This document shows, one piece after another, positions 1-64,000 of a stretch of 64,000 nucleotides of DNA. The notes under the pieces are model-generated. The model was not told the DNA's origin. It saw nothing but the letters and a program-made list of their open reading frames with translations, and did no database searches. How positions within the stretch are numbered: the first letter of the stretch is position 1; every line of letters begins with the position of its first letter. The position numbers were made by a program, and so were the translations under genes. Origin of the DNA: Burkholderiales bacterium (GTDB taxonomy: Bacteria > Pseudomonadota > Gammaproteobacteria > Burkholderiales > SG8-39); assembly GCA_035308765.1 (NCBI GenBank), contig DATGGA010000025.1, positions 2,576 through 66,575 on the forward strand. The letters are read 5' to 3'.

Positions 1-1339
1 GACCGCGCGGAACGCGGTGCGGCACCCCAGGCTCGGCGCCGTCCCGGTGCTCGCTTTCGAACTTGCGCAAGAGTGCGTCGCCGCGCTCGGCCGCCCGGTC
101 CAGCGCGAGCTTGGGCGGCACCTTCCCGTCCCATACGCCTTCGAGTTCCTCCTCGAGGATCGCCCGGATCTCCGGGAAGGGGCCGAGGCGGATGCCGCGC
201 GACTCGCGTGTCGGGTGGACCAGGAGCAACTGGCGGATCGCGATTTCGTAGCCCGGGTTGGCCTTGTAGAAGCCGCTCCGCTGCGTCTGCTCGTAAGCGG
301 CCTGGGTGACCGGTACGTAGCCGGTGCGCTGGTGCCATTCGGCCTGCACCTCGGGCCGCGTAAGCCAGGCGAGGAAGCGCGCGACGCCGCGGTACTCGGC
401 CGGTTTTTTCCCCGCCATAGTCCACAGCGCGGCGCCGCCGATCAGCGTGTGGCGCGGCGCGCCGCGGATGTCGTCGTAATACGGCAGCCGCGCGGCGCCG
501 AAATCGAATTTCGCTTCGCTGCGCAGGTCGGCATAGCTGGAGGATGCGGCCGTGACCATCGCGCACTCGCCGCGCGCGAAACGGCGCTCGCCTTCGAGGC
601 GCCGCCCGCTGTAGGTGAAGTAGCCGGCGACCGCCCAGGAGGCCAGGAACGACACGTGGCGCATCATCAGGTGAGAGTTGAAAACGAGCTTCGTGTCCAG
701 GCCGAGCATCCCGTTCTCGCGGGTCGCGAACTCCTGGTCGTGCCAGACGCTCATGTTCTCGACCTGAATCCAGGCGGGCCAGTCCGTGGTGAAGGCGCAG
801 CTCATGCCGGAATTGAGCAGCGCGCCCATCGCCTTGGGCATCTGGTACCAGGTGTCCGGCGCTTTTTCCGGATCGAGCCCTGCCTTGCGGAACGCGTCCT
901 TGTTGTAGAACAGGATCGGCGTCGAGATGTTGAACGGCAGCGCGAGCAGCTTGCCCGTGCCATCGCTGAAATAGCCCGCCACCGCCGGCAGGAAGCCCGG
1001 ATCCGCCTTTTCGCCGTACTCGGCCAGCACCTGCCAGACCGGGCGCACCGCGCTCTTCGCCGCCATCATGTGCCCGGTTCCGACTTCGTAGATCTGCACG
1101 ATGTCCGGGCCGTTGCCGGCGCGCTGCGCCGCCAGCGCGCCGATCATCACGTCCTCGTAGCTGCCCTTCAACTCCGGCACGACCCGGAAATCCTTCTGCG
1201 AATCGTTGAAGCGCTGCACCAGCGCGTCGAGTTCCTTGCCGAGCGCACCGCCCATCGAATGCCAGAAACTGATTTCCTGCTGCGCGGCGGCGGCGCCGCA
1301 GAACAACGCCAGGACCATCGAAACTAGGGTGCGCCGCAT
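1..1339 (-). CDS. ugpB: sn-glycerol-3-phosphate ABC transporter substrate-binding protein; C-terminal end runs off the left window edge
   Basis: Not in the ORF track because there is no stop inside the window. My reverse translation from the ATG at 1339-1337 gives MRRTLVSMVLALFCGAAAAQQEISFWHSMGGALGKELDALVQRFN...LPFNISTPILFYNKDAFRKAGLDPE...AEWHQRTGYVPVT. This is collinear with E. coli UgpB as I remember it. A signal peptide is present. The 17..1327 + ORF is its antisense shadow. Confidence 0.88.
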   Translation of the reverse strand, partial: MRRTLVSMVLALFCGAAAAQQEISFWHSMGGALGKELDALVQRFNDSQKDFRVVPELKGSYEDVMIGALAAQRAGNGPDIVQIYEVGTGHMMAAKSAVRPVWQVLAEYGEKADPGFLPAVAGYFSDGTGKLLALPFNISTPILFYNKDAFRKAGLDPEKAPDTWYQMPKAMGALLNSGMSCAFTTDWPAWIQVENMSVWHDQEFATRENGMLGLDTKLVFNSHLMMRHVSFLASWAVAGYFTYSGRRLEGERRFARGECAMVTAASSSYADLRSEAKFDFGAARLPYYDDIRGAPRHTLIGGAALWTMAGKKPAEYRGVARFLAWLTRPEVQAEWHQRTGYVPVTQAAYEQTQRSGFYKANPGYEIAIRQLLLVHPTRESRGIRLGPFPEIRAILEEELEGVWDGKVPPKLALDRAAERGDALLRKFESEHRDGAEPGVPHRVPRG

Positions 1340-1353
1340 AGGTCGCGGATTGT

Positions 1354-2757
1354 ATGATGCGATCCATGGCCGCGATGCACGAATTGAATGCGATTCAAGT
1401 TGCAGCGCAATATCAGGACGGCGCGCTGTCGCCGGTCGACGTCGCGCGGGCCTGCCTGGAGCACATCGCAGCCTGGGAGCCGAAGCTGAATGCGATGTAC
1501 CGCCTCAGCGCGGAGGCCATGGCCGAGGCCAGGGCCTCGGAAAACCGCTGGCGCGCGAAAAAACCACTGTCGCCGCTGGACGGCGTGCCGGTGACCATCA
1601 AGGAAAACCTCTATACCAGAGGCGATCCAGCGCCGATCGGCACGATGGCAAACGCCGAGGCACCGCCGCAAGCGGCAGATTCACCTCCGGCTTCAAGACT
1701 GCGCGAAGCCGGCTGCGTGATCCTCGGCAAAAGCACCATGCCCGATTTCGGCATGCTTTCTTCGGGCCTCTCTAGCATCCACGGCATCACGCGCAATCCC
1801 TGGCGGCTGGACAGGAACACTTCGGGATCCAGCTCTGGCGCCGGCGCCGCGGCCGCGGCCGGCTACGCGCCGCTGCACCTCGGCACCGACATCGGCGGCT
1901 CGGTGCGCCTGCCGGCGACGCATTGCGGCATCTTCGCGCTGAAGCCCAGCCTCGGCCGCGTGCCCACCTACCCGCCCTACATCGGCCGCGTCGCGGGCCC
2001 GATGACGCGCAGCGTGACCGACAGCGCCGCACTCATGAACCTGCTGTCGAAGCCCGACGCACGGGATTTCATGAGCCTGCCGTACCAACCGGAAAATTAC
2101 ACCGACCTCGACGGTCTCGATCTGAAGAAACTGCGCATCGGCTTCCTGCCCGACATGAAAGCCGGCCTGCCCGTAAACGCGGAAGTGGCCGCGGCCGCGG
2201 CAGCAGCGGCAAAATCCCTCGCCGCCGCGGGCGCGAAGGTGGAGGAAATGAAGTCCTTCCTCAGCGCGGAACTGCTCGACGGCATGTCGCGCTTCTTCGA
2301 GGCGCGCTCGTACAACGATTACATGCAGCTCCCGCCGGCGAAGCAGGCCAAGGTACTGCCCTTCATCGTCGAATGGTGTACGTGGCGCGCGAAAAATTTC
2401 ACCGGCCGCGACGTCATGGCTGCCTACAACAGCTATGTCGCCTTGCGCGAAGTGACGACACGGGCCTGCGAGCCCTACGATTTCGTGATCTCGCCCACCT
2501 CGCCGATCCTGCCTTACGAAGCTGAGCTGCCCGCTCCAGGCAACGACCCGCACAACGCGCTGCCGCACATCGCCTTCACCGTGCCCTACAACATGTCCGA
2601 GCAGCCTGCTGCTTCGCTCAACTGGACTTTCAGCAAGGATGGATTGCCGATCGGCATACAGATCATCGGCAGGCGATTCGATGACCTCGGCGTGCTGCGA
2701 TTGTCGCGGGCGCTAGAACAGATGCGCCCCGCGCGACTTCCCTGGCCGAGCATCTAG
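1354..2757 (+). CDS. amidase-signature family amidase (GatA-like)
   Basis: 467-aa ORF with the Gly/Ser-rich amidase signature GSSSGAGAAAAAGYAPLHLGTDIGGSVRLPA. The start could be one of the nearby in-frame ATGs (1354, 1357, 1366, 1375). Confidence 0.9.
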   Translation: MMRSMAAMHELNAIQVAAQYQDGALSPVDVARACLEHIAAWEPKLNAMYRLSAEAMAEARASENRWRAKKPLSPLDGVPVTIKENLYTRGDPAPIGTMANAEAPPQAADSPPASRLREAGCVILGKSTMPDFGMLSSGLSSIHGITRNPWRLDRNTSGSSSGAGAAAAAGYAPLHLGTDIGGSVRLPATHCGIFALKPSLGRVPTYPPYIGRVAGPMTRSVTDSAALMNLLSKPDARDFMSLPYQPENYTDLDGLDLKKLRIGFLPDMKAGLPVNAEVAAAAAAAAKSLAAAGAKVEEMKSFLSAELLDGMSRFFEARSYNDYMQLPPAKQAKVLPFIVEWCTWRAKNFTGRDVMAAYNSYVALREVTTRACEPYDFVISPTSPILPYEAELPAPGNDPHNALPHIAFTVPYNMSEQPAASLNWTFSKDGLPIGIQIIGRRFDDLGVLRLSRALEQMRPARLPWPSI

Positions 2758-2758
2758 C

Positions 2759-2793
2759 ATTGTCGTCCCCGCGAAGGCGGGGGCCCGGGTTTT
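2759..2793 (+). repeat. REP-like palindromic element, left copy (ATTGTCGTCCCCGCGAAGGCGGGGGCCCGGGTTTT)
   Basis: Contains the hairpin CCCCGC-GAAG-GCGGGG. It starts 2 nt after the amidase stop codon. It matches the reverse complement of 5310-5344 at 29/35 positions by hand alignment. Confidence 0.7.
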
Positions 2794-2805
2794 GGTCCTA
2801 ACGCT

Positions 2806-3003
2806 TCAGGCCGCGACCTGCTCGTAGTCCAGCGCGGGAAGATCGGCCCTGCGGTTGGCGTGCTCGACCGTGATGGCGCAAATGTGCCCGGCTTCGTCGA
2901 GGTCCACCTGCGTGTCCTCGTCAAGATCCTTCGTTTCCGCAACCGAAATCGGGCGGAACTCAATGTGGAGTGTGTCGGTGCCGAGGAAATATCTGATCTT
3001 CAT
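2806..3003 (-). CDS. DUF2283 domain-containing small protein
   Basis: 65 aa: MKIRYFLGTDTLHIEFRPISVAETKDLDEDTQVDLDEAGHICAITVEHA. This is the typical DUF2283 pattern (Y..e.D.l.i.f......e....v.vD.d..G.i.gieI). It lies 10 nt downstream of the DUF5131 gene on the same strand. Confidence 0.8.
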   Translation of the reverse strand: MKIRYFLGTDTLHIEFRPISVAETKDLDEDTQVDLDEAGHICAITVEHANRRADLPALDYEQVAA

Positions 3004-3013
3004 CGCTGCAACA

Positions 3014-3751
3014 CTATGCCGTCGCTACGCGTAAAGGTAGCACCTTGCGCGGCATTTCGTTGTAATAGGCCCCATTCAGCTTGCGTCCAGTCATATCTTT
3101 CCTGACACCGCCCCACTGTTTGAAAAAGAACGCTACCCCCGCGGCCCGGCACTGCTTCAGAATCGAAGTAACCCATTCACGCTTCATTGGCCGCGCACGC
3201 GGGCCAGACTCGCCACCGACGATCGCCCAATCGATTCCCTGCAGGGAAAGATCGTCCAAAGGCCCGATCAGCGGCTCAAGCGACAGGAAACGAACAGCGG
3301 CGGGCACGGAGCGAAGTCCATCGATCCGTGAAATCACCCGCGTGTCCTCAACGCTCACACCCATCCAGACGTTCTTCGGCCATACAAGCTGTTGCCCTAG
3401 GGCCGCAAGCCGGTCTGCACGCTTCGTTAGCACTTGAAACGTATGCTGCGGACAATCGCGCATCGTGTCGAACACACGAGCGATGTATTCATCCGGAATA
3501 TCCTCATGAAACAGATCGCTCATCGAATTCACGAAGACAACGCGAGGCTGCCGCCATTTGCGCGGAACATCGAGCAGATCTGGATGTAACGTCACCTTGA
3601 ATCCGTTCCGATAGCGCTCGCTCCCCATGGCGGTGAGCCGCTTCGCCATCCGCTCTGCGTAGCAATGCTTGCACCCTTGGCTGATCTTCGTGCAACCCGT
3701 GACCGGGTTCCACGTCATCTCAGTCCATTCAATATTCGATTTTGTCGACAT
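3014..3751 (-). CDS. DUF5131 / phage Gp37-Gp68 family three-Cys-motif protein (PF07505-like)
   Basis: 245 aa. The N-terminus IEWTEMTWNPVTGCTKISQGCKHCYAERMAKRL with C20-x6-C27-x2-C30 is the family hallmark. Later family-typical blocks are VFVNSMSDLFHE, FQVLTKR, FLSLEPLIGP and AIVGGESGP. Confidence 0.88.
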   Translation of the reverse strand: MSTKSNIEWTEMTWNPVTGCTKISQGCKHCYAERMAKRLTAMGSERYRNGFKVTLHPDLLDVPRKWRQPRVVFVNSMSDLFHEDIPDEYIARVFDTMRDCPQHTFQVLTKRADRLAALGQQLVWPKNVWMGVSVEDTRVISRIDGLRSVPAAVRFLSLEPLIGPLDDLSLQGIDWAIVGGESGPRARPMKREWVTSILKQCRAAGVAFFFKQWGGVRKDMTGRKLNGAYYNEMPRKVLPLRVATA

Positions 3752-3796
3752 GTTGTTTACCTCGCCCGTGCACGATAGCGCAGGCGCGCGCGATCC

Positions 3797-4606
3797 TCAA
3801 CCGAACAGCCGCCCCTGGGGCGTAACGTTCGCAATATCCGACCAGAGTTTGTGCGCAAGTTCGTGGCGAGCCACGAACACCAGCCAGTACAAGCCGGAAC
3901 TCTTGCTGTTTTCAACCACCTCCACCTTGTCGTTCGGCGAAGTGCCGAGCCCTTGAATGAGAGATTTCCAGTGCTCGAAGATCGCCAATCGGATAAGTTC
4001 CGGCCGCTCCTTCGTGTCAACCTTGTCGCGCCAGCCCGGCGCAAACAAGTCGAGCTGCTTCGGACCATCCGTCCTCAAGTAGTTGTGGAGATCACGTTTG
4101 AGATCCATGGCACTGACATGGATCAGAAGATCCATGCGCTTCACGCGCGCGAGCTTTTCAATCACGGCAAACGGCAGGTCTCCGAGGTTGTAGGGATCGA
4201 GGAGCGCTAGGTGCAAGCCACTCGGATCGAGCGTCCGGATCACTTGGTCCGCGGTTTCACTAGCGTCGCCGGGAAAGACCCTCACATTGGCCCCTAGCTT
4301 TGCTAGCCTGGTACGTACGGCCTCCGCATAGCCTGAATTAGCATCACCAAGCAGGAACTCCGTGAATTGATCACCGTGACGCCCGCCTGCCTCCCACGCA
4401 ACTAAGGGACTACCATCAACGACTTGGGCGGTCTCCCGGATTCGCGTCCGGCCAGCGCCGCAGTACAGGTCAATGTAAGTCCGGTGAGCAAACTTCCTGC
4501 GCGCGCCGTGCGCACTATCAACGTACTTGCGCAGACGCTCATGTTTGTCGAGTGTCCAAGCTCCCGCCTCGCCCATCGGCAGTCCGTCTGCATCGACTAA
4601 ATCCAT
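3797..4606 (-). CDS. tcmP: three-Cys-motif partner protein TcmP (TIGR04474-like)
   Basis: 269 aa: GAWTLDKHERLRKYVD...YIDLYCGAGRTRI...DGSPLVA...LLDPYNLGDLPF. It sits immediately upstream of a DUF5131 gene, which is the defining gene pairing. A GGAGG SD lies 6 nt upstream of the ATG. Confidence 0.8.
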   Translation of the reverse strand: MDLVDADGLPMGEAGAWTLDKHERLRKYVDSAHGARRKFAHRTYIDLYCGAGRTRIRETAQVVDGSPLVAWEAGGRHGDQFTEFLLGDANSGYAEAVRTRLAKLGANVRVFPGDASETADQVIRTLDPSGLHLALLDPYNLGDLPFAVIEKLARVKRMDLLIHVSAMDLKRDLHNYLRTDGPKQLDLFAPGWRDKVDTKERPELIRLAIFEHWKSLIQGLGTSPNDKVEVVENSKSSGLYWLVFVARHELAHKLWSDIANVTPQGRLFG

Positions 4607-4617
4607 TCGGCCTCCGT

Positions 4618-4637
4618 GGATGTGTTTATATACAGTA
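4618..4637 (-). promoter_or_regulatory. LexA (SOS) box-like site in the tcmP promoter region
   Basis: The minus strand reads TACTGTATATAAACACATCC versus the E. coli-type consensus TACTGTATATATATACAGTA, 15/20 by my count. The left half-site is perfect and the right half is ACAT instead of ACAG. It overlaps TATACT/TATATA -10-like hexamers about 20-35 nt upstream of the tcmP ATG. Confidence 0.3.
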
Positions 4638-4723
4638 TAGCGCCTTAACGCGCCAGCCTGTGTCTAGCTGACATACAGTCGCGCTGTTGCGCACCGGACC
4701 AATCGTCGGCACATTGACGACCT

Positions 4724-5128
4724 GTGAGCCAGCTTCTTATCCAGCAGTACCTCAACCAGCTCTCGACGCTGAAGAAAGTCTCGGGCTCGACGCGCGAAAG
4801 CGTAGTGCGCGAGGCGTTCAAGGACCTCCTTAAGGGCTGGGGCCGTTCGCATGACCTGACCTTTGTTCCCGAGTACGAGATCGAAACCAGGACTAGGGAG
4901 CGGCGCTACGTTGACGGCGCCCTGCTCTACGAATTGCGTGTCCCGTTTGGCTACTGGGAGGCAAAGGACGAGAAGGACGATCTTGAAGCCGAAATCGCAT
5001 ACAAATTCAAGCGCGGCTACCGATTAGCGGATTACAAGAAGAAGGTGATCGCTCTGCTCGCACGCGTAACGACGGTATCGGTCGAAACGCAGCGGATTGT
5101 GGAGGCAATGAAGAAGGCGCCGTGCTGA
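4724..5128 (+). pseudogene. remnant of a large type ISP/IIG-like restriction-modification enzyme (N-terminal module fused to a C-terminal tail)
   Basis: 134-aa GTG-start ORF. The first ~100 aa (SQLLIQQYLNQLSTLKKVSGSTRESVVREAFKDLLKGW...FGYWEAKDEKDDLEAEIAYKFKRGY) resemble the conserved N-terminus of >1000-aa RM helicase/methylase enzymes. No methylase, helicase or nuclease core follows. Recognition is from memory only. Confidence 0.5.
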
Positions 5129-5309
5129 TTCTCGGGGGCCAATTCCGCAGCGATTTTATTGGCAGGAATGGCCGCTATTCATGCCAATAGAATTAGATTC
5201 TCCTTTAAATTCAAAAGACTATTCGTGCCAAAAGATTGGCGCGATTCCCGAAACACCCTCAAATCTCGATCTGTTCCGGCGGCACGACAACGAGATTGGG
5301 TATTTGGGG

Positions 5310-5344
5310 AAAACCCGGATTCCCGCCTGCGCGGAAACGACAAT
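5310..5344 (-). repeat. REP-like palindromic element, right (degenerate, inverted) copy
   Basis: The reverse complement reads ATTGTCGTTTCCGCGCAGGCGGGAATCCGGGTTTT. The plus strand contains ATTCCC-GCCTGCGC-GGAAAC. It matches 2759-2793 at 29/35 positions. Confidence 0.65.
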
Positions 5345-5373
5345 CTAATTCCGGGGGAACGGCAAAGTACCAC

Positions 5374-5982
5374 CTACGCAACCGGCTTCTCCCCGGCGAA
5401 TTTCCGCACGCTCTCCATGTGCGCCTCGTGCACGTGCTTCAGGATCGCGGGCCATTCTCCGTCCGGCACCTGCACTTCATTGGGGTCGGTGCCGGGCGAG
5501 GTCTGGGCGACGTTGCCGTAGAGCGCGGGCCATCGCTGATCGTATCCGCGCGAATTGCCGGCGTCCCAGTCGATCGCTTTCGTCGCGATGGGGACGAGCC
5601 GCTCGCGCCTGAAGTACTGGGACTCGACCAACGTCTTGGACATGAGCTGCCGGAGCGCAAGCATCGCCGCCGTCTGCGCCGTCTTGTCGCGGCAACGCAG
5701 CGCGTCGTAGACGGCGCGAAGGCGGCCGACGTGGTACCAGAAGATCGCCTGCTCGGCATGATCCTCGACGAGCGTATTCGCCAGCGCGTACAGCACCGGT
5801 GGCAGCACCGCCGTGGGCCGGCCCAGCACTTCGCTGATGGCGAGCCGCCGGTCGCTGCCGTAGGCGGGAGCGAGCCGGCTCATTTTCTCGTTCGCCGGGC
5901 CCAGGTCGATCGTGGCGTAGACGCCGCGGAATTTGACCGAGGCGTCTTTTCCGGGCGCCAGCTGCGCGAACGCGCGCGGCAT
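5374..5982 (-). CDS. hypothetical protein (possibly secreted; true start uncertain)
   Basis: 202-aa ORF with coding-like composition, co-oriented with and directly downstream of the M81 peptidase gene. I recognise no family. See the finding about the signal-peptide-like codons upstream of its ATG. Confidence 0.55.
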   Translation of the reverse strand: MPRAFAQLAPGKDASVKFRGVYATIDLGPANEKMSRLAPAYGSDRRLAISEVLGRPTAVLPPVLYALANTLVEDHAEQAIFWYHVGRLRAVYDALRCRDKTAQTAAMLALRQLMSKTLVESQYFRRERLVPIATKAIDWDAGNSRGYDQRWPALYGNVAQTSPGTDPNEVQVPDGEWPAILKHVHEAHMESVRKFAGEKPVA

Positions 5983-6030
5983 GAAGGCCAGCGTGGCGCA
6001 AAAAGTGACGAAGCGGCGGCGGAGAATGGG

Positions 6031-7527
6031 CTAGCCCCGGTACGCGGGCCCGAGCGGCCGCATGCGGACACCCTTGCGCAGCCGGGTCCACTTGAATTCG
6101 GTCGGATCGGCGAGCGCCGGGCCGGGCGACTTCACCACCAGAACCTCTTTCGAAATCGGCTCGAAGTCGGCGCGGAAATGGACCGAGCTCTTGAGCGCGA
6201 GGATGCGGCTGCGGCGCGGCTCGACGCCGAGGTGGCGGAACATTTCCTGGTCGCCGGCCTGGCACTTGCGCGTGGCGAGCGCGACGCGCACGCCGGGGGC
6301 GGCCTTGCTTCGGAGCAGCGCCATGTTGCCCAACTGCATGCGGAAGCCCTTGAACATCGGCCCGGTGCAGGTGAACTTGCCGTCGCCGAGCTGTTCGACC
6401 GTGAATTCGCCTTCGAGAGGGGAATCGCCGGGGATGTTCGAGCGTCCCCCCAATTTGAATATTGAAGTAAAACCCAAACCAATTTCGTGCGCCTTCCTGG
6501 CCGCCTCGCCGTCGATCAGCAGGCCGAGCACCGCGTCCTGCGCTTTCTGCTGGATCAGCGATTTCAGCAGCCCCGTGGTGTCGCCGTTGCCGCCTGCGCC
6601 GGGATTGTCCTGGGTGTCGGCCAGCACCACCGGCTTGCCGGGCTCGCCGCTGCTGCGCGCGCGCGCCACCGCCTCGTCTGGCAGGTGCAGGTCCATCGCG
6701 AAGTCTTTCTCGGCATCGGACACCAGGCCCCACAACCGATCCACCGCGGCAACGGTGTTTTTCTCGTCAGAACCGTAGCCGAACACCGCCATGCCGCATT
6801 CCGGGAAATCGGCCATCGGAAATCCCGGCGTGAAGGAAAGGGTGACGTCCTGGTCGCGTCCCAGGTCTTCGTAGATCGTCCTGCAGGGATCGATGAAGGA
6901 GCACTGCGAAGGCAGGCCCGTCAGGTAGTCCAGGGCGCGCCAGTGCTTCGCCGGCGGCCTGCCGGCGCGGATCATGCGGTCGAGCAGAACGGCGGCGCGC
7001 GCGCCGGTGTCGGCCATGTCAATGTGCGGATAGGTGCGGTAGGCGACCAGCGCGTCGCAGCGCTCGAACATCGCGTGCGTGAAATTGCAGTGCAGGTCGA
7101 GGCTGGCGGCGACCGGCACGCGCGGCCCCACCAGCGCGCGCACGCGGCGCAGGATCTCGCCTTCGCCGTCGTCGTGCGCCTCGGTGACCATCGCCCCGTG
7201 CAGGTCCAGGTACACGCCGTCGACCGGCAGCGCTTTTTTCAACCGGGCAACGAGTTCCCCGACGATGCGCTCGAAAGCGTCGGTGGTGACCTGCGCCGAG
7301 GGGCTCGCCGCGCCCCAGGCGGTAGCCACGAGTTGGTGCCCCTGGGCGCGCAGCGCCTGGATCGCACCGGCAGCGGGAATGTTGGCGCCCTCCACCGCAC
7401 CGAAAACGGGCTCGCCGTACTGCACGCCGGGCCAGCCGCCGCCCGCCTCGAAGGCCGCGTAATCGGCCCTGGACGGCGCAAAAGTATTGGTCTCGTGCTG
7501 CATGCCTCCGATTGCTATACGCGCCAT
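6031..7527 (-). CDS. M81 family metallopeptidase (MlrC-like)
   Basis: 498 aa. The N-terminus MARIAIGGMQHETNTFAP is the typical MlrC/M81 start, and the length fits. Confidence 0.85.
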   Translation of the reverse strand: MARIAIGGMQHETNTFAPSRADYAAFEAGGGWPGVQYGEPVFGAVEGANIPAAGAIQALRAQGHQLVATAWGAASPSAQVTTDAFERIVGELVARLKKALPVDGVYLDLHGAMVTEAHDDGEGEILRRVRALVGPRVPVAASLDLHCNFTHAMFERCDALVAYRTYPHIDMADTGARAAVLLDRMIRAGRPPAKHWRALDYLTGLPSQCSFIDPCRTIYEDLGRDQDVTLSFTPGFPMADFPECGMAVFGYGSDEKNTVAAVDRLWGLVSDAEKDFAMDLHLPDEAVARARSSGEPGKPVVLADTQDNPGAGGNGDTTGLLKSLIQQKAQDAVLGLLIDGEAARKAHEIGLGFTSIFKLGGRSNIPGDSPLEGEFTVEQLGDGKFTCTGPMFKGFRMQLGNMALLRSKAAPGVRVALATRKCQAGDQEMFRHLGVEPRRSRILALKSSVHFRADFEPISKEVLVVKSPGPALADPTEFKWTRLRKGVRMRPLGPAYRG

Positions 7528-7575
7528 TTCTCAGGGCCTCAAATTTTTCAATTCGGAAAAAAACAAGGATACGCC

Positions 7576-9057
7576 CTATGCGCGGCGCAGAACGCGCCCG
7601 GCCCGCTGTCCCGTCGCGCGGCCGGCATCGACCGCCTTCACGCCATTCACGAACACGGCGCGGATGCCCTCCGGCGCCCGCTTCGGATCCTCGAAGGTGC
7701 CGCGGTCGATGACCGTCGCCGGGTCGAACAGCACTAGATCCGCGCAGGCGCCCTCCCGGATCAGGCCGCGGTCATGCAGGCCGAAGGTTGCCGCGGCGAA
7801 GCCGGTCATGCGGTAGACGGCTTCCTCCATCGAAAAAAGTTTCTCGTCGCGCGCGTAGCGCCCAAGCACGCGCGTGAAAGTGCCGTAAAGCCTCGGATGG
7901 GGTTTGCCCTCGATCGTGGGGATGCCGTCCGAGCCGATCATGGTGCTCGGGTGGCGCATCACCGTGCGCACGTCTTCCTCGCTCATCGCGTGCAGGATCA
8001 CCGTGACGCCCGAATCGGCCGCAAGCACGCGCTCGGCGGCCTGTTCGGCCGTGCAGCCCATATCCGCGCCGAGCTGCGCCAGCGAACGGCCCTCCCATTG
8101 CGGATGCGACGCAGTCGAGGCGATGACCACGTCCCCGGGCGCCAAGTCGCCGATCGCCCCGCGCAGCTTGCCGTCGCGGTAAACGGCCGAGAGGATGGTG
8201 CTGCCCGCGGTATACGGATACTGGTCCGCTTGCACCGGCTGGCCGCGCTGCTGCGCCGCCTCGATGAGTTTCAACGACTCGCGGACCAGGCCCCACGCGG
8301 TCCTGCCGGAAGCTTTGTGGTGCGAGATCTGCACCGGTACCCCGGCGCCAGCGCCGATCGCGAGCGCCTCGCGCACCGAATCGAGCAGGCCGGTGCTCTC
8401 GTCGCGCATGTGCGTCGCGTACAACGCGCCCGTGCCGCGCATCAGCGAAGCCAGCTCCACCAACTCGTCGGTCGCAGCGAAGCGGCCGGGGTCGTAGATG
8501 AGGCCCGACGAAAGACCGAGCGCGCCCGCCTCCAGACCCTCGGCGAGGATCGCCTTCATCGCCGCCATTTCCGCCGGCGCGGGTGCGCGATTCTCCAGCC
8601 GCATCGCCGCGAGCCGCGCCGTGCCGTGACCCACCAGCACGCCGATGTTCACGCCCGGCGCATGCGCTTCCAGGCGCTGCATGTAACCCGCGTAGCCCTG
8701 CCATTCGGGCAGGCTCAGGTTCGGATGCAGTGTTTTCGCCATCACCGCGGCTGCGGCGTGCGGCGCGGCGCCAAAGCCGCAGTTGCCGACCACGCAGCTG
8801 GTGACGCCGCCCGCGAGCTTGAACGCCATGTCCGGGTACATGAGCGCGGCGAAATCGTCGTGCGTATGCACGTCGATGAAGCCCGGCGCGAGCGCGAGGC
8901 CGCGGCCATCGAGCGTGGTGCGGGCCGAAATCGGCGCAGCGCCGCCGCCGGCGCGCACTACGGCGATGCGCCCTTCCTCGATCGCCACGTCGGCCGTCAC
9001 CGGCGGCGCGCCGCTGCCGTCGTAAAGCGTGGCCTCGCGGATCACCAGTTCGTGCAT
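7576..9057 (-). CDS. N-acyl-D-amino-acid deacylase (D-aminoacylase), amidohydrolase superfamily
   Basis: 493 aa: LVIREATLYDGSG...DVAIEEGRIAVV...LAPGFIDVHTHDD. These are the metal-binding HxH and the D-aminoacylase-type N-terminal barrel. Confidence 0.85.
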   Translation of the reverse strand: MHELVIREATLYDGSGAPPVTADVAIEEGRIAVVRAGGGAAPISARTTLDGRGLALAPGFIDVHTHDDFAALMYPDMAFKLAGGVTSCVVGNCGFGAAPHAAAAVMAKTLHPNLSLPEWQGYAGYMQRLEAHAPGVNIGVLVGHGTARLAAMRLENRAPAPAEMAAMKAILAEGLEAGALGLSSGLIYDPGRFAATDELVELASLMRGTGALYATHMRDESTGLLDSVREALAIGAGAGVPVQISHHKASGRTAWGLVRESLKLIEAAQQRGQPVQADQYPYTAGSTILSAVYRDGKLRGAIGDLAPGDVVIASTASHPQWEGRSLAQLGADMGCTAEQAAERVLAADSGVTVILHAMSEEDVRTVMRHPSTMIGSDGIPTIEGKPHPRLYGTFTRVLGRYARDEKLFSMEEAVYRMTGFAAATFGLHDRGLIREGACADLVLFDPATVIDRGTFEDPKRAPEGIRAVFVNGVKAVDAGRATGQRAGRVLRRA

Positions 9058-9132
9058 GTTGATTTTCCTTTGCTTGCCGTATTCCGGCGCTTTGCGCTAT
9101 CTTGCACCGGTTCACCATCCAGAGGGGAAGCC

Positions 9133-10731
9133 ATGCTGACCAGACGCGCAATTGCCGGGGGCGTTGCCGGAGCCTTGACCGTGGCGGTGCTCGGGAGCGG
9201 GGGCGCCGCGCTGGCGCAGGACGACGCGAAGACTTTGCGCATCGTGCCGCACTCGAACCTCGCGATCCTGGACCCGATCTGGACCACCGCCTACATGAGC
9301 CGCAACCATGGCTACATGATCTACGACACGCTGTTCGGCACCGACGAGAAAAACCAGATCAAGCCGCAGATGGTGGAATCATGGACCGAAAGCCCCGATC
9401 ACCGGCTTTGGACTTTCAAGCTCCGCAAGGGCCTGGAATTCCACGACGGCAAGCCCGTCACCGGCGAAGACGTGGTCGCCTCGCTGCAGCGCTGGGGCAA
9501 GCGCGACGCGATGGGCTCCGCCCTCATGACCTTCGTCGAGCGCATGGATACGCCGACGCCCGACACTTTCCGCATCTTCCTGCGCGAGGCCTGCGGCTTC
9601 GTGCTGGAAGCGCTCGGCAAGCCTTCCTCCAATGTGCCGTTCATCATGCCCAAGCGCGTCGCGGAGACGGACCCCTTCAAGCAGATCGAGGATTACACGG
9701 GCTCGGGTCCCTACATCTTCAAGAAGGACGAGTTCAAGCCCGGCGACAAGGCGGTGTACGTCAAGAACACCAGGTACGTGCCGCGCAAGGAGGCGCCCTC
9801 GGGCACCACCGGCGGCAAGAACGTCTATATCGACCGCGTCGAATGGAACCTCGCGCTGCGCGACGGACAGGCGCAGTTCAACGCACTGCAGAAGGGCGAA
9901 GTCGACATCATCGAGGCGCTCGACTTCAATTTCTACGAGGCCGCCAAGAAGGACCCGAATGTCCAGCTGCCGAAGTACGCCACCGTCAACCTGCAGTACA
10001 TGGCTCGCTTCAACCACCTGAACAAGCCCTTCGACAACGTCAAGGTGCGCCGGGCGGTTTTGGCGGCATTCAGCCAGCTGCCGTTCCTGCAGGCGCAGGT
10101 CGGCGTGAAGGAGCTCTATAACACCTGCCCGTCGATGTTCACCTGCGGCACGCCCTACGGCAGCGCCTACGGCAGCGATATCCAGTCCAAGTCGAACATG
10201 AAAAAGGCGCAGGAGCTGCTCAAGGAGTCGGGCTACGACGGCACGCCGATCGTGCTGATGAAGCCCACCGACCTCGCGGCGATCCAGAAGCTGCCTGACG
10301 TCGGGGCGCAGCTGCTGCGCCAGGCCGGCTTCAAGGTCGACCTGCAGGCGATGGACTGGCAGACGCTGGTCAGCCGGCGCGCGAAGAAGGACCCGATCGA
10401 CAAGGGCGGCTGGCACATGTTCATGACCGCCTGGCAGGGCCACGACATCTGGAACCCGATCGCCAACCCCACCTTCGATACGCGCGGCGTGGACTCGGGC
10501 TGGTTCGGCTGGGCCAAGGACGACAAGCTGCTCGAGCTGCGCGCGCGGTTCATGCGCGCCACCGACGACGCCACCAAGAAGAAGCTCGCCAACGAGATCC
10601 AGGCGCGCGCCTTCGAGATCGGCACCCACGTGCCGCTCGGCGAGTATTCGCAGCCGATGGCGGCGCGCAGGAACATCAGCGGCTTCTTCATCACCAACGG
10701 CAACATCTACTGGAACCTGAAAAAGAACTGA
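9133..10731 (+). CDS. ABC transporter substrate-binding protein, family 5 (peptide/nickel, DppA-like)
   Basis: Internal ATG of the 7774..10731 ORF. It gives a signal peptide, MLTRRAIAGGVAGALTVAVLGSGGAALAQDD, followed by TLRIVPHSNLAILDPIWTTAYMSRNHGYMIYDTLFG. A GAGGGGAAG SD lies upstream. Confidence 0.88.
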   Translation: MLTRRAIAGGVAGALTVAVLGSGGAALAQDDAKTLRIVPHSNLAILDPIWTTAYMSRNHGYMIYDTLFGTDEKNQIKPQMVESWTESPDHRLWTFKLRKGLEFHDGKPVTGEDVVASLQRWGKRDAMGSALMTFVERMDTPTPDTFRIFLREACGFVLEALGKPSSNVPFIMPKRVAETDPFKQIEDYTGSGPYIFKKDEFKPGDKAVYVKNTRYVPRKEAPSGTTGGKNVYIDRVEWNLALRDGQAQFNALQKGEVDIIEALDFNFYEAAKKDPNVQLPKYATVNLQYMARFNHLNKPFDNVKVRRAVLAAFSQLPFLQAQVGVKELYNTCPSMFTCGTPYGSAYGSDIQSKSNMKKAQELLKESGYDGTPIVLMKPTDLAAIQKLPDVGAQLLRQAGFKVDLQAMDWQTLVSRRAKKDPIDKGGWHMFMTAWQGHDIWNPIANPTFDTRGVDSGWFGWAKDDKLLELRARFMRATDDATKKKLANEIQARAFEIGTHVPLGEYSQPMAARRNISGFFITNGNIYWNLKKN

Positions 10732-10758
10732 TCCGGTCGATCTGAGCCTGCCTTTCGT

Positions 10759-11700
10759 TTGTTTTCCTTCGTAGCGCGCAGGATCCTCGCCACCGTACCG
10801 GTCCTGCTGATCGTCGCGGTGCTGGTGTTCCTGCTGCTGCGGCTCACGCCGGGCGACCCGGCGGCGATCCTGGCGGGAGATGCCGCCAACACCGAGCAGA
10901 TCGCGCGCATCCGCGCCAGCCTCGGCCTCGACCGGCCGATCCTCGCGCAATTCGGCATCTGGTTCGGCAACCTGCTGCAGGGCGATCTCGGCGAGTCGTT
11001 CTACTACAAGACCAAAGTCGCGACGCTGATCGCCCAGCGGCTGGAACCCACGCTGTCGCTCGCCGCGCTCACCATCAGCATCGCGGTGCTGGTCGCGGTG
11101 CCGCTCGGCATCCTCGCCGCCTGGCGCTTCGGCGGCTGGCTCGACCGCGCCCTAATGGGCTTCTCGGTGCTCGGCTTCTCGGTGCCGGTGTTCGTGCTGG
11201 CCTACATCCTGATCTGGCTGGTGTCGTTGAAGCTCGGCTGGCTCCCCGTGCAGGGCTACCAGCGGCTCGCGGACGGTCCGGGGCCCTGGCTCTACCATCT
11301 CGCGCTGCCCTCGATCACGCTGTCGGTGCTCTACATCGCGCTGATCGCACGCGTGACGCGCGCTTCGGTCATGGACGCGCTCGGCGAAGACTACATCCGC
11401 ACCGCGCGGGCCAAAGGTCTGCCGGAGGTCCGGGTGCTGGTGCGCCATGCGCTCGCGAATGCCGCGGTGCCGATCGTCACGGTGATCGGCATCGGGCTTG
11501 CGCTGCTGATTGGCGGCGTGGTGGTGACCGAATCGGTCTACGCCATTCCCGGCCTGGGGCGCCTGACGGTGGACGCTGTGCTGGCGCGCGATTTCCCCAC
11601 CGTGCAGGGGCTGATCCTGTTCTTTTCCTTCATCTACGTGCTGGTCAACCTGCTGGTGGACCTGTCCTACGTGTTCCTCGATCCGAGAATCCGCTATTAA
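10759..11700 (+). CDS. ABC transporter permease (DppB-like)
   Basis: 313 aa. The N-terminus is (F)VARRILATVPVLLIVAVLVFLLLRLTPGDP. The EAA-type loop is YIRTARAKGLPE. Confidence 0.88.
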   Translation: MFSFVARRILATVPVLLIVAVLVFLLLRLTPGDPAAILAGDAANTEQIARIRASLGLDRPILAQFGIWFGNLLQGDLGESFYYKTKVATLIAQRLEPTLSLAALTISIAVLVAVPLGILAAWRFGGWLDRALMGFSVLGFSVPVFVLAYILIWLVSLKLGWLPVQGYQRLADGPGPWLYHLALPSITLSVLYIALIARVTRASVMDALGEDYIRTARAKGLPEVRVLVRHALANAAVPIVTVIGIGLALLIGGVVVTESVYAIPGLGRLTVDAVLARDFPTVQGLILFFSFIYVLVNLLVDLSYVFLDPRIRY

Positions 11701-11722
11701 AAAAATCCTCGGCAACTGGTCG

Positions 11723-12559
11723 GTGCGCATCGGCGCCGGCGTCATCGCCGCCATGGTGCTGGTGGCGATCGCCGCGCCCTGGCTGGGGACCGTGGACCCG
11801 TCGCTGTTCGACGCCGGCAGCCGCGACCTGCTGCCCGGAAAATCCGGTCAGATCACCACGCTGGAGGGCGAGACGCTCCAGCACACCTTCCTGATGGGCT
11901 CGGATTCCTACGGCCGCGACATCTACAGCCGGGTGATCTACGGCACGCGGGTATCACTGGTGGTCGGCATCGCCACTGCACTGCTCGCGCTGGCCGTGGG
12001 CATCGTCTGCGGCCTGAGCGCCGGCTACCTGCGCTGGCTGGACGGCATCCTGATGCGCTTCATGGACGGCATCATGGCGATCCCGGCGATCCTGGTCGCC
12101 ATTGCGCTGGTGGCGCTCTGGCGCGGCAGCATCGTCACGGTGGTGGCCGCCATCGCCATTCCGGAAATTCCGCGCGTCACGCGCCTGGTCCGTTCGCTGG
12201 TGCTGACGATCCGCGAGGAGCCCTACGTCGAGGCGGCGATCGCGCTGGGCACGCCGACCTGGAAAATCCTGTTCGGCCATATCCTGCCCAACTGCGTCGC
12301 GCCGCTCCTCGTGCAGGGCACCTTCACCTGCGCCTTCGCGATCCTGGTCGAAGCGGTGCTGTCCTTCCTCGGCGTCGGGCTGCCGCCCGACATCCCGACC
12401 TGGGGCAACATCATGGCCGAGGGCCGCGCGCAATTCGTTTCCTTCCCGCACAACGTGTTCTTCCCCGGGATTTTCCTCGCGGTCACGGTGCTGGCGGTCA
12501 ATATGCTGGGCGACGGGCTGCGCGATACGCTCGACCCGAAGATGGCGAAGCGCATATGA
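11723..12559 (+). CDS. ABC transporter permease (DppC-like)
   Basis: 278 aa, GTG start. Motifs: GSDSYGRDIYSRVIYGTRVSL and EPYVEAAIALGTP. Confidence 0.85.
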   Translation: MRIGAGVIAAMVLVAIAAPWLGTVDPSLFDAGSRDLLPGKSGQITTLEGETLQHTFLMGSDSYGRDIYSRVIYGTRVSLVVGIATALLALAVGIVCGLSAGYLRWLDGILMRFMDGIMAIPAILVAIALVALWRGSIVTVVAAIAIPEIPRVTRLVRSLVLTIREEPYVEAAIALGTPTWKILFGHILPNCVAPLLVQGTFTCAFAILVEAVLSFLGVGLPPDIPTWGNIMAEGRAQFVSFPHNVFFPGIFLAVTVLAVNMLGDGLRDTLDPKMAKRI

Positions 12560-14163
12560 ACGTTCTTGAAGTGAAGGAATTGAGCATCGCCCTTCCCCCG
12601 GGGGCGGACCGTCCGCACGCCGTCTCGAAGGTTTCGTTCACGGTCGGGCGCGGCGAGATCGTCTGCCTGGTCGGCGAATCGGGCTCGGGCAAATCGGTGA
12701 TCGCGCAAAGCGTGATGGGCCTGCTGGCGAAGACGCTGCCGGTCGCCTCCGGCTCGATCCGGCTGAACGGCGACGAGCTGGTGGGCATGTCCGAATCGGG
12801 GCTGCGCGAGCGCCGCGCCACGCGCATGTCGATGATCTTCCAGGAGCCGATGACCGCGCTGAACCCGGTCATGACCTGCGGCGACCAGATCGACGAGGTC
12901 TTGAAGTTCCATTCCGGCCATTCGCGGGAAGAGCGGCGCAAACGCACCCTCAACATCGTCCGCGAGGTCGCGTTGCCGGAACCCGGGCGCATTGTCGCTT
13001 CCTACCCGCACCAGCTTTCCGGCGGACAGCGCCAGCGCATCATGATCGCGATGGCGCTGGTGCTCGAGCCCGCGCTGCTGATCGCCGACGAGCCCACCAC
13101 CGCACTCGATGTCACGACGCAGGCCCAGACCCTGCGCCTGATCGCGGAATTGCAGGCGAAGCACGGCACCGGCGTGCTGTTCATTACCCATGACTTCGGC
13201 GTAGTGGCGGAAATCGCGCACCGGGTGGCGGTGCTCCGGTTGGGCGAGCTGGTCGAACTCGGTACGCGCGACGAGGTGCTGAAGCACCCGCGGCACGAGT
13301 ACACGAAAATGCTGATCCGCTCGGTGCCTACCCTGAAGCCGCACGGCCGCCCCGTAAACCAGGATACGCCCGTGGTGCTGGAAACCAGGCGGCTGTCGAA
13401 GATCTACGGCGCCCGCGGCTGGTTCGGGCGCGGGCGCGAAGTGCGCGCTGCCGAGGACGTGACGCTGGAAGTGCGCCGCGGCCAGACGCTGGGCATCGTC
13501 GGCGAATCGGGGTCCGGGAAATCCACCGTCGCGCGCTGCATCGTGCGCCTGGTCGACCCGAGTTCGGGCGGGATCCGCATCGGCGGCACGGAAATCGCAA
13601 CCATGGGCGCGACCGCGCTGCGGCCGCTGCGGCGCAAGGTGCAGATCGTGTTCCAGGACCCCTACCGCTCGCTCAATCCGCGCCGCACGGTGGGCGAAGC
13701 GATCATCGAGGGCCCGCTCAACTACGGCGTCACCCGGGCCGCTGCGCTCGAACGCGCGACCAAGCTGATGGAGCTGGTGCGCATGGACAGCGCGGCGCTG
13801 TCGCGCTACCCGCACCAGTTCTCCGGCGGCCAGCGCCAGAGGATCTGCATAGCGCGGGCACTGGCGATGGAGCCTGAATTGCTGGTCGCGGATGAAGCGG
13901 TCTCCGCTCTCGATGTCTCGGTCCAGGCCCAGGTCCTGCAGCTGCTGGAGGAAATCCGGACCCGGCTGGATCTCGCGATGCTGTTCATCACCCATGACCT
14001 GCGCGTCGCCGCGCAGGTCTGCGACCAGGTCGCGGTGATGTCCGGAGGGCGTGTAGTTGAATACGGCCCGGCGGAGGAAATCTTTCAGCGGCCGAAGCAC
14101 GCCTACACCCGCGCCCTGTTCGACGCCGCGCCGGGACGGGATTTTGCGTTTGGCACGACGTAA
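12556..14163 (+). CDS. ABC transporter ATP-binding protein with duplicated ATPase domains (DppD/DppF fusion type)
   Basis: 535 aa with two Walker A motifs (GESGSGKS twice), two signature motifs (LSGGQRQR, FSGGQRQR) and two Walker B motifs. It overlaps the upstream permease by 4 nt. Confidence 0.9.
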   Translation: MNVLEVKELSIALPPGADRPHAVSKVSFTVGRGEIVCLVGESGSGKSVIAQSVMGLLAKTLPVASGSIRLNGDELVGMSESGLRERRATRMSMIFQEPMTALNPVMTCGDQIDEVLKFHSGHSREERRKRTLNIVREVALPEPGRIVASYPHQLSGGQRQRIMIAMALVLEPALLIADEPTTALDVTTQAQTLRLIAELQAKHGTGVLFITHDFGVVAEIAHRVAVLRLGELVELGTRDEVLKHPRHEYTKMLIRSVPTLKPHGRPVNQDTPVVLETRRLSKIYGARGWFGRGREVRAAEDVTLEVRRGQTLGIVGESGSGKSTVARCIVRLVDPSSGGIRIGGTEIATMGATALRPLRRKVQIVFQDPYRSLNPRRTVGEAIIEGPLNYGVTRAAALERATKLMELVRMDSAALSRYPHQFSGGQRQRICIARALAMEPELLVADEAVSALDVSVQAQVLQLLEEIRTRLDLAMLFITHDLRVAAQVCDQVAVMSGGRVVEYGPAEEIFQRPKHAYTRALFDAAPGRDFAFGTT

Positions 14164-14173
14164 AATCAGGCGC

Positions 14174-14950
14174 ATGGATCGTCTCGACGGGTCGAAAATC
14201 GTCGTCCCCGGGCTTGAAATACGGGTCGCCGGGCGTTGTACGTCCACCAACGCGGTCCTGTTGTCCGAACGGCCCGGCCATCCCGTCCTGCTCGCGGCCG
14301 AAGAGCAGACCGCAGGCCGCGGCAGGCGCGGCCGCAAATGGCGCTCGGCGCCCGGCGCGGGCGCGACTTTCTCCATCCTGCGGCGCATGCGCTGCGCGCC
14401 GCGCACGCTGGCCGGACTCTCCCTTGCGGTCGGCGTTGCCGCGGTGCGCGTGCTGCGCGCCCTCGGCGCCGGCGAAGCGGCGCTGAAATGGCCCAACGAC
14501 CTGCTCGCGGGCGGCAGGCACGCGGGCGCGAAGCTGGGCGGGATCCTGATCCAGACGCGCCTGCACGAAGCGGAAGTGGTGGCGGTGGTCGGGATCGGCA
14601 TCAATTGCCGCAGCGTGCGCGCGCTGGGAGCGCAATTGCGCCGCAGCGTCGTTTCGCTCGACGATCTGGTGAAGCCCGCGCTGGAGCGCAACGCGGTCAT
14701 CGCCGCGGTCGCGCGCGAAGTGCTGGCGGCGCTGCAGGCCTACGAGCGATCCGGCCTTCCTGCGTTCGCAGCCGAATGGCGCGCGTTGCATGCGCACGAG
14801 GGCCGGCGGCTGCGCGTGCGCCTGGACGACGGCCGCACCGTGAGCGGGATCGCCGCCGGCCTCGCGCCCAGCGGCGCGCTGCGCCTGCGGACGCGCAGCG
14901 GCATGCGGGACGTGGCGAGCGGCCGGATCGTTTCCGCGAGCGCGCCGTGA
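14174..14950 (+). CDS. birA: biotin--[acetyl-CoA-carboxylase] ligase (no N-terminal HTH)
   Basis: Internal ATG of the 14057..14950 ORF. The motif QTAGRGRRGRKW is the BirA GRGRxGR(K/R)W motif. It is followed by coaX with a GTGA overlap, as in other betaproteobacteria. Confidence 0.85.
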   Translation: MDRLDGSKIVVPGLEIRVAGRCTSTNAVLLSERPGHPVLLAAEEQTAGRGRRGRKWRSAPGAGATFSILRRMRCAPRTLAGLSLAVGVAAVRVLRALGAGEAALKWPNDLLAGGRHAGAKLGGILIQTRLHEAEVVAVVGIGINCRSVRALGAQLRRSVVSLDDLVKPALERNAVIAAVAREVLAALQAYERSGLPAFAAEWRALHAHEGRRLRVRLDDGRTVSGIAAGLAPSGALRLRTRSGMRDVASGRIVSASAP

Positions 14951-15708
14951 TCCTCGCCATCGACGCCGGCAATTCGCGCGTGAAGTGGGGCTGGTATGAA
15001 CGCGGTGATCGCGGCGGCGGCTGGTCGGGCATCGCCAACGTCTCGCTGATCGAGTTCGCCGCCTCCAGCGACCACATCAACCCTTTCTCGGCCACCCACG
15101 ACAATCCGGCGCGCATCGTCATTTCCAACGTCGCCGGCGAAGGCGCGCACCAGCTGCTGGTGAACTGGACCAGCATTTTCGATGCCGACCCGGAGTGGGT
15201 GCGCGGCGAGCGGGAACTGTGCGGCGTCAGGAACCGCTACGACCAGCCCGGGCTGCTGGGCCCCGACCGCTGGGCCGCCCTGATCGCGGCCAGGGCCATG
15301 GAACCCGGCCGCGCCTGCCTGGTGGTGAACGCCGGCACCTGCACCACGGTCGACATGCTCACCGCCGGCGGCGAATTCACCGGCGGCCTGATCCTGCCCG
15401 GCATCGACCTGATGCGTTTCGTGCTGCACGAGCATACCGGCCGCCTGCCGTTGCAGCAGGGGCGCTACGTGCAGGCGCCGCGCAACACGGTGGATGCGAT
15501 CGAAAGCGGTTGCCGCCATGCCCAGGCCGGCGCGGTCGAGCGCATGTACCGCGCGGCGGGCGACGACTGCGCCTGCCTCGTTTCGGGCGGCGGCGGGCCC
15601 GCGCTCATCGAGCGGCTCGAGATGCCCTGCCGCTTCGTCGAAAACCTGGTGCTGGAGGGCCTTGCGCGCATCGGGGGCGAAAGTGCTGCCGGCAAGCGCC
15701 CCTCCTGA
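14947..15708 (+). CDS. coaX: type III pantothenate kinase
   Basis: The GTG at 14947 gives (V)ILAIDAGNSRVKWG, then GPDRWAALIAA and the C-terminal SGGG. The long 14236..15708 ORF is mostly a shadow frame over birA. Confidence 0.85.
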   Translation: MILAIDAGNSRVKWGWYERGDRGGGWSGIANVSLIEFAASSDHINPFSATHDNPARIVISNVAGEGAHQLLVNWTSIFDADPEWVRGERELCGVRNRYDQPGLLGPDRWAALIAARAMEPGRACLVVNAGTCTTVDMLTAGGEFTGGLILPGIDLMRFVLHEHTGRLPLQQGRYVQAPRNTVDAIESGCRHAQAGAVERMYRAAGDDCACLVSGGGGPALIERLEMPCRFVENLVLEGLARIGGESAAGKRPS

Positions 15709-15712
15709 AGCG

Positions 15713-16372
15713 ATGAGAACGATTTTCCTGCTGCTGGTCGCCCTCAACCTGGCGCTGTTCGCCTGGGTGCGGTATTACGCGGCCGGCGACAGCACGACGG
15801 ACCCGGAGCCGCTGCGCAGGCAGATCAAGCCCGAAAGCATCCGCATCCTGGCCGGCCCTGAACTCGCCGGGCTGCCGGTGCTGAAGCCCAAACCCCCGGC
15901 GGAAGCTGTGGCGCAGGCGGCCTGCATCGAGTGGGGCGGATTCGCGGTCGCCGAGGCGCCGCGCGCCGAGAAAGCGCTGGAGCCGCTGGCGCTCGGCGCG
16001 CGCCTGTCGCAACGGCGCAGCGAGGAGACCGCCGGCTGGTGGGTCTTCATCCCGCCGCAGGCCAACCGCGCGGCGGCGCTAAAGAAAACCGCAGAGTTGA
16101 AGGCGCTCGGCATCGACGATTTTTTCGTCACCCAGGAAGAAGGAAAGATGAACTGGGCCGTATCGCTGGGCGTATTCAGCAGCGAGGACGCGGCCAAGAG
16201 CCGGCTCGACGCGCTGCGCGCGAAGGGCGTGCGCAGCGCGCAGTCGGGCGAGCGCGAGACCAAAGTGATGAAGGTCTGGTTCCAGGCGCGCGGCGCGGAT
16301 GCGCCGTTGCAGGCGAAACTGCGCGAAACCGCGCAAGGCTTCCCCGGCACCGAGGTGCGGGACTGCCCCTAG
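15713..16372 (+). CDS. SPOR domain-containing membrane protein
   Basis: MRTIFLLLVALNLALFAWVRYY forms an N-terminal TM segment. The C-terminal WAVSLGVFSSEDAAKSRLDALRAKGV is a SPOR-type repeat. The position after birA-coaX is typical. Confidence 0.75.
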   Translation: MRTIFLLLVALNLALFAWVRYYAAGDSTTDPEPLRRQIKPESIRILAGPELAGLPVLKPKPPAEAVAQAACIEWGGFAVAEAPRAEKALEPLALGARLSQRRSEETAGWWVFIPPQANRAAALKKTAELKALGIDDFFVTQEEGKMNWAVSLGVFSSEDAAKSRLDALRAKGVRSAQSGERETKVMKVWFQARGADAPLQAKLRETAQGFPGTEVRDCP

Positions 16373-16749
16373 CCGATGGGGATGGCGCCGCCGGCCACGT
16401 GCTGGGCGACCAGTTCGAGCAGGCGGTCGGCGCGCACCGGCTTGGTCAGGTAGCCGACCGCGCCCAGTTCCTTGCCGCGGTGATCGCCGTCCTCCACGGA
16501 AGTGAGGAAGATGACCGGGATGTAGGGCAGAGTCTTGTCCGATTTCAGCGCCGCGACGAACTCGAAGCCGTCCATGTGCGGCATGTTGACGTCGGACAGG
16601 ATCAGGTCGGGCGGATTCTTCAGCACCTGGTAGCCGGCGTTGATCGCGTCGGGCGCGGTGCTGACCTCGTAGCCCGCCGAGGAGAGGTGCATGCGCAGCA
16701 GGTCGCACAGGCTCTCGTCGTCGTCCACCACCAGGATTTTCGCCGCCAT
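16369..16749 (-). CDS. single-domain response regulator (CheY-like receiver)
   Basis: 126 aa: ILVVDDDESL...DLILSDVNMPHMDGFEF...PVIFLTS...GAVGYLTKP. Confidence 0.9.
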   Translation of the reverse strand: MAAKILVVDDDESLCDLLRMHLSSAGYEVSTAPDAINAGYQVLKNPPDLILSDVNMPHMDGFEFVAALKSDKTLPYIPVIFLTSVEDGDHRGKELGAVGYLTKPVRADRLLELVAQHVAGGAIPIG

Positions 16750-16783
16750 CTTTCTTCAGTTCAGCGCTGCGGTAAGTGGATGC

Positions 16784-17254
16784 TCAGTTGGCGCAGGTCT
16801 GCTGCGTCGTCTGCTTCGTTTTTTCGACTTCTTGTGCCGTCTGACTTTCGTCCATGTAGTACCTTTGGCCGGCAGCGTCCGTGCGGGCGATACGTTGCCC
16901 AGACTGCAGAGTGCGCAGATATTCCTTCGCTCTGGCGCAGTCGTCTGCTTTCGCTGCCTTGGCCTGGCGATCCTTCTCAGCTTTCTCGCTCTCCTTCTTG
17001 GCCTCCTCCTGGCGCTTGCGGTATTCCTGCTCCTGCTCCGCCGGTGTCAGCGGACCCTTTTTTGCGTCCTTGGAGGCCGCTCCGGCCGAATCGGCCGGCC
17101 CGGGCGGCGGCGCCTTGATGGATGTCGCGTTGACGCCCGGCGGCGGAACATCGCTGTACCGCACCTTGCCATCCTTGTCGACCCACTTGTACAACTGCGC
17201 CTGCGTCGCGGCGGCGAAGCCGACGATCGCAATGAAAAACAATATCTTTCTCAT
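16784..17254 (-). CDS. DUF4124 domain-containing secreted protein
   Basis: The start is taken at MRKILFFIAIVGFAAATQAQ, with a GGGAGA SD 7 nt upstream. The track ORF starts 6 codons earlier. LYKWVDKDGKVRYSDVPPPG is the DUF4124 hallmark, followed by a charged coiled-coil-like middle. Confidence 0.8.
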   Translation of the reverse strand: MRKILFFIAIVGFAAATQAQLYKWVDKDGKVRYSDVPPPGVNATSIKAPPPGPADSAGAASKDAKKGPLTPAEQEQEYRKRQEEAKKESEKAEKDRQAKAAKADDCARAKEYLRTLQSGQRIARTDAAGQRYYMDESQTAQEVEKTKQTTQQTCAN

Positions 17255-17330
17255 TTCATTCTCCCGATGCAAATGCCGCGCGGCTGTGCGCCCGGCCCGA
17301 GCAACTCAGGATGATACGGCCTATCGCACA

Positions 17331-17816
17331 CTACTTTCTACCGAGGTCGTGGATGGCATCCGCAATCATGCCGGTCCCTGCCGCGATCAGCAGGATGTCG
17401 CCCGCCACGCGCACGTAGCGGTATCCGGCGGGCGGCGCGCCCAGTTGCACGACCAGCGCGGGCGGCACGTCGTACCGGACCACCTCGGGCGGCAGAGGCC
17501 GGCCGACGGCCCATTTTTTTGCCTGGCCGGGCGGCATGCAACCGTCGTGCTTCTTGGCGAGGCCAGGCGGGCACCTGCCGGCTTGAAATTCCCCCTGGTA
17601 GTAATCCCGTACGGCTGTCCGGTGGCGATCGGCGAAATGGTGTCCGCCTTTTTCGTCCCGCCGGTCGTCATGGCCGCGGTCCTGCTCACCCTTCGCTTCC
17701 CGCTCCTCGCCCTTGCCGGCCCAGGGCGGTTTGTCCGCGAGCACCGGGACCGCAACCACCGCCGCCGAGGCCGCCACAGCAAGGATACGAATCGTTCCCA
17801 GAATCGCATGTCGCAC
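17331..17816 (-). CDS. CigR/RcnB-like periplasmic protein
   Basis: 161 aa with a signal peptide and a charged H/D/R-rich middle. The C-terminal part is PPGQAKKWAVGRPLPPEV...LGAPPAGYRYVRVAGDILLIAAGTGMIADAI. Confidence 0.65.
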   Translation of the reverse strand: MRHAILGTIRILAVAASAAVVAVPVLADKPPWAGKGEEREAKGEQDRGHDDRRDEKGGHHFADRHRTAVRDYYQGEFQAGRCPPGLAKKHDGCMPPGQAKKWAVGRPLPPEVVRYDVPPALVVQLGAPPAGYRYVRVAGDILLIAAGTGMIADAIHDLGRK

Positions 17817-17938
17817 GAATCATTCCTCCATATTTGCCAAACGCCCAGCATACGCTTCGCGTTTACGAGGATTTGCTCCCGCATTCGGCGGGATGTGACA
17901 TTCGTCACTCTTGCGCGCGCGGCGAGCGGTCGAGAAAT

Positions 17939-18014
<76 letters not shown>

Positions 18015-18217
18015 ATACCTGCCGCATCGACGCGCCGGCCGCCGCCCACGGCGAGCGGCGGATTATACGCCCGCTGCCGCCGCCTCAGGCGCGTGAACCA
18101 GTTCCGCTATACTCGGCCGCGCCGCGCCGTCCGGTCCGCGATTCCTGCCGTTGGTCGCCCGACTTTGCGGCATGGACGGCGCCTAACTAATATCCACCAT
18201 CGAGAAAGGATCGCTCC

Positions 18218-18628
18218 ATGCGCCGCCCAAGGGAGAGGGGATTCACCCTCATCGAAGTTATGATCACCGTCGTCATCGTCGGCATTCTTGCCGCGATCGC
18301 GTTGCCGTCGTACAACCAGTACCTCACCAAGTCGCGCCGCTCCGAGGCGCAGCAGTTGATGACGCAGATCTCCTCGCAGCAGGCGCAGTATCTCTTCGAC
18401 GCGAGGAGCTACACCGCGACGCTCGGTCCGAGCGGCCTGAACATGGCCCGCTCCAACTGGACGTGCACCACCAACTGCGTCGGCCAGTACTACACGGTCT
18501 CGATTTCTACCCTCACCAACACCGCGACCCCTCCGTATTACCAGATAACGGCGACGCCGAGCGGCTCCCAGATTCCGGACGGCAACCTCACGCTCGACAG
18601 CGTCGGCGCGAAGACCGGCACCTGGTAG
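18218..18628 (+). CDS. pilE: type IV pilin, PilE-like
   Basis: 136 aa. The prepilin leader and cleavage motif is [45 protein letters not shown] is present. Confidence 0.85.
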
Positions 18629-18633
18629 GCGAC

Positions 18634-19122
18634 ATGGAGCGCGGATTCACCCTCATCGAAGTGATGGTCACCGTGGCGATAGTCGCGGTGCTCGCAAGTT
18701 TCGCGCTGCCGGGAGTGCGCGACTACCTCGCCACCGGCGCGATCCGCGCGGCCAGTTCTGACTACTACGCGGCACTGCTCGCGGCGCGCTCGGAAGCGAT
18801 CAAGCGGCGCACCAATGCGGTTGTCGCGCCCATTGGAACCACCTGGAACACCGGCTGGACGGTCACGGTGGGCGGCAACCTGTTCCAGCAGGCCGACGCG
18901 CTGCGGCCCGACATCTCAGTGCAGGTGAACGTCCCGGCATCCGCCACCACGACGCCGGTGACCTACGGGTCGAACGGCCGCGTGAGTTCAGGCGCGCAGA
19001 TGGTCATTTTTTATTCGCCCACGCAAACCAGGATATTCGCGCGCTGCGTGAGCGTCGACACCAACGGCCTGCCGCGCGTGCGGATCGCCAACACCAATGT
19101 AGCGACCAATGGCTGCACCTGA
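18634..19122 (+). CDS. fimT: GspH/FimT family minor pseudopilin
   Basis: Internal ATG: [32 protein letters not shown]...RSEAIKRRTN, with the FimT/FimU-type C-terminal domain. Confidence 0.8.
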   Translation: MERGFTLIEVMVTVAIVAVLASFALPGVRDYLATGAIRAASSDYYAALLAARSEAIKRRTNAVVAPIGTTWNTGWTVTVGGNLFQQADALRPDISVQVNVPASATTTPVTYGSNGRVSSGAQMVIFYSPTQTRIFARCVSVDTNGLPRVRIANTNVATNGCT

Positions 19123-19756
19123 GAGAACAACACGCGGGCGCTCCTCGCAAGCGGGCTTCTCGCTGATCGAGATCCTGGTCGCGCTGCTGATCCTGACGGT
19201 CGGCCTGCTCGGGCTCGCCGGGATGCAGGCGGTGGCCCAGCGCTCCGAGGTCGAGTCCTACCAGCGCGCCCAGGCAATGGTGCTCATGAACGACATCCTC
19301 GACCGCATTAACGCCAATCGCAAGGCAGCCGCCTGCTACGCGATCACGACGGACTTTACCAATGGCGTGCCGTATGTCGGCACCAGCGGCTCCGGCCAAT
19401 ACAGCACCGGCGGCTACTCCTGCCCTTCGCTCGCCAGCAATCCGAACGCGGCTTCGCGCGCCGGCATTGACCTGCAGCTCATCGAGCAGGCGATGCTCGG
19501 CGCGAGCGAAACCCTGGGCAGCGCCAGCGTCGGTGCGCTGCTCGGCGCGCGCGCCTGCATCGGTTTCGACAGCGCGGCGCAGGCCTACACCGTCGCGATT
19601 GCCTGGCAGGGCCAGTCGCAAACGTTTTCGCCGGCCTCCTGGGCGGCGGGCAACAACCCGGCGGTTGCGCGCAACTGCGCGCTCAACCTGTACGGCACCG
19701 ACACCCAGCGCCGCGTAATCTGGACCACGCTGATGGTCGCCTCCCTGAGCAGCTGA
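19109..19756 (+). CDS. pilV: type IV pilus modification protein PilV
   Basis: QAG/FSLIEILVALLILTVGLLGLAGMQ is the PilV hallmark. Confidence 0.85.
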   Translation: MAAPERTTRGRSSQAGFSLIEILVALLILTVGLLGLAGMQAVAQRSEVESYQRAQAMVLMNDILDRINANRKAAACYAITTDFTNGVPYVGTSGSGQYSTGGYSCPSLASNPNAASRAGIDLQLIEQAMLGASETLGSASVGALLGARACIGFDSAAQAYTVAIAWQGQSQTFSPASWAAGNNPAVARNCALNLYGTDTQRRVIWTTLMVASLSS

Positions 19757-19760
19757 CGCT

Positions 19761-20942
19761 ATGGTATCGACGATGGGCACCCGCAGCGCCCAGGCCGGCC
19801 TCTCGATCGTCGAGTTGATGGTTGCCATCACCATCGGCCTGCTGCTTCTGGCGGGGCTCGCCTCGATGTTCGGAAGCTCCAGCCGATCGCAGAACGAACT
19901 GCGGCGGGCGGCGGAGCAGATAGAGAACGGCCGCTACGCCATGGACACGATGACGCAGGACTTGCAGCTCGCCGGCTACTTCGGTCAGAACCGCGTCACC
20001 AGCACGCCGCCGACGTCGATGCCCGATCCCTGTACGCTGACGATAGCGAACATGACCACGGCGGTCGCGATCGGAGTGCAGGGATACAGCTCGGGCGGAC
20101 TGAGCAGCAGGCCCGCGCTTCCGGCAAGTTGCGCCACCTGGTTGCCCAACGCAAACCTCTCCAAGGGCAGCGACGTCGTCATCGTGTACCGCACGAACAC
20201 CAGTTATCTGCCGATCGGGACGGCCACGACCGCAGGCCAGTTGTACGTCCAGACCAACCCGGCGACATTCACAGTGCAGAACGGCGGCGGCACCACCAGC
20301 TGCACCAGCGGCGCGGACGGCAGCGCCTCGTCCATCACCCGCCGCTGCCTCACCCCCAACACCCTGCCCGACGAAATCTGCTCCTCGCTCTGTCCCGGCG
20401 GCTCGCCGGTTGGGTACATCCGCCAGCTCGTGGTGCACATATATTTTGTCGCGCCCTGCAACGTGCCCACCGGCGGCGGCAGCATCTGCACTGGCACGAC
20501 TGATGACGGCGGCACGCGCATTCCGACCCTGAAGCGCCTGGAGCTGACCGCATCCGGCGGCGCGGCCACATTCCAGATCACATCGATCGCGGAAGGCGTG
20601 GAATTCATGAAAGTCGAATATGGCATCGACGACACGCCTTCGGCTGTGAACACGCAGACCGGTCTGGTCGGCGACGGCGCCACCGACCGGTATGTGCTGG
20701 CGCCGGCATTGTCAGACCTGACGAACGCGGTGACCGTGCGGGTCGACTTGCTCGTACGTAACCCCGAGCCCTCGATCGGTTACACCGACTCGAAGACCTA
20801 CAACCTGGGCGTCAACCCGGCCCTCCCCACGAGCCCGGCCGTCACCGTCACTTCAGTGAACTACGCCCCCACCTATCGGCGTCATGTCTACAGCTCGGAA
20901 ATCCGGCTGGTCAACCTGAGCAGCCGCAAGGAGAATCCGTGA
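19761..20942 (+). CDS. pilW: type IV pilus assembly protein PilW
   Basis: QAG/LSIVELMVAITIGLLLLAGLASMF...ENGRYAMDTMTQDLQLAGY. Length is 393 aa. Confidence 0.85.
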   Translation: MVSTMGTRSAQAGLSIVELMVAITIGLLLLAGLASMFGSSSRSQNELRRAAEQIENGRYAMDTMTQDLQLAGYFGQNRVTSTPPTSMPDPCTLTIANMTTAVAIGVQGYSSGGLSSRPALPASCATWLPNANLSKGSDVVIVYRTNTSYLPIGTATTAGQLYVQTNPATFTVQNGGGTTSCTSGADGSASSITRRCLTPNTLPDEICSSLCPGGSPVGYIRQLVVHIYFVAPCNVPTGGGSICTGTTDDGGTRIPTLKRLELTASGGAATFQITSIAEGVEFMKVEYGIDDTPSAVNTQTGLVGDGATDRYVLAPALSDLTNAVTVRVDLLVRNPEPSIGYTDSKTYNLGVNPALPTSPAVTVTSVNYAPTYRRHVYSSEIRLVNLSSRKENP

Positions 20943-21451
20943 GTCGCGGGCTTCGCGCGCAGCGCGGGATGACGCTGCTGATCGCGCTCATCATGCTGAT
21001 CGTGATGACGATGTTCGTGGTGTCGATGGTGAAGATCGGCAACACCAACACCACCATCGTCAGCAATATGCGCGCCCAGAAATCGGTCGATACCGAAGCG
21101 CAGCAGCAGATCGAGATCGCGATCAACAGGTACCAGTTCTTCAGCGACGTCATCGGCGGCGCCGGGGGCTGGGCGAGCGCCCCGACGTACCTGACCGCAG
21201 CCCAGCTGTGGGCGACCTACGCGCCGCCTGGCGCGAGCACCGAGACCGCGACGCAGTCCAACGACCTCAGGCTCTACCGCCCGCAATGCAACTATGCCGC
21301 GCCGGCCAGCGGCTACAGCGCCCTCTCCGGCGTCGCGCCGCAGGACACGTACTGGGACATCGAGGCGACGGCGAGCGACTCGACAACCGGCGCCTCGACC
21401 GAAATCCACCAGGGCATCTGGATGCGGCTGCCCGCCGGCAATTGCAATTAG
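20939..21451 (+). CDS. pilX: PilX-like minor pilin
   Basis: GTG start in a GTGA overlap with the pilW stop. QRGMTLLIALIMLIVMTMFVVS has the PilX_N-type hydrophobic N-terminus. The position between pilW and pilY1 fits. Confidence 0.75.
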   Translation: MSRGLRAQRGMTLLIALIMLIVMTMFVVSMVKIGNTNTTIVSNMRAQKSVDTEAQQQIEIAINRYQFFSDVIGGAGGWASAPTYLTAAQLWATYAPPGASTETATQSNDLRLYRPQCNYAAPASGYSALSGVAPQDTYWDIEATASDSTTGASTEIHQGIWMRLPAGNCN

Positions 21452-21474
21452 GAACAAATGAATCTGGAGCAATC

Positions 21475-24400
21475 ATGAAAGTATTCCAACAAAACCTGAT
21501 GACAGCGCTGCTCGCCTTCCTGTTGACGGCCGCGACCGTGCCGGCCTTGGCGGCGGGCGTCGACCTCGTGGGAGACGACACGGACCTGTTCACGACGAAT
21601 CCAAGCATCCCGGCGGAGGTTCCGAACGTCCTGGTCGTCCTGGACAATACCTCTAACTGGTCGCAGCAGGCGCAGCAATGGCCTGCGACTCTCGATCCAG
21701 CCTGCGTGAGCGCGGGGATGACCGGCACCGCCCAAGGTGATGCCGAGATCTGCGCAATTTTCCTTACCATCCAGAATCTGACGTCGTCGGTGAACGTGGG
21801 CCTGATGATGTTCGACGATCAAAACAAGGGCGCATACGTCCGTTTTCCGATGGGTTCCATGACGCCGGCCAATATCGCGACGTTCAAGTCGATCTTGGTC
21901 AACATCAGTACCAACAATCCGGGCGACAAGACCAGCTCGAACACGGCGTACGAGAACCCGATGAACGACGTGTTCCGTTACTTCAACAGCCTGGCGACCT
22001 TAACGCAAAACGCAGCGCCCACGCCGCAGGCGAACGTCGGCGGCTACACCGATTCGACGATGAATAACTTCAGCTTTCTCCCCGGACAGAGCGGCGATAC
22101 CTGCGGTTTCGACTACATCATCTTCATCGGCAACGGCTTTCCAAACGCCGGCAGCCTCACGCCCGACATGGCCACTGCCTCCGGGTTGCTAAACGACTCG
22201 GCGAATATCGTCCTGAACACGACGCCGATCCAGAACACCGGCAGCAACGCCGACGTATGGTCGCGTTTTCTCTTTCAGTACGGGGTCAAAGTGGGTGCCG
22301 GCGCCTACCGCCATGTCACGACCTACACGATCAACGTCTGCAACGCCAAATGCACGGCAAACCAGACGGCCTTGAACCAGATCACGCTGCTGCAAAGCAT
22401 GGCCACCGTGAGCCAGGGCAAGTATTTTCTCGCCACGAGTATCGGCGCGATCGAATCCGCTCTAGCCAGTATTTTTGCGGAAGTGCAAGCGGTCAACAGC
22501 GTGTTCGCAGCAACGACGCTGCCGGTTTCGATCAACGTGCGCGGCACCAACCTGAACCAGGTGTACATCGGCGTGTTCCGGCCGGATCCGACCTCCAGCC
22601 CGCGCTGGTTCGGCAACCTGAAGCAGTATCAACTTGGCCTCAATGCCTCGACGAACTCCCTGCAGCTCGTCGACGCGACCGGCGCGCAAGCGGTGAACCT
22701 CAACACGGGATTCATCACGAACACGGCAACGAGCTTTTGGACGACCACCTATAACGCCCAGGGCACCACGCCGGCGCTGGGATTCTGGTCATTCCGCGGG
22801 CCAAGTTACGCCACCACGGATGTCGGCAAGGATCAGGACTCGCCGGATGGCGACCTCGTCGAGAAAGGCGGCGGCGCGGAAATGATCCGCATGACCTATC
22901 CCATGCCAGACTCGACCGCCGCGCAGACGCGCAACCTGTACACCTGCACCGGCTCCTGCGCCGCGGGAAGCACGCTGTCAAGCTATCTTTTCAATACCTC
23001 TAACTCCGATATCACCGCGGCGCTGCTGGGCACATTCCAAGCAATCAGCGTATCGTCGCTTAGCGCTTCGGGGACGACGGCCACCGCCGTAACGTCCGCG
23101 GCCCATGGATTTTCTGTCGGGAATGTCGTCACAATCGCCGGCGCCGTGCCCAATCTGTTCAACGGCAATTACACTATTGTCACCGTCCCGAACGCGACCA
23201 GCTTTACCTACACGCTTTCGTCTGCGCCGGATACGACGCACGCATACGTGACGCTGCCGGGATACACGCTCGTACCGGCCACGGATCTCGTCACGGTCTC
23301 TGGAGCGACGCCAACCGCCTACAACGTCGCCAGCACGGCAATTTCGGCGGTTGTCGGCAACGCGAACCAGTTCTCATACGTATTGGGTTCATCGCCGACA
23401 ACGGCGGCCAGCGGATATTCAGTTACGGGGATACGTCAAGTCCAGGTGTCAAGCGGGACGAGCAAGGTCACGTGGTCAAATGGCTCGGCGTTGAACAATG
23501 TAACGGTCTCTCTGGCCAACCACGGCTATAGCAGCGCCGATACGGTCGCCATCACAGGAGCAACGGACGCGGCCTTCAATACGGCCGGGTCGACAATCGT
23601 CAAGGTCGACAACAACACATTCACCTACACGACCGCGTCGACTCCCGCTGGCGGCACGACCACGACCGGAGTAGTGACTCTCACGGGCTCGCTGCCAAGC
23701 GGTTGGGGTAGCGGGACTGTAGTCAAGATTTCCGGCGTAACGAATCAGACGAACTACAACACTGCATCCACCGGCACCAGTATCTCGCATGTTTCCGGCA
23801 ATACGTTCCAGTACACCACCTCCGGAACCGTCGCCAGCGCTGCAAGCGGCACCATGGTCGCCAACCAGGTGGTCGCGAGCGATACCAGCACGTGGACGGT
23901 CAGCTCTGCCGCAGCGCAGAGCGTCACGGCGACGGCGAACCTCGACAGCACCTGGAACATAAGCAACGTCGTTGCGAGCGGCAGCGGCAGCAACCAAAAC
24001 CTGAGTATTACGCTAAACAAGGCGCAATTTACCGATGTCGTATCCGGCAAACCGAACGTTTTGAGGCAGCTACAGGTAGGCGACGCTATCAGCATCGCGG
24101 GAACCTGCACTTACAAAGTGGGGAGCGCTACCAATCAATGCAATGGGCTCAGCATCCTCTCGGTCAGCGGCAATACTGCAAACGCAACCAACCCCAATTC
24201 CACTTCCTTTACGAATCTCAACACCTCCGTCACGGTGGTCCTCTCCGTGGGCGCAAACATCGGCACGATAAGTTTCAGTGGCGCGACAATGTTGTACGCC
24301 GGCACGAGCAGCGCGACAGGCAATTTCGGCATCCGGTTCACGCTCAGCCGCGGCCAGTACTCCGGGCAGCTCCTGCACCAGCTCGCGCCGGGGGATTCGC

Positions 24401-26727
24401 TTGCCTTCGCGAACTGCTCGTATACGGCGGGCGGCGTGAGTAATATTTGTAGCGGCACCGTCGCGGCGGTGTCTGGAAATTCCAGTATCACGAACGCCCC
24501 TCCGGTCGCTGCCAACACCTACGCAGATATTACGGGCACGGTTACCGTCGATGTGGTTCAAAGCTCGCCCGGTGCGATCAGCGCGGTCACAACGACCAAC
24601 ACGGCAGCAGGCGTAGCGCCGCTCGGCACCGCAACTACACTGGCCTGGACCGGTCAAACCATCGGTGCAAATGTGGCGATCACATCCATTGTTCCCGGCC
24701 CATTGACGGTGCAAGCCGCCGGAACGATCTATGCGTCGAAGTCGGGCGATCTGACGAGCAAGGTGACCTCGATCGCCAACCAGTCGGTGGCGACCGGAAC
24801 CATTACCGCCGGCCTCGCCAGCAACCCCGATCCGAACGAGCGGGCAGAGCTTATCAACTGGGTGCGCGGCCAGGACAACAAGGACGACGAGAACATAAAC
24901 GGGATCTCCACGGACGTGCGCTCTTCCGTGCACGGCGACGTGCTGCATTCGCGGCCGGCGGTGGTCAACTACAACCGGTTCGGCGACAACAACGACGTCT
25001 ACATCTTCTACGGCTCCAACGATGGCCTGCTGCGCGCGATCAAGGGGGGCCAGGCGACCGACGGCACCGCGGGCCAGGAGCAATGGGCGTTCATCGCGCC
25101 GGAATTCTTCGGCAAGGTGAAGCGCCTGCGCAACCAGACGCCGGCGATCTCTTCCACCAGTCCCAAGGACTATTTCTTCGACGGGCCGATCGGGGTCTAT
25201 ACGCTCGATGCGAACAACGACGGCAAGCTCAATGCCGCGGACGGCGACAAGGTGTACCTGTTCCTGGCGATGCGCCGCGGCGGACGCATGGTCTACGCGC
25301 TCGACGTGACCAATCCGACCAGTCCCAAGCTGCTGTGGAAGCATGGCTGCACGAATCCCACCGGCACGGGAAGCACCGGCGGCTGCGACACCGGATGGGA
25401 CCAGCTTGGGCAAACCTGGTCCCAGCCGCAGTTGGCCTACCTGAACGCCTTTCCCACTACGCTCGCGCTCATTTTCGGGGCGGGCTACGACTCGCCGGCC
25501 GAGGATTTCCAGCCCTGCGTTGTTACCGCGTTCAATTCCGGCTCGGTCACCGGCTTGACGAATGTCGTCTTCCCGATCCCGATGACGACCGCCAACTGTC
25601 CGCCGACGGGCGGCACCAGCACGACGAACAACCGGACCATGGGCCGCGGCATATTCATCGTCAACGCCGCGACCGGGGCGATACTGCAGCGGATCGGCCC
25701 AGATTCGAGCGCCAACCTGCAAGTCACCGGGATGACTTACGCCATTCCGGCGGACCTGGCGATCCTCAAGAACCGCGCCAACACCAGCGCGCGCGCATCG
25801 TCGATCGGCACGGAAAGCGTCACGGCCGGCTACATCGACAGGATCTACGCACCGGACACCGGCGGCAACGTGTGGCGGATCGACGTATCGGATTCCAACA
25901 CCGCCAACTGGGTGGCGACGCAATTCGCCTCGATCGCGCCCGCGAGCGGCTCCTCGACGACGACCGGATCGCCGGCGGCGGCGAACATGCGCAAGCTCGA
26001 ATTCCAGTCCGACGTGGTCTACTCGAGCGACGCGAACGGCAGCTTCGACGCGGTGCTCGTGGGCAGCGGAGACCGCGAGCATCCCTTCGACCAGGTCGTT
26101 GCCAACCGCTTCTACATGTTGAAGGACCGCAATGTCGCCACCATCACGCCCGCGATGGTGACGCCGACGCCGCCGGCGACGATCACGGAGAGCGGCCTTT
26201 TCGACATCACCAACGGCTGCCTGCAAAGCGCGACTAACTGCACGGGATCGCAAACGCAAGCCACCGCGGCGGCTTCATTGCTGGGCGCTTCAGGATGGCT
26301 GATGCAGCTCGCCAACACCGGCGAGAAAACGATCGCGCCGGCCACGACGGCGAACGGCACGGTCATATTCAACACCAACCAGCCGAAACAGGACACGGTC
26401 ACCGGTACCGCGAACAACACGACGTCGGGCGCGGGCAATTCCTGCGTTTCCGATCTCGGCACCGCCCGGCAGTACGGGGTGAGCTTCCTGAACGGCAACC
26501 CCTCGTATATCTACAACCAGCTGCCCTCGCAATACGTTCCCACGTCGGGCCTCGGCCGCTACGCCACCTTCGCCGGCGGCGGGTTCCTGCCGCAGCCGGT
26601 GCCTGCGGTCGTGCAGATCGGCGGCAAGTACTACCAGACGATAATTTCGGGCGTGACCACCACCAACCCGGGAGGCTTGTCGCTCCAGAATCGCGTGCGG
26701 ACTTACTGGTACAAGAAGGTGGATTGA
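21475..26727 (+). CDS. pilY1: type IV pilus tip adhesin / biogenesis factor PilY1, unusually long (1750 aa)
   Basis: Internal ATG of the 21208..26727 ORF gives the signal peptide MKVFQQNLMTALLAFLLTAATVPALAAG. The N-terminal part is vWA-like (VLVVLDNTSNWS). Conserved PilY1/PilC blocks are ELINWVRGQDN, HGDVLHSRPAVVNY, VYIFYGSNDGLLRAI, MRRGGRMVYALDVTNP and GQTWSQP. An EF-hand-like loop DANNDGKLN is present. Confidence 0.9.
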   Translation: MKVFQQNLMTALLAFLLTAATVPALAAGVDLVGDDTDLFTTNPSIPAEVPNVLVVLDNTSNWSQQAQQWPATLDPACVSAGMTGTAQGDAEICAIFLTIQNLTSSVNVGLMMFDDQNKGAYVRFPMGSMTPANIATFKSILVNISTNNPGDKTSSNTAYENPMNDVFRYFNSLATLTQNAAPTPQANVGGYTDSTMNNFSFLPGQSGDTCGFDYIIFIGNGFPNAGSLTPDMATASGLLNDSANIVLNTTPIQNTGSNADVWSRFLFQYGVKVGAGAYRHVTTYTINVCNAKCTANQTALNQITLLQSMATVSQGKYFLATSIGAIESALASIFAEVQAVNSVFAATTLPVSINVRGTNLNQVYIGVFRPDPTSSPRWFGNLKQYQLGLNASTNSLQLVDATGAQAVNLNTGFITNTATSFWTTTYNAQGTTPALGFWSFRGPSYATTDVGKDQDSPDGDLVEKGGGAEMIRMTYPMPDSTAAQTRNLYTCTGSCAAGSTLSSYLFNTSNSDITAALLGTFQAISVSSLSASGTTATAVTSAAHGFSVGNVVTIAGAVPNLFNGNYTIVTVPNATSFTYTLSSAPDTTHAYVTLPGYTLVPATDLVTVSGATPTAYNVASTAISAVVGNANQFSYVLGSSPTTAASGYSVTGIRQVQVSSGTSKVTWSNGSALNNVTVSLANHGYSSADTVAITGATDAAFNTAGSTIVKVDNNTFTYTTASTPAGGTTTTGVVTLTGSLPSGWGSGTVVKISGVTNQTNYNTASTGTSISHVSGNTFQYTTSGTVASAASGTMVANQVVASDTSTWTVSSAAAQSVTATANLDSTWNISNVVASGSGSNQNLSITLNKAQFTDVVSGKPNVLRQLQVGDAISIAGTCTYKVGSATNQCNGLSILSVSGNTANATNPNSTSFTNLNTSVTVVLSVGANIGTISFSGATMLYAGTSSATGNFGIRFTLSRGQYSGQLLHQLAPGDSLAFANCSYTAGGVSNICSGTVAAVSGNSSITNAPPVAANTYADITGTVTVDVVQSSPGAISAVTTTNTAAGVAPLGTATTLAWTGQTIGANVAITSIVPGPLTVQAAGTIYASKSGDLTSKVTSIANQSVATGTITAGLASNPDPNERAELINWVRGQDNKDDENINGISTDVRSSVHGDVLHSRPAVVNYNRFGDNNDVYIFYGSNDGLLRAIKGGQATDGTAGQEQWAFIAPEFFGKVKRLRNQTPAISSTSPKDYFFDGPIGVYTLDANNDGKLNAADGDKVYLFLAMRRGGRMVYALDVTNPTSPKLLWKHGCTNPTGTGSTGGCDTGWDQLGQTWSQPQLAYLNAFPTTLALIFGAGYDSPAEDFQPCVVTAFNSGSVTGLTNVVFPIPMTTANCPPTGGTSTTNNRTMGRGIFIVNAATGAILQRIGPDSSANLQVTGMTYAIPADLAILKNRANTSARASSIGTESVTAGYIDRIYAPDTGGNVWRIDVSDSNTANWVATQFASIAPASGSSTTTGSPAAANMRKLEFQSDVVYSSDANGSFDAVLVGSGDREHPFDQVVANRFYMLKDRNVATITPAMVTPTPPATITESGLFDITNGCLQSATNCTGSQTQATAAASLLGASGWLMQLANTGEKTIAPATTANGTVIFNTNQPKQDTVTGTANNTTSGAGNSCVSDLGTARQYGVSFLNGNPSYIYNQLPSQYVPTSGLGRYATFAGGGFLPQPVPAVVQIGGKYYQTIISGVTTTNPGGLSLQNRVRTYWYKKVD

Positions 26728-26750
26728 CCGCCCGGAACTTCAACGGGCGG
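26728..26750. terminator. hairpin between convergent pilY1 and the DUF4124-glutaredoxin gene
   Basis: CCGCCCG-gaacttcaa-CGGGCGG, a 7-bp GC stem directly after the pilY1 stop. There is no strong U-tract. Confidence 0.5.
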
Positions 26751-26767
26751 GACCGTTTCCGCGCGGA

Positions 26768-27403
26768 TTACTTGTTTTCCCCGGGAACGCCGTAGGGACC
26801 TGGTTTCGGCGGAGCGCCCTGCAGGCCGCTGGAATCGTAGGGTCCGGGCTTTGCCGCCGGCCCGCTCGGGGCCACGGGCTCGGCGACAGGAGGCGGCTGG
26901 AAGCCTTCGGGCGGGGCGGGCGCAGCCTGCGAGCGCGCCGGGAACGCGCCTGCCGGCGGATAGCCGGCGGAATCCAGCAGCGCGTCGTAGGCGCCCGGAT
27001 CGAAACCGCTTTGCGCCGATCGTCCCACGACGAGTGCCGGCACCTTCTCCGTATTGGCCGCCTTCTTGAGCTGCTCGAGAGTCGAGGGCGTCCAGACCTG
27101 TATTTCAGTGAATGGCACACCGCGCTTGTTGAGCACGCTGCGCGCCGAATCGCATGCCTCCTTGCAGCCGGGAGCGGTGTACAACGTAACCGGAAAATTC
27201 TTCTGCAGTTCCGCGAGTTCGAAGGGGGGCGGCGCAGCCGCGGGCTTCGCGGTCGCCAATTTCGATTCGCGCACGTCCTTCGCGCCCGCCGGCGGCGTGT
27301 CGCCAAACTGGGTATGTCCCTTCTCGTCTGTCCAACGGTACAGTTGCGCTTGCGCGACGCCCGCAAACGCGACCATGCCAAGCAATATTGCCCGTAAAAT
27401 CAT
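26768..27403 (-). CDS. DUF4124 domain + glutaredoxin-like domain secreted protein with a Pro-rich tail
   Basis: The start is taken at MILRAILLGMVAFAGVAQAQ (ATG at 27403). LYRWTDEKGHTQFGDTPPAG is DUF4124. VTLYTAPGCKEACDSARSVLNKRGVPFTEIQV is a glutaredoxin-like fold with C-x3-C. The track ORF extends 70 codons further upstream into an R/A-rich, non-coding-looking sequence. Confidence 0.75.
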   Translation of the reverse strand: MILRAILLGMVAFAGVAQAQLYRWTDEKGHTQFGDTPPAGAKDVRESKLATAKPAAAPPPFELAELQKNFPVTLYTAPGCKEACDSARSVLNKRGVPFTEIQVWTPSTLEQLKKAANTEKVPALVVGRSAQSGFDPGAYDALLDSAGYPPAGAFPARSQAAPAPPEGFQPPPVAEPVAPSGPAAKPGPYDSSGLQGAPPKPGPYGVPGENK

Positions 27404-27435
27404 GCGCGAATAATACCATTCCGCCCAGCGAACTC

Positions 27436-28365
27436 TCAGCGCTCCTGCGCGAGTTCGCGCGGCAGCGTGAAGACGACGTGCTCGGCGATGCCCTCCAGCG
27501 GCCGCACGCTCTTCGCGCCCAGTTCCAGCAGCCGCTCTATAAGTTCGTTCACCAGCACTTCCGGCGCCGAAGCGCCCGCCGTAACGCCGACCCGCGGTTT
27601 GCCCGCGATCCACTCCGGCTTCAGTCCCGCGGCGTTGTCCACCATGTAGGCGTCCACGCCCATGTTCTGCGCCACTTCGCGCAGGCGGTTGGAGTTGGAG
27701 CTGTTGGGCGAGCCCACCACGATCACCACGTCGCAGCGCGGCGCCATGAACTTGACCGCGTCCTGGCGGTTCTGCGTCGCGTAGCAGATGTCGTCCCGCT
27801 TCGGTCCGCGTATCAGCGGAAAGCGCGCCCGCAGCGCGGTGACGATCAGCGCGGCGTCGTCCACCGACAGCGTGGTCTGGGTCACGTAGGCGAGCTTGCC
27901 GGGGTTCGCGACCGCGAGCCGCGCCACGTCGTCCACTGTCTCGACCAGGTGCATGCCGCCGTCCGCCTGGCCCATGGTGCCCTCGGACTCCGGATGGCCG
28001 CGGTGGCCGATCATCACGATCTCGTAGCCCTCGCGCAGCATCTTCGATACTTCGACGTGAACCTTGGTCACGAGCGGGCAGGTGGCGTCGAACACCTTCA
28101 GGCCGCGCGCCTCGGCGTCGCGCCGGATTTCCCTGGAGACGCCGTGGGCGGAGAAAATCACGGTGCTGCCGCGCGGCACCTCGTCCAGCTCCTCGACGAA
28201 AACCGCGCCCTTCTTCCGCAGGTCTTCGACCACGTACTTGTTGTGCACGATCTCGTGGCGCACGTAGATCGGCGCGCCGCGCTGCTGCAGCGCGCGTTCC
28301 ACGATTTCGATCGCGCGTTCGACGCCGGCGCAGAAGCCGCGGGGGTTGGCGAGCAGGACATCCAT
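27436..28365 (-). CDS. ispH: 4-hydroxy-3-methylbut-2-enyl diphosphate reductase
   Basis: Start at [23 protein letters not shown]. Also present: ...HEIVHN...[12 protein letters not shown]...[13 protein letters not shown]. Confidence 0.93.
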
Positions 28366-28376
28366 AGGGCGAGATT

Positions 28377-28919
28377 CTACGGCTTGCGCAGGTACGCGGT
28401 GTCGAACGCGGCTTCGAGCCGCGGATGGCTGCCGCGCAATCCGTCGATCACCCGCTTTGCCCATTCGAAGTACTCCTGGCGGCGCTGCAGGTCCCACTTG
28501 GCCGGCGGCCGGTCGGCGACATCCCTCAGGTTGCAGATCTTGTCGGCCAGCTTGACCAGCTTGGCGCCCGCGCTCAGGCCCGCGGCATGCTCGATCTGCA
28601 GCCGCTTGCGGTCGGCCTTGGGGAGATTCTGGTCGTCGGTCACCTCGGCGACCATGCCCGCGATGCGGCGGCCGAAATGCTCGACCAGTTCTTCGAAGGT
28701 GGTGTCGGTGTCCTCGATGGTGTCGTGCAGCAGGGCCGCGGCCAGCACTTCGATATCGCCGACGCCACCCTCGCCCGCCAGCACCTCGGCCAGCGCGATC
28801 GGATGGTTGATGTAAGGCGAGGCCTCGGCGTCCTTGCGCCGCTGATCCCGATGCTTGTGCGCCGCGAACGACAGCGCCCTTAGCAGCAGCGCCAGGTTCA
28901 ACTCAGGCGCCTTTTTCAC
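28377..28919 (-). CDS. HD-domain (p)ppGpp hydrolase-like protein (small alarmone hydrolase / Mesh1-like)
   Basis: 180 aa, GTG start: [30 protein letters not shown]...[14 protein letters not shown]...EVTDD. This is the RelA/SpoT-type HD hydrolase signature with no synthetase domain. Confidence 0.8.
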
Positions 28920-29391
28920 GGCTCGCCGGCTCGCGGTGCAGGAAACCCTCCAGGATCAGGATCCCGGCGCCGATCGTGATCGCCGAATCGGCGACGTTGA
29001 AAGCCGGCCAGTGCCAGCCCATGGCATGGAAATCGAGAAAATCGACCACGTGGCCGTAGGCGATGCGGTCGTAGAGGTTGCCGAGCGCCCCGCCCAGAAT
29101 GAGCGCCAGGCCGCTGCAGAAAAGAACTTTGTTTTTATTTCTCAGGATCAGAAAAGCAATGACGACGGAAGCCGCGATGGCGAACGCGGCGAACAGGAGG
29201 GTCTGCCAGCCCTGCGCCGAGGCGAGGAAACTGAATGCCGCTCCCTTGTTGAACACCAGAACGAGATTGAAGAACGGCGCCACGGTACGGGCCTCCCCGG
29301 GCGAAAACGACGCCAGCACGGCTATCTTGGTCAGGTAGTCCAGCGCAATAACCAGGACCGCAAGACCGAACCAGCGTGCCGCCCTAGGCAT
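28903..29391 (-). CDS. lspA: lipoprotein signal peptidase II
   Basis: Start at [23 protein letters not shown]. Also present: [33 protein letters not shown] and FNVADSAI. It overlaps the ileS stop by 8 nt. Confidence 0.9.
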
Positions 29392-32251
29392 AGCGCCGGG
29401 GTTCGCCGCTGCCGTGCAGGTTGCTATCGCAGCGCCCGCACAGCCCGGCCGGATCGACATCGGCGCGGTAATGCCAGCAGCGCTCGCACTTCGCATGTGC
29501 GCTTGCCTTGACTTTGATTTGCACGCCGGACCCTTGTTCCTTTCGAACCGCCGCGCGCGACGTGATCATGACAAATCGAAGATCGTCCCCGAGCCGTGCC
29601 AGCGAGTCGTACATTGGACCATGAGCCGAAATGTCCAGTTCAGCTGCAAGGGAAGAGCCGATTTCCTTCGCTTCGCGCTTTTCTTCCATTTTTTTCATTG
29701 CAATCTCGCGAACCTGACTCACATCTCTCCAAGCATTCATCACTGCCTCATCCAGACCGGGGTTCGGGAGCGCGTGCCAGATCTCCTCGAACACGCTTCC
29801 TTCCCCGCCACCGCGCAGAACCCTCCAGCCCTCCTCCGCGGTGAAGCTCAGGATCGGCGCCATCAGCCGCAGCAGGCTCTGCGCGATATGCCACAGCGCA
29901 GTCTGCGCCGAGCGGCGCGGGCGCGAATCCGCGCCGCAGGTATAGAGCCGGTCCTTGAGGATGTCCAGGTAGAACGCGCCGAGGTCCTCGGCGCAGAACG
30001 CCTGCAGCTTCTGCACCACCAGGTGAAACTGGTAACGCTCGTAGTCCGCCGCCACCTCCGCCTGCATGCGCGCGGTCAGCGCCAGGGCATAGCGGTCGAT
30101 TTCCGTCATCTCCGCCACCGGCACGGCGTTCTCCGCCGGGTCGAAGTCGGACGTATTCGCCAGCAGGAAGCGCAGCGTGTTGCGCACGCGCCGGTAGCTC
30201 TCGACGACGCGCTTGAGGATCTCGCTGGAAATGGTCAGCTCGCCCGAGTAGTCGCCGCTGGCGACCCAGAGCCGCAGGATCTCGGCGCCCAGCGTGCCGG
30301 CGACCTGCTGCGGCGCCATGCCCGTGCCTTTCGACTTGGACATCTTGCGGCCTTCCATGTCGATGACGAAGCCGTGCGTGAGGATCGCCTTGTACGGCGG
30401 CACGCCGTTCATCATGCACGACACCAGCAGCGACGAATGGAACCAGCCGCGGTGCTGGTCCGAGCCCTCCAGGTAAAGGTCGGCCGGGAATTTGCTTTCG
30501 CTTGCGTGCGAACCTTTCAGCACCGTCTGGTGCGTGGAGCCGGAATCGAACCAGACGTCGATGGTGTCCTTCACCTTCTCGTAATGCGCGGCGTCGGCGC
30601 CGAGGAATTCTCCGGTGGTCACCGTCTGCCAGGTCTCGATGCCGCCCCGCTCGACGCGCCGCGCGACTTCCTCGATCAGGTCGAGCGTGCGCGGATGCAG
30701 CGTGCCGGTCTCCTTGTGCACGAAGAACGGCATCGGCACCCCCCACTGCCGCGCGCGCGACAGCGTCCAGTCCGGGCGGTTGGCGATCAGGCCGTGCAGC
30801 CGCGCCTTGCCCCAGCCCGGAAAAAATTCGGTGGCCTCGATGCCGCGCAGCGCCGTCGCCCGCAGGGTTTCGGCGGGCCGGGTTAATCCGTCCGGGCCGT
30901 TGTAGCCGGGCACCGCGTCCATGCCCGCGAACCACTGGATGGTGGCGCGCAGGATGACCGGCGTCTTGTGCCGCCAGCAATGCATGTAGCTGTGGACGTG
31001 CTTCCAGTCCACCGCGAACAGCGCGCCCTTTTCCTCGAGGGTCTTGATGATTTTCGGATTCGCGTCCCAGATCATCTGCCCGCCGAACAGCGGTAATGTG
31101 CTGGCGAACTTGCCGTCGCCCGTGACCGGCGTGAGGATTTCGTCGTCCTTCATCCCATGGCGGCGGCAGGATTCGAAGTCCTCCACGCCATAGGCGGGCG
31201 ACGAGTGCACGACGCCCGTGCCCGTGTCCAGAGTCACGTATCCGCCGAGGTACACGGGCGAAGTGCGGTCGTAGAACGGGTGCTTGAAACGGATGTTCTC
31301 CAGCGCCCTGCCCTTCGCCTTGCCGATCAGCCGCCAGGACTTGATGCCGTACCGCGCCAGCAGCCTGGGCATGGCGAGAGAATCGAATTCCTCCTCGGTC
31401 GCCTCGGGGATTTCCCCGGCGAGGAGCATGGCGTCGGCAACGATCAGCAGGCCGCGGTCCGTGTCGATCAGCGCGTAGTCGAAATCCGGATGCACGTTCA
31501 GCGCCTGGTTCGCCGGCAGCGTCCAGGGCGTGGTGGTCCAGATGACGATGTAGCCTTTCTTGTCGGGCAGGCTCCGCAATCCGAAGGCCGCGGCGACTTT
31601 CTCCCTTTCGGCGAACTCGAAGCCCGCGTCGATGGCAGGATCCTTACGGTCTTCGTATTCCACTTCCGCCTCGGCAAGCGCGGAGCCGCAGTCGAAGCAC
31701 CAGTTGACCGGCTTGAGGCCGCGGAAGATGTAGCCCTTCTTCAGCAGCATGCCGAGGCCGCGGATCTCGTCGGCCTCGTTGCCATAGGCCATCGTGAGAT
31801 ATGGATGGTCCCAGTCGCCGAGGACGCCGAGGCGCTGAAAGTCCGCTTTCTGCTTGGCGATCTGTTCCGTGGCGTAGGCCCGGCACAGGCGCTGCGTTTC
31901 CCCGGCAGGCAGGTTCTTGCCGTATTTCTTTTCGATCTGCACTTCGATCGGCATGCCATGGCAATCCCAGCCCGGCACGTAGGGCGCGTCGAACCCCGCC
32001 ATGGATTTCGACTTGACGATCACGTCCTTCAGGATCTTGTTCACCGCATGGCCGATATGGATGTCGCCGTTGGCGTACGGCGGGCCGTCGTGCAGCACGA
32101 AGCGCGGCCGCCCTTTGGACACCGCGCGCAGGCGCTTGTATACGCCCTTCTCGTTCCATTCCTTGACCCACAGCGGCTCGCGCCTGGCGAGATCGCCGCG
32201 CATCGGGAACGGCGTGTCGGGCAGGTTCAGCGTGTTCTTGTAGTTAGCCAT
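29384..32251 (-). CDS. ileS: isoleucine--tRNA ligase
   Basis: 955 aa: [37 protein letters not shown] (HIGH motif), KMSKS, and a C-terminal Zn-finger CERCWHY...CGRC. Confidence 0.97.
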
Positions 32252-33173
32252 TTTTCCTGAAGTAGTCCTTTGCCTGCGCCACGTCCCGCGCTATTGCGGA
32301 CCGCAGAGCGTCCATGCCGTCGTATTTTTCTTCGTCGCGGATCTTGTGCAGGAATTTCACCCGCAGGTGGCGCCCATACAGCTCGCCGTGCCAGTCGAAC
32401 AGGTGGACTTCCAGCAACGGCGGCGCATTTTCCCTGACGGTCGGCCTCCGGCCGACGCTCGCCACACCACGCAGAATCCGGTGCGTTTCCTCCAGTTCGG
32501 CCCCCACCACGAATATCCCCGCCAGCGGCGGCCGGCGCCGCAGCACGATGTTCGCAGTCGGAAAGCCGAGCAAGCGGCCGAGCTTCCCGCCATGGGCCAC
32601 GCGCCCGCTCATCGAATAGCCGCGCCCGAGCAGGAGCGCCGCGCCGGCCAGGTCGCCTGCAGCGAGCGCCGTGCGCACCCCGGAACTCGACACGCGCTCC
32701 CCGGCGTTCATCACTTCCGGCATCGCTTCCAGCTCGAATCCGAGCCGCGCCGCCGACGCCTCCAGCAGCGCGAAATCGCCGGTGCGCCTGGCGCCAAAGC
32801 GGAAATCCCGTCCCACCAGCAGCCAGCGCACCCCCAAACCCCGCACCAGCACCTCTTCGATGAACCGGTCCGCGGCCAGCGCGGCCAGCTGTGCACCAAA
32901 ACGCAGCACGTGCGTCCTGTCGATCCCCGTTTCCGCAATCAGCTCCAGCTTCTCGCGCAGCCGGGTCAGCCGCGTTGGCGCGGTCGCGGGCGAAAAAAAT
33001 TCCCGCGGGTGCGGTTCGAATGTCAGGGCGCTGCAAGGTAGCTTCAGTTCGCGCGACTTTGCGGCCAGCCTGTCCAGCATGGCGCGGTGACCGCGGTGCA
33101 CGCCGTCGAAATTGCCGATGGTGAGCCCCACGGGGCTCCCCCCCGGTCTGATTGTCCCGTGCGTGACCCGCAT
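32244..33173 (-). CDS. ribF: bifunctional riboflavin kinase / FAD synthetase
   Basis: 309 aa: [17 protein letters not shown]...GFPTANI...[10 protein letters not shown]...LEVHLFDW. It overlaps the ileS start by 8 nt. Confidence 0.93.
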
Positions 33174-33224
33174 CCGTGCGCGTAAAATGTTGAATTATAG
33201 CGGCTTTCAACAGGAAGGAGACCG

Positions 33225-33770
33225 GTGAAGACCCTCGAAGACCAGATGTCCTTCTACGCGGCCTACCACCAAGACGCGCGCAACAAGGCGACTCACTTCG
33301 TCGGCGTGCCGCTGATCGTTTTCTCGCTGATGATCCCGCTCGGCTGGCTGCGCGCCGATGTCGGCGGCTTCCCGGTGAGCGCTGCGCCGATCGTCACTTC
33401 CGCGCTGCTGCTTTATTACCTGATGCTCGACGTCCCGCTTGGCCTGGCGATGGGCGCCGTGTTCGCGCTGATGCTCTGGGGCGCGGAGCCGCTGTCGCAG
33501 GCATCGCTGTTCATCGGCCTGGTCTGGTTCCTGATCCTGTTCGTCGGCGGCTGGGCGCTGCAGCTCTGGGGTCACGCCTACGAGGGCCGCAAGCCGGCGC
33601 TGGTCGATAACTTGTTCCAGATCTTCGTGGCGCCGATTTTCCTCGCCGCTGAGGTATTCTTCGCCTTTGGCTTGAAACCTGCGCTGCACGAGGAGGTGCA
33701 GCGGCGCGCGCTGCAGATGCGCGCGCGGGCGGGGATCGGCAGCACCGGCGACGGCCTGACGCCCGCCTGA
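33225..33770 (+). CDS. DUF962 (Mpo1/YGL010w-like) membrane protein
   Basis: 181 aa: YAAYHQDARNKATHFVGVPLIVFSL...GHAYEGRKPALVDNLFQIFVAP. Confidence 0.75.
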   Translation: MKTLEDQMSFYAAYHQDARNKATHFVGVPLIVFSLMIPLGWLRADVGGFPVSAAPIVTSALLLYYLMLDVPLGLAMGAVFALMLWGAEPLSQASLFIGLVWFLILFVGGWALQLWGHAYEGRKPALVDNLFQIFVAPIFLAAEVFFAFGLKPALHEEVQRRALQMRARAGIGSTGDGLTPA

Positions 33771-33810
33771 TTCGACCCGTAGTTCCCGGATTCGCAAAGG
33801 AGGAGTTGCG

Positions 33811-34353
33811 ATGATGAAGCTGTGCCTTGGCCTGTCGCGGGCTATTGACGCCTTCAATGAGCGCGTGAGCATCATCGCCGACGCGCTGGTGCTGCTCTCT
33901 TGCGCGATCAGCGCCGGAAACGCCTTCTCGCGCTACGCCTTCAGCATCAGCTCCAACGCCTGGCTCGAAATCCAGTGGTACATGTTCGGCGCCCTGGTGA
34001 TGCTGGGCACCTCCTATACCCTGAAGAGGAACGAGCACGTGCGCGTCGACATCGTCTACAGCAATATTCCCACCCGCTGGCAGATCGCGATCGACATATT
34101 CGGCGGCGTCCTGTTCCTGATGCCGGCTGCGTTGATCATGGCCTACCTTTCATGGCCGGTCTTCTACAATTCCTGGGTGGAGCACGAGATGAGCGGCAAC
34201 GCCGGCGGCCTGGTCCGCTGGCCGATAAAGATTTTCCTGCCGCTCGGCTTTGCGCTGCTCAGCCTGCAGGGCTTCTCCGAGCTGGTCAAGCGCGTTGCGA
34301 TGCTCACCGGCCACATGAAGGCCGACCTGCACTACGAAAGGCCGCTGCAATGA
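33811..34353 (+). CDS. TRAP transporter small permease subunit (DctQ-like)
   Basis: 180 aa with four hydrophobic segments. It overlaps the large permease gene by ATGA. Confidence 0.8.
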   Translation: MMKLCLGLSRAIDAFNERVSIIADALVLLSCAISAGNAFSRYAFSISSNAWLEIQWYMFGALVMLGTSYTLKRNEHVRVDIVYSNIPTRWQIAIDIFGGVLFLMPAALIMAYLSWPVFYNSWVEHEMSGNAGGLVRWPIKIFLPLGFALLSLQGFSELVKRVAMLTGHMKADLHYERPLQ

Positions 34354-36008
34354 TTCCGCACGAGATGATGGCGCCCGTGATGTTCGGCGGGCTGGTGGTC
34401 TTCATGCTGCTCGGCTACCCGGTGTCGTTCTCGCTCGCCGCGGTCGGCTTGTTCTTCGGCTTCATCGCGATCCACGCCGGCTACTTCGATTTCAGCCTGA
34501 TGCAGGCGCTGCCCGAACGCGTGTTCGGCATCATGGCGAACGACACCCTGCTTGCCATCCCGTTCTTCACCCTGATGGGCGCGATCCTCGAGCGTTGCGG
34601 GCTGGCCGAGGACCTGCTGGACGGCTTGGGCCAGCTGTTCGGCCCGATACCTGGCGGCTTGGGCTACGCGGTGATCGTGGTCGGCGCCATTCTCGGCGCG
34701 ATCACCGGAACGGTGGCCGCATCGGTGATCGCGATGGGCCTGATCTCCCTGCCGATAATGATGCGATACGGCTATGACCAGCGCTTCGCCACGGGCGTGA
34801 TCGCGGCCTCCGGCACCATCACGCAGCTGATCCCGCCCTCGCTCGTTTTGATCGTGCTTGCCGACCAGCTCGGCCGTTCGGTCGGCGACATGTACGCGGG
34901 CGCATGGGGCCCGAGCCTGATCCAGGTGCTGCTGTTCGGCGGCTACACGCTGCTGGTGAGCATTTTCAGGCCGCAGTGGGTGCCCGGGATCCCGCCGGAA
35001 TCTCGCACCATGACCGGCTGGCCGCTGGTGAAGCGCTGCCTGTGGGGCATCATCCCCTCGCTGGTGCTGATTTTCCTCGTGCTCGGCACCATCTTCCTCG
35101 GCCTGGCGACGCCGACCGAGGGCGGCGCGATGGGCATGGTCGGCGCAGTCGTGCTCGCAGTCCTGCACCGCAAGGAGTTTTCCCAGCGAGGGAAAATTGC
35201 CGCTTGGGTCGCACTCGTCGCCATCACGGTGATTTCCGTGCCAGCGGCGATCGGCATGGCGGACGAATCCTTGCCGGCGACGCTGGTCGACGCCGCGAAC
35301 AAATTCTTCGCCGCGACGCGGGCTTCCCTGTTCGTCGTCTTCTACGCCGGGCTGGCGCTGGTGATGTGGGAGGCGGTGGCGATCGCGGAACTGCGCGGCC
35401 TCATCAAGCAGGCCTCACAGTCGACCATGCGCATCACCGCAATGGTGATCTTCATCCTGATCGGCTCGACCATCTTCACGCTGGTATTCCGCGGCGTCGA
35501 CGGCGACCTGTGGATCGAGAACATGCTGCTGCACCTGCCGGGCGGCAAGGTCGGCTTCCTGGTGTTCGTCAACGTCTTCGTCTTTTTCCTTGCCTTCTTC
35601 CTCGACTTCTTCGAGATCGCCTTCATCATCATCCCGCTGCTCGCCCCGGTGGCGACCAAGCTGGGCATCGACCTGATCTGGTTCGGCGTGCTGCTGTGCG
35701 TCAACATGCAGACCTCGTTCATGCACCCGCCGTTCGGCTTCGCGCTGTTTTACCTGCGCAGCATCGCGCCCAAGGAAATAAAAAGCTCCGCGATCTACTG
35801 GGGCGCGATCCCCTGGGTGGTGCTGCAGCTCATCATGGTCGCCATCGTCATCGTCTGGCCGGGGCTGGTGACGTTCATGCTGGACAAGCCTTCGGACGTC
35901 GACCCGAGCAAGGTGCAGATCGTCGTCCCGGCGGAAGAGTCTATGCCAGGCGCCGCCCCGGAGAAGCCGGCGGCGGACGACGACCTGGAGAAGCAGTTCC
36001 GCAAATGA
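34350..36008 (+). CDS. TRAP transporter large permease subunit (DctM-like, long form)
   Basis: Internal ATG of the 33900..36008 ORF: MIPHEMMAPVMFGGLVVFMLLGYPVSFSLAAVG. It is polytopic. At 552 aa it is longer than the ~430 aa I remember for classical DctM. Confidence 0.85.
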   Translation: MIPHEMMAPVMFGGLVVFMLLGYPVSFSLAAVGLFFGFIAIHAGYFDFSLMQALPERVFGIMANDTLLAIPFFTLMGAILERCGLAEDLLDGLGQLFGPIPGGLGYAVIVVGAILGAITGTVAASVIAMGLISLPIMMRYGYDQRFATGVIAASGTITQLIPPSLVLIVLADQLGRSVGDMYAGAWGPSLIQVLLFGGYTLLVSIFRPQWVPGIPPESRTMTGWPLVKRCLWGIIPSLVLIFLVLGTIFLGLATPTEGGAMGMVGAVVLAVLHRKEFSQRGKIAAWVALVAITVISVPAAIGMADESLPATLVDAANKFFAATRASLFVVFYAGLALVMWEAVAIAELRGLIKQASQSTMRITAMVIFILIGSTIFTLVFRGVDGDLWIENMLLHLPGGKVGFLVFVNVFVFFLAFFLDFFEIAFIIIPLLAPVATKLGIDLIWFGVLLCVNMQTSFMHPPFGFALFYLRSIAPKEIKSSAIYWGAIPWVVLQLIMVAIVIVWPGLVTFMLDKPSDVDPSKVQIVVPAEESMPGAAPEKPAADDDLEKQFRK

Positions 36009-36033
36009 AAAACCCCGCTCACGCGGGGTTTTT
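36008..36033. terminator. bidirectional Rho-independent terminator between dctM and the convergent TRAP binding-protein gene
   Basis: AAAAA-CCCCGC-tcac-GCGGGG-TTTTT, immediately after the dctM stop. Confidence 0.8.
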
Positions 36034-36060
36034 CTATGCTGCCCTCCTTGCTGACGGCGG

Positions 36061-37149
36061 CTAGGACTTCACTTTCGTAGTGGTCATGTAATTGTCGTAC
36101 GTGGACTCGGCGACGCGGAACCACTGCACCTGCTCGTCGCGGAACGCCTTCCACTGCGGGTAGATCCGCTTCCAGTGGGCGCTCTTGGCGTCCATTTCCG
36201 CGTAAACCTCGTATGACGCCTTTTCCGCAGCTGTCAGTATCGCGTCCGAGAAGCGGCGCAGCTTGGTGCCGCTGGCTACCAGCCGGCGCATGGCATCCGG
36301 ATTCTGTGCGTCGTACTTCGCCGGCATCCAGGCCGTGGCTTCGCCGCAGGCCGTGGCGAGCGCCGCCTGATAAGACTTGGGCAGCTCCGCCCACTTCTTC
36401 TCGTTGACGAAGGTCATCAGCATCGGGCCGCCTTCCCAGAAACCCGGCGTGTAGTAGTACTGCGCGACCTTGTTGAAGCCGAGCTTCTCGTCGTCATAGG
36501 GCCCGACCCACTCCGCGGCGTCCACCGTGCCCTTTTCGAGCGCCGGATAAATGTCGGGAGCGGCGAGCTGTTGCGGCACGACACCGAGCTTGGCCATGAT
36601 GACCCCGGCAAAACCGCCGATGCGCATTTTCACGCCCTTCAGGTCGGCGAGCGTCTTGATCTCCTTGCGCCACCAGCCGCCCATCTGGCAACCGGTGTTC
36701 CCCGAGAGCATAGCGATGCAGCCGTAGTCCTTGAACAGCGGCGCCATCGCTTCCGCGCCGCCGCCGAACAGCCACCACGCGGCCTGCTGGCGCGTGTTGC
36801 CGCCGAAGCAGATCGAGGTGCCGAAGGCGAAGGCCGGATCCTTGCCGAAGTAGTAGTACGGCGCGGTATGGCCACATTCCACCGTCCCGGCCTGCACCTC
36901 GTCGAGCACCGCGAGCCCCGGGACGATCTCGCCCGCGGCGAACGGGCGGATGGTGAACTTGCCGTCGGTGATCTCGCCGACCCGCCTGGCGATCAACTCG
37001 GCGCCACCGTATAGCGTGTCAAGGCTCTTAGGCCAGCTGGTCGGCATGCGCCAGGTAATCGTGGGTTGCGACTGCGCGATTGCCGGCGCCGCCACGCTGC
37101 CGACTGCCAAGCCCGCCGCAGCCTTCTTCAGAAATGATCTGCGCTTCAT
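36061..37149 (-). CDS. TRAP transporter substrate-binding protein with a Tat-type signal peptide
   Basis: 362 aa. MKRRSFLKKAAAGLAVGSVAAPAIAQ is a twin-arginine motif. The DctP-family body has an ITWRMPTSWPKSLD-type start, as in the mannitol/chloroaromatic TRAP subfamily. Confidence 0.85.
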   Translation of the reverse strand: MKRRSFLKKAAAGLAVGSVAAPAIAQSQPTITWRMPTSWPKSLDTLYGGAELIARRVGEITDGKFTIRPFAAGEIVPGLAVLDEVQAGTVECGHTAPYYYFGKDPAFAFGTSICFGGNTRQQAAWWLFGGGAEAMAPLFKDYGCIAMLSGNTGCQMGGWWRKEIKTLADLKGVKMRIGGFAGVIMAKLGVVPQQLAAPDIYPALEKGTVDAAEWVGPYDDEKLGFNKVAQYYYTPGFWEGGPMLMTFVNEKKWAELPKSYQAALATACGEATAWMPAKYDAQNPDAMRRLVASGTKLRRFSDAILTAAEKASYEVYAEMDAKSAHWKRIYPQWKAFRDEQVQWFRVAESTYDNYMTTTKVKS

Positions 37150-37247
37150 TGAATCCCTCCTCCGTTTGGTTCGATTGGTGGACCTTCGATTGAAGTCCGA
37201 GCGGCGATTCTAGCCTCGAATCGGGCCCCGGGGAACCGGGTCCAGAT

Positions 37248-38102
37248 TCAATTCAGGCGCGCGCAGCGCACCGACAGCTCGACCATTTTAGCGCGCACCT
37301 CGTCGGCGTCGCCCGCCTCCGGTGCGCGCTCGAGGTATTCGGCCAGGTCCTTGAGCGCCGGGCGCCAGCATTCGAGGCGCTGATAGACAAGGCCGCGGTC
37401 GCGCAGCTCGGCGGCCGAGTCGGGCGCGACGATCACCATCCGGTTGAGCACCTGCAGCATGCGCTCGGGCTTGTCTTTTTCGCGGTAGACGCCCTTCAGG
37501 TTGCGCAGCACGCGCGCGAGTATCTGCCGGTTGCTGGCGGGCTCGAGGAAATGGTCGAGCGGCAGCTCCGCGACCGGAACTCCCCCGGTGGCACCGCGCG
37601 GGATCACGCGCTTCAGGCGCTCGCGCAGCTCGCTCTCCGATTGCGGCACGCCGCCTGAGAAGGGATCCAGCACCAGCGTACCGCCGCGCAGCGGCAGGCG
37701 GACCAGGAAATGCCCCGGGAAGGAAACGCCCTCGAACCGCAGTTCGATACGCCGGCCTATCTCCATGTACAGCACCGCGAGCGTGATCGGGATCCCCATA
37801 CGGCGGTCGAGGACTTCGTTCAGGTAGGAGTTGCGCGGATCGTAGTAGTCGTCAGTGTTGCCGCTGAAACCGAGGTCATCGAACAGGAATTCGTTCAGCG
37901 CGATCACCCGGTCCTCGGCAACCGCGTCCTTCGCCAGGCGCGCGCGCAGACGTTTCGCGAAACGGTCTATTTCGCCGACATAGCCGTCCACGTCCAGCCC
38001 CGGATAGGCGTCCTCCGCGATCTGCAGGCAGGCCCTGGCGAGCTCGATCTCCTCGTCGCGGCGCGACACCAGTTCCGAGAACCGGTCCAGCCCGGGCGTC
38101 AA
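37248..38102 (-). CDS. SirB1-like transglutaminase-fold + TPR protein
   Basis: GIPITLAVLYMEIGRRIELRFEGVSFPGHFLVRL plus a C-terminal TPR (RDRGLVYQRLECWRPALKDLAEYL). I chose the TTG at 38102, which forms a TTGA overlap with the murJ stop. The track ORF extends to 38261 inside murJ, so the start is uncertain. Confidence 0.7.
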   Translation of the reverse strand: MTPGLDRFSELVSRRDEEIELARACLQIAEDAYPGLDVDGYVGEIDRFAKRLRARLAKDAVAEDRVIALNEFLFDDLGFSGNTDDYYDPRNSYLNEVLDRRMGIPITLAVLYMEIGRRIELRFEGVSFPGHFLVRLPLRGGTLVLDPFSGGVPQSESELRERLKRVIPRGATGGVPVAELPLDHFLEPASNRQILARVLRNLKGVYREKDKPERMLQVLNRMVIVAPDSAAELRDRGLVYQRLECWRPALKDLAEYLERAPEAGDADEVRAKMVELSVRCARLN

Positions 38103-39637
38103 TCGGCCCCCCGGATCGAGAAATGGCGCAGCCGGAATCCGAACGTGAACAGGCAGGCGCCATAGACGGCGATTCCCAGCAGCACCAGGCCCGCCAGCAT
38201 GCCCAATTTCCATTGCCAGCCCGCGTGCAGCCATGCCGCCGCCTGACCCATCGCGAACCACAGCGCTGCGGCCATGGCGGCGACGGCGCCGCCGACTTTC
38301 AGCGCGAAAGCGGGCCAGCCGGGCTGCGGCGTGTAAATCTTTTGTTTTCTCAACATTAAATACAACAACAAAGCGTTCAAGCAGGCCCCGAGACCGATCG
38401 CGAGCGCGAGGCCAGCGTGCTTGAACGGTCCGATGAAGGCGAAATTCATCACTTGCGTGACCGCCAGCGTCGCCAGGCCGATCTTTACCGGCGTAACCAC
38501 GTTCTGCTTGGCGTAGAAGCCGGGTGCCAGGATCTTCACCAGGATCATGCCCACCAGGCCCAGGCTGTAGGCGACCAGCGCATCGCGGGTCATCCAGGCA
38601 TCCTGCACGTTGAACTGGCCGTAGTGGAACAGTGTCGCGATCAGAGGCATGGCCAGTACAGCGAGCGCCGCTGCTGCCGGCAGCGCGAGCAGCAGGGTCA
38701 CCCGCAGCCCCCAGTCGAGGAGGCGGCTGTAGGACTCCGGCGCACCGCTGGCATGGTGCTTCGACAGGCTCGGCAACAGGATTGTTCCTAGCGCGGCGCC
38801 CAGCACGCCCGCGGGAAATTCCATCAGCCGGTCGGCGTAGTAGAGCCAGGAGACGCTGCCCGTGACCAGGAACGAAGCAAAGATGGTGTTGATCAACAGC
38901 GATACCTGGCTCACCGATACGCCGAACACCGCCGGCGCCATGAGTTTGAGCACGCGCCTGACTCCCGGATGCTTCATGTCGAGCCGCCAGCGCGGCAGCA
39001 TGCCTATCCTCGCCAGGAACGGCAGCTGCAGCAGGAGCTGCAGCAGCCCCCCCGCGAACACGGCCCAGGCGAGCACCAGCACCGGCGGATCGAAGCGGTC
39101 GGCGAAGAACGCGGCGCCGACGATGAACGAGATGTTGAGCAGCACCGGCGTGAACGCGGGCACCGCGAACCGGCTCCAGGTATTGAGGATGCCGGCGGCC
39201 ATCGCCACCAGCGAGATGAAGACGATGTAGGGAAACGTGATCCGCAGCATGGCAACGGTCAGCGCGAACTTGCCGGGCTCGGCGGCGAAACCCGGCGCCG
39301 ACACGTAGACCACCAGCGGGGCCAGCGCCATCCCCAGGGCGGCGGTCGCGAGCAGCGCGAGGAACAGCGCCGTCGAAACGCTGTCCACCAGCGAGCGGGT
39401 GGCTTCGGCCGACTCCCGGTTGCGAACCTCGGCCAGGATCGGCACGAAGGCCTGCGAAAACGCGCCTTCGGCGAACATCCGCCGCAGCAGATTGGGGATG
39501 CGGAAGGCGACGACGAAGGCGTCGGTCGCGAGCCCGGCGCCGAAGATGCGCGCAATGAAGAAATCGCGCGCGTAGCCCAGGATCCTCGACAGCAGGGTCA
39601 TGCTGCTCACGGTCGCCAGGGCCCGAAGAAGGTTCAT
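38099..39637 (-). CDS. murJ: lipid II flippase MurJ
   Basis: 512 aa: MNLLRALATVSSMTLLSRILGYARDFFIARIFGAGLATDAFVVAFRIPNLLRRMFAEGAFSQAFVPIL. Confidence 0.95.
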   Translation of the reverse strand: MNLLRALATVSSMTLLSRILGYARDFFIARIFGAGLATDAFVVAFRIPNLLRRMFAEGAFSQAFVPILAEVRNRESAEATRSLVDSVSTALFLALLATAALGMALAPLVVYVSAPGFAAEPGKFALTVAMLRITFPYIVFISLVAMAAGILNTWSRFAVPAFTPVLLNISFIVGAAFFADRFDPPVLVLAWAVFAGGLLQLLLQLPFLARIGMLPRWRLDMKHPGVRRVLKLMAPAVFGVSVSQVSLLINTIFASFLVTGSVSWLYYADRLMEFPAGVLGAALGTILLPSLSKHHASGAPESYSRLLDWGLRVTLLLALPAAAALAVLAMPLIATLFHYGQFNVQDAWMTRDALVAYSLGLVGMILVKILAPGFYAKQNVVTPVKIGLATLAVTQVMNFAFIGPFKHAGLALAIGLGACLNALLLYLMLRKQKIYTPQPGWPAFALKVGGAVAAMAAALWFAMGQAAAWLHAGWQWKLGMLAGLVLLGIAVYGACLFTFGFRLRHFSIRGAD

Positions 39638-39689
39638 GGATGCGGGTTCATGCTAGAATTCGCGCCTTTTTTGCACTGGAATCCAGTAC

Positions 39690-39953
39690 ATGGCCAATAT
39701 CAAATCCGCCCGCAAACGCGCCCGCCAGGCGGTCGTCCGCCGCAGGCACAACGTAAGCCTGCGCACTGCAGCGCGCAGCGCGATCAAGGAAGTCCGGAAG
39801 GCGATCGCCGCCGGCGACAAGAAGGCCGCTGCAGCCGCGCTTGTTAAATCACAAGCGACGATCGACCGCGTCGCTGGCAAGGGCGTGATGCACCGTAATG
39901 CCGCTGCGCGCCAGAAAAGCCGCCTCGCCCACGCCATCAAGGCGATGTCCTAG
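39690..39953 (+). CDS. rpsT: 30S ribosomal protein S20
   Basis: 87 aa: MANIKSARKRARQAVVRRRHNVSLR. It is divergent from murJ, as in many proteobacteria. Confidence 0.96.
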   Translation: MANIKSARKRARQAVVRRRHNVSLRTAARSAIKEVRKAIAAGDKKAAAAALVKSQATIDRVAGKGVMHRNAAARQKSRLAHAIKAMS

Positions 39954-39981
39954 GTGGGGAAACAGGGTCCCTTTCCCGCCA

Positions 39982-40010
39982 GGAGGGAAAACAGGGCCCC
40001 TCCCCCGTTT
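39982..40010. terminator. hairpin terminator between convergent rpsT and the DUF3579 gene
   Basis: GGAGGG-aaaacagggc-CCCTCC followed by CCCGTTTT. It is preceded by a related hairpin, GGGAAA-cagggtccc-TTTCCC, at about 39958-39978. Confidence 0.55.
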
Positions 40011-40339
40011 TAGTCGGTGTCACCGGCCCGTTGCGCCTTGGCGAGTTCGGAGCGGTTTGCGTCGCGCCCGTCACGCGTCTTGAGTTCATTGTCCTTCGCA
40101 AAGCTGAGCAGGAACCGGTAGGCCATCGGCTCGATATCCTCGAGCCGCACGTCCACCACCACGCAGCGTATCCCCGAAGCGGTTACCGGATGAACGAAAG
40201 GGGAGTACTGCATGCGGTGGTCGCCGCCGAAGGCCGACATCACGCCGCACAGCCGTTCGGCCCAGTCGCTGGGCCGGAACGGCTTGCCGTCGCTGGTCAC
40301 CCCCTGGATGACGAATTCGACGATTTCCGGCTCGGGCAT
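40010..40339 (-). CDS. DUF3579 domain-containing protein
   Basis: Start at MPEPEIVEFVIQGVTSDGKPFRPSDWAERLCGVMSAFGGDHRMQYSPFVHP (109 aa). The rest of the 310-aa track ORF is antisense to the decarboxylase gene. Confidence 0.78.
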   Translation of the reverse strand: MPEPEIVEFVIQGVTSDGKPFRPSDWAERLCGVMSAFGGDHRMQYSPFVHPVTASGIRCVVVDVRLEDIEPMAYRFLLSFAKDNELKTRDGRDANRSELAKAQRAGDTD

Positions 40340-40354
40340 ACGAAATAATAGCGT

Positions 40355-42337
40355 ATGGTCAAACCGCTCAGCCGCATCCTGGTCATCGAAGACGAGCCGC
40401 TCGTCTTGCGCGAGATCGTGAAGGGGTTGAACGCGGCCGCCAGGTCCCTCGACAATCCGCTCGGCATTTCCTTCAGCGGCGTCGCCACCGCCCGCGAGGC
40501 GCTGTCGGCGATCGAGGCCGACGGCGATATCCAGGCGGTGCTGGCGGACGACAAGCTGTATTCGCTCCCCAGCCTCAAGAACAGCAACGGCAGGAAGAAG
40601 CTGCAGATGTCCGCGCTGGAATTGGTGCAGCGGATCACGCGCTTCCGCCCGGAGCTCGACGTCTACATCCTGATCGCGCAGGAAAAGGAGGACGACGTGG
40701 TCGACGCGCTGTTCACCGAGGCGGTGGACGGCTACTTCTACCGCGAAGAGCGCGACTACCGCGGCATCTACCGCATCCTCAACGCGCAAATCCAGGAAAA
40801 GGCGCGCACGCCCTTCACCGACGCGCTGAAATCCTACGTGTGGATGGCCAAGGATCAGTGGCACACGCCCGGCCATTCCTCCGGGGAATCGCTGCGCGGC
40901 AGCCCGTGGGTGAACGACTTCTATGAATTCATGGGAGACCACGTCTTCGACGCCGATCTCTCCGTATCAGTTCCGATGCTGGATTCGCTGATGGAGCCCA
41001 GGGGCGTGATCGCCGAGGCGCAACAGATGGCCGCCAAGGCCTTCGGCGCGCGGCGCACCTTTTTCGCCACCAACGGCACCTCGACCGCGAACAAGGTCAT
41101 CTTCCAGACCCTGCTCGCGCCCGGCGAAAAGCTGCTGCTCGACCGCAACTGCCACAAGAGCGTGCACCACGGCGTGGTGCTCTCCGGCGCGCACCCGGTC
41201 TACCTGGATTCGGCGCTGAACAGGAAATACGGGCTCTACGGTCCCGTGCCGAAAAAAAACATCCTGAGGGAAATACAAAAGCATCCCGACGCGCAGGCCC
41301 TGATTCTGACCTCCTGCACCTACGACGGCCTGCGCTACGACCTCGAGCCGATCGTGCGCGCCGCTCACGCAAAGGGGATCAAGGTGATCGTCGACGAGGC
41401 CTGGTACGGCTTCGCGCGCTTCCATCCCGAGTTCCGCCCCACCGCGCTGGAGTCCGGCGCGGACTACGCGACGCAATCCACGCACAAGGTGCTGTCGGCC
41501 TTCTCCCAGGCCTCGATGATCCACGTCAACGATCCCGGCTTCCGTGAGCACCTGTTCCGTGAAAACTTCAACATGCACACGTCCACCTCGCCGCAGTACG
41601 GCCTGATCGCCAGCCTGGACGTGGCACGCAAGCAGGCGGTGATGGAGGGCTACAAGCTGCTCACTCGCACCATCGCGCTTGCCAATGAGCTGCGCCGGCA
41701 GATCAACTCCACCGGCGCATTCCGCGTGCTGGAACTCGCCGATCTGCTGCCGGACGAGGTGCGCGCGGACGGCATCCGCCTGGACCTCACCAAGGTGACG
41801 GTGGATGTCTCCGGCTGCGGCTACACCGTGGAGGAATTGCAGAACGAGCTGTTCGAGCGCTTCAACATCCAGATCGAAAAGAGCACCTTCAATACCATCA
41901 CGCTGCTGCTCACCATCGGCACCACGCGCTCCAAGGTGTCGCGCCTGTACGATGCGCTGATGCGCCTGGCGCGCGAAGGCCGGTCGCCGCGGCGCCTGGT
42001 GCGCACGCCCGAGATTCCCGCGTTCACCGGGCTCCGCTTCCTGCCGCGCGACGCCTATTTCTGCGGCGGCGAACTGGTCCCGGTATTCGACGACAAGGAG
42101 CGCGTCAACCGCGCGCTGTCGCACCGCGTCTGCGCCGACGGCATCGTGCCCTACCCGCCGGGCATCCCGGTTCTGGTTCCCGGCCAGGTGATCACGCCCA
42201 AGATCACCGAATACCTGGCCGCGCTGCTGCGCTCGCAGAAACGCACCGAGCTGCACGGCATCGTCTACGAAGGCTATCAGCCCTGCATACGGGTGCTCAG
42301 ACCCGCCGAGGAGCGCGCCTTGCGCCGCGCCAAATAG
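40355..42337 (+). CDS. Orn/Lys/Arg decarboxylase family PLP enzyme with an N-terminal receiver-like wing domain
   Basis: 660 aa. The N-terminus RILVIEDEPLVL...AVLADD is CheY-like. The core has WHTPGHS, FFATNGTSTANK and the PLP-lysine block QSTHKVLSAFSQASMIHV. Confidence 0.85.
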   Translation: MVKPLSRILVIEDEPLVLREIVKGLNAAARSLDNPLGISFSGVATAREALSAIEADGDIQAVLADDKLYSLPSLKNSNGRKKLQMSALELVQRITRFRPELDVYILIAQEKEDDVVDALFTEAVDGYFYREERDYRGIYRILNAQIQEKARTPFTDALKSYVWMAKDQWHTPGHSSGESLRGSPWVNDFYEFMGDHVFDADLSVSVPMLDSLMEPRGVIAEAQQMAAKAFGARRTFFATNGTSTANKVIFQTLLAPGEKLLLDRNCHKSVHHGVVLSGAHPVYLDSALNRKYGLYGPVPKKNILREIQKHPDAQALILTSCTYDGLRYDLEPIVRAAHAKGIKVIVDEAWYGFARFHPEFRPTALESGADYATQSTHKVLSAFSQASMIHVNDPGFREHLFRENFNMHTSTSPQYGLIASLDVARKQAVMEGYKLLTRTIALANELRRQINSTGAFRVLELADLLPDEVRADGIRLDLTKVTVDVSGCGYTVEELQNELFERFNIQIEKSTFNTITLLLTIGTTRSKVSRLYDALMRLAREGRSPRRLVRTPEIPAFTGLRFLPRDAYFCGGELVPVFDDKERVNRALSHRVCADGIVPYPPGIPVLVPGQVITPKITEYLAALLRSQKRTELHGIVYEGYQPCIRVLRPAEERALRRAK

Positions 42338-42352
42338 GTCATTAACATCCTG

Positions 42353-42380
42353 AAAACGGCGGTTCAGCGACCGCCGTTTT
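42353..42380 (+). terminator. Rho-independent terminator after the decarboxylase gene
   Basis: AAAACGGCGGT-tcagcg-ACCGCCGTTTT. Confidence 0.8.
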
Positions 42381-42402
42381 GCATTTGGAAAGGAGCGACG
42401 CC

Positions 42403-43608
42403 ATGAGCCATGTGATGAACACGTACGCCCGCCAGCCGGTCGCGTTCGTGCGCGGCCAGGGCGTATGGCTGTGGGACGAGGCCGGCAAGAAGTACCTCGA
42501 CGCCCTCGCCGGCATCGCGGTGAACACGCTCGGCCACAATCACCCGCGCCTCACGCGCGCGCTCACCGAGCAGATCGGGCGCATCATCCACAGTTCCAAC
42601 CTGTTCCAGGTGCCGCTGCAGGAACAGGCCGCCGACCGCATCGCGCAGATCACCGGCCTGGACGAGGTGTTTTTCTGCAATTCCGGCCTGGAAGCCAACG
42701 AGGCCGCGATCAAGGTCGCGCGCAAGTACGGCCACGACCGCGGCATCGCGGAACCCGCCATCATCGTCATGGAAAAGGCCTTCCACGGCCGCTCGCTGGC
42801 GACGCTGTCGGCCACCGCCAGCCGCAAGGTGCAGGCGGGCTTCGAGCCGCTGGTGCAGGGCTTCGTGCGCGTGCCGCTGAACGATCTCGAATCGATGCGC
42901 CAGGTCGCGGCGCACAACAAGAACGTGGTCGCGGTTTTCATCGAGCCGATCCAGGGCGAAGGCGGCATCAACGTCTCGCGCCTCGAGTACCTGAAAGGCC
43001 TCAAGGAGATCTGCGAGAGCAACGAGTGGCTGTTCATGTCCGACGAGGTGCAATGCGGCCTGGGGCGCACCGGCAAGTGGTTCGTCTACCAGCACGCCGG
43101 CTTCCTGCCGGACGTGGTGCCGCTCGCCAAGGGACTTGCCGGCGGGGTGCCGGTTGGCGCCTGCGTCGTGGGAGGACGTGCGAAAGGCGTGTTCAAGCCC
43201 GGCAACCACGGCTCCACCTTCGGCGGCAATCCGCTGGCGATGCGCGGCGTGGTGACCACGCTGGACACGGTGAAGGAAGAAGGCCTGCTCGAGAACGCGG
43301 CCCGGGTCGGCGCGGCCATGCTCGACGGGCTGAAGGCGTCGCTTGGCGGGGTGGCCGGGGTCGTCGAGGTTCGCGGCATGGGCCTGATGATCGGCGTCGA
43401 GCTGGATCGTCCCTGCGGCGAGCTGGTGAAAATCGGACTGGACGCGGGCCTCGTGTTCAACGTCACTGCCGACAACGTCATCCGGCTGCTGCCGGCGCTG
43501 GTGATCAGCGAGGCCGAGGGCCGCGAAGTCGTCGAGCGGCTGGTGCCGCTGGTGAAGGCCTTCGTCGCACAGGGAACCGCCCAGCCGAAAATCGCTGCGG
43601 CGCGTTGA
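42403..43608 (+). CDS. argD: acetylornithine aminotransferase
   Basis: Start at MSHVMNTYARQPVAFVRGQGVWLWDEAGKKYLD, with an AAGGAG SD 8 nt upstream. Class III aminotransferase blocks are FFCNSGLEANEAAIK, DEVQCGLGRTGK and STFGGNPLA. Confidence 0.9.
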   Translation: MSHVMNTYARQPVAFVRGQGVWLWDEAGKKYLDALAGIAVNTLGHNHPRLTRALTEQIGRIIHSSNLFQVPLQEQAADRIAQITGLDEVFFCNSGLEANEAAIKVARKYGHDRGIAEPAIIVMEKAFHGRSLATLSATASRKVQAGFEPLVQGFVRVPLNDLESMRQVAAHNKNVVAVFIEPIQGEGGINVSRLEYLKGLKEICESNEWLFMSDEVQCGLGRTGKWFVYQHAGFLPDVVPLAKGLAGGVPVGACVVGGRAKGVFKPGNHGSTFGGNPLAMRGVVTTLDTVKEEGLLENAARVGAAMLDGLKASLGGVAGVVEVRGMGLMIGVELDRPCGELVKIGLDAGLVFNVTADNVIRLLPALVISEAEGREVVERLVPLVKAFVAQGTAQPKIAAAR

Positions 43609-43615
43609 GCCTTTC

Positions 43616-46614
<2,999 letters not shown>

Positions 46615-46623
46615 GGAAATTGC

Positions 46624-47109
46624 GTGCCGTCGTTCGACATCGTCTCGCAGGTGGACCGGCAGGAGGTGAAGAACGCCATCGAGCAGACCAACAAGGAGAT
46701 CACCAACCGCTTCGATTTCAAGGGCTCCGACGCCCGGGTCGAGCAGGCGGAGCTGTTGCTTACCGTGTTCGCCGACGACGAGTTCAAGCTCGGCCAGGTG
46801 CTGGACGTGCTGCGCGGCCGGATGACCAAGCGCAACGTCGACATGCGCTGCCTGGAACTGGGCGCGATCGAAAAGATCTCGGGCGACAAGGTGAAGCGGC
46901 CAGTCACGGTCAAGGTCGGCGTTCCCCAGGACAAGGGCAAGCAGATCCAGAAACTGGTGAAGGACTCGAAGCTCAAGGTCGCCGCCTCGATCCAGGGCGA
47001 CGCGGTCCGCATATCGGGCGCGAAGAAGGACGAGCTGCAGGCCGCGATCCAGTTGGTGCGGACGTCGGTGGCCGACGTTCCGCTCCAGTTCATCAATTTC
47101 AGGGACTAG
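46624..47109 (+). CDS. yajQ: YajQ family nucleotide (cyclic di-GMP)-binding protein
   Basis: 161 aa, GTG start: [34 protein letters not shown]...FINFRD. Confidence 0.92.
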
Positions 47110-47114
47110 GAACA

Positions 47115-47133
47115 GGGGAACCAGGCCTTCCCC
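47115..47133. terminator. weak hairpin between convergent yajQ and the amidotransferase gene
   Basis: GGGGAA-ccaggcc-TTCCCC. There is no U-tract. Confidence 0.35.
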
Positions 47134-47145
47134 CGTACCCCTCGG

Positions 47146-47856
47146 CTAGGTTTTCGAAAGCCCCTCGGTCCAGCGGTCGTAGATCCTGTCGGCGATTCCG
47201 TGCAGTGCGGCGACGCGCTCTTCCAGGTTCTTTTCGATTTTCGCCGGCGGCTGCACGCCGGGGCTGGCCGCGCTGTCGCGGATCTCGTCGGCGCCGCCCT
47301 GGCACCAGTTGCGGATCAATTCCTCCGTCATCTCGACATGGCACTGCAGGCCGAGGTGCCTGCCGACCGCGAAGCCCTGGTTGGCGCAATGCACGTTGCC
47401 CAGCACGCGCGTCGCGCCGGGCGGAACGCTGAAGGTCTCGCCGTGCCAGTGGAAGGACTCGAACGCAGTCAACGGCGCGAACCATTCGCGCGCGACATTG
47501 TTGTCCGCGACCTCGACCTCGCCCCAGCCGATCTCCTTCACCCGGGCGCGGGTCACTTCCCCGCCCAGGGCCTTCGACATCAGCTGCCCGCCAAGGCAGT
47601 GGCCCAGCGTCGGCACGTCCTTGCGCACCGCCTCGCGCACCAGCTCGAGCATCGGCTTGATCCAGGCCAGGTCGTCGTTGACGCTCATCGGCCCACCCAT
47701 GAACACGAGGCCGGAGAACTTGCGCGCGTCCTTCGGCACCGCGCGGCCCTGGTCGAGCGGAAACAATTTCCAGGGCACCGCCCGGCGCTCCAGGTAGGTG
47801 GCAAAATACGCGGGGCCTTCACTCTTGGCGTGCCGGAAAATAGCGACTGGCTTCAT
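47146..47856 (-). CDS. class I glutamine amidotransferase (GMP synthase-like GATase domain protein)
   Basis: Start at MKPVAIFRHAKSEGPAYF. Also present: VFMGGPMSVND, the nucleophile block PTLGHCLGGQL, and HWHGETF. Confidence 0.85.
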   Translation of the reverse strand: MKPVAIFRHAKSEGPAYFATYLERRAVPWKLFPLDQGRAVPKDARKFSGLVFMGGPMSVNDDLAWIKPMLELVREAVRKDVPTLGHCLGGQLMSKALGGEVTRARVKEIGWGEVEVADNNVAREWFAPLTAFESFHWHGETFSVPPGATRVLGNVHCANQGFAVGRHLGLQCHVEMTEELIRNWCQGGADEIRDSAASPGVQPPAKIEKNLEERVAALHGIADRIYDRWTEGLSKT

Positions 47857-48505
47857 GAACCCCGATTCTAGTGTGCTTCCTGCCCTGCTTCTGGCGCTAG
47901 CGGCGCTCGCGCCGCCCGCCGCAGCATCGGAGGTCCTGCTGGTAGGCGTATTCGGCGACAAAGCGGCGATCCTCGCCATCGACGGCGGCACGCCGAAGAC
48001 CGTCAAGGTGGGCCAGAAGCTCGGGGACATCACACTCATATCGGTCGACAAGGACCGCGCCACCATCGAGAGCGGCGGCAAGCGCAGCGTCCTGGTACGC
48101 GGCCAGACGTACAGCAGTACCGGCGGCAGTTCGGACCACCAGAGCGTGACGCTCGCAGCGGGAGCGGGCGGGCATTTCATCACCGAGGGCGCCGTCAACG
48201 GCGGCCAGGTGCGGTTCCTGGTGGATACCGGCGCCACGATGATCGCGCTTCCGGCCAGCGACGCCAACCGGCTCGGCATCAGCTACCACCGGGGCGATGT
48301 CGCCACGCTGCAGACGGCGGCAGGGCCGACGTCCGCCTATCGCGTCAAGTTCGACAGCGTGCGCGTCGGCGGGATCGAGTTGAGCAATGTCGACGGCGTC
48401 GTCGTCGAAAGCGGCCTGCCGGTCGCGCTGCTGGGGATGACTTTCCTCAATCGCGTGGAGATGACGCGCGACGGCGACCGGATGACGCTCACGCGCCGCT
48501 ACTGA
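47855..48505 (+). CDS. retropepsin-like clan AA aspartic protease (TIGR02281-like)
   Basis: VRFLVDTGATMIALPASDANRLGI contains the D-T-G active site. An N-terminal hydrophobic segment PALLLALAALAPPAAA is present. The start could be the ATG at 47855 or the GTG at 47798. Either one overlaps the divergent amidotransferase gene. Confidence 0.78.
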   Translation: MNPDSSVLPALLLALAALAPPAAASEVLLVGVFGDKAAILAIDGGTPKTVKVGQKLGDITLISVDKDRATIESGGKRSVLVRGQTYSSTGGSSDHQSVTLAAGAGGHFITEGAVNGGQVRFLVDTGATMIALPASDANRLGISYHRGDVATLQTAAGPTSAYRVKFDSVRVGGIELSNVDGVVVESGLPVALLGMTFLNRVEMTRDGDRMTLTRRY

Positions 48506-48523
48506 TCCAGCCCGCCAGGCGGC

Positions 48524-49345
48524 TCACGTCCCGCGCTTGTCCTTCTCGATGAGGGCGTAGGCGGAGTGGTTGTGAATCGATTCGAAGTTCTCCGACTCGA
48601 CCACGTAGCCGGTGATGCGCTCGTCGAGGTTCAGGATTGCCGCGACGTCGCGCACCATGTCCTCGACGAATTTCGGATTGTCGTAGGCGCGCTCGGTGAC
48701 GAATTTCTCATCGGGACGCTTCAGCAGACCGTAGAGTTCGCTCGAGGCCTGCTTCTCGACTAGGTCCACGATCTCCTCGATCCAGACGAAGTCGTTGGTG
48801 CGCGCAGTCACCGTGACGTGCGAGCGCTGGTTGTGCGCGCCGTAATCCGAGATTTTCTTCGAACAGGGGCACAGGCTGGTCACCGGCACCAGCACCTTCA
48901 TCGCGAAGCACTGCTTGCCCTGCTTGATTTCGCCGATGAACGTGACCTCGTAGTCCATCAGGCTCTTCACGCCCGACACCGGCGCCTTCTTCTCGATGAA
49001 ATAGGGGAAGGTCATCTCGATACGGCCTTCGGCGGCCTCGAGACGCTCGACCATCTCCTTGAGCATCGCCTGGAAGCTTTCCACCGTGAGCTCGCGCTCC
49101 TGCGCGCTCAGGATCTCGACGAAGCGCGACATGTGCGTGCCCTTGAACTGGTGCGGCAGGCCGACGTACATGTTGAACGAAGCGATGGTGTGCTGCACGG
49201 TTGGGGAGGTGCGCTCCGCGGAGGGCCTCTCCATTACACGCACCGGGTGGCGGATCGCCTTGACCCCGACGCGGTCGATCGCGAGCTTGCGCGAGTCGGG
49301 GGCGCTCTGAACGTCCGGGATGTTGTGCAGGTCTTTGGCTTTCAT
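48524..49345 (-). CDS. folE2: GTP cyclohydrolase I type 2 (FolE2 / MptA family)
   Basis: 273 aa: [25 protein letters not shown]...GTHMSRFVE...[19 protein letters not shown]. Confidence 0.9.
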
Positions 49346-49370
49346 GCCGCCATTATAACTCCCGAGTTAA

Positions 49371-51278
49371 TTACTCGGGTATTACCGAGCGAACCGATTT
49401 CTCGATGCCTTCGGCGTCCAACCCTACTGCCGACAGGAGTTTGGCGGAGTCGCCATGGTCAATGAACCGGTCGGGAAGCCCTAGCAAAAGCACTTTCTTT
49501 TCAATGCCCAGCGCCGCCAGCGCCTCGCACACCGCGCTGCCTGCCCCGCCCATGATCTGGTGCTCTTCGACAGTGACCAGCAACTCGTGCGTTTCGGCGA
49601 GCCGCTTCACCAGGTCAGCGTCCAGCGGCTTGACGAAGCGCATGTTGGCCACCGTCGCGTTCAGCCGGCCGGCCGCATCCAGCGCCGGTTTCACCATGGA
49701 GCCGAAAGCGAGAATGGCGATCTTCCTGCCTTCCCGCCTGAGTTCCCCCTTGCCGACCGGAAGCGCGCGCATATCCTTCTCGATGGCTTTTCCGATGCCG
49801 ACCCCGCGCGGATAACGCACCGCCGCCGGGCCGTTCAGCTCGTAACCCGTGAACAGCATCTGGCGGCATTCGTTCTCGTCCGCAGGCGCCATGACGGTGA
49901 GGTTGGGCACGGTGCGCAGATAGGCATAGTCGAAGGCGCCGTTGTGGGTCTGCCCGTCGCCGCCGACCACGCCGCCGCGGTCGAGCGCGAACAGCACCGG
50001 CAGGTTCTGGATGGCGACATCGTGGATCAACTGGTCGTAGCCGCGCTGCAGGAAGGTGGAGTAGATCGCCACCACCGGCTTCAGGCCTTCGCAGGCAATG
50101 CCCGCCGCGAAAGTCACCGCGTGCTGCTCCGCGATCGCAGCGTCGAAATACCGGTCTGGAAATTCCTCGGAAAAGCGCACCATGCCGGAGCCTTCGCGCA
50201 TGGCCGGGGTGATCGCGATAAGGCGCTCGTCGGCGCGCGCCATGTCGCACAGCCAGTCGCCGAAGACCTGGCTGTAGGTCGGCCTGCCGCCCGCGGCCGC
50301 CTTCTTGATGCCTTCGGCCGGATCGAATTTGCCGGGACCGTGATAGGTGATCGGATCCTCTTCGGCGAGTTTGTAGCCCTGCCCCTTGCGCGTGAGGACG
50401 TGCAGGAACTGCGGCCCGCGCAGCTTCTTTATGTTGGTGAGCGTGGCCACCAGCGTGTCGAGATCGTGGCCGTCGATCGGGCCGATGTAGTTGAAGCCGA
50501 ATTCCTCGAACAGCGTCGAGGGCGACACCATGCCCTTGACGTGTTCCTCGGCGCGCCGGGCGAGTTCCCAAGCAATCGGCAGGCGCTTGAGGATGTGCTC
50601 GCTCGCGCGCTTGGCAGTGTCGTACATGCGGCCGGACAGCAGCCGCGCCAGATAGTTGGTCAGCGCGCCCACCGGCCGCGAAATGGACATCTCGTTGTCG
50701 TTCAGGATCACCAGCAGATCGACATCCATTGCGCCGGCATTGTTGAGCGCCTCGAATGCCATGCCCGCCGACATCGCGCCATCGCCGATCACCGCAACCG
50801 CCCTGCGCTTCTCGCCCTTCCTCTTCGCGGCCACCGCCATGCCGAGCGCGGCCGAGATCGAAGTCGAGGAATGCGCCGTGCCGAAAGCATCGTATTTCGA
50901 TTCGCTGCGCCTCGGGAAACCCGAAATGCCGTCCATCATCCGCAGCCTGTCCATCTGATCGCGCCGGCCGGTGAGGATCTTGTGCGCGTAGGTCTGGTGC
51001 CCGACATCCCAGACGATGCGGTCTTCGGGCGTCTCGAAGACGTAGTGCAGCGCGATCGTCAGTTCCACCGTGCCGAGGTTGGATGACAGATGGCCGCCGG
51101 TCTTGGACACCGAGTCGAGCACGTAGGCGCGCAGCTCGTCGGCGAGCTGCTGCAGCTGCTTCCTGTCCAGCTTGCGCAGCTCCGCCGGATCGTCGACGGT
51201 TTTCAGCAGCTCGTACATCGACGGATTGTAGTCGCCTGCACTTTCGCTGCCCGGCAGGTCCCCGGCGATCGTGGCCAT
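49371..51278 (-). CDS. dxs: 1-deoxy-D-xylulose-5-phosphate synthase
   Basis: [22 protein letters not shown]...[17 protein letters not shown]...[15 protein letters not shown]. The ATG at 51278 has a GAGGAA SD. The ATG at 51218 ([17 protein letters not shown]) aligns better with other Dxs N-termini as I remember them. The track ORF, extending to 51575, is inside ispA. Confidence 0.92.
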
Positions 51279-51280
51279 GC

Positions 51281-52177
51281 CTAGAATTTCCTCAGGACGA
51301 TGAAATCGGCGAGCTGCCGCAGCCTTTGCGTGCGGCCGCCCAGCGCATCCAGCGCCGCGTGCGCGCCGCCGCGCAATTCTTCCGCGAACTGCTTCGCACG
51401 CCCGGCCCCCATCGCGGAAACGTAGGTGGGCTTGCCCTGCTTCGAGTCCTTGCCGGCGGTCTTGCCCAGCGTCGCGGTGGTCGCTTCGGCGTCGAGCACG
51501 TCGTCGACGACCTGGAACGCGAGGCCGATACGGTGCGCGTACTGCTCCAACGCCGCCGGACAGGTCCCGGCGCACAGCGCGCCCAGCTTCACCGCCGCGC
51601 TGATCAGCGCCCCGGTCTTGCGCACATGCATGAATTCCAGTTCAGTTTGCGAGAGCGATTTGCCGGTCGACTCCAGATCAATCGCCTGCCCGCCCGCCAT
51701 GCCGCGCGAGCCGGCAGCCACGGCCAGCGTACGCATCATTTCCAGCTGCGCCTTCGGCTCGTCGGCCAGGGGGTTTTCAGCCAGCAGCTGGAAGGCGAGC
51801 GCCTGCAACGCGTCTCCCACCAGCATCGCGGTGGCCTCGTCGAACTCGACGTGCACCGTGGCCTTGCCCCGGCGCAGCACGTCATCGTCCATGCACGGCA
51901 TGTCGTCATGGACCAGCGAATAGGCGTGGATCATCTCGACGGCGGAAGCGACGATCTCGAGGCGGCGCTCTTCGGCGCCGGCGAATTCGCCCGCGGCGAA
52001 AGTCAGCAGCGGCCGGACACGCTTGCCGCCTTCCAGCGTGGCGTAGCGCATGGCTTCGTGCAGGCGCGCGGGCACGTGCTGCGGGCCCGGAAGGCTGCGC
52101 CCGAGCGCACCCTCGACGCGCGCCTGGATCGTTCCCATCCAGGCGGCGAAATCTGCCTCAGTCGCGCTCGCCAGCAT
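51281..52177 (-). CDS. ispA: (2E,6E)-farnesyl diphosphate synthase
   Basis: Start taken at [10 protein letters not shown]. Also present: GGKRVRPLL, the first DDxxD block [17 protein letters not shown], and the second, FQVVDDVLD. Confidence 0.9.
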
Positions 52178-52406
52178 CGGCTGCGCCCGCGAGGGGCTTG
52201 AGAATTTCGCCCTCCAGCACCCTGACCTGCTGTTGCGCGGCCTCAAGGCGCTCGCGGCACTGCTTGGCCAGCTCGAGGCCCCGCTTGTGCGCGGCCAGCG
52301 ACTGCTCGAGCGACAGGCCGCCGTCTTCCATCCGGGCGACGATGCTTTCGAGTTCCGCCAGGGCCTTCTCGAAGGCCGGTTCGGCGGGTTTCGCTTGCTT
52401 ACTCAT
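52158..52406 (-). CDS. xseB: exodeoxyribonuclease VII small subunit
   Basis: 82 aa: FEKALAELESIVARMEDGGLSLEQSLAAHKRGLELAKQCRERLEAAQQQV. The xseB-ispA-dxs order matches E. coli. Confidence 0.92.
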   Translation of the reverse strand: MSKQAKPAEPAFEKALAELESIVARMEDGGLSLEQSLAAHKRGLELAKQCRERLEAAQQQVRVLEGEILKPLAGAADAGERD

Positions 52407-52502
52407 GGGGAGTGAACACCTTATCCGAGTGCCGCGACAGGGTCAAACCCAGATCATGTAAAATGCCGCGCTTTTAAGCACTTAGCCTCCTGCCGCGAAC
52501 GC

Positions 52503-53621
52503 ATGTCCAAGTCCATTCCCGCGCCCCACCTGCGGCCCGCCCAATGCCAGCTGCCGGTCAGCTGGTATTTCGACCCGGAAATTTTCGCGCTCGAGAAAAA
52601 ACTGCTGTTCGATGCCGGCCCGGGATACGCCGGGCACGAACTGATGGTGCCGAATGTGGGCGACTACCAGACCATCGGCTGGATGGACGATGCCAAGGTG
52701 CTGGTCAGGAATGGGCCGGATCAAACGCGCGGCGTCGAACTGCTGTCGAACATCTGCCGCCACCGGCAATCGCTGATGCTGGAAGGACGCGGCAACATCC
52801 GGAACATCGTCTGCCCGCTGCACCGCTGGACCTACGACCTGAAGGGCGAACTGCTCGGCGCCCCGCAGTTCGCGGAAAATCCCTGCGTCAAACTGCATTC
52901 GACCCCGCTCACGCGCTGGAACGGGCTGCTGTTCACCGGCCCGCGCGACGCGCGCAAGGACCTGGCCGATTTCGGCTGCAGCGACGACTTCGACTTCTCC
53001 GGCTACGTGCTCGACCGGGTGGAGACCACGGACTACGCCACCAACTGGAAGACCTTCGTCGAGGTCTACCTCGAGGTCTACCACGTGGATTTCCTGCACG
53101 CGGGCCTGGGCAACTTCGCCGACTGCAACAATTTCCACGTCCGCTACGGCAAGCGCAATTCGGTCCAGGTGATGTCGGCGAAGAAGGGCCTCACCGCGCC
53201 CGGCACGCCGGTCTACCGGAAATGGCAGGAGGCTTGCCTCAAGCGCCTCGACGGCAAGACGCCGAAGTACGGCGCGCTCTGGGCCACGTATTTTCCCGGC
53301 CTGACGCTCGAGTGGTATCCGAACGTGCTCATCGTCTCCAACCTCATCCCGCGCTCGCCCACCCTCACGACCAACGTGGTGGAGTTCTATTACCCGGAGG
53401 AAATCGTGCATTTCGAGCGCGAATTCATCGAGGCGCAGCGGGCCGCCTACGTCGAAACCGCGCTGGAAGACGATGAGATCTGCCGCCGCCTGGACCGCGG
53501 CCGCAGGGCGCTCTGGCAGCAGGGGCTGGACGACGCCGGCCCCTACCAGTCGCCGATGGAGGACACGATGGTGCATTTCCACGAATGGCTGCGCGGGGAG
53601 CTCGGCGTTGCGCCGCAATAA
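52503..53621 (+). CDS. Rieske [2Fe-2S] aromatic ring-hydroxylating oxygenase alpha subunit-like protein
   Basis: 372 aa. The Rieske motif is CRHRQSLM...(17)...CPLHRWTY. The C-terminal catalytic domain contains EVYLEVYHVDFLH. Confidence 0.85.
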   Translation: MSKSIPAPHLRPAQCQLPVSWYFDPEIFALEKKLLFDAGPGYAGHELMVPNVGDYQTIGWMDDAKVLVRNGPDQTRGVELLSNICRHRQSLMLEGRGNIRNIVCPLHRWTYDLKGELLGAPQFAENPCVKLHSTPLTRWNGLLFTGPRDARKDLADFGCSDDFDFSGYVLDRVETTDYATNWKTFVEVYLEVYHVDFLHAGLGNFADCNNFHVRYGKRNSVQVMSAKKGLTAPGTPVYRKWQEACLKRLDGKTPKYGALWATYFPGLTLEWYPNVLIVSNLIPRSPTLTTNVVEFYYPEEIVHFEREFIEAQRAAYVETALEDDEICRRLDRGRRALWQQGLDDAGPYQSPMEDTMVHFHEWLRGELGVAPQ

Positions 53622-53622
53622 C

Positions 53623-54453
53623 TTGAACACGACGCTCGTTTCCACCGAAGAACTGGCCGCCAACCCCGGGTGGCGCGTATTCGATTGCCGCCACGATCTC
53701 GCCAACCCGGCGCTCGGCGAGCAGCAATACGGCGAAGCGCACATTCCTGGCGCTCTGTTCGCCCATCTCGATCGCGATCTATCCGCTCCGAAGACGGGCA
53801 AGAACGGCCGCCATCCGCTGCCCGACCCCAAGACCTTCATCGCCTGGCTTGGCAGGCAGGGCCTGAAGCCGGAAGACCAGGTGGTCTGCTACGACGGCGG
53901 GCCCGGGGCCATGGCCGCGCGGCTTTGGTGGATGCTGCGCTGGGTGGGTCACGAGCCGGTGGCGGTTCTGGACGGCGGGATGAAAAAGTGGCTGCTGGAA
54001 GGCCGCGCGGTCACGAACGAGATTCCGGCGGTCACGCCTGCCGCCTACCCCGGCAAAGCCAGGGCGTCCCTGGTAGCGACCGTCTCGCTGGTGGAGAAAA
54101 AACTCAGGAAGGCGGCGCTGCTCGACGCGCGCGCGCCGCTGCGCTACCGCGGCGAGCGGGAGCCGATCGATCCGGTCGCGGGCCGCATCCCGGGCGCGAA
54201 GAACCGCTTCAACAACGACAATATTTCTGCCGAGGGCACGTTCAAGAAGCCCGAAGTGCTGCGCGCCGAATTCGAACCGATCCTCGCGGACCGGAATGCC
54301 GCGGATTTCATCAACTATTGCGGCTCGGGCGTCGCCGCCTGCCACAATGCGCTGGCGATGGAAATCGCGGGCCTGACCGGGTCGCGCGTCTACATCGGCT
54401 CCTGGAGCGAGTGGTCCGCGGATCCTGCAAGACCGATCGCGCGCAGCGCTTAG
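53623..54453 (+). CDS. sseA: 3-mercaptopyruvate/thiosulfate sulfurtransferase (tandem rhodanese)
   Basis: The TTG at 53623, just after the Rieske gene stop, gives (M)NTTLVSTEELAANPGWRVFDCR...GHIPGA. The second domain has the active-site loop YCGSGVAACHNALAM. The start codon is uncertain. Confidence 0.85.
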   Translation: MNTTLVSTEELAANPGWRVFDCRHDLANPALGEQQYGEAHIPGALFAHLDRDLSAPKTGKNGRHPLPDPKTFIAWLGRQGLKPEDQVVCYDGGPGAMAARLWWMLRWVGHEPVAVLDGGMKKWLLEGRAVTNEIPAVTPAAYPGKARASLVATVSLVEKKLRKAALLDARAPLRYRGEREPIDPVAGRIPGAKNRFNNDNISAEGTFKKPEVLRAEFEPILADRNAADFINYCGSGVAACHNALAMEIAGLTGSRVYIGSWSEWSADPARPIARSA

Positions 54454-55337
54454 ATTTTCTTTCCCGCCGTCCAGGCGAACAACTGCTGGAACACGCTTTC
54501 CCGGATTTCCGCGCGGGACAGCACGAGGTCGTGCAGCCCGCCGGGAAACTGAAGAGCGGTCACGTCCCGGCCCAGCGTGCGCGACCAGCGCGAGACCTGC
54601 TTCCAGTCGAGCACGATGTCGGCCTCGTCCGAATACATCGATAGCACCGGGCAATCCAGCGCCAGCCCGGCGTGGACCGTGGCGTGCGCCTCGAAAATCG
54701 CCCGTACCCAGCCGAAGTAGGCCGGGAATCCCATCAGCGGTTTGAGCGAGAGATCGAAGTCCCACTCCCCATCCCAGTTCTTGTGCAGGCTGCGCACATA
54801 AGCCGGCAGCACGGCCTTGGGATCGTTCATGAACGGGGAAAACCAGCCGAGCATCCGGGCGATCCGCAATTTGCTCTTATGGGCTTCCTTCCAGTCGAAG
54901 AACGGGCTGTTCAACCAGAGAGCACGGACGCGATCGCGCGACTCGCCTTCATGCTTGTACAGGGAACAGATCAACCCCCCGGTCGAATGCCCGGCCAGCA
55001 GCACGTCGGCGCCGATCGCCGTGATCGCGCGCGTGATGTCACCGTAGTACTCGGACAGGTCCTTGCAGAAGCAGGGATGCTGGCCCGGCAGCAGCGAACG
55101 GCCGTGCTTGCGCAGGTCCAGCGCGTAAAACGCGTAGCCCTCGGCGGCGAAACGCTGCGCCATGTGGCGCTGGAAGAAGTAATCGATGAAACCGTGGACG
55201 TAGAGCACGGCGCCGCAGGGCGCCGCGGGCGCCGGCAGGCGCACCAGCGTCGCCGCCACGCGCCCGTCGTAATCGTCCGGCGCCGGGAGTTCCAGCGACT
55301 CGAGCCCAGGGAGCTGTTTGTCAGGCTGCCACGCCAT
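54450..55337 (-). CDS. alpha/beta hydrolase (lysophospholipase/monoglyceride lipase-like)
   Basis: VLYVHGFIDYFF...LDLRKHGRS, with the nucleophile elbow LLAGHSTGGL. The ATG at 55337 is preferred over the TTG at 55373. Confidence 0.85.
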   Translation of the reverse strand: MAWQPDKQLPGLESLELPAPDDYDGRVAATLVRLPAPAAPCGAVLYVHGFIDYFFQRHMAQRFAAEGYAFYALDLRKHGRSLLPGQHPCFCKDLSEYYGDITRAITAIGADVLLAGHSTGGLICSLYKHEGESRDRVRALWLNSPFFDWKEAHKSKLRIARMLGWFSPFMNDPKAVLPAYVRSLHKNWDGEWDFDLSLKPLMGFPAYFGWVRAIFEAHATVHAGLALDCPVLSMYSDEADIVLDWKQVSRWSRTLGRDVTALQFPGGLHDLVLSRAEIRESVFQQLFAWTAGKKI

Positions 55338-55387
55338 GGCGCGCCCTATAATCAGGTTTGATGTCCGCTGCAAGTGTTGCGTAGTCC

Positions 55388-55885
55388 ATGGTCGAGCATC
55401 CTAACTGGCCCGATGCGCAGCATCTTGGTTTGGCTGGAGAACCCGCGACGCTTCGCCTGGGAGAAGCCTTGGCCGCAGGCGCGGCCAACGGCCTGGTCTT
55501 GCACCTGAAGGGCGAGCTTGGCTCGGGGAAAACGACCCTGGCCAGGGGCCTGATCCGCGCCCTGGGCCATCCCGGACGGATCAAAAGCCCGACCTACACT
55601 CTGCTTGAACCTTATAGTCATTTGAGATTAAACTTGTATCACTTTGATTTTTATAGGTTCAAGAACCAGGCTGAATGGCTGAACTCTGGCTTCCGCGAAC
55701 ACTTCAATCCGCAGTCGCTCTGTATCGTGGAATGGCCCGAGCGGGCCGGAGATCTGCTCGCCCCTCCGGATCTGGAGATTCATCTCCGCTACGACGGCGA
55801 GGCGCGCACTGCGGCGCTGGCTCCGAACTCGGAGCCGGGCGAGGCCTGGCTGGCCGCCGCCTTGTCGCGCTGGCGCTCTTCCTAG
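55388..55885 (+). CDS. tsaE: tRNA t6A37 biosynthesis ATPase TsaE
   Basis: 165 aa: LKGELGSGKTTLARGLIRALG...IKSPTYTLLEPY...LYHFDFYR...CIVEWPER. Confidence 0.93.
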   Translation: MVEHPNWPDAQHLGLAGEPATLRLGEALAAGAANGLVLHLKGELGSGKTTLARGLIRALGHPGRIKSPTYTLLEPYSHLRLNLYHFDFYRFKNQAEWLNSGFREHFNPQSLCIVEWPERAGDLLAPPDLEIHLRYDGEARTAALAPNSEPGEAWLAAALSRWRSS

Positions 55886-57066
55886 CCGCCGCCGGCGCGC
55901 AGGCGCAAGTCATCTCGACGAGGATCTGGCCGGCGAAGGAATACACCCGCGTCACGCTGGAATCGAAATCGGAGATCAAGTTCCAGCTGTTCGCGGTGAA
56001 GAATCCCGAGCGGCTGGTGCTCGACCTGGAAGGCGTCGAACTCGGACCCGCGCTGGCCGAGCTGGACGGCAAGGTCGCCACCGGCGATCCCTACATCGAC
56101 AAGCTGCGCGTCGGCCGCAACCGGCCGGGCGTGGTGCGCGTGGTGCTCGACCTCAAGACCGAGGTGAGGCCGCAGGTTTTCGCCCTGAAACCAGTGGCCG
56201 AGTACGGCCACCGCCTGGTGCTGGACATCTACCCGGTGGTGGCGCCCGATCCGCTCGCGGCGCTGATCGAGGCGGACGGGAAGATGCCGAAGAAGGAAGA
56301 CAAGGCGGAAAGAGAAGCAGCGCCGCTCCCCGACAAACCGAAAATCGCCCGCCTCGCGACGGTCGTGATCGACGCCGGACACGGCGGCGAAGACCCGGGC
56401 GCGCGCGGCATGCACGGCTCGCGCGAAAAGGACATCACACTGACGATCGCCAGACGCCTCAAGCTGCTGGTCGACGCCGAGCCCGAGATGCGCGCGGTGA
56501 TGACGCGCGACGCGGATTTCTACGTGCCGCTGCAGACGCGCGTGGACAAGGCGAGACGCGTCAAGGCAGACCTTTTCGTCTCGGTCCATGCCGACGCATT
56601 CATCAGGCCGAATGCTCGCGGTTCCAGCGTGTTCGCTCTCTCGGAGCGGCGCGCGACCTCGGAAGCCGCGCGCTGGCTGGCGAAGAAGGAAAACGACGCC
56701 GATCTCGTCGGCGGCGTGAACATCGACCTCAAGGACCGCTACCTGGCGCAGACCCTGCTCGACCTGTCGCAGACCGCGACTATCGACCACAGCTTGAGGC
56801 TGGGCAATGCGGTGCTGGGCGAGATCGGCCAGGTGAATACGCTGCACAAGGCGCAGGTCGAGCAGGCAAGCTTTGCGGTCCTCAAATCGCCCGACGTACC
56901 GTCGATCCTGGTAGAGACGGCGTTCATCTCCAACCCGGAAGAGGAACAGCGCCTGAACGACGAGGCCTACCAGGACCAGCTTGCGCGCGCGATCCTGGCC
57001 GGCATCAAGCGCTACCTCGCCAAGAACCCTCCCCGCCCGCAGCTACCCGTTGCGCTGACCAACTAG
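55732..57066 (+). CDS. amiC: N-acetylmuramoyl-L-alanine amidase (AMIN domain + Amidase_3), AmiC-like
   Basis: The AMIN domain is ISTRIWPAKEYTRVTLES...LVLDLEGVEL. The catalytic domain is VVIDAGHGGEDPGA...DLFVSVHADA...PSILVETAFISNPEE. The start is ambiguous: ATG at 55675, ATG at 55732, or a CTG at 55846 preceding the RR signal peptide. Confidence 0.85.
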   Translation: MARAGRRSARPSGSGDSSPLRRRGAHCGAGSELGAGRGLAGRRLVALALFLAAAGAQAQVISTRIWPAKEYTRVTLESKSEIKFQLFAVKNPERLVLDLEGVELGPALAELDGKVATGDPYIDKLRVGRNRPGVVRVVLDLKTEVRPQVFALKPVAEYGHRLVLDIYPVVAPDPLAALIEADGKMPKKEDKAEREAAPLPDKPKIARLATVVIDAGHGGEDPGARGMHGSREKDITLTIARRLKLLVDAEPEMRAVMTRDADFYVPLQTRVDKARRVKADLFVSVHADAFIRPNARGSSVFALSERRATSEAARWLAKKENDADLVGGVNIDLKDRYLAQTLLDLSQTATIDHSLRLGNAVLGEIGQVNTLHKAQVEQASFAVLKSPDVPSILVETAFISNPEEEQRLNDEAYQDQLARAILAGIKRYLAKNPPRPQLPVALTN

Positions 57067-57693
57067 GCGCGACCGGATCCAGGCGATCAGCGTCGGCGTT
57101 ACCGACGCCAGCACGATCAGCACGATCACCACGCTGAGGTTTTTCTTCACTACCGGGATGTTGCCGAAGAAATAGCCCGCGGCGCACATCGACACCACCC
57201 ATAGCAGCGCGCCCGTCACGCAGAAGCCGATATAGCGCGCGTAAGGCATGGCGCCGATCCCGGCAACGAACGGCACGTAGGTGCGCACGATCGGCAGGAA
57301 GCGCGCGACGATGATGGTCTTGCCGCCGTGGCGTTCGTAGAAAGCGCGCGCGCGCGCGAGGTGCGCGGGATTGAACCAGCGGGACTTTTCGTATTGGAAG
57401 ATGCGCGGGCCGATCCAGCGCCCGATACCGTAGTTGACGTTGTCGCCGGTGAGCGCCGCGGCGACCAGTACCGCCATCACCGCCGCGATGTCCATGCCGC
57501 CCGCCGCCGCAATCGCGCCGGTGACGAACAGCAGCGAATCCCCGGGCAGGAACGGCCAGACGACCAGGCCGGTTTCGATGAACACGATGGCGAACAGCAG
57601 CGCGTAAACCCAGGCGCCGTGCGCGGCGACGAATTCCGCGAGATGAACGTCGAGGTGAACCGCGATCTGCCAGGCCTGGGCGAGAATTTCCAT
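57043..57693 (-). CDS. DedA family membrane protein
   Basis: 216 aa: FIETGLVVWPFLPGDSLLFVTGAIAA...GKTIIVARFLPIVRTYVPFVAGI. The 3' end overlaps amiC by 24 nt, convergently. Confidence 0.9.
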   Translation of the reverse strand: MEILAQAWQIAVHLDVHLAEFVAAHGAWVYALLFAIVFIETGLVVWPFLPGDSLLFVTGAIAAAGGMDIAAVMAVLVAAALTGDNVNYGIGRWIGPRIFQYEKSRWFNPAHLARARAFYERHGGKTIIVARFLPIVRTYVPFVAGIGAMPYARYIGFCVTGALLWVVSMCAAGYFFGNIPVVKKNLSVVIVLIVLASVTPTLIAWIRSRLVGQRNG

Positions 57694-57717
57694 GGCCGGA
57701 TTCTATATACTCTGCGC

Positions 57718-59445
57718 GTGAGCCACATTCGCGTCCTGCCGGATCTTCTGATCAGCCAGATCGCCGCGGGCGAAGTGGTCGAGCGGCCCGCTTCGGTCCT
57801 GAAGGAACTGCTCGAAAACGCGCTCGACGCGGGCGCGCGGGAAATCCAGGTCACGCTCGACCAGGGCGGCTTGAAGCGCGTGCAGGTGGACGACGACGGC
57901 GACGGACTTGCGAAGGAGGACCTGCCGCTCGCGCTCGCGCGCCACGCGACCAGCAAGATCGTGACGCTGGACGACCTGCAGGGAGTGGCGACGATGGGGT
58001 TCCGCGGCGAGGCGCTTGCGTCGATCGCATCAGTAGCGCGGCTCTCCATCGCCAGCCGCGCGAAAAGCACAGCCCATGCCTGGATCATCCGGTCCGAGGG
58101 CGGCGGCGGCGGTACCGCAAAGCCGGCGGCGCGCGCGGCCGGCACCACCGTGCTGGTGGAAGATCTCTACTTCAACACGCCGGCGCGCAGGAAATTCATG
58201 CGTACCGAGCAGACCGAGTTCGGCCACTGCGAGGAGACCTTCCGCAGGATCGCGCTGGCGCGCCCCGACGTCGCCTTCACGCTCAAGCACAACGGCCGCG
58301 TCTCCGCGCACCTGCGTGCGCAGTCGATCGGCGAGCGCGCGGCGGCGCTGCTCGGCCAGGAATTCCTGGGCGCGAGTTTCCCGGTCGACGCGCAGGCCGG
58401 GACGCTGCGCTTCTCCGGCCTCGCCGGCACGCCCCAGGCCGCGCGTGAGGGGACAATGCGGCGCGCCGACTCGCAGTACCTGTTCGTCAACGGCCGCTTC
58501 GTGCGCGACCGCATGCTCTCGCACGCGGTGCGCGAAGCCTACCGTGACCAGCTGCACGGCGAGCGCCAGCCGGCTTACCTGCTGTTCTTCGAGCTCGATC
58601 CGCGCGGCGTGGACGTGAACGTCCATCCGGCCAAGATCGAGGTGCGCTTCCGCGACGCGGGCGGCATCCACCAGTTTGTGTTTCACGCGCTCAAGCGCGC
58701 TCTCTCGCCCTCCGCGGCGGAGGCCCCGGTCGCCTATGCGAGAGTCGCGGATTCCGGATCCGGCTTGCAGCAGGGATTCCATCTCGCGCAACCCGCACAG
58801 GCGTACCAGAGCTTCATGGCGGCGGCGACGGCGGCAGCGCCGCTGCCGGCTTCAGAAAAATCCCCGCCCCTCGGCTATGCATTGGCGCAGCTGCACGGCG
58901 TCTACGTCCTGGCGCAGAACGAGGCCGGGCTGGTGCTCGTGGACATGCACGCCGCACATGAGCGCATCGTGATGGAAAAGCTCAAGAAGGGCCTGGATGC
59001 GGGCGCGGTCGCGCGGCAGAACCTGCTGGTGCCCGCGGTGCTGGCCGCGGATGCGCTCGACATCGCGACCGCCGAGGAAAACAGCGAGGCGCTCGAGAAA
59101 CTGGGCCTGGAAACCAGCGTCTCTGGCCCGAACGAACTGGCGGTGCGCTCGGCCCCCGCGCTGCTCGCCGGCGGCGACATCGCGGGACTGACCCGCAACC
59201 TGCTCAAGGAGATACGCGAATACGGCGCGAGCCAAGTGCTGTCGGCACGCCAGAACGAACTGCTCGCCACCATGGCCTGCCACGCCGCGGTGCGCGCCAA
59301 CCGCATGCTCACGGTGACCGAAATGAATGCGTTGCTGCGCGAGATGGAAGAAACCGAACGCTCCGGCAGCTGCAACCACGGCAGGCCGACCTGGTACCAG
59401 CTAACCATGGCGGACCTGGATCGCCTGTTCCTGCGCGGCCAATGA
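57718..59445 (+). CDS. mutL: DNA mismatch repair endonuclease MutL
   Basis: The GTG at 57718 gives (V)[39 protein letters not shown]...FRGEALASI. The C-terminal part is [13 protein letters not shown]...CNHGRPTW. The upstream part of the track ORF is antisense to dedA. Confidence 0.92.
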
Positions 59446-60185
59446 GCGATCGACGCGTCATTCTGATCACGGGCGGCGGTCGAGGCATAGGCGCCGCCAC
59501 CGCGCGCCTTGCCGCCGAGCGCGGTTACACGGTCTGCGTGAACTACCTGAAGGACCGGGGCGCCGCCGAAGCGCTGGTCAAGGACATCGGCGGCAAGGCC
59601 ATCGCCGTGGCTGGCGACGTCGCTTCCGAAGCCGACGTGCTGCGGCTATTCGAGACCGTGGACGCGAAACTCGGCCGCCTGACGGCGCTGGTGAACAACG
59701 CCGGCATCGTCGCGACCCGATCGCGCGTCGATGCGATCGGCGCCGCGCGCCTGCAGCGCATGATGGCAGTCAACGTGGTAGGCGCGTTCCTCTGCGCGCG
59801 CGAGGCGATCAAGCGCATGTCAACGAAGCACGGCGGCAAGGGCGGCATGATCGTCAACGTGTCCTCGGGCGCCGCGCGCCTGGGCTCGCCGGGCGAATGG
59901 GTGGACTACGCAGCCTCGAAAGGCGCCATCGATACCATGACGCTCGGGCTGTCCAAGGAACTGGCGGACGACGGCATCCGGGTCAATTGCGTGCGGCCCG
60001 GCTTCGTGAATACCGGCATCCACGCCGGCGCAGGCGAGCCCAACCGCATCGACCGCTTCCGCGACAGCATCCCGATGAAGCGCGGCGGGGAACCGGAGGA
60101 AGTGGCGCGCGCGATCCTGTGGCTGCTCTCGGACGAGGCGTCCTACTCCACCGGCGCGATCCTGGACGTCACCGGCGGCCGCTAG
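59442..60185 (+). CDS. SDR family oxidoreductase
   Basis: 247 aa: [15 protein letters not shown] (TGxxxGxG), NNAG, and YAASKGA (YxxxK). It forms an ATGA overlap with the mutL stop. Confidence 0.9.
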
Positions 60186-61090
60186 TGGCCGCGAAGTCCG
60201 TCGTCGCCTATGCCCTGCTCGGTCCGACCGCGAGCGGGAAATCGCATCTTGCGATGCGGCTCGCAGCCGCCCATCCGCTCGAAATCATCAGTATCGACTC
60301 GGCGCAAGTCTATCGCGGCATGGATATCGGCACCGCGAAGCCATCGACAGCCGAGCGCAAGGCGGTGCCGCACCACCTCATCGACATCATTGATCCGACC
60401 GAACGCTATTCCGCGGGACGCTTCCGCGAGGAGGCAATCCGCACGGCCATGGAAATCCACGCCAGAGGGAAGATCCCGCTGTTCGTCGGCGGCGCGATGC
60501 TCTACTACCGCGCACTCTCCCAGGGTCTGGATGAACTCCCCGCGGCGAATCCTGAAGTTCGCGCCTCGATCGATTTGGAAGCGGCGGAGAGGGGCTGGCC
60601 GGCGCTGCATGCGGAGCTGGCGAAACTGGACCTGAAAACCGCCGCGCGGCTCAAGCCGGGCGACGCGCAACGCATTCAGCGCGCGCTCGAGGTCCACCGG
60701 CTGACAGGAAAGCCGATTTCCGGGTTCCAGCTGCGTTCGGAAAACGCTCTGCCGTTCGAACTCAGGGCTTTTGCTCTCGTTCCGGAAGAACGGGCCGAGC
60801 TGCATCGACGCATTGCCGGGCGATTCGACGCGATGTTGAAATCCGGCCTGGTGGAAGAACTGAAGGCGCTGCGGGAAAAATTCCAGTTGAGCGCCGAGCT
60901 GCCGAGCATGCGCTGCGTGGGCTACCGGCAGGCCTGGGAGTTCCTCGAGGGCAGGAGCAGCGAGGAGAATCTGCGCGAAACCGGCATCGCCGCCACGCGC
61001 CAGCTGGCGAAGCGGCAGCTCACCTGGTTGAGGAGCCTGCCCGGCATTCAGCCGGCAGAGCAGCTCGCCGCTGCGCTCAGCCGGGGCTAG
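60185..61090 (+). CDS. miaA: tRNA dimethylallyltransferase
   Basis: The GTG at 60185 shares 1 nt with the SDR gene stop (TAGTG). Motifs: [50 protein letters not shown] and [11 protein letters not shown]. Confidence 0.92.
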
Positions 61091-61096
61091 GAGCCC

Positions 61097-62041
61097 CTAG
61101 TCAAGACTGAGCCCGACCTGGCGCGTCACGCGCCGGTAGGCGTCAAGCTGCTCGGCGACGAAAGCGGCAAGTTCCTGCGGCGTCGAGCTGCGCGGCTCGA
61201 ACGCGAGCTTGCCGAAAGCCTCGCGCACCTCCGGCTTGGCGAGCACCGCAGCCAGTTCGCGCGCGACCCGGTCGACGATTTCCTTCGGCAGCTTCGGCGG
61301 TCCGAACAGCCCGCCCCAGGGCGTGATCGAAACCGGCGCAAGACCGGCCTCGGTCATGGTGGGCGCATCGGGCAGCAGCGGGTTGCGATTCGGCAGCAGC
61401 GTCGCCAGCGCGCGCAGCTTGCCCTCCTTTACCTGTGGCGCCAGCGTGCCCGGCGTCGCGATCGAGAGCTGAACCCGCCCGCCCACCAGGTCGATGCTGA
61501 GCGGCCCATCGCCTTTGTAGGGGATGTGCACCATGTCGAGTTTCTGCTGCGCCGCGAACTGCGCGGTCGCGAGGATGCTGGTGGCGTTGCCGGTGCCGTA
61601 ATTCAGCTTGCCGGGGTTGGCGCGCGCGTAGGCCACCAAGTCGCCGATCGTGTTCACCGGCAGGCTCGCTTGCGAAAACACGAAGAAGCCGAAGATGCCG
61701 ACCATGGATATCGGCGTGAAGTCGTTGACCGGGTCGTAGGGCGGCACCTTCTTCGCCGCCGGCGCGAAAGACATTCCGGTGGCAGTGCCGTAATACAGGG
61801 TGTAACCGTCGGCAGGCGCCTGCCGGACGGCCTCCGAGGCGATGATGCCCTCGGCGCCGGGCTTGGTCTCGATGATCACCGGCTGGCCGAGCTGCTGGCC
61901 GAGCGGCTGCGCGAATATGCGCGCGCCCAGCTCGGCTGCGCCGCCAGGCGGAAACGGCACGATCAGCCGGATCGGCTTGCTGGGATATTGGGCTGCAGCA
62001 AGCCCGCAATACATCCCCAAGGCAACGAGAAAAAATTTCAT
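61097..62041 (-). CDS. Bug family tripartite tricarboxylate transporter substrate-binding protein (TctC-like)
   Basis: Start at MKFFLVALGMYCGLAAAQYPSKPIRLIVPFPPGGAAE. Also present: ...KPGAEGIIA...DGYTLYYG. Confidence 0.88.
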   Translation of the reverse strand: MKFFLVALGMYCGLAAAQYPSKPIRLIVPFPPGGAAELGARIFAQPLGQQLGQPVIIETKPGAEGIIASEAVRQAPADGYTLYYGTATGMSFAPAAKKVPPYDPVNDFTPISMVGIFGFFVFSQASLPVNTIGDLVAYARANPGKLNYGTGNATSILATAQFAAQQKLDMVHIPYKGDGPLSIDLVGGRVQLSIATPGTLAPQVKEGKLRALATLLPNRNPLLPDAPTMTEAGLAPVSITPWGGLFGPPKLPKEIVDRVARELAAVLAKPEVREAFGKLAFEPRSSTPQELAAFVAEQLDAYRRVTRQVGLSLD

Positions 62042-62046
62042 TGCCT

Positions 62047-62997
62047 TCACTCCGGCTGTACCCCGGCTTCCCGCAGGATGCGGCGGTAGACCTCCATCTG
62101 CGACTTGGTGAAAGCGCCGAGCTCTTCGGGCGTGGTCGGACTGGTGGGAAACGCCTGCTTGTCCAGCAGGGCGACCACATCGGGGCGCTTCATCGCGTCG
62201 TGGAACTCCTTGTTCAGTCGCAGCTGCGTTTCGCGCGGCAGCTTTGCCGGGCCGTACAACGCGGCCCAGGAGACCACCGAGTATTGCGGCACGCCGACCT
62301 CGGCCATCGTCGGCACGTCGGGCAGCAGTGCGGAGCGCGTCTTCAAATTGGTGGCGATGGCGCGCAGCTTGCCGTCCTTGAGGTGCGAGAGTCCCGTGGT
62401 CGGCGTCGCCCACATGGCCTGCACGCGGCCGCTGACGAGGTCGGCGATGCCCTGCGGCTCGCCCTTGTAGGGCACGTGCGTCATGTCGATGCCGGTAAGC
62501 GAATCCATCTGAGCGAACGATACGATGCCGGTCGTGTTGCCGGTGGCGTAGTTCAGTTTACCGGGGTTCGCCTTGGCGTAAGCCACCAGTTCCCGAAACG
62601 ACTTTATCGGCAGATCGGCGTTGATATACAGGAAAAACGTGTATCGGCCGACATCGGTGATCGGCGTGAAGTCGGCGATGGGATCGTAGGGCGGCACCTT
62701 TCTCATCGCCGGCACCACGGCCATCGGGCTGTTGGTCGCCATCAGCAACGTATAGCCATCGGGCGCAGCCTTCGCCACTTCGGCGCCGGCGATGGCGCCG
62801 TCGGCGCCTGCCTTGTTGTCGACGATCACCGGCTGGCCGATTGCCGCGGACACCGACTGGCCGAGGATGCGGGTGATGGTGTCGGTCGCCGAGCCCGCGG
62901 GGAACGGCACCACGATGCGGATAGGCTTGCTCGGATATTGCGCGAACGACGGCGCCGCAAACAGCAACGCAGCCGCCAGCACCAGAAAACGCCTCAT
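62047..62997 (-). CDS. Bug family tripartite tricarboxylate transporter substrate-binding protein (TctC-like), tandem paralogue
   Basis: Start at MRRFLVLAAALLFAAPSFAQYPSKPIRIVVPFPAGSATD. Also present: ...KAGADGAIA...DGYTLLMA. Confidence 0.88.
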   Translation of the reverse strand: MRRFLVLAAALLFAAPSFAQYPSKPIRIVVPFPAGSATDTITRILGQSVSAAIGQPVIVDNKAGADGAIAGAEVAKAAPDGYTLLMATNSPMAVVPAMRKVPPYDPIADFTPITDVGRYTFFLYINADLPIKSFRELVAYAKANPGKLNYATGNTTGIVSFAQMDSLTGIDMTHVPYKGEPQGIADLVSGRVQAMWATPTTGLSHLKDGKLRAIATNLKTRSALLPDVPTMAEVGVPQYSVVSWAALYGPAKLPRETQLRLNKEFHDAMKRPDVVALLDKQAFPTSPTTPEELGAFTKSQMEVYRRILREAGVQPE

Positions 62998-63054
62998 GAA
63001 GGTCTCCTCCCTCTCGGCGGCAATTATAGAATGTCCGCGACACGGAGAACCAAC

Positions 63055-63966
63055 ATGCAGATCGGCATAGTCGGACTGGGCAGGATGGGCGCGAACATGG
63101 CGCGGCGGCTGGCGTGCGGCGGCGTGCGCGTCGTCGCCTGCGACCGCGACCGGGCGGCGCGCGAGGCGCTCAAGGAAGAAAAGAACGTCGAACTCGTCGA
63201 GAGCCTCGCGGCCGTCGCAGCGCAGCTGGCCGGCGAGCGCGTGATCCTGGTCATGCTGCCTGCGGGCGCGCCCACTGAGGACACGCTTGCCGAGCTGCTG
63301 CCGCTGCTGTCGGCGGGCGACACCCTCGTCGACGGCGGCAACGCCTTCTACAAGGACACCATGGCGCGCGCGCTGGAACTCTCGCAGCGCGGGCTGCGCT
63401 ACATCGATGCGGGCGTTTCGGGCGGCGTGCACGGCCTCGCCAACGGCTACTGCCTGATGCTCGGCGGCTCGCCGAAATCGATCGAGATCTTCGAACCCTA
63501 CGCCCGCATCCTCGCCCCGGCGCCCGAAACGGGCTGGCTGCATTGCGGGCCCAGCGGCGCCGGGCACTTCGCCAAGATGGTGCATAACGGCATCGAGTAC
63601 GGGATGATGCAGGCGCTGGGCGAAGGTTTCGCGCTGCTCGCGGCGCGCAAGGAATTCGGCTTCGACCTCGGCCGGCTGGCCGACACCTGGCGCCACGGCA
63701 GCGTGGTGCGCGGCTGGCTGCTCGACCTGTGCGCGGAGATACTGGCGCAGGACGAGGACCTGCAGGCCGTCGCGCCGGTGGTCGCCGACTCGGGAGAGGG
63801 CCGCTGGACCGCGCTCGAATCGGTGGAGCTCGGCGTGCCCACGCCGGTGATCACGATGGCGCTGATGGCGCGCTTCTCCAGCCAGGGGAAATCCGATTAC
63901 TCGAGGAAGCTGCTCGCCATGATGCGGGCCAAGTTCGGCGGGCATGCAGTCAAAAGCAGCGCATGA
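63055..63966 (+). CDS. gnd: decarboxylating 6-phosphogluconate dehydrogenase, short (~300 aa) form
   Basis: Internal ATG with a GGAG SD: MQIGIVGLGRMGANMARRL...GGNAFYKDT...DAGVSGGVHG...GAGHFAKMVHNGIEYGMMQA. Confidence 0.88.
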   Translation: MQIGIVGLGRMGANMARRLACGGVRVVACDRDRAAREALKEEKNVELVESLAAVAAQLAGERVILVMLPAGAPTEDTLAELLPLLSAGDTLVDGGNAFYKDTMARALELSQRGLRYIDAGVSGGVHGLANGYCLMLGGSPKSIEIFEPYARILAPAPETGWLHCGPSGAGHFAKMVHNGIEYGMMQALGEGFALLAARKEFGFDLGRLADTWRHGSVVRGWLLDLCAEILAQDEDLQAVAPVVADSGEGRWTALESVELGVPTPVITMALMARFSSQGKSDYSRKLLAMMRAKFGGHAVKSSA

Positions 63967-64000
63967 TCGTCGTGGTGATGGGCGTCTCCGGGGCCGGCAA
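63963..64000 (+). CDS. gntK: gluconokinase, N-terminal 12 codons only (runs off the window)
   Basis: ATGA overlap with the gnd stop. MIVVVMGVSGAG is the start of the gluconokinase P-loop (GVSG(S/A)GKS). The position after gnd supports the call. Confidence 0.55.
   Translation, partial: MIVVVMGVSGAG

Follow-up and report, generated by a model that had tools for sequence, protein, structure and literature searches.

A defence islet at a variable site between amidase and M81 peptidase genes of a Burkholderiales bacterium, with dRS3/NTS-type hairpins at its edges

Between an amidase gene and an M81 peptidase gene of a Burkholderiales bacterium (contig DATGGA010000025.1) lies a block of accessory genes which is bracketed by two inverted copies of a 35-nt hairpin. 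This arrangement raises the question of whether the hairpins are the ends or the target of a mobile cassette, or whether they reached the intergenic DNA separately from the genes between them. An earlier sequence-only reading suggested a cassette inserted at, or delimited by, REP-type sites. The explanation preferred here, with a probability of roughly three in four, is a defence islet resembling a minimal mobile element at a genus-wide hotspot, the edges of which were colonised by REPs, with no dedicated mobility gene involved.

Gene content and composition of the islet

The window, i.e. the whole stretch of DNA that was analysed, comprises 64,000 nucleotides. The islet and its surroundings consist of the following features:

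1354..2757, plus strand: amidase gene, conserved left flank (PF01425, 9.1e-85)
2759..2793, plus strand: left hairpin, CGTC-1 REP / NTS-like motif
2806..3003, minus strand: small DUF2283 protein (PF10049, 3.7e-11)
3014..3751, minus strand: DUF5131 (Gp37/Gp68, three-Cys) protein (PF07505, 2.7e-102; PDC-M41B, 3.5e-123)
3797..4606, minus strand: TcmP, partner of DUF5131, PDC-M41A-like (TIGR04474, 2.3e-47; PDC-M41A, 1.7e-10)
4724..5128, plus strand: in-frame stump of a type ISP/IIG restriction-modification enzyme (BLASTP; PADLOC REase_MTase_IIG, 3e-23)
5129..5309, no strand: AT-richer non-coding remnant 3' of the stump (GC 0.525; aligns with G008 and G006)
5310..5344, minus strand: right hairpin, CGTC-1 REP / NTS-like motif
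5374..5982, minus strand: gene for a protein of 202 aa (orf202), GC3 0.88, native GC, itself variable
6031..7527, minus strand: M81/MlrC peptidase gene, conserved right flank (PF07364, 9e-94; PF07171, 9.1e-52)

The GC content of 2759-5344, earlier judged by eye to be low, is 0.571 compared with 0.652 ± 0.025 in genome windows of equal size, and just 1.4 % of these windows are equally low (1.4th percentile). The GC3 values of the DUF5131 and TcmP genes (0.65–0.67) also differ from those of the amidase, orf202 and M81 genes (0.81–0.88). The stretch is accessory and compositionally foreign, as had been held from the letters. That the hairpins enclose exactly the non-core genes is too strong a claim: DUF2283, DUF5131, TcmP and the stump are all inside, and the variable 202-aa gene lies outside the right copy. 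This gene has no match in Pfam, NCBIfam or PADLOC; it is missing at the locus in nine relatives and is elsewhere 44–62 % identical, versus 75–92 % for the M81 flank.

The genes for DUF5131 and TcmP are 45 nt apart on the same strand and represent both components, adjacent and co-oriented, of the PADLOC candidate defence system PDC-M41, an assignment which denotes a candidate function only. The pair is kept at 61–82 % amino acid identity in MAGs of Burkholderiales, Chloracidobacterium and Dehalococcoidia. Here it is accompanied by the DUF2283 gene, which is not the case elsewhere: in 13 other, distant MAGs TcmP and DUF5131 occur without DUF2283 and without hairpins. Hairpins as a component of the TcmP-DUF5131 module were therefore rejected (0 of 13 related loci). 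DUF2283 was found at the equivalent position in G024 and G010 only, with 78–80 % amino acid identity.

The restriction-modification stump appears to be the product of a large deletion. In the BLASTP alignment with a type ISP enzyme of 1033 aa, residues 1-99 of the stump correspond to residues 1-99 and residues 100-132 to residues 993-1025, so that about 890 aa are deleted from what is now a protein of 134 aa. Other remnants of the same restriction gene with differing deletion end points are present in G008, G006 and G010. Palindromes (inverted repeat I4) lie at 5153-5193 inside the non-coding remnant.

The "cassette" is not the single unit that had been assumed: G024 and G010 share DUF2283 with this genome, G008, G006 and G010 share the stump and its tail, and DUF5131-TcmP is found alone elsewhere. 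Each cargo piece has a distribution of its own, and the islet is a mosaic. It combines at least three pieces of separate history, namely DUF2283, a horizontally travelling DUF5131-TcmP pair (PADLOC candidate PDC-M41) and an old type ISP restriction gene which has been reduced to the present in-frame stump of 134 aa and the downstream remnant.

The hairpins and their family

The segments 2759-2793 and 5310-5344 form the longest inverted repeat within 2000-6500 (35 nt, 83 % complementary). The match of 29/35 found earlier by hand is correct, and both 35-mers are identical to the letters quoted at that time; likewise, the left copy does begin 2 nt past the amidase stop codon (2755-2757) and the right copy does read ATTCCC-GCCTGCGC-GGAAAC on the plus strand. 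In the folding each hairpin has an 8-bp stem and a 4-nt loop, with one G-U pair in the left and two in the right copy. The left hairpin is composed of a TGTC tag, the stem GTCCCCGC/GCGGGGGC with the loop GAAG, a CCGG tail and a TTTT run; the right one contains a TGTC tag, the stem GTTTCCGC/GCGGGAAT with the loop GCAG, a CCGG tail and again TTTT. Their fold z-scores of about −1 are unremarkable at the given GC content. A role as canonical intrinsic terminators was rejected since a terminator scan found none; no terminator is called because the T-run begins 5 nt past the stem, a spacing found in a subset of the copies in this genome. A search of Rfam with 2400-6100 gave zero matches at E up to 1.

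Both hairpins belong to the known and widespread CGTC-1 REP family, which equals dRS3/NTS or the "Ssn-related motifs". TGTC has been named as a variant of the CGTC tag (PMC3733652), and other copies in the genome read CGTC...CCAG/CCAT. The NTS consensus CGTCATTCCCGCGMAVGCGGGAATCYRG is matched at 22/28 positions by the left copy, with mismatches mostly in compensatory stem pairs, at 25/28 by the right copy and at 23–28/28 by the remaining copies of the genome. Compared with the dRS3 core ATTCCC-N8-GGGAAT, the right copy has ATTCCC-N8-GGAAAC and the left copy GTCCCC/GGGGGC arms, and an exact fit is seen in two other copies of the same genome. Furthermore, the right copy matches the dRS3 subtype targeted by the Nf1 phage at 19/20 positions. 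The earlier assignment of the hairpins to REP-type sequences of the dRS3 class was hence well founded.

Counting across the genome yielded nine copies at six loci, and 0–71 copies per genome in relatives of the genus (n=33). The reversed pattern, used as specificity control, gave no match in any genome; this control and the multi-copy nature of the family show that the hairpin is not a product of chance. In an order-wide sample the family is present in 27 of 81 genomes and 24 of 69 genera.

Mobilisation of the hairpins by a known type of enzyme was considered and rejected. Searches of the genome, a fragmented MAG, turned up no recombinase and no Y1_Tnp (PF01797), RAYT or IS110 (PF01548) genes. 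A RAYT-mobilised REP is contradicted by this lack of PF01797 and by the Y1 genes of the relatives, which do not track hairpin copy number; the RAYT-like/Y1 genes there are flanked by an unrelated hairpin, AAATCGGG-GTCAGAG-CCCGATTT. As to targeting of the hairpins by IS110-type elements, the IS110 genes in relatives, many of them at contig ends, have no hairpin halves beside them. Of the features of a transposon or MITE the block has the inverted ends; it lacks a flanking direct repeat (...CTAGC on one side, CTAAT... on the other) and a transposase, and its parts occur independently of each other in relatives.

The amidase–M81 site across the genus

The amidase and M81 flanks are syntenic in 24 relatives of the genus and the content between them is variable; all genomes compared are fragmented MAGs. 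The amidase genes share 73–88 % nucleotide identity, and the synteny of the M81/MlrC gene is kept across the genus. Nine relatives have empty sites, with the amidase directly adjoining a homologue of 5374-5982 (G013, G015, G005, G016) or M81 itself (G001, G002, G012, G019, G022); at these sites the stop codons are 0–4 nt apart or separated by a spacer of unrelated sequence. Relatives of this kind had been predicted together with a single REP copy at the junction: the empty sites exist, the REP is absent from all nine. Other relatives carry AbiEi/AbiEii (G014), RHH and PIN (G008, G006), a Fic protein of 466 aa (G017, G009, G024), an AAA ATPase (G017), a Schlafen-like helicase with MazG (G009) or Type_ISP_C remnants (G010, G006). 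Altogether, the conserved flanking genes enclose no fewer than eight kinds of content, and nine sites are empty.

On these counts, the space between the two convergent flanking genes is a gene-content hotspot across the genus, at which small defence or toxin-antitoxin gene sets are probably gained, swapped and eroded. Across 16 relatives, the similarity ranking of one flank does not correlate with that of the other (rho 0.28, p 0.29), which is consistent, as an indirect sign, with exchange by recombination across the site. We infer that homologous recombination in the flanks exchanged the cargo, that deletions eroded it, and that the hairpins were acquired in separate events. A search for conspecific contigs by the exact amidase protein found none on record.

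The hairpins come and go independently of the adjoining cargo. An orthologous left copy exists in G010, whereas G024 has no hairpin between the amidase stop codon and DUF2283, which are separated by 4 nt; the left hairpin may have been gained after DUF2283 or lost from G024. The right copy has an orthologue with a perfect stem in G008, and in G006 the tail region is present and carries no hairpin. A canonical hairpin stands beside another cargo, Fic, in G009. At a second locus of the genome (C46) a hairpin pair brackets an ArsR-SRPBCC cassette, which G010 holds elsewhere without hairpins, and at a third (C58) a hairpin doublet is missing from G014 and G008 while the neighbouring gene is retained.

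These observations bear on the idea that the hairpins were imported with the foreign DNA as intergenic sequence of the donor. The left copy does lie between the amidase and DUF2283 stop codons both here and in G010, the right copy ends a tail region common to G008, and donors could carry the family because it is widespread in the order. However, DUF2283 (G024), the tail region (G006), ArsR-SRPBCC (G010) and TcmP-DUF5131 (13 MAGs) all occur without hairpins, and the hairpins are GC-rich, as are the other copies in the host; an import of this kind is very unlikely.

Insertion at REP-type sites, suggested by the sequence-only reading, would mean that the 2.6-kb block integrated as a whole and site-specifically into a REP/dRS3 target, as the Nf filamentous phages of Neisseria do. 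It would agree with the similarity of the right copy to the Nf1-targeted subtype (PMC3898611), with a low-GC block bracketed by two copies and with the existence of empty sites. Nevertheless it is very unlikely and largely refuted, for no empty site contains an intact target copy and the two copies are complete inverted hairpins instead of split target halves in direct orientation. In addition, profile searches found no recombinase or transposase domains in 2759-5344 and no recombinase near it, the IS110 elements of genus relatives do not use these hairpins as insertion sites, and the parts of the mosaic block are found separately in relatives.

In the preferred reading the 35-nt copies are independent CGTC-1 REP members which fill intergenic gaps opened at the islet edges, and are neither the ends of inserted DNA nor its integration site. 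Each lies just 3' of the stop codon of a flanking gene and in the orientation of that gene; the two copies are mutually inverted because each follows the direction of its own flanking gene.

Four of the six REP loci of the genome are within about 50 nt of the edge of a variable segment, compared with a baseline of about 10–15 % for intergenic gaps over 40 kb of the window (binomial p ~0.001–0.006, from a small sample of six loci), and all five copies of the TTTT-tailed subtype are at such edges. The family is low in copy number here and four of its six loci are at such edges, as opposed to the ubiquitous repeat unrelated to synteny breaks that would have spoken against the earlier proposal. 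This edge excess could reflect an active part of the hairpins in exchange; the clustering echoes Neisseria and shows no mechanism.

Two versions of an active role in cassette turnover can be formulated. Either a Ssn nuclease cuts NTS-type motifs in incoming ssDNA and thereby regulates which combinations of flank and cargo can recombine, or hairpin-hairpin recombination makes the insertions and deletions. Besides the edge excess, several facts are in line with such a role: variable genes of Neisseria are surrounded by NTS clusters and SsnA cutting reduces transformation of NTS-flanked DNA (PMC11893778), dRS3 pairs have been proposed as insertion/deletion sites there (PMC3898611), the adjoining orf202 is unusually divergent, as reported for dRS3-adjacent genes, and G005 possesses an ssn-type GIY-YIG gene (C47:5727-5864) with these hairpins on both sides. 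On the other hand, neither this genome (MAG completeness 94.8 %; only UvrC and a weak Cho-like match) nor 32 of the 33 relatives yielded an ssn (small GIY-YIG) gene. Hairpins are missing from most versions of the hotspot, all empty sites included, and from other variable segments of the window; the sample is small, and REPs are restricted to dispensable intergenic DNA, which is itself commoner at such edges. An active role is unlikely. Absent ssn, RAYT and IS genes may be unassembled because the genomes are fragmented MAGs, and 19 % of motif-rich genomes are without ssn (PMC11893778). Since ssn occurs only in G005, its presence cannot be correlated with hairpin copy number in the genus.

A related and quite unlikely proposal sees the inverted NTS-type hairpins at the borders of defence islets as marks for ssDNA cleavage or recombination which control islet exchange by natural transformation. 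In this model there is a single cuttable copy on each strand, so that every strand entering a Ssn-carrying recipient would be stripped of one homology arm. If true, the NTS/Ssn mechanism of Neisseria would also apply to defence-island turnover in free-living bacteria.

Comparison with known systems

No new kind of element is revealed. The locus is a well-documented small hotspot of defence genes, with nine empty states, at least eight cargoes in one genus and a restriction enzyme that has decayed independently. Moreover, dRS3/NTS-type hairpins, best known from Neisseria, are shown to exist at low copy in an uncultured relative, where they tend toward the edges of variable segments. That they occur there though almost no genome here shows the cognate nuclease gives context for their role outside Neisseria.

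Like the repeats of REP/REPIN-RAYT systems, the hairpins are short extragenic palindromes that often form inverted doublets; they differ by the lack of a Y1 transposase in the genome and by the different hairpin carried by the RAYT-like genes of the genus. The resemblance to the CGTC-1 tagged REPs, which include the neisserial dRS3/NIME repeats (Di Nocera, De Gregorio and Rocco 2013, PMC3733652), is much closer. Common features are an unpaired CGTC/TGTC tag, an 8-bp stem, a 4-nt loop and a short CC-rich tail (CCR), the intergenic location mostly 3' of genes and between convergent genes, frequent head-to-head doublets and the absence of a dedicated transposase. In contrast to the hundreds of copies in Neisseria there are nine here, the stems are mostly of the GTCCCCGC variant instead of ATTCCCGC, a subset has the TTTT run, and large NIME-type arrays are missing.

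SsnA is a GIY-YIG single-strand DNA nuclease of NTS or Ssn-related motifs (Chenal et al. 2025, PMC11893778); cleavage by Ssn is strand-specific and takes place upstream of the motif, and the ssn gene typically has the motif on its flanks. The present hairpins match the NTS consensus at 22–28/28, copies border variable, non-essential genes in the 'NTS-gene-NTS' arrangement, and ssn is flanked by the motif in one genus member. The hairpins would be putative cutting sites; ssn was undetected in the genome and in 32 of 33 relatives, and the source is an environmental MAG lineage, unlike the host-associated organisms of the NTS/SsnA system.

The islet itself is best compared with the minimal mobile elements of Neisseria (Saunders and Snyder 2002, summarised in PMC3898611). 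Those are exchanged by transformation and homologous recombination, processes which are only inferred here; moreover, the comparison was made across species of one genus instead of strains, and the cargo is partly decayed. Like minimal mobile elements, the amidase–M81 site has two conserved flanking genes, differing whole-gene cassettes, often of restriction-modification type, empty sites and no mobility genes.

The interval between amidase and M81 peptidase

The left and right hairpins lie between an amidase and an M81/MlrC peptidase in the following arrangement:

1354-2757, plus strand, amidase (left flank)
2759-2793, left hairpin (35-mer)
2806-3003, minus strand, DUF2283
3014-3751, minus strand, DUF5131
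3797-4606, minus strand, TcmP
4724-5128, plus strand, 134-aa ORF (in-frame stump)
between the 134-aa ORF and the right hairpin, AT-richer non-coding stretch
5310-5344, right hairpin (35-mer)
5374-5982, minus strand, 202-aa gene
6031-7527, minus strand, M81/MlrC peptidase (right flank)

The two 35-mers, correctly quoted in the sequence-only reading, match in inverted orientation at 29 of 35 positions; no inverted repeat in 2000-6500 is longer. The lower GC content proposed there for the bracketed stretch was confirmed: 2759-5344 has a GC of 0.571 compared to a mean of 0.652 ± 0.025 in genome windows of the same size (1.4th percentile), and GC3 is about 0.66 in DUF5131 and TcmP versus 0.81-0.88 in the flanking genes. 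The 134-aa ORF is an in-frame stump of a type ISP restriction-modification enzyme: against a 1033-aa enzyme of this type, its residues 1-99 align with 1-99 and its residues 100-132 with 993-1025. PADLOC assigned it to REase_MTase_IIG, and the two components of the candidate system PDC-M41 were matched by DUF5131 and TcmP. The AT-richer remnant after the stump contains two palindromes at 5153-5260, ATTGGCA...TGCCAAT (5153-5193) and TGCCAAAAGATTGGCG, which are kept in the relatives G008 and G006 and may be left over from the lost restriction enzyme as an ancient operator or regulatory site.

Alternative cargoes and empty sites

Amidase and M81 are still convergent neighbours in 24 relatives of the genus, with varying content between them. 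All compared genomes are fragmented MAGs, and no conspecific contig is on record.

Cargo between amidase and M81 in relatives (G, genome; C, contig; L, handle of the DNA stretch)
AbiEi/AbiEii: G014 (L028)
RHH-PIN pair: G008 (L023), G006
Fic-domain protein (466 aa), beside the right edge: G017 (L025), G009, G024 (L021)
AAA ATPase: G017
Schlafen-like helicase (805 aa, S24-like C-terminus) and MazG-like protein: G009:C15:11800-18100 (L027)
Type ISP enzyme remnants (same enzyme as the stump), deletion end points differing: G010, G006, G008
DUF5131 gene and P-loop gene: G007:C159:4300-6638 (L032)

The DUF5131 gene of G007 is split into two ORFs, lacks TcmP and has a native GC3 (0.85-0.93); the P-loop gene beside it was judged by eye, from its sequence alone, to be zeta-toxin-like.

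Empty sites with a single REP copy had been predicted. Empty sites do exist in nine relatives: in G013, G015, G005 and G016 the amidase and the 202-aa gene homologue have their stops 0-4 nt apart, and the amidase directly adjoins M81 in G001, G002, G012, G019 and G022. A hairpin, however, was found in none of the nine. At the locus, nine relatives lack the 202-aa gene, for which no family match was obtained; in the others its amino acid identity is 44-62 % versus 75-92 % for M81. Its GC3 of 0.88 is native, and it is far more divergent among the relatives than its neighbours. The similarity ranks of the two flanks are uncorrelated (rho 0.28; 16 relatives). Since conserved flanks, many alternative whole-gene cargoes and empty sites occur together with no mobility gene, the pattern of the locus is that of a minimal mobile element or defence hotspot.

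The hairpins as members of a known repeat family

In a CGTC-1 REP, a hairpin with an 8-bp stem and a 4-nt loop is preceded by an unpaired CGTC tag, which many copies carry as TGTC, and followed by a short CCA-like tail (PMC3733652). All of these parts are present in both window copies. Their classification as REP-like elements was well chosen. The NTS consensus CGTCATTCCCGCGMAVGCGGGAATCYRG (Chenal et al. 2025, PMC11893778) is matched at 22 of 28 positions by the left copy, the mismatches being mostly compensatory stem pairs, at 25 of 28 by the right copy and at 28 of 28 by one further copy of the source genome. The dRS3 repeats are the neisserial members of the CGTC-1 REPs (PMC3733652), and the comparison with dRS3 in the sequence-only reading was apt: on the plus strand the right copy agrees at 19/20 positions with the dRS3 subtype targeted by phage Nf1 (ATTCCCRCCTRCGCGGRAAK; PMC3898611). 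The hairpins are members of an already known repeat family. They match no Rfam family, and a canonical terminator was rejected as their identity.

The source genome (3.26-Mb, 104-contig assembly) contains nine hairpin copies at six loci. Copy number ranges from 0 to 71 among 33 genus relatives, often with head-to-head doublets; a reversed-pattern control gave zero matches. In a sample of the order the family was detected in 27 of 81 genomes, corresponding to 24 of 69 genera, with a maximum of 116 copies. CGTC-1 REPs are found mostly between convergent genes and downstream of genes, often as head-to-head dimers (PMC3733652), and have no dedicated transposase (Di Nocera et al. 2013, PMC3733652). 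Single-stranded DNA is cut beside the NTS by the small GIY-YIG nuclease SsnA, whose presence leads to poorer transformation by NTS-flanked DNA (PMC11893778). No ssn gene was found in the source genome. Among 34 genomes of the genus a single ssn homologue was detected, in G005; this small GIY-YIG (Ssn-type) gene (G005:C47:5400-6000; L089/L090) has hairpins on both sides and lies amid at least four copies of the family. A Y1 transposase is likewise absent from the source genome. RAYT-like Y1-transposase genes occur in relatives with another hairpin on their flanks, AAATCGGG-GTCAGAG-CCCGATTT (G044:C256, L059; G047:C45, L061), which makes up a REP family of its own, the second in the genus.

Hairpins and the edges of variable segments

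An insertion of the 2.6-kb block as a cassette at REP-type sites, as suggested from the sequence, was not borne out. The hairpins are not the ends of a cassette, because the cargo is mosaic, hairpins are gained and lost independently, their orientation is otherwise explained and mobility machinery is missing. Only G024 and G010 also have DUF2283 here, and the stump together with the remnant downstream of it recurs in G008, G006 and G010. DUF5131-TcmP is a travelling gene pair, present at 61-82 % identity in MAGs of Burkholderiales, Chloracidobacterium and Dehalococcoidia with neither DUF2283 nor hairpins. G010 has the left hairpin at the same place; in G024 only 4 nt separate DUF2283 from the amidase stop, and the hairpin is absent. 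The right hairpin is present with a perfect stem in G008 and absent in G006 despite the neighbouring remnant; G009 carries a canonical copy between the Fic gene and the 202-aa gene. Each window copy is oriented like the flanking gene that directly precedes it, a place downstream of a gene being usual for the CGTC-1 REP family (PMC3733652), so that the two copies are inverted without any further cause. Neither a recombinase within 2759-5344 nor a target-site duplication or split target at the block was found. Although nicely documented, the locus is nothing out of the ordinary: a defence-islet hotspot with members of a known repeat family at its edges.

Five well-assembled relatives served for comparison at the remaining REP loci of the source genome. 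On contig C46 (G000:C46:5062-5972; L046 2563-3473) two direct copies 876 bp apart bracket a cassette of a putative ArsR-family regulator and an SRPBCC/AHSA1-like gene, both named from sequence; homology stops about 10-20 nt from the hairpins, and only one of 33 relatives (G010) has the cassette, at another site and without hairpins. The doublet on C58, which G014 and G008 lack, borders an indel of two genes in the comparison with G009. On C43, homology to each of the five relatives breaks off 27-42 nt from the copy. The copies on C52 and C4 are located in conserved, collinear intergenic gaps.

Elsewhere in the window, a 3.5-kb segment (33733-37248) is cleanly missing from G024 and G008, which have 18-24 nt instead, and a pilus/PilY1 region of about 10 kb (17218-27447) has diverged too far for alignment with any of the five relatives compared; the edges of both are free of hairpins of the CGTC-1/dRS3/NTS family.

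Variable-segment edges thus hold four of the six hairpin loci of the source genome. Compared to a baseline of about four variable edges among roughly 35-40 intergenic gaps (40 kb of the window), this is an excess with a binomial p of about 0.001-0.006, for a small sample and a one-region baseline. REPs, however, can persist only where spacer DNA is dispensable, and such DNA is in any case commoner at variable edges; for these reasons the test is weak. The placement of hairpins at variable edges does parallel reports for dRS3/NTS in Neisseria, and an active role of the hairpins is therefore kept as a rival reading, though an unlikely one.

Follow-up and report, generated by a model that had tools for sequence, protein, structure and literature searches.

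A mobile tcmP–DUF5131 gene pair behind a predicted LexA operator: a candidate DNA-damage-inducible two-enzyme module

Introduction

SplB-like radical-SAM genes and the UDG/radical-SAM pair are known members of the SOS response. RadicalSAM.org places DUF5131 in radical-SAM Megacluster-5-2, and spore photoproduct lyase belongs to the same megacluster 5 (PMC9477430). RlmJ is the 23S rRNA m6A2030 methyltransferase; its substrate is an RNA hairpin and it is inactive on ssDNA.

The pairing of TcmP with DUF5131 (PF07505) is itself recognised, as the original prediction for the present locus had stated: NCBI annotation already carries both names for the exact proteins described here, and PADLOC lists PDC-M41/M30 as candidate defence systems. 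Since these names and listings pre-exist, the novelty of the pair is lower than that prediction held. The literature searched contained no functional study of TcmP, of DUF5131/PF07505/COG4422/Gp37/Gp68, of PDC-M30/M41 or of GMT-wHTH; PDC-M30 was named in two papers and PDC-M41 in none. The new lead is a LexA site in front of the pair across many bacteria, and hence, probably, an action on DNA after damage.

Results

Locus organization

The window, a 64,000-nt stretch of a Burkholderiales metagenome-assembled genome (MAG), carries an ordinary member of the catalogued two-gene unit TcmP + DUF5131 (Table 1). The three minus-strand ORFs were found exactly as claimed, with gaps of 45 nt (3752–3796) and 10 nt (3004–3013), and the lower GC content of the cassette was likewise borne out (0.54–0.59 over approximately 2750–5500, against 0.62–0.72 in the flanks). 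Compared with other TcmP/DUF5131 pairs, gene order and spacing are typical; this copy is set apart only by its passengers, the DUF2283 gene and a restriction remnant, and by a one-base change in the operator. Scans for sigma-70 promoters and terminators returned zero sites in 2600–5400, and Rfam and tRNA scans were empty.

Table 1. Coordinates of features at the tcmP–DUF5131 locus (positions within the window)
Feature	Position	Strand	Description
tcmP	3797..4606	-	269 aa, operon gene 1; RlmJ-like class I SAM-dependent methyltransferase-fold protein
DUF5131	3014..3751	-	245 aa, operon gene 2; phage Gp37/Gp68 family, three-Cys, radical-SAM-superfamily subgroup
DUF2283	2806..3003	-	65 aa small protein; PF10049
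Predicted LexA operator (SOS box) TACTGTATATAAACACAT	4620..4637	-	Identified by reading the sequence
GGAGG ribosome-binding site of tcmP	4611..4615	-	4 nt before the ATG at 4606-4604
Type ISP/IIG restriction-modification remnant	4724..5128	+	134 aa, divergent from tcmP
REP-like palindromic element, left edge of low-GC island	2759..2793		35-nt arm
REP-like palindromic element, right edge of low-GC island	5310..5344		Pairs with 2759-2793

The DUF2283 protein matched PF10049 (43.5 bits against a cutoff of 23; E = 3.7e-11). It had been proposed as an accessory or regulator of the pair, a role that the comparison does not bear out: it lies beside the pair in this window only and is missing from the 53 other loci, the sole exception being one unrelated upstream copy in locus L027. 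The sister contigs L063 and L064, which hold the pair in the same chromosomal slot, also lack it. The gene is probably co-transcribed with the pair and is a lineage-specific passenger outside the conserved unit. No DUF4258 toxin accompanies it, as stated originally; the gene upstream of it is DUF5131, and 48 nt separate it from an amidase gene.

The ORF divergent from tcmP is indeed the stump of a large restriction-modification enzyme, matching the N-terminus of Type IIG restriction-methylase profiles (PADLOC REase_MTase_IIG, E = 3e-23, residues 6–100). Its residues 1–99 and 99–132 correspond to residues 1–99 (85% identity) and 994–1027 (88% identity) of an intact 1029-aa Type ISP homologue in L063, by which alignment it is an in-frame internal deletion remnant; the full-length nuclease, methylase and target-recognition architecture is absent from the 134 aa left in the window. 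A neighbouring restriction enzyme as a general partner of the pair did not hold up, since such enzymes are variable cargo. The MmeI/Type ISP enzyme was rejected as a functional partner: it occurs in approximately four loci of the clade, is intact in L063 and is absent from the same slot in L064. The inverted repeats of 35 nt that flank the island, 83% complementary to each other, were considered as transposon ends and rejected as well, since their core hairpin recurs in unrelated loci (blastn-short) and is REP-like. DUF2283, the restriction remnant and the REP-like elements are thus bystanders in a variable chromosomal slot.

Conservation of the gene pair

The tight two-enzyme unit envisaged originally was found across related genomes: tcmP and DUF5131 were adjacent in 50 of the 51 fetched loci with room for DUF5131 beside tcmP. 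DUF5131 immediately followed tcmP, on its strand, in 48 loci and was convergent with it in two (L029 and L040); in L039 it lay 2.4 kb downstream of tcmP. The genes upstream of tcmP were unrelated between loci, and the tcmP–DUF5131 unit is therefore autonomous. Recurring ORFs of 340–360 aa, tried as a conserved third gene upstream of tcmP, were rejected as unrelated housekeeping genes. The pair is spread over Alpha-, Beta-, Gamma- and Zetaproteobacteria. Clustered at 50% identity, the TcmP family has 2,782 representatives, and at least 8,000 DUF5131 homologues were scored.

TcmP has an RlmJ-like methyltransferase fold

TcmP was assigned by TIGR04474 (162.1 bits against a cutoff of 53, residues 17–260). 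The predicted motif I, YIDLYCGAG, is present at residues 44–52; its nucleotide span is 4451–4477, the 4451–4474 given originally being one codon short. The amino-methyltransferase motif IV, LLDPYNLGDLPF, was confirmed at residues 135–146. The AlphaFold2 (AF2) model (pLDDT 88.4) showed the anticipated methyltransferase fold, in which the SAM pocket is intact, and Foldseek allowed a more precise description as RlmJ-like. E. coli RlmJ was the top match in the PDB (E 1e-6 to 3e-5, TM 0.49–0.57), the best chain being 7p9o (E 1e-6; TM up to 0.57).

In an alignment of homologues, K21-H22, D46/G50, S66-P67, D88 and G113/A115 of TcmP were invariant, G52 and D137-P138 were kept in at least 90% of sequences, and position 114 was D or E in most. 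This set matches K18-H19, D40/G44/G46, S100-P101, E118, D143-G144 and D164-P165 of RlmJ. By manual motif alignment, K18, H19, S100, E118, D143 and D164 of RlmJ correspond to K21, H22, S66, D88, D114 and D137 of TcmP, so that all counterparts of the SAM-contacting and catalytic residues are invariant or nearly so, at congruent spacing. Based on the model and these residues, TcmP is a protein with an RlmJ-like class I methyltransferase fold that has kept the cofactor-binding and catalytic residues of RlmJ.

At the sequence level, Pfam gave no TcmP match even at E <= 10, the RlmJ family PF04378 included, and PDB searches with the TcmP protein and profile yielded nothing usable. The relationship to RlmJ rests on fold and manual motif matching, because hhalign, run with the TcmP profile on E. 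coli RlmJ, aligned motif I alone (24 columns, E 0.033). The motifs that TcmP and the RlmJ structures (PDB 4blu, 6qdx, 7p9o) have in common, at congruent spacing, are the K-H of motif X, YxDxxxGAGR in motif I, GSPL(V/I)A, an acidic motif II, motif III and, as motif IV, D-P-(P)-Y; similarity at the HMM level was not detectable. TcmP lacks the inserted helical subdomain and the Y4/H6 tail of RlmJ; peculiar to it are a DxDGLP tail, conserved at the N-terminus, and a C-terminal region of 100 residues. Unlike RlmJ, it always comes as a pair with DUF5131 and is subject to horizontal transfer.

PHROGs returned nothing for TcmP, and a search of BFVD returned generic methyltransferases only. A remote TcmP-like protein in Gordonia phage Fairfaxidum was found by profile comparison only (E 2e-4, probability 46%).

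DUF5131 is a three-cysteine, radical-SAM-like protein

The assignment of the second protein was clear, with a full-length match to PF07505 (341.8 bits against a cutoff of 28.9; E 2.7e-102). The predicted C20-x6-C27-x2-C30 triad is correctly located within GCTKISQGCKHCY, and the three cysteines did not vary across the 17 sequences of alignment A2 or the 59 of alignment A3. The AF2 model consists of alternating beta/alpha units with the cysteine loop between beta1 and alpha1; the pLDDT of this loop is below 50. The order of secondary-structure elements in the model fits a beta/alpha barrel with the three cysteines, but Foldseek gave no significant fold match in the PDB. Weak matches to TIM barrels, spore photoproduct lyase (TMq 0.40, E 0.06) and NifB were obtained, none at E <= 0.001, and PDB sequence searches with the DUF5131 protein and profile yielded nothing usable. 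A sub-threshold match to TIGR04471 (radical SAM mobile pair protein A) covered residues 15–212 (E 2.2e-25). DUF5131 is a radical-SAM-like three-cysteine protein, predicted to form a beta/alpha barrel, that has already been placed in the superfamily.

The canonical radical-SAM motif CX3CX2C is absent from DUF5131, of which only the C-x2-C-aromatic half is canonical, and the Radical_SAM profile PF04055 gave no DUF5131 match even at E <= 10. Together with the low-confidence cysteine region of the model, this non-canonical Cx6Cx2C motif and the unmatched profile count against a radical-SAM role.

That DUF5131 genes are common in phages was substantiated by 181 phage records. The DUF5131 protein of the window is 58% identical to gp42 of Gordonia phage Fairfaxidum, and this similarity therefore suggests a universal substrate.

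A predicted LexA operator precedes tcmP

The SOS-box-like site was confirmed as TACTGTATATAAACACAT, 13 nt upstream of the tcmP ATG. It sits directly before the ribosome-binding site and overlaps the likely -10 of the tcmP promoter. Compared with CTGT-N8-ACAG it has one mismatch, the final G being T. The site occurs once in the window (expectation from shuffled sequences, 0.00), and its type fits the Burkholderiales host. Since the change from G to T falls in the critical CAG half-site, repression at the window operator may be weak. In sister contig L063 the box at this position is exact (TACTGTATATAAACACAG), and exact boxes were also found in sister contig L064 and before a distantly related variant with three genes, carried by an Acidovorax plasmid.

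In 21 of 53 loci an exact LexA box occurred in the 120 nt before tcmP, while approximately 0.16 loci were expected from a background of 22 boxes in 875,622 nt. Counting all boxes matched to the lineage, approximately 33 of the 53 loci had one. The box type tracked taxonomy, with CTGT-N8-ACAG in Beta- and Gammaproteobacteria and GAAC-N7-GAAC in Alphaproteobacteria, in agreement with the published LexA consensus of each group. Upstream of tcmP there is thus a conserved predicted LexA operator, its type matched to the host lineage, to which LexA would bind in vivo. About a third of the loci had no recognisable box, an observation which, like the mutated operator of the window, speaks against reading the pair as a LexA-controlled module.

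Discussion

The SOS box is the most informative feature of the locus and was underused in the original prediction. Because the operator is conserved and matched to lineage, the emphasis shifts from constitutive self-protection or defence to a function induced by DNA damage. Mobile elements, toxins and some defence genes, too, are typically controlled by LexA, which weighs against this shift. Our leading explanation, held tentatively and at somewhat less than an even chance, is a module of two enzymes, inducible by DNA damage, for the modification or repair of a nucleic acid that is probably DNA. Part of the original base-modification hypothesis is carried over, namely the two-enzyme unit, the methyltransferase fold and the predicted three-cysteine barrel, while the role for DUF2283 and the restriction partner are given up.

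The gene pairing, the folds, the conserved cofactor and catalytic residues and the conserved operator form the observed part of this explanation. tcmP–DUF5131 would be a self-contained two-gene operon under LexA repression, and therefore switched on by DNA damage, when RecA stimulates the cleavage of LexA. TcmP would act as an RlmJ-type SAM-dependent amino-methyltransferase that presumably binds SAM. Its K-H, GSP and D-P-Y motifs may form a pocket for a flipped-out purine, most likely adenine, which the enzyme would either methylate or present to its partner. DUF5131 would be the slowly evolving catalytic core: its Cx6Cx2C triad may hold a [4Fe-4S] cluster and cleave SAM to a 5'-deoxyadenosyl radical. 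The target of this radical would be the same base, one adjacent to it or a lesion, much as for spore photoproduct lyase, which neighbours DUF5131 in the network. Overall, the module would modify bases upon damage or process lesions directly, of which we infer repair rather than modification.

DNA is taken as the most likely substrate, over RNA, because phage DUF5131 genes are located in replication and recombination modules beside DNA methyltransferases, and because long TcmP paralogues have a winged-HTH (wHTH) domain. TcmP's nearest solved relative methylates rRNA, which weighs against a DNA module.

Anti-phage defence is a serious rival, if an unlikely one. The pair, as in the PADLOC candidates PDC-M41/M30, would modify or damage invading or host nucleic acid, and LexA would gate a costly or toxic immunity to stress associated with infection or damage. 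DUF5131 matched PDC-M41B (3.5e-123) and PDC-M30B (2.2e-117), and TcmP gave weak partial-length matches to the A components (PDC-M41A 1.7e-10, other A component 6e-4); these PDC entries are candidate systems that are not known to have a phenotype. Defence genes (Type IIG, Type III and Type I R-M, DarTG, MADS, MzaA, DRT) were located at most two genes from the pair in roughly 10–12 of 53 loci (approximately 20%), but most loci had housekeeping surroundings with no defence or mobility genes nearby. Individual loci also favour defence. The neighbours of the L063 pair include a zeta-toxin-like gene and the Type ISP enzyme in intact form, the Acidovorax plasmid variant is found amid DNA methyltransferase, helicase, GIY-YIG and PIN genes, and the Fairfaxidum TcmP-like gene and DUF5131 adjoin a phage repressor. 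In S. meliloti, the TcmP gene SMa2243 is listed beside hna (SMa2245) among the higher-expressed genes of the nolR+ strain. Defence genes of Moraxellaceae are under the control of a DNA-damage regulator. Against a defence role, the conservation of DUF5131 is unusually high for an arms-race protein, and tblastn of TcmP against 50,697 phage genomes gave no match.

Stress-induced RNA modification appears improbable. Like RlmJ, TcmP would methylate an adenine, either in rRNA or in tRNA, DUF5131 would perform radical chemistry on RNA in the way of RlmN, Cfr and MiaB, and translation would be reprogrammed in the SOS response. The closest solved structure, RlmJ, does act on an RNA hairpin and not on ssDNA, and several radical-SAM enzymes modify RNA. 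However, the patchy, horizontally mobile, low-GC distribution of the pair is atypical of modifiers of the translation apparatus, and the wHTH domain of the long TcmP paralogues, the phage modules of DNA replication and methylation that hold DUF5131 and its RadicalSAM.org neighbour, a DNA lyase, all argue for DNA.

Least probable is a selfish function as an SOS-expressed anti-restriction or addiction module of small islands, plasmids and phages, perhaps decaying in the window with its restriction neighbour: a low-GC island with REP-like elements at its edges, conjugative-plasmid copies beside Tn7-like and IS genes, partner swaps between tcmP and DUF5131 lineages (L006, L009, L036, L042) and, in the window, the deleted restriction gene and mutated operator fit it, but both window ORFs are intact with all invariant residues, related lineages keep the pair in the same chromosomal slot at 75–90% identity while neighbours come and go, and most copies have no accompanying integrase or transposase.

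Operators that switch type with lineage turn the pair, so far anonymous and hypothetical, into a module that can be tested in the DNA-damage response. They point experimenters to the condition (mitomycin C, UV) and to the phenotypes (damage survival, mutagenesis, DNA nucleoside composition), and the conserved residues mark K21 and D137 of TcmP and C20, C27 and C30 of DUF5131 for mutation. If radical-SAM-based DNA repair or modification were true, the SOS response would gain a new class of enzyme, and the presence of the same DUF5131 enzyme in phages would be explained.

Comparison with known systems

The radical SAM mobile pair A/B (TIGR04471/TIGR04470) is, like tcmP–DUF5131, a mobile two-gene unit. 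DUF5131 scores 89 bits against the TIGR04471 equivalog cutoff of 355, and the partner protein differs.

Spore photoproduct lyase and the SplB-like enzymes (COG1533) have several features in common with DUF5131: the radical-SAM superfamily and RadicalSAM.org megacluster 5, a beta/alpha barrel with a cysteine triad after beta1 (for DUF5131 in the AF2 model), and LexA control in several phyla (for DUF5131 by predicted operators). They differ in the motif, CX3CX2C as opposed to Cx6Cx2C, and the structural similarity is weak at the values given above. Unlike the SplB-like enzymes, DUF5131 has an obligate methyltransferase-like partner.

The UDG-like + radical-SAM pair (COG1573-COG4277) is a two-gene, SOS-regulated putative repair system. 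The families are unrelated to tcmP–DUF5131 at the sequence level, and profile searches of the window proteins gave no match to them. Both systems are two-gene operons that combine a radical-SAM-type enzyme with a base-flipping partner (for TcmP a putative one), which has a glycosylase fold in COG1573-COG4277 and a methyltransferase fold in tcmP–DUF5131, and COG1573-COG4277 is likewise under LexA control in Alphaproteobacteria and other groups. A more specific proposal is one that we regard as somewhat unlikely to hold in full: tcmP–DUF5131 may be a third, previously unrecognised radical-SAM-type branch of the SOS response, LexA-controlled and mobile, beside the SplB-like enzymes and the UDG/radical-SAM pair. 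In it, an RlmJ-like methyltransferase would flip and mark a DNA base on which a spore photoproduct lyase-related Fe-S enzyme would act by radical chemistry, either in lesion repair or in an undescribed damage-induced base modification.

Conserved tcmP–DUF5131 gene pair

The three minus-strand genes of the cassette were located exactly where the original prediction had placed them, with gaps of 10 nt (DUF2283/DUF5131) and 45 nt (DUF5131/tcmP) in an ORF scan of the window. The peptide motifs quoted for TcmP and DUF5131 were present, and the low GC content held as well (0.54–0.59 in the cassette vs 0.62–0.72 in its surroundings). The window originates from a Burkholderiales metagenome-assembled genome (MAG), in which NCBI names the proteins TcmP, phage Gp37/Gp68 family protein and DUF2283 domain-containing protein.

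Coordinates of features in the window and in sister contig L063
Feature	Position (nt)	Strand	Size	Remarks
DUF2283	2806–3003	-	65 aa	PF10049, E 3.7e-11
DUF5131	3014–3751	-	245 aa	PF07505, E 2.7e-102
TcmP	3797–4606	-	269 aa	TIGR04474, 162 bits vs cutoff 53
Candidate LexA operator TACTGTATATAAACACAT	4620–4637	- (tcmP coding strand)		directly before GGAGG ribosome-binding site
R-M remnant	4724–5128	+	134 aa	matches Type IIG restriction-methylase N-terminus, E 3e-23
Imperfect inverted repeats	2759–2793 and 5310–5344		35 nt	83% complementary; island bounds
Chromosomal slot	2757–6031			MlrC-like gene to amidase gene
Exact box CTGTCCAACGGTACAG	27328–27343
Intact Type ISP/IIG enzyme	L063:2784–5873	-	1029 aa

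A scan for TcmP relatives, limited to one genome per species, yielded 53 loci (38–75% identity). Of the 51 with room downstream, 48 encoded DUF5131 directly 3' of tcmP on the same strand and two encoded it convergently (L029, L040); in L039 it was located 2.4 kb downstream. The upstream neighbours of tcmP were mutually unrelated housekeeping genes, and across the 53 loci DUF2283 accompanied the pair in the window only, the sole other copy being an unrelated one upstream (L027). The conserved unit therefore consists of two genes, not three, and DUF2283 was wrongly proposed as its accessory component. The pair is known but uncharacterised, and the window copy is an unremarkable example of it; the novelty had been overstated.

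The DUF2283 gene is an orphan without a DUF4258-type partner or an obvious ribosome-binding site, and begins 10 nt beyond the stop of DUF5131. The window sequence is the only member of its protein cluster, with one NCBI accession, from the Burkholderiales MAG. At four loci (L006, L009, L036, L042), TcmP was 67–76% identical to that of the window and the adjoining DUF5131 approximately 55%, the latter being part of a clade that carries an inserted GWGADG; this pattern points to tcmP and DUF5131 lineages having recombined or exchanged partners. On five long-read MAG contigs (L024, L044, L045, L046, L047), tcmP or DUF5131 seemed broken into two frames, through true pseudogenisation or through sequencing errors at homopolymers.

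Predicted LexA operator upstream of tcmP

The candidate operator TACTGTATATAAACACAT occurred once in the window (0.00 expected) and agreed in all but one base with the exact box TACTGTATATAAACACAG at the same position in L063. The TATAAA inside it could act as a −10, and the G to T change in its critical CAG may make repression leaky. Exact boxes (CTGT-N8-ACAG or GAAC/GTTC-N7-GAAC/GTTC, at most 120 nt upstream of tcmP) were present at 21 of the 53 loci, while the background in these loci (22 boxes in the remaining 875,622 nt) predicted about 0.16 loci. With one mismatch allowed, the number rose to approximately 33. Burkholderiales, Beta and Gamma loci carried the E. coli-type box (e.g., TACTGTAAAAATATACAGTA in L008) and alphaproteobacterial loci the Caulobacter-type direct repeat (e.g., TAGAACAAATAGCGAACAT in L027), each the consensus of its group (PMC9578287; PMC6595937). 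An Acidovorax plasmid carried a distant variant of three genes, whose DUF5131 gene was likewise preceded by an exact LexA box. The operator appears to have been re-invented in the host's own type at each lineage change, a pattern that argues strongly, on comparative grounds, for selection acting on control by LexA. What had been noticed as an SOS-box-like site over the tcmP promoter was thus confirmed as a family-wide, conserved predicted LexA operator.

Five loci without a LexA box (L016, L023, L030, L051, L052) shared a TGGTAGAAT / GGTAGTG-like extended −10, at the position occupied elsewhere by the alpha-type box (TAGAAC...), suggesting that the operator arose from the −10 of the promoter or degenerated into it. 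An exact CTGT-N8-ACAG occurred just once in the window, as CTGTCCAACGGTACAG, 45 nt upstream of an ORF (27388–28815) without a Pfam match. It is probably fortuitous, given its GC-rich spacer and a chance expectation of 0.36 per window.

Predicted methyltransferase and radical-SAM enzyme

The AlphaFold2 model of TcmP, built from 47 sequences (pLDDT 88.4), matched chains of E. coli RlmJ best among solved structures (E 1e-6, TM up to 0.57), followed by generic class I methyltransferases. This relationship was invisible to sequence methods; with the E. coli RlmJ sequence placed beside the TcmP alignment, all RlmJ signatures were found.

Motifs of TcmP and their counterparts in E. coli RlmJ
Motif	TcmP	RlmJ
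X	K21-H22	K18-H19
I	Y44-x-D46-xxx-G50-A-G52-R53	Y38-x-D40-xxx-G44-A-G46-R47
GSP	G65-S66-P67-L-V-A	G99-S100-P101-L-I-A
II	D88	E118
III	G113-D114-A115	A142-D143-G144
IV	D137-P138-Y139	D164-P-P-Y167

Structure and mutagenesis identified H19, S100, E118, D143 and D164 of RlmJ as SAM-contacting and K18 and D164 as catalytic (PMC3814359). Since TcmP has counterparts of these residues, the prediction is that it actively methylates amino groups with SAM as an enzyme of the RlmJ type. Both motifs named in the original prediction, a Rossmann motif I and a DPY resembling motif IV, were correct and are hereby sharpened, the model and motifs pointing to an RlmJ-type SAM pocket with a catalytic dyad.

Clustered at 50%, the TcmP family numbered 2,782 representatives, a sizeable family without informative fusions among the best 150. 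Longer plasmid paralogues carried a C-terminal winged-HTH domain. Plasmids of Burkholderia pseudomallei (L059) and Acidovorax sp. T1 (p1-T1, L060) encoded a three-gene variant of DUF5131, long TcmP (423–427 aa, with a C-terminal GMT-like wHTH, PF22560) and short TcmP, in Acidovorax with DNA methyltransferase, DEAD helicase and GIY-YIG genes on one side and a PIN gene on the other.

In DUF5131, C20, C27 and C30 were invariant in two alignments of 17 and 59 homologues. The model (pLDDT 79.7) showed alternating beta/alpha units with the triad between beta1 and alpha1, in a low-confidence segment, as expected for a cofactor-dependent loop. The modelled order of units and the cysteines would suit a TIM-barrel Fe-S site; the fold search returned weak TIM-barrel matches, among them spore photoproduct lyase (SPL; TMq 0.40) and NifB, none reaching E ≤ 0.001. 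PF04055 did not match DUF5131; residues 15–212 aligned to radical SAM mobile pair protein A below threshold (E 2.2e-25). RadicalSAM.org has DUF5131 as a radical-SAM subgroup of its own, Megacluster-5-2, adjoining the MJ0683-like subgroup (5-1) and SPL (5-3) (PMC9477430). That DUF5131 belongs to the superfamily is thus a curated and plausible assignment, with weak structural matches. At the sequence level DUF5131 is unusually conserved: the window protein was approximately 80% identical to gamma- and betaproteobacterial copies whose TcmP was 58–67% identical, and 58% identical to gp42 of Gordonia phage Fairfaxidum.

Variable cargo around a stable pair

Sister contigs L063 and L064, from related Burkholderiales lineages, shared the chromosomal slot of the window. 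In L063 (TcmP 90% identical), the slot lacked DUF2283 but contained a zeta-toxin-like gene beside an intact Type ISP/IIG enzyme; in L064 (TcmP 75% identical), the pair was alone. The extras in the window were DUF2283 and the predicted stump of a large R-M enzyme. Residues 1–99 and 99–132 of this remnant corresponded to residues 1–99 and 994–1027 of the L063 enzyme; judging from this correspondence, the stump is an in-frame internal deletion with approximately 895 codons gone. The slot comparison indicates that the pair is the stable element, with DUF2283, the toxin-like gene and the restriction enzyme as cargo that varies, so the link drawn to the restriction enzyme was overstated.

The 35-nt inverted repeats were rejected as transposon ends, because their core hairpin GTCGTCCCCGCGAAGGCGGGG recurred in unrelated alphaproteobacterial loci (L019, L031, L034, L035, L037); for the same reason they look like REP elements.

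Defence and phage context

In PADLOC, PDC-M41B and PDC-M30B matched DUF5131 very strongly and PDC-M41A and PDC-M30A matched TcmP weakly, making the pair already a candidate defence system. Within two genes on each side of the pair, roughly 10–12 of the 53 loci had recognised defence genes, including Type IIG, Type III and Type I R-M, DarTG, MADS components, MzaA and DRT. The suspected enrichment near defence genes was thus found to some extent, yet most loci are plain housekeeping neighbourhoods. An SOS-gated defence system would fit the PADLOC matches and the operator; set beside these neighbourhoods, we consider it unlikely, with an appreciable chance of being right.

TcmP had no match in 50,697 phage genomes. 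DUF5131 was encoded by 181, mostly actinophages, often in replication modules beside DNA methyltransferases (e.g., Bakery gp63, a C5 methylase). In Fairfaxidum (L055, genes 42–44), it converged on the gene of a 398-aa "methyltransferase" with remote homology to TcmP (hhalign E 2e-4, probability 46%). The two genes directly adjoined the immunity repressor, with the integrase nearby, as is typical of accessory genes that a prophage expresses.

Proposed function

The autonomous operon, its lineage-matched conserved LexA operator, the RlmJ-type SAM pocket of TcmP and the invariant cysteine triad on a modelled beta/alpha barrel lead us to propose, tentatively, a damage-induced two-enzyme DNA modification or processing system. 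DNA damage would trigger LexA cleavage and derepress the operon. TcmP would flip and methylate, or present, a purine, and the [4Fe-4S] cluster of DUF5131 with SAM would generate a radical acting on the same site. DNA is the presumed substrate, given the predicted regulation by SOS, SPL as a neighbouring subgroup, the DNA-metabolism genes around phage DUF5131 and the wHTH of the paralogues. Stress-induced RNA modification would suit the likeness to RlmJ, an rRNA methyltransferase, and is improbable beside the last three of these observations. A selfish or anti-restriction module, for which the low-GC island and the partner exchange might speak, is improbable as well, the pair being stably kept in its slot in L063 and L064.

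The original interpretation holds in part: its two-enzyme nucleic-acid-modifying pair stands as a prediction, with its methyltransferase and Fe-S features and its SOS box. The value of the result lies in the predicted family-wide LexA regulation, making the function of the pair directly testable. No account of tcmP–DUF5131 as an SOS member turned up in the literature searched; SplB-like radical-SAM genes and a UDG and radical-SAM pair are established ones (PMC8565304; PMC3765255). The motif spacing of TcmP is congruent with that of RlmJ, except for the inserted helical subdomain of RlmJ, which is missing in TcmP.

Follow-up and report, generated by a model that had tools for sequence, protein, structure and literature searches.

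Type IV pili carry at their tip the protein PilY1, which serves in adhesion and surface sensing. To our knowledge, everything that is known about it comes from proteins of ~1000-1500 amino acids (aa) of a few model species. In the window (the whole 64,000-nucleotide stretch of Burkholderiales DNA analyzed here) a frame of 1750 codons was taken by a first-pass annotation for a pilY1 gene with a large insertion. The locus raises the questions whether this frame encodes a genuine PilY1, what the additional residues are, and what they might do at the tip of a pilus.

Identification of the pilY1 gene

The gene lies on the + strand, directly downstream of a series of pilin and minor pilin genes of the same orientation (18218..21451, +), among which the Pfam families N_methyl, ComP_DUS, GspH, Tt1218-like and PilW were recognized. 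The genes and the parts of the PilY1 protein are the following:

18218-18628, + strand: pilE-like gene
18637-19122, + strand: GspH/FimT-U-like gene
19109-19756, + strand: pilV-like gene (N_methyl and Tt1218-like)
19761-20942, + strand: pilW (PilW Pfam family, 66.7 bits)
20939-21451, + strand: open reading frame in the pilX position, without Pfam match
21475..26727, + strand: pilY1, 1750 aa and stop codon (open frame, translation)
21475..21555, + strand: putative Sec-type signal peptide, aa 1-27, MKVFQQNLMTALLAFLLTAATVPALAA (read directly from the sequence)
21556..23013, + strand: N-terminal domain, vWA-like, aa 28-513 (aligns to the N domains of insert-less homologues)
~23014-24804, + strand: whole insertion, aa ~514-1110 (run present only in the window protein when compared with 13 insert-less homologues)
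24829..26724, + strand: C-terminal PilY1 beta-propeller domain, aa 1119-1750 (PF05567 and 3HX6 matches)

When the whole protein was scanned with Pfam, PF05567 was absent and no significant family was obtained. With the C-terminal piece (aa 1117-1750) PF05567 (T4P_PilY1) scored 41.2 bits, above the cut-off of 28.1. The structure PDB 3HX6 was matched by the window protein in phmmer (E=4.2e-5) and, with a lower E-value (3.7e-12), by a profile made from the window protein and the 13 insert-less homologues, 12 of which match PF05567 themselves (best E 5.5e-15). Taking into account the PF05567 score above the cut-off, the homology to 3HX6 and the minor pilin operon directly upstream, the gene can be identified from its sequence as a genuine pilY1, coding for a tip protein of type IV pili, and the three lines of evidence agree with the original assignment of the 1750-aa product. 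The sequence landmarks quoted with that assignment were all located in the translation: NLYTCTGSCAAGSTLSSYLFNTSN at aa 487-510, ELINWVRGQDN at aa 1125-1135 and HGDVLHSRP at aa 1153-1161.

The description of the N-terminal region as vWA-like held only in part. The VWA_2 family was matched, weakly, by 7 of the 13 insert-less homologues (best E 5.6e-4), but a Pfam scan and a PDB sequence comparison of the N domain of the window protein itself matched nothing, and its candidate MIDAS motif reads D-N-T-S-N, not DxSxS. An N-terminal vWA domain with MIDAS is present in about a third of the published PilY1 proteins and is not universal.

The window protein has in common with Pseudomonas aeruginosa PilY1 (PA4554; C-terminal domain in PDB 3HX6) and neisserial PilC the PF05567 propeller with the HGDVLHSRP-type entry motif and the EF-hand-like DxNxDGxxN loop, an N-terminal region that may be vWA-like, a putative signal peptide, and the location of the gene right after fimU/pilV/pilW/pilX-type genes. 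It differs from them in having ~600 extra residues at the junction of the N and C domains and in the weakness of its Pfam propeller match, which is lost in the whole-protein scan. The lengths that the first-pass annotation gave for the characterized PilY1 and PilC proteins fit the 570-residue C-terminal fragment in 3HX6 and a 2026 survey (PMC13190605), in which vWFA and DUF4114 are the only identified domains of published PilY1 proteins. A connection between PilY1 and FCCH-like domains was not found in the literature searched.

Site, composition and predicted fold of the insertion

In all 13 homologues that lack the insert (1034-1176 aa), the C domain follows the N domain within 2-8 residues, and the gap in these proteins confirms that the window protein carries a discrete insertion of ~600 aa between its N region and the propeller. 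Insert-less proteins from uncultured Burkholderiales-type betaproteobacteria (for example P0100, P0108 and P0119; 1034-1085 aa) are 44-47% identical to the window protein over the N and C domains (whole-protein identity); they share the junction ...PF(D/N)TxNxxI / TxAALGxxxxxER..INWVRGQD, and lack the whole array. Four independent metagenome proteins are full-length relatives (99-100% coverage, 59-64% identity), which makes an assembly artefact unlikely.

The segment first noticed (23041-24822) corresponds to aa 523-1116. As had been described, it is rich in Thr, Ser, Ala, Asn, Gly and Val (72% T/S/A/V/G/N) and nearly uncharged, with 4.2% charged residues, whereas the N part has 10.2% and the C part 14.3%. 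An AlphaFold2 (AF2) model of aa 501-1143 was all beta, with a mean pLDDT of 86.3, a pLDDT of at least 70 for 576 of the 643 residues and a pTM of 0.55. In this model the insert is not unstructured filler but is predicted to be a folded array of eight consecutive beta-rich elements:

23047..23238, + strand: T1 unit 1, aa 525-588 (unit HMM E=1.4e-18; hhalign to units 2-4, 90-98%)
23227..23424, + strand: T1 unit 2, aa 585-650, degenerate, without the HG motif (HMM E=3.8e-18; hhalign 85-96%)
23455..23667, + strand: T1 unit 3, aa 661-731 (unit HMM E=7.3e-19)
23647..23859, + strand: T1 unit 4, aa 725-795 (HMM E=7.9e-17; hhalign 85-98%)
23860..23991, + strand: long beta-hairpin linker, aa 796-839 (AF2 strands)
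23995..24306, + strand: T2a domain, aa 841-944, Cys878/Cys889 (T2 HMM E=7.1e-24; hhalign to T2b 97.5%)
24325..24609, + strand: T2b domain, aa 951-1045, Cys981/Cys992 (T2 HMM E=4.3e-27)
24622..24828, + strand: Z connector domain, aa 1050-1118 (Z HMM E=8.4e-33)

The two kinds of internal repeats reported at first sight proved to be real. In Smith-Waterman comparisons controlled by composition-preserving shuffles, the pairs U1-U2, U1-U3, U2-U3, U2-U4, U3-U4 and A-B gave z values of 5.7-9.1, with 0/500 shuffles scoring as high; U1-U4 was weaker (z = 2.2, 17/500). Profile-profile alignment with hhalign related the four short units to each other with probabilities of 85-98%, and the two long units to each other with 97.5%. 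The same method did not connect T1 with T2 (best probability 2.3%), and the view of T2 as an elaborated T1 was therefore dropped; T1 and T2 were also unrelated to the hairpin and to Z. In the DNA, Tandem Repeats Finder detected nothing beyond a 6-nt unit repeated over 15 nt. The tandem repeat is thus gone at the DNA level, and the duplications are therefore old. Comparison of the insert with itself by BLASTP returned the identity match only. A permissive jackhmmer search with a single unit was discarded, as it drifted into compositional matches over the whole protein.

T1 units are related to phage virion domains

The four T1 units (~65 aa each) share the motif H-G-x-x-x-G-D-x-V-x-I-x-G...Y-N-G...F-x-Y with the phage endosialidase beta-barrel (PF12195; PDB 4HIZ and 1V0E) and with the FCCH domain of E1 enzymes (PF16190; UBA1). 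The endosialidase has a single barrel inserted in an enzyme, whereas the window protein has four in tandem in a bacterial pilus adhesin, and its units stay below the Pfam cut-off: E1_FCCH (PF16190) reached 17.2 bits on the insert versus a cut-off of 29.5, the best sub-threshold match being located at aa 731-780, across the boundary of units 3 and 4, and PF12195 gave no match in the Pfam scan of the insert. Non-PilY1 proteins retrieved by the profile of the insert exceed the E1_FCCH cut-off (for example 61.2 bits for P0127 and 53.2 bits for P0142), and such relatives also carry phage tail families. Many PilY1 homologues have precomputed PF16190/PF12195 matches. In direct comparison the T1 profile aligned over the whole unit with the endosialidase barrel of phi92 (E=0.0026) and also matched K1F (E=0.054), both weak E-values.

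Residues 523-795, which make up the T1 half of the insertion, matched phrog_9998 with E=5.8e-13, the best stretch (aa 526-590) being unit 1, and also phrog_5838 (E=8.5e-8), phrog_701 (E=1e-6) and phrog_19630 (E=3.7e-4); 'virion structural protein' families are among these matches. The phage virion and tail proteins of the four families contain the T1-type unit in 3-19 tandem copies, and differ from the window protein in carrier protein and context and in having no counterpart of T2 and Z. The PHROG matches represent domain sharing, and are no evidence for a phage origin of the gene.

The AF2 model has 3-5 DSSP strand segments per T1 unit (pLDDT ~85-95), and Foldseek matched 62 phage-protein models at E<=1e-3. 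Compared with the PDB, the whole insert had no Foldseek match at E<=1e-3; the match to the UBA1 FCCH domain was local (probability 0.75-0.92, 21-23% identity, rmsd 3.7-4.4 Å), with an E-value of ~1 because the query is multi-domain. BurrH, the top PDB match of the T1 profile (E=2.8e-11), was rejected: it is an alpha-helical TALE-like repeat protein, and its score adds up twelve matches of 14-19 residues to HGFSxxDIVKIAG, each insignificant alone.

The hairpin, the Cys-pair domains and the Z connector

The strands of the hairpin linker correspond to residues 292-317 and 325-335 of the AF2 model (pLDDT 71-95), and its identity to the closest homologues is intermediate (50-59%). The two T2 domains (~100 aa) contain the only four cysteines of the insert, arranged in two C-x10-C pairs. 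Both cysteines are invariant in 34 aligned domains, and in both AF2 models (that of T2b alone has a pLDDT of 81.4) the pair lies opposite in a hairpin, across the strands, so that each T2 domain is predicted to be pinned by a cross-strand disulfide.

T2 is also the least conserved part of the protein. Identity to the closest homologues is 34-58% for T2 (34-45% for T2a) versus 60-77% for the N domain, the T1 array, Z and the C domain. Foldseek with the isolated T2b model detected no significant fold in the PDB (best E=0.18), the PHROG search with the T2/Z half of the insert matched nothing, and a word-indexed search restricted to the T2 region had three other PilY1 proteins among the matches listed. 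By these Foldseek, PHROG and word-indexed searches T2 is without a recognizable relative; its variability hints at a possible binding role. The Z connector is predicted with a pLDDT of ~90, is 60-76% identical to its closest homologues, and among the best 120 homologues of the window protein occurs only alongside the T2-type architecture.

Distribution among relatives

The first-pass annotation had implied that the protein is unusual, being about half again as long as characterized homologues. The comparison with relatives did not support this. Among the best 120 homologues of the window PilY1, an insert is present at the same position in 107; across the order, PilY1 frames of at least 1500 aa make up ~21% of those listed. 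Since such an insert occurs in most relatives from uncultured soil Burkholderiales, it is a common variant and not a one-off. The annotation had named a common length and domain content among close relatives as a finding that would speak against it, and this is largely what was observed, both in these 107 proteins and in same-genus genomes, which have several architectures, 4-7-unit versions included. A search of genome contigs with the insert itself gave 4 loci only.

The proposed alignment of orthologues showed that the insert varies in length, from 390 to 640 aa, and in composition. Inserts made of T1 alone, with 3-7 FCCH-like units, are found in 71 of the 120, and the mixed type of the window (four T1, one or two T2, and Z) in 36, seven of which have both Cys-pair copies; T2a is confined to these seven. 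One cultured, non-pathogenic carrier of the mixed type is Denitratisoma oestradiolicum (P0032), with four T1, one T2 and Z. The remaining 13 of the 120 are the insert-less proteins described above. T1-only forms are present in three genomes of the same genus (G008, G017 and G018) and in one of the same order (G027). The long T1-only PilY1 proteins have the same insertion site and the same T1 unit as the window protein, and lack T2 and Z, which in the window type replace the distal T1 units. In a tree of the C domain the window-type proteins (with T2 and Z) form one clade, whereas the insert-less homologues occupy at least three separate positions, which indicates more than one gain or loss of the insert.

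Discussion

The insertion site, the homology of the repeats, the predicted fold, the kinship of T1 with phage virion proteins and the modular variation among relatives can be regarded as established by these comparisons, and an effect of the insert on reach or specificity, as anticipated in the first-pass annotation, is plausible. We propose, with a probability of roughly 0.55, that the array is an extracellular stalk with additional, possibly glycan-binding surfaces at the hinge between the head and the propeller, and that T2 sets the specificity. In the envisaged arrangement the ~600-residue module is inserted at the hinge between the vWA-like head and the propeller that would dock onto the minor pilins, and would place the head farther from the tip of the pilus. 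With ~2.5-3 nm taken for each domain, the length of the stalk, if extended, could be of the order of 15-25 nm. The array may also offer extra binding surfaces, by analogy most likely for glycans: a host-discriminating polysialic-acid binding site is located in the beta-barrel of endosialidase (PMC12632334), and on siphovirus tail tubes FCCH domains point outward (PMC13576161), exposed on an extracellular filament as the T1 array would be. The poorly conserved Cys-pair domains, which vary in copy number, would set the specificity, and the well-conserved T1 barrels and the connector would provide the scaffold.

Core-like conservation and a near absence of charge make the T1 units equally compatible with a lectin and with a passive scaffold. 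A purely passive spacer, i.e. a rigid or semi-rigid stalk that binds no ligand and merely sets the distance between head and tip, for instance to clear capsule or EPS, must be considered a possible though clearly less probable explanation. It would account for the core-like conservation of the T1 array and Z (60-77% identity), for the orthologous positions of the units across homologues, for the stepping of the unit number from 3 to 7 across clades, as in a length ruler, and for the almost uncharged, T/S/A-rich composition. It is harder to reconcile with the glycan-binding site that the same kind of domain has in endosialidase (PMC12632334) and with its use as a decoration of phage virions; moreover, T2 diverges much faster than the rest, which a mere spacer would not need. 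Tandem small beta domains and cross-strand Cys pairs are typical of force-bearing adhesins. Both are present here, in an array that links the adhesive head in series to the propeller docking onto the pilins, and the small domains, clamped by disulfides or not, could unfold or stretch under retraction force and so tune force transmission from the head to the pilus and, thereby, surface sensing. In the same vein, mechanosensing has been proposed for the vWA domain of P. aeruginosa PilY1 (Webster et al. 2022, as cited in PMC13190605). Nevertheless we consider such a mechanical element improbable: disulfides are predicted in the two T2 domains only, and the sequence offers nothing that would separate this reading from a static stalk.

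The idea of non-functional filler, arising from low-complexity expansion or from an assembly or gene-calling error, could draw on the biased composition (72% T/S/A/V/G/N), on the failure of the whole-protein Pfam scan to find anything significant and on the origin of the genome, a metagenome-assembled genome (MAG) of 104 contigs. It is effectively refuted by the high AF2 confidence for an all-beta fold, by residues invariant across 21-37 aligned sequences, by the homology of the units to Pfam and PHROG domains and by the independent recovery of the same architecture in many metagenomes and genomes. A bolder version of the proposed stalk with binding surfaces would make T2 a new fold family, the hypervariable, ligand-specific warhead of the pilus tips of soil Burkholderiales, and would have T1 exchanged with phage virion and tail proteins. 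We regard it as unlikely; if true, pilus-tip adhesins and phage receptor-binding proteins would draw on one pool of modules and co-diversify.

PilY1 with an insert is an undescribed but common variant in uncultured soil Burkholderiales. Many such genes are labelled 'hypothetical' because the propeller escapes Pfam scans of the whole protein. At the head-propeller hinge, a large and mostly uncultured group of betaproteobacteria inserts a modular array that differs between close relatives and is predicted to consist either of 3-7 phage-like barrels or of four barrels with one or two disulfide-pinned domains. This offers a defined set of modules for separating reach from specificity in pilus adhesion, and links pilus tips to the decoration domains of phage virions.

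The pilY1 gene and its product

The window contains a single long open frame, within which a plausible start codon can be placed:

21208-26727, + strand: long open frame
21475, + strand: ATG, plausible pilY1 start, giving a 1750-aa protein with a Sec-type signal peptide

The genome contains one match to this protein. Searching with all 1750 residues yielded nothing significant in Pfam, PF05567 (T4P_PilY1) included, and no match in NCBIfam. When the C-terminal 634 residues were scanned alone, PF05567 was matched with 41.2 bits (cut-off 28.1). The C-terminal residues also matched the C-terminal domain of P. aeruginosa PilY1 (PDB 3HX6, E=4.2e-5), and the match improved to E=3.7e-12 with a profile that included homologues lacking the insert described below. 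Genes for a pilE-like pilin, a GspH/FimT-U-like and a pilV-like protein, pilW and, at the pilX position, a further ORF adjoin upstream on the same strand; ispH, lspA, ileS and ribF follow downstream on the opposite strand. The landmark sequences cited in the first-pass annotation were all three found (aa 487-510, 1125-1135 and 1153-1161), and by the testable criteria of family membership the gene is a pilY1, as had been proposed from the sequence. The label "vWA-like" for the N-terminal domain is plausible but weakly supported, because VWA_2 was matched weakly by seven of 13 close insert-less homologues (best E 5.6e-4), whereas this domain of the window protein had no match of its own in Pfam or PDB.

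No precomputed Pfam hit was available for 94 of the 120 best homologues, and the NCBI/nr names shown were mostly "hypothetical protein". Long, compositionally biased PilY1 proteins thus look like a systematic blind spot of annotation. The propeller carries an EF-hand-like loop, DANNDGKLNAADGD (window 25207-25248), at the position of the PilY1 calcium site; EF-hand_5 was weakly matched by two insert-less homologues. The pilE-like pilin (18218-18628), first in the operon, scored 51.8 bits with PF16732 (ComP_DUS), the family of the minor pilin that serves neisseriae as receptor for DNA uptake sequences. The ORF in the pilX position (20939-21451, 170 aa) overlaps the pilW stop, ends 24 nt 5' of pilY1 and had no match in the Pfam scan.

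A discrete insertion between head and propeller

An insertion of about 600 aa, rich in T/S/A/N/G/V and poor in charges, had been suspected at 23041-24822 (aa 523-1116). These six residues make up 72% of the segment and charged residues 4.2%, compared with 10.2% and 14.3% charged residues in the flanking parts. Among the best 120 of 459 homologues, 13 are only 1034-1176 aa long, and in these the segments matching the N and C domains of the query adjoin within 2-8 residues. In the multiple alignment a run present only in the query extends from aa ~514 to 1110, flanked by ...FNTSNSDI and TAGLASNPDPNER..., and exactly at this point the insert-less proteins read ...PFDTxNxxI-TxAALGxxxxxER. The remaining 107 homologues have 390-640 extra residues at the identical site. 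Four metagenome proteins from independent assemblies align to 99-100% of the query's length with 59-64% identity, which shows that the architecture is not an assembly artefact.

Alignment revealed similar peptides at the two edges of the insert:

23005-23034 (aa 511-520), + strand: DITAALLGTF, N edge
24793-24816 (aa 1107-1114), + strand: TITAGLAS, C edge

At the junction of insert-less homologues, I-T-x-A-A-L-G occurs once. The paired peptides may be a protein-level trace of the insertion event, or else reflect alignment ambiguity. GC content is 0.58-0.61 over window 22000-24500 (end of the N domain plus insert) and 0.64-0.69 in the flanks, a dip probably accounted for by the T/S/N-rich composition and not by foreign origin.

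Repeat anatomy and predicted fold

The two kinds of internal repeats reported earlier were recovered as four T1 units (about 65 aa) and two T2 domains (about 100 aa):

aa 525-588: T1 unit 1 (unit HMM)
aa 585-650: T1 unit 2 (unit HMM)
aa 661-731: T1 unit 3 (unit HMM)
aa 725-795: T1 unit 4 (unit HMM)
aa 796-839: hairpin
aa 841-944: T2a (unit HMM)
aa 951-1045: T2b (unit HMM)
aa 1050-1118: Z, terminal connector

In Smith-Waterman comparisons controlled by composition-preserving shuffles, five of the six T1-T1 pairings and T2a-T2b gave z = 5.7-9.1 with 0/500 shuffles as high; units 1 and 4 formed the weaker pair (z = 2.2, 17/500). All pairings were supported when slices of an alignment of 21 sequences were compared profile against profile, with probabilities of 85-98% between T1 units (97% for unit 1 with unit 4) and 97.5% for T2a with T2b. 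The same comparison found no relationship between T1 and T2, or of either kind to the hairpin or Z. The duplications must be old, since no tandem-repeat signal is left in the DNA of the insert.

An AlphaFold2 model of aa 501-1143, computed with 20 homologous inserts as alignment, had a mean pLDDT of 86.3 (at least 70 at 576 of 643 residues) and a pTM of 0.55. It is all beta except for the helix opening the C domain, and confidence drops only at inter-domain linkers; unstructured filler, the alternative raised at first reading, is therefore unsupported. T2b modelled alone with 33 relatives reached a pLDDT of 81.4. The insert has exactly four cysteines, in two C-x10-C pairs (878/889 and 981/992). 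Because both positions are invariant across 34 aligned T2 domains, and in both models each pair is directly opposed in a hairpin with a two-residue turn, one cross-strand disulfide per T2 domain would be the natural reading.

Relatives of the repeat units

The T1 units are related to Pfam E1_FCCH/End_beta_barrel, although formal thresholds are not reached in the window protein (best match E1_FCCH, 17.2 bits, cut-off 29.5). In PDB, a 37-sequence T1 profile aligned over one whole unit with the phi92 endosialidase, in its beta-barrel domain (E=0.0026); K1F followed with E=0.054, and an E1 enzyme was matched more weakly where its FCCH domain sits. Foldseek with the whole-insert model matched PDB structures only locally, most cleanly the FCCH domain of UBA1 (21-23% identity, rmsd 3.7-4.4 Å, probability 0.75-0.92). 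Among predicted structures there were 62 hits with E≤1e-3, to phage proteins of fibre, baseplate or virion type. The T1 half also matched phrog_9998 (E=5.8e-13) and phrog_5838, 701 and 19630, all annotated "virion structural protein". T2 and Z matched no PHROG, T2b had no significant fold match in PDB, and a homologue search restricted to the T2 region retrieved three other PilY1 proteins among the candidates listed.

A whole-insert profile searched against 1.84 billion representative proteins found 4932 at E≤1e-3 and 80 at ≤1e-30. Of the best 150 matches 144 were newly retrieved; 37 of these had PilY1 N and/or C domains, and the other 107 ranged from 170 to 6564 aa and from 2 to 19 T1 units. 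Ten of these non-PilY1 relatives were sampled: every one matched PHROG families for phage virion, tail or amidase proteins, eight gave an E1_FCCH match (six above the Pfam cut-off) and two an End_beta_barrel match below threshold.

The TALE-like protein BurrH (PDB 4CJA; summed E=2.8e-11 in the PDB profile search) was rejected as spurious, because the T1 core HG(F/Y)SxGDxVxIxG, exemplified at window 23104-23142, coincides with the BurrH repeat motif. The coincidence is a trap for automated annotation.

Distribution and evolution

Architectures of PilY1 proteins (unit HMMs, best 120 of 459 homologues; genomes of the same genus and order)

No insert: 13 of 120
T1 units only, 3-7: 71 of 120
Mixed type of the window (T1, T2 and Z): 36 of 120
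Both T2 copies: 7 of 120, window included
Same genus, G008, G017, G018: 7×T1
Same genus, G007: 4×T1
Same genus, G023: 4 T1 + 1 T2 + Z
Same genus, G024: junction insert absent
Same order, G027: 7×T1

Insertion length thus varies among orthologues, as had been proposed for checking, and architectures differ even within the genus. What made this PilY1 appear unusual holds in part: the long insert is real and structured, but it is common in the lineage. The PilY1 frame of G024 (L023, G024:C75:6000-11179; 1420 aa) lacks the junction insert and is lengthened in another way, by about 250 extra residues within the N domain (query aa 254 maps to 304, aa 249 to 549). Named carriers include Denitratisoma oestradiolicum and MAGs of Rhodocyclaceae, Burkholderiales and Betaproteobacteria. 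PF05567 was matched in 152 of 201 well-assembled genomes of the order; among 150 matches listed, 31 frames were ≥1500 aa and 10 ≥1700 aa. Such stop-to-stop frames overstate protein length, and the matches listed are biased towards strong Pfam scores, which the window's clade does not have.

In a rapidly computed maximum-likelihood tree of C domains (midpoint root, SH-aLRT support only), proteins with four T1 units, one or two T2 domains and Z lay on one side of a branch, 34 of 35 in a clade with 99% support. The insert-less proteins require at least three changes, which indicates that the array was repeatedly gained or lost. Identity to the closest homologues was 60-77% for the N domain, T1 array, Z and C domain, and 34-58% for T2a and T2b.

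Possible role of the insert

In PilY1 the propeller sits on the minor-pilin complex with the N-terminal domain facing outward (PMC13190605). An array placed in series between the two would either lift the head from the tip or hang as a side arm. We favour, with a probability of about 0.55, a stalk with accessory binding modules in which T2 would be the specificity element. The K1F endosialidase carries in a domain of the T1 kind the polysialic-acid binding site that discriminates hosts (PMC12632334), and siphovirus tail tubes have such a domain facing outward (PMC13576161); these precedents, with the fast divergence and changing copy number of T2, argue for this explanation. We consider a purely passive spacer less likely; that the insert is a force-responsive element seems improbable. 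Filler or artefact is effectively refuted by the predicted fold and the independent assemblies.

A 2026 survey names vWFA and DUF4114 as the sole conserved domains identified in published PilY1 proteins and is silent on FCCH, lectin or Ig-like domains (PMC13190605); no paper in the searched literature combines "PilY1" and "FCCH". Sequence databases contain the architecture in abundance, and their sources already label such proteins PilY1. The insert is thus a real and structured part of PilY1, undescribed yet common in this lineage, and the function we infer for it is that of a stalk bearing binding modules.
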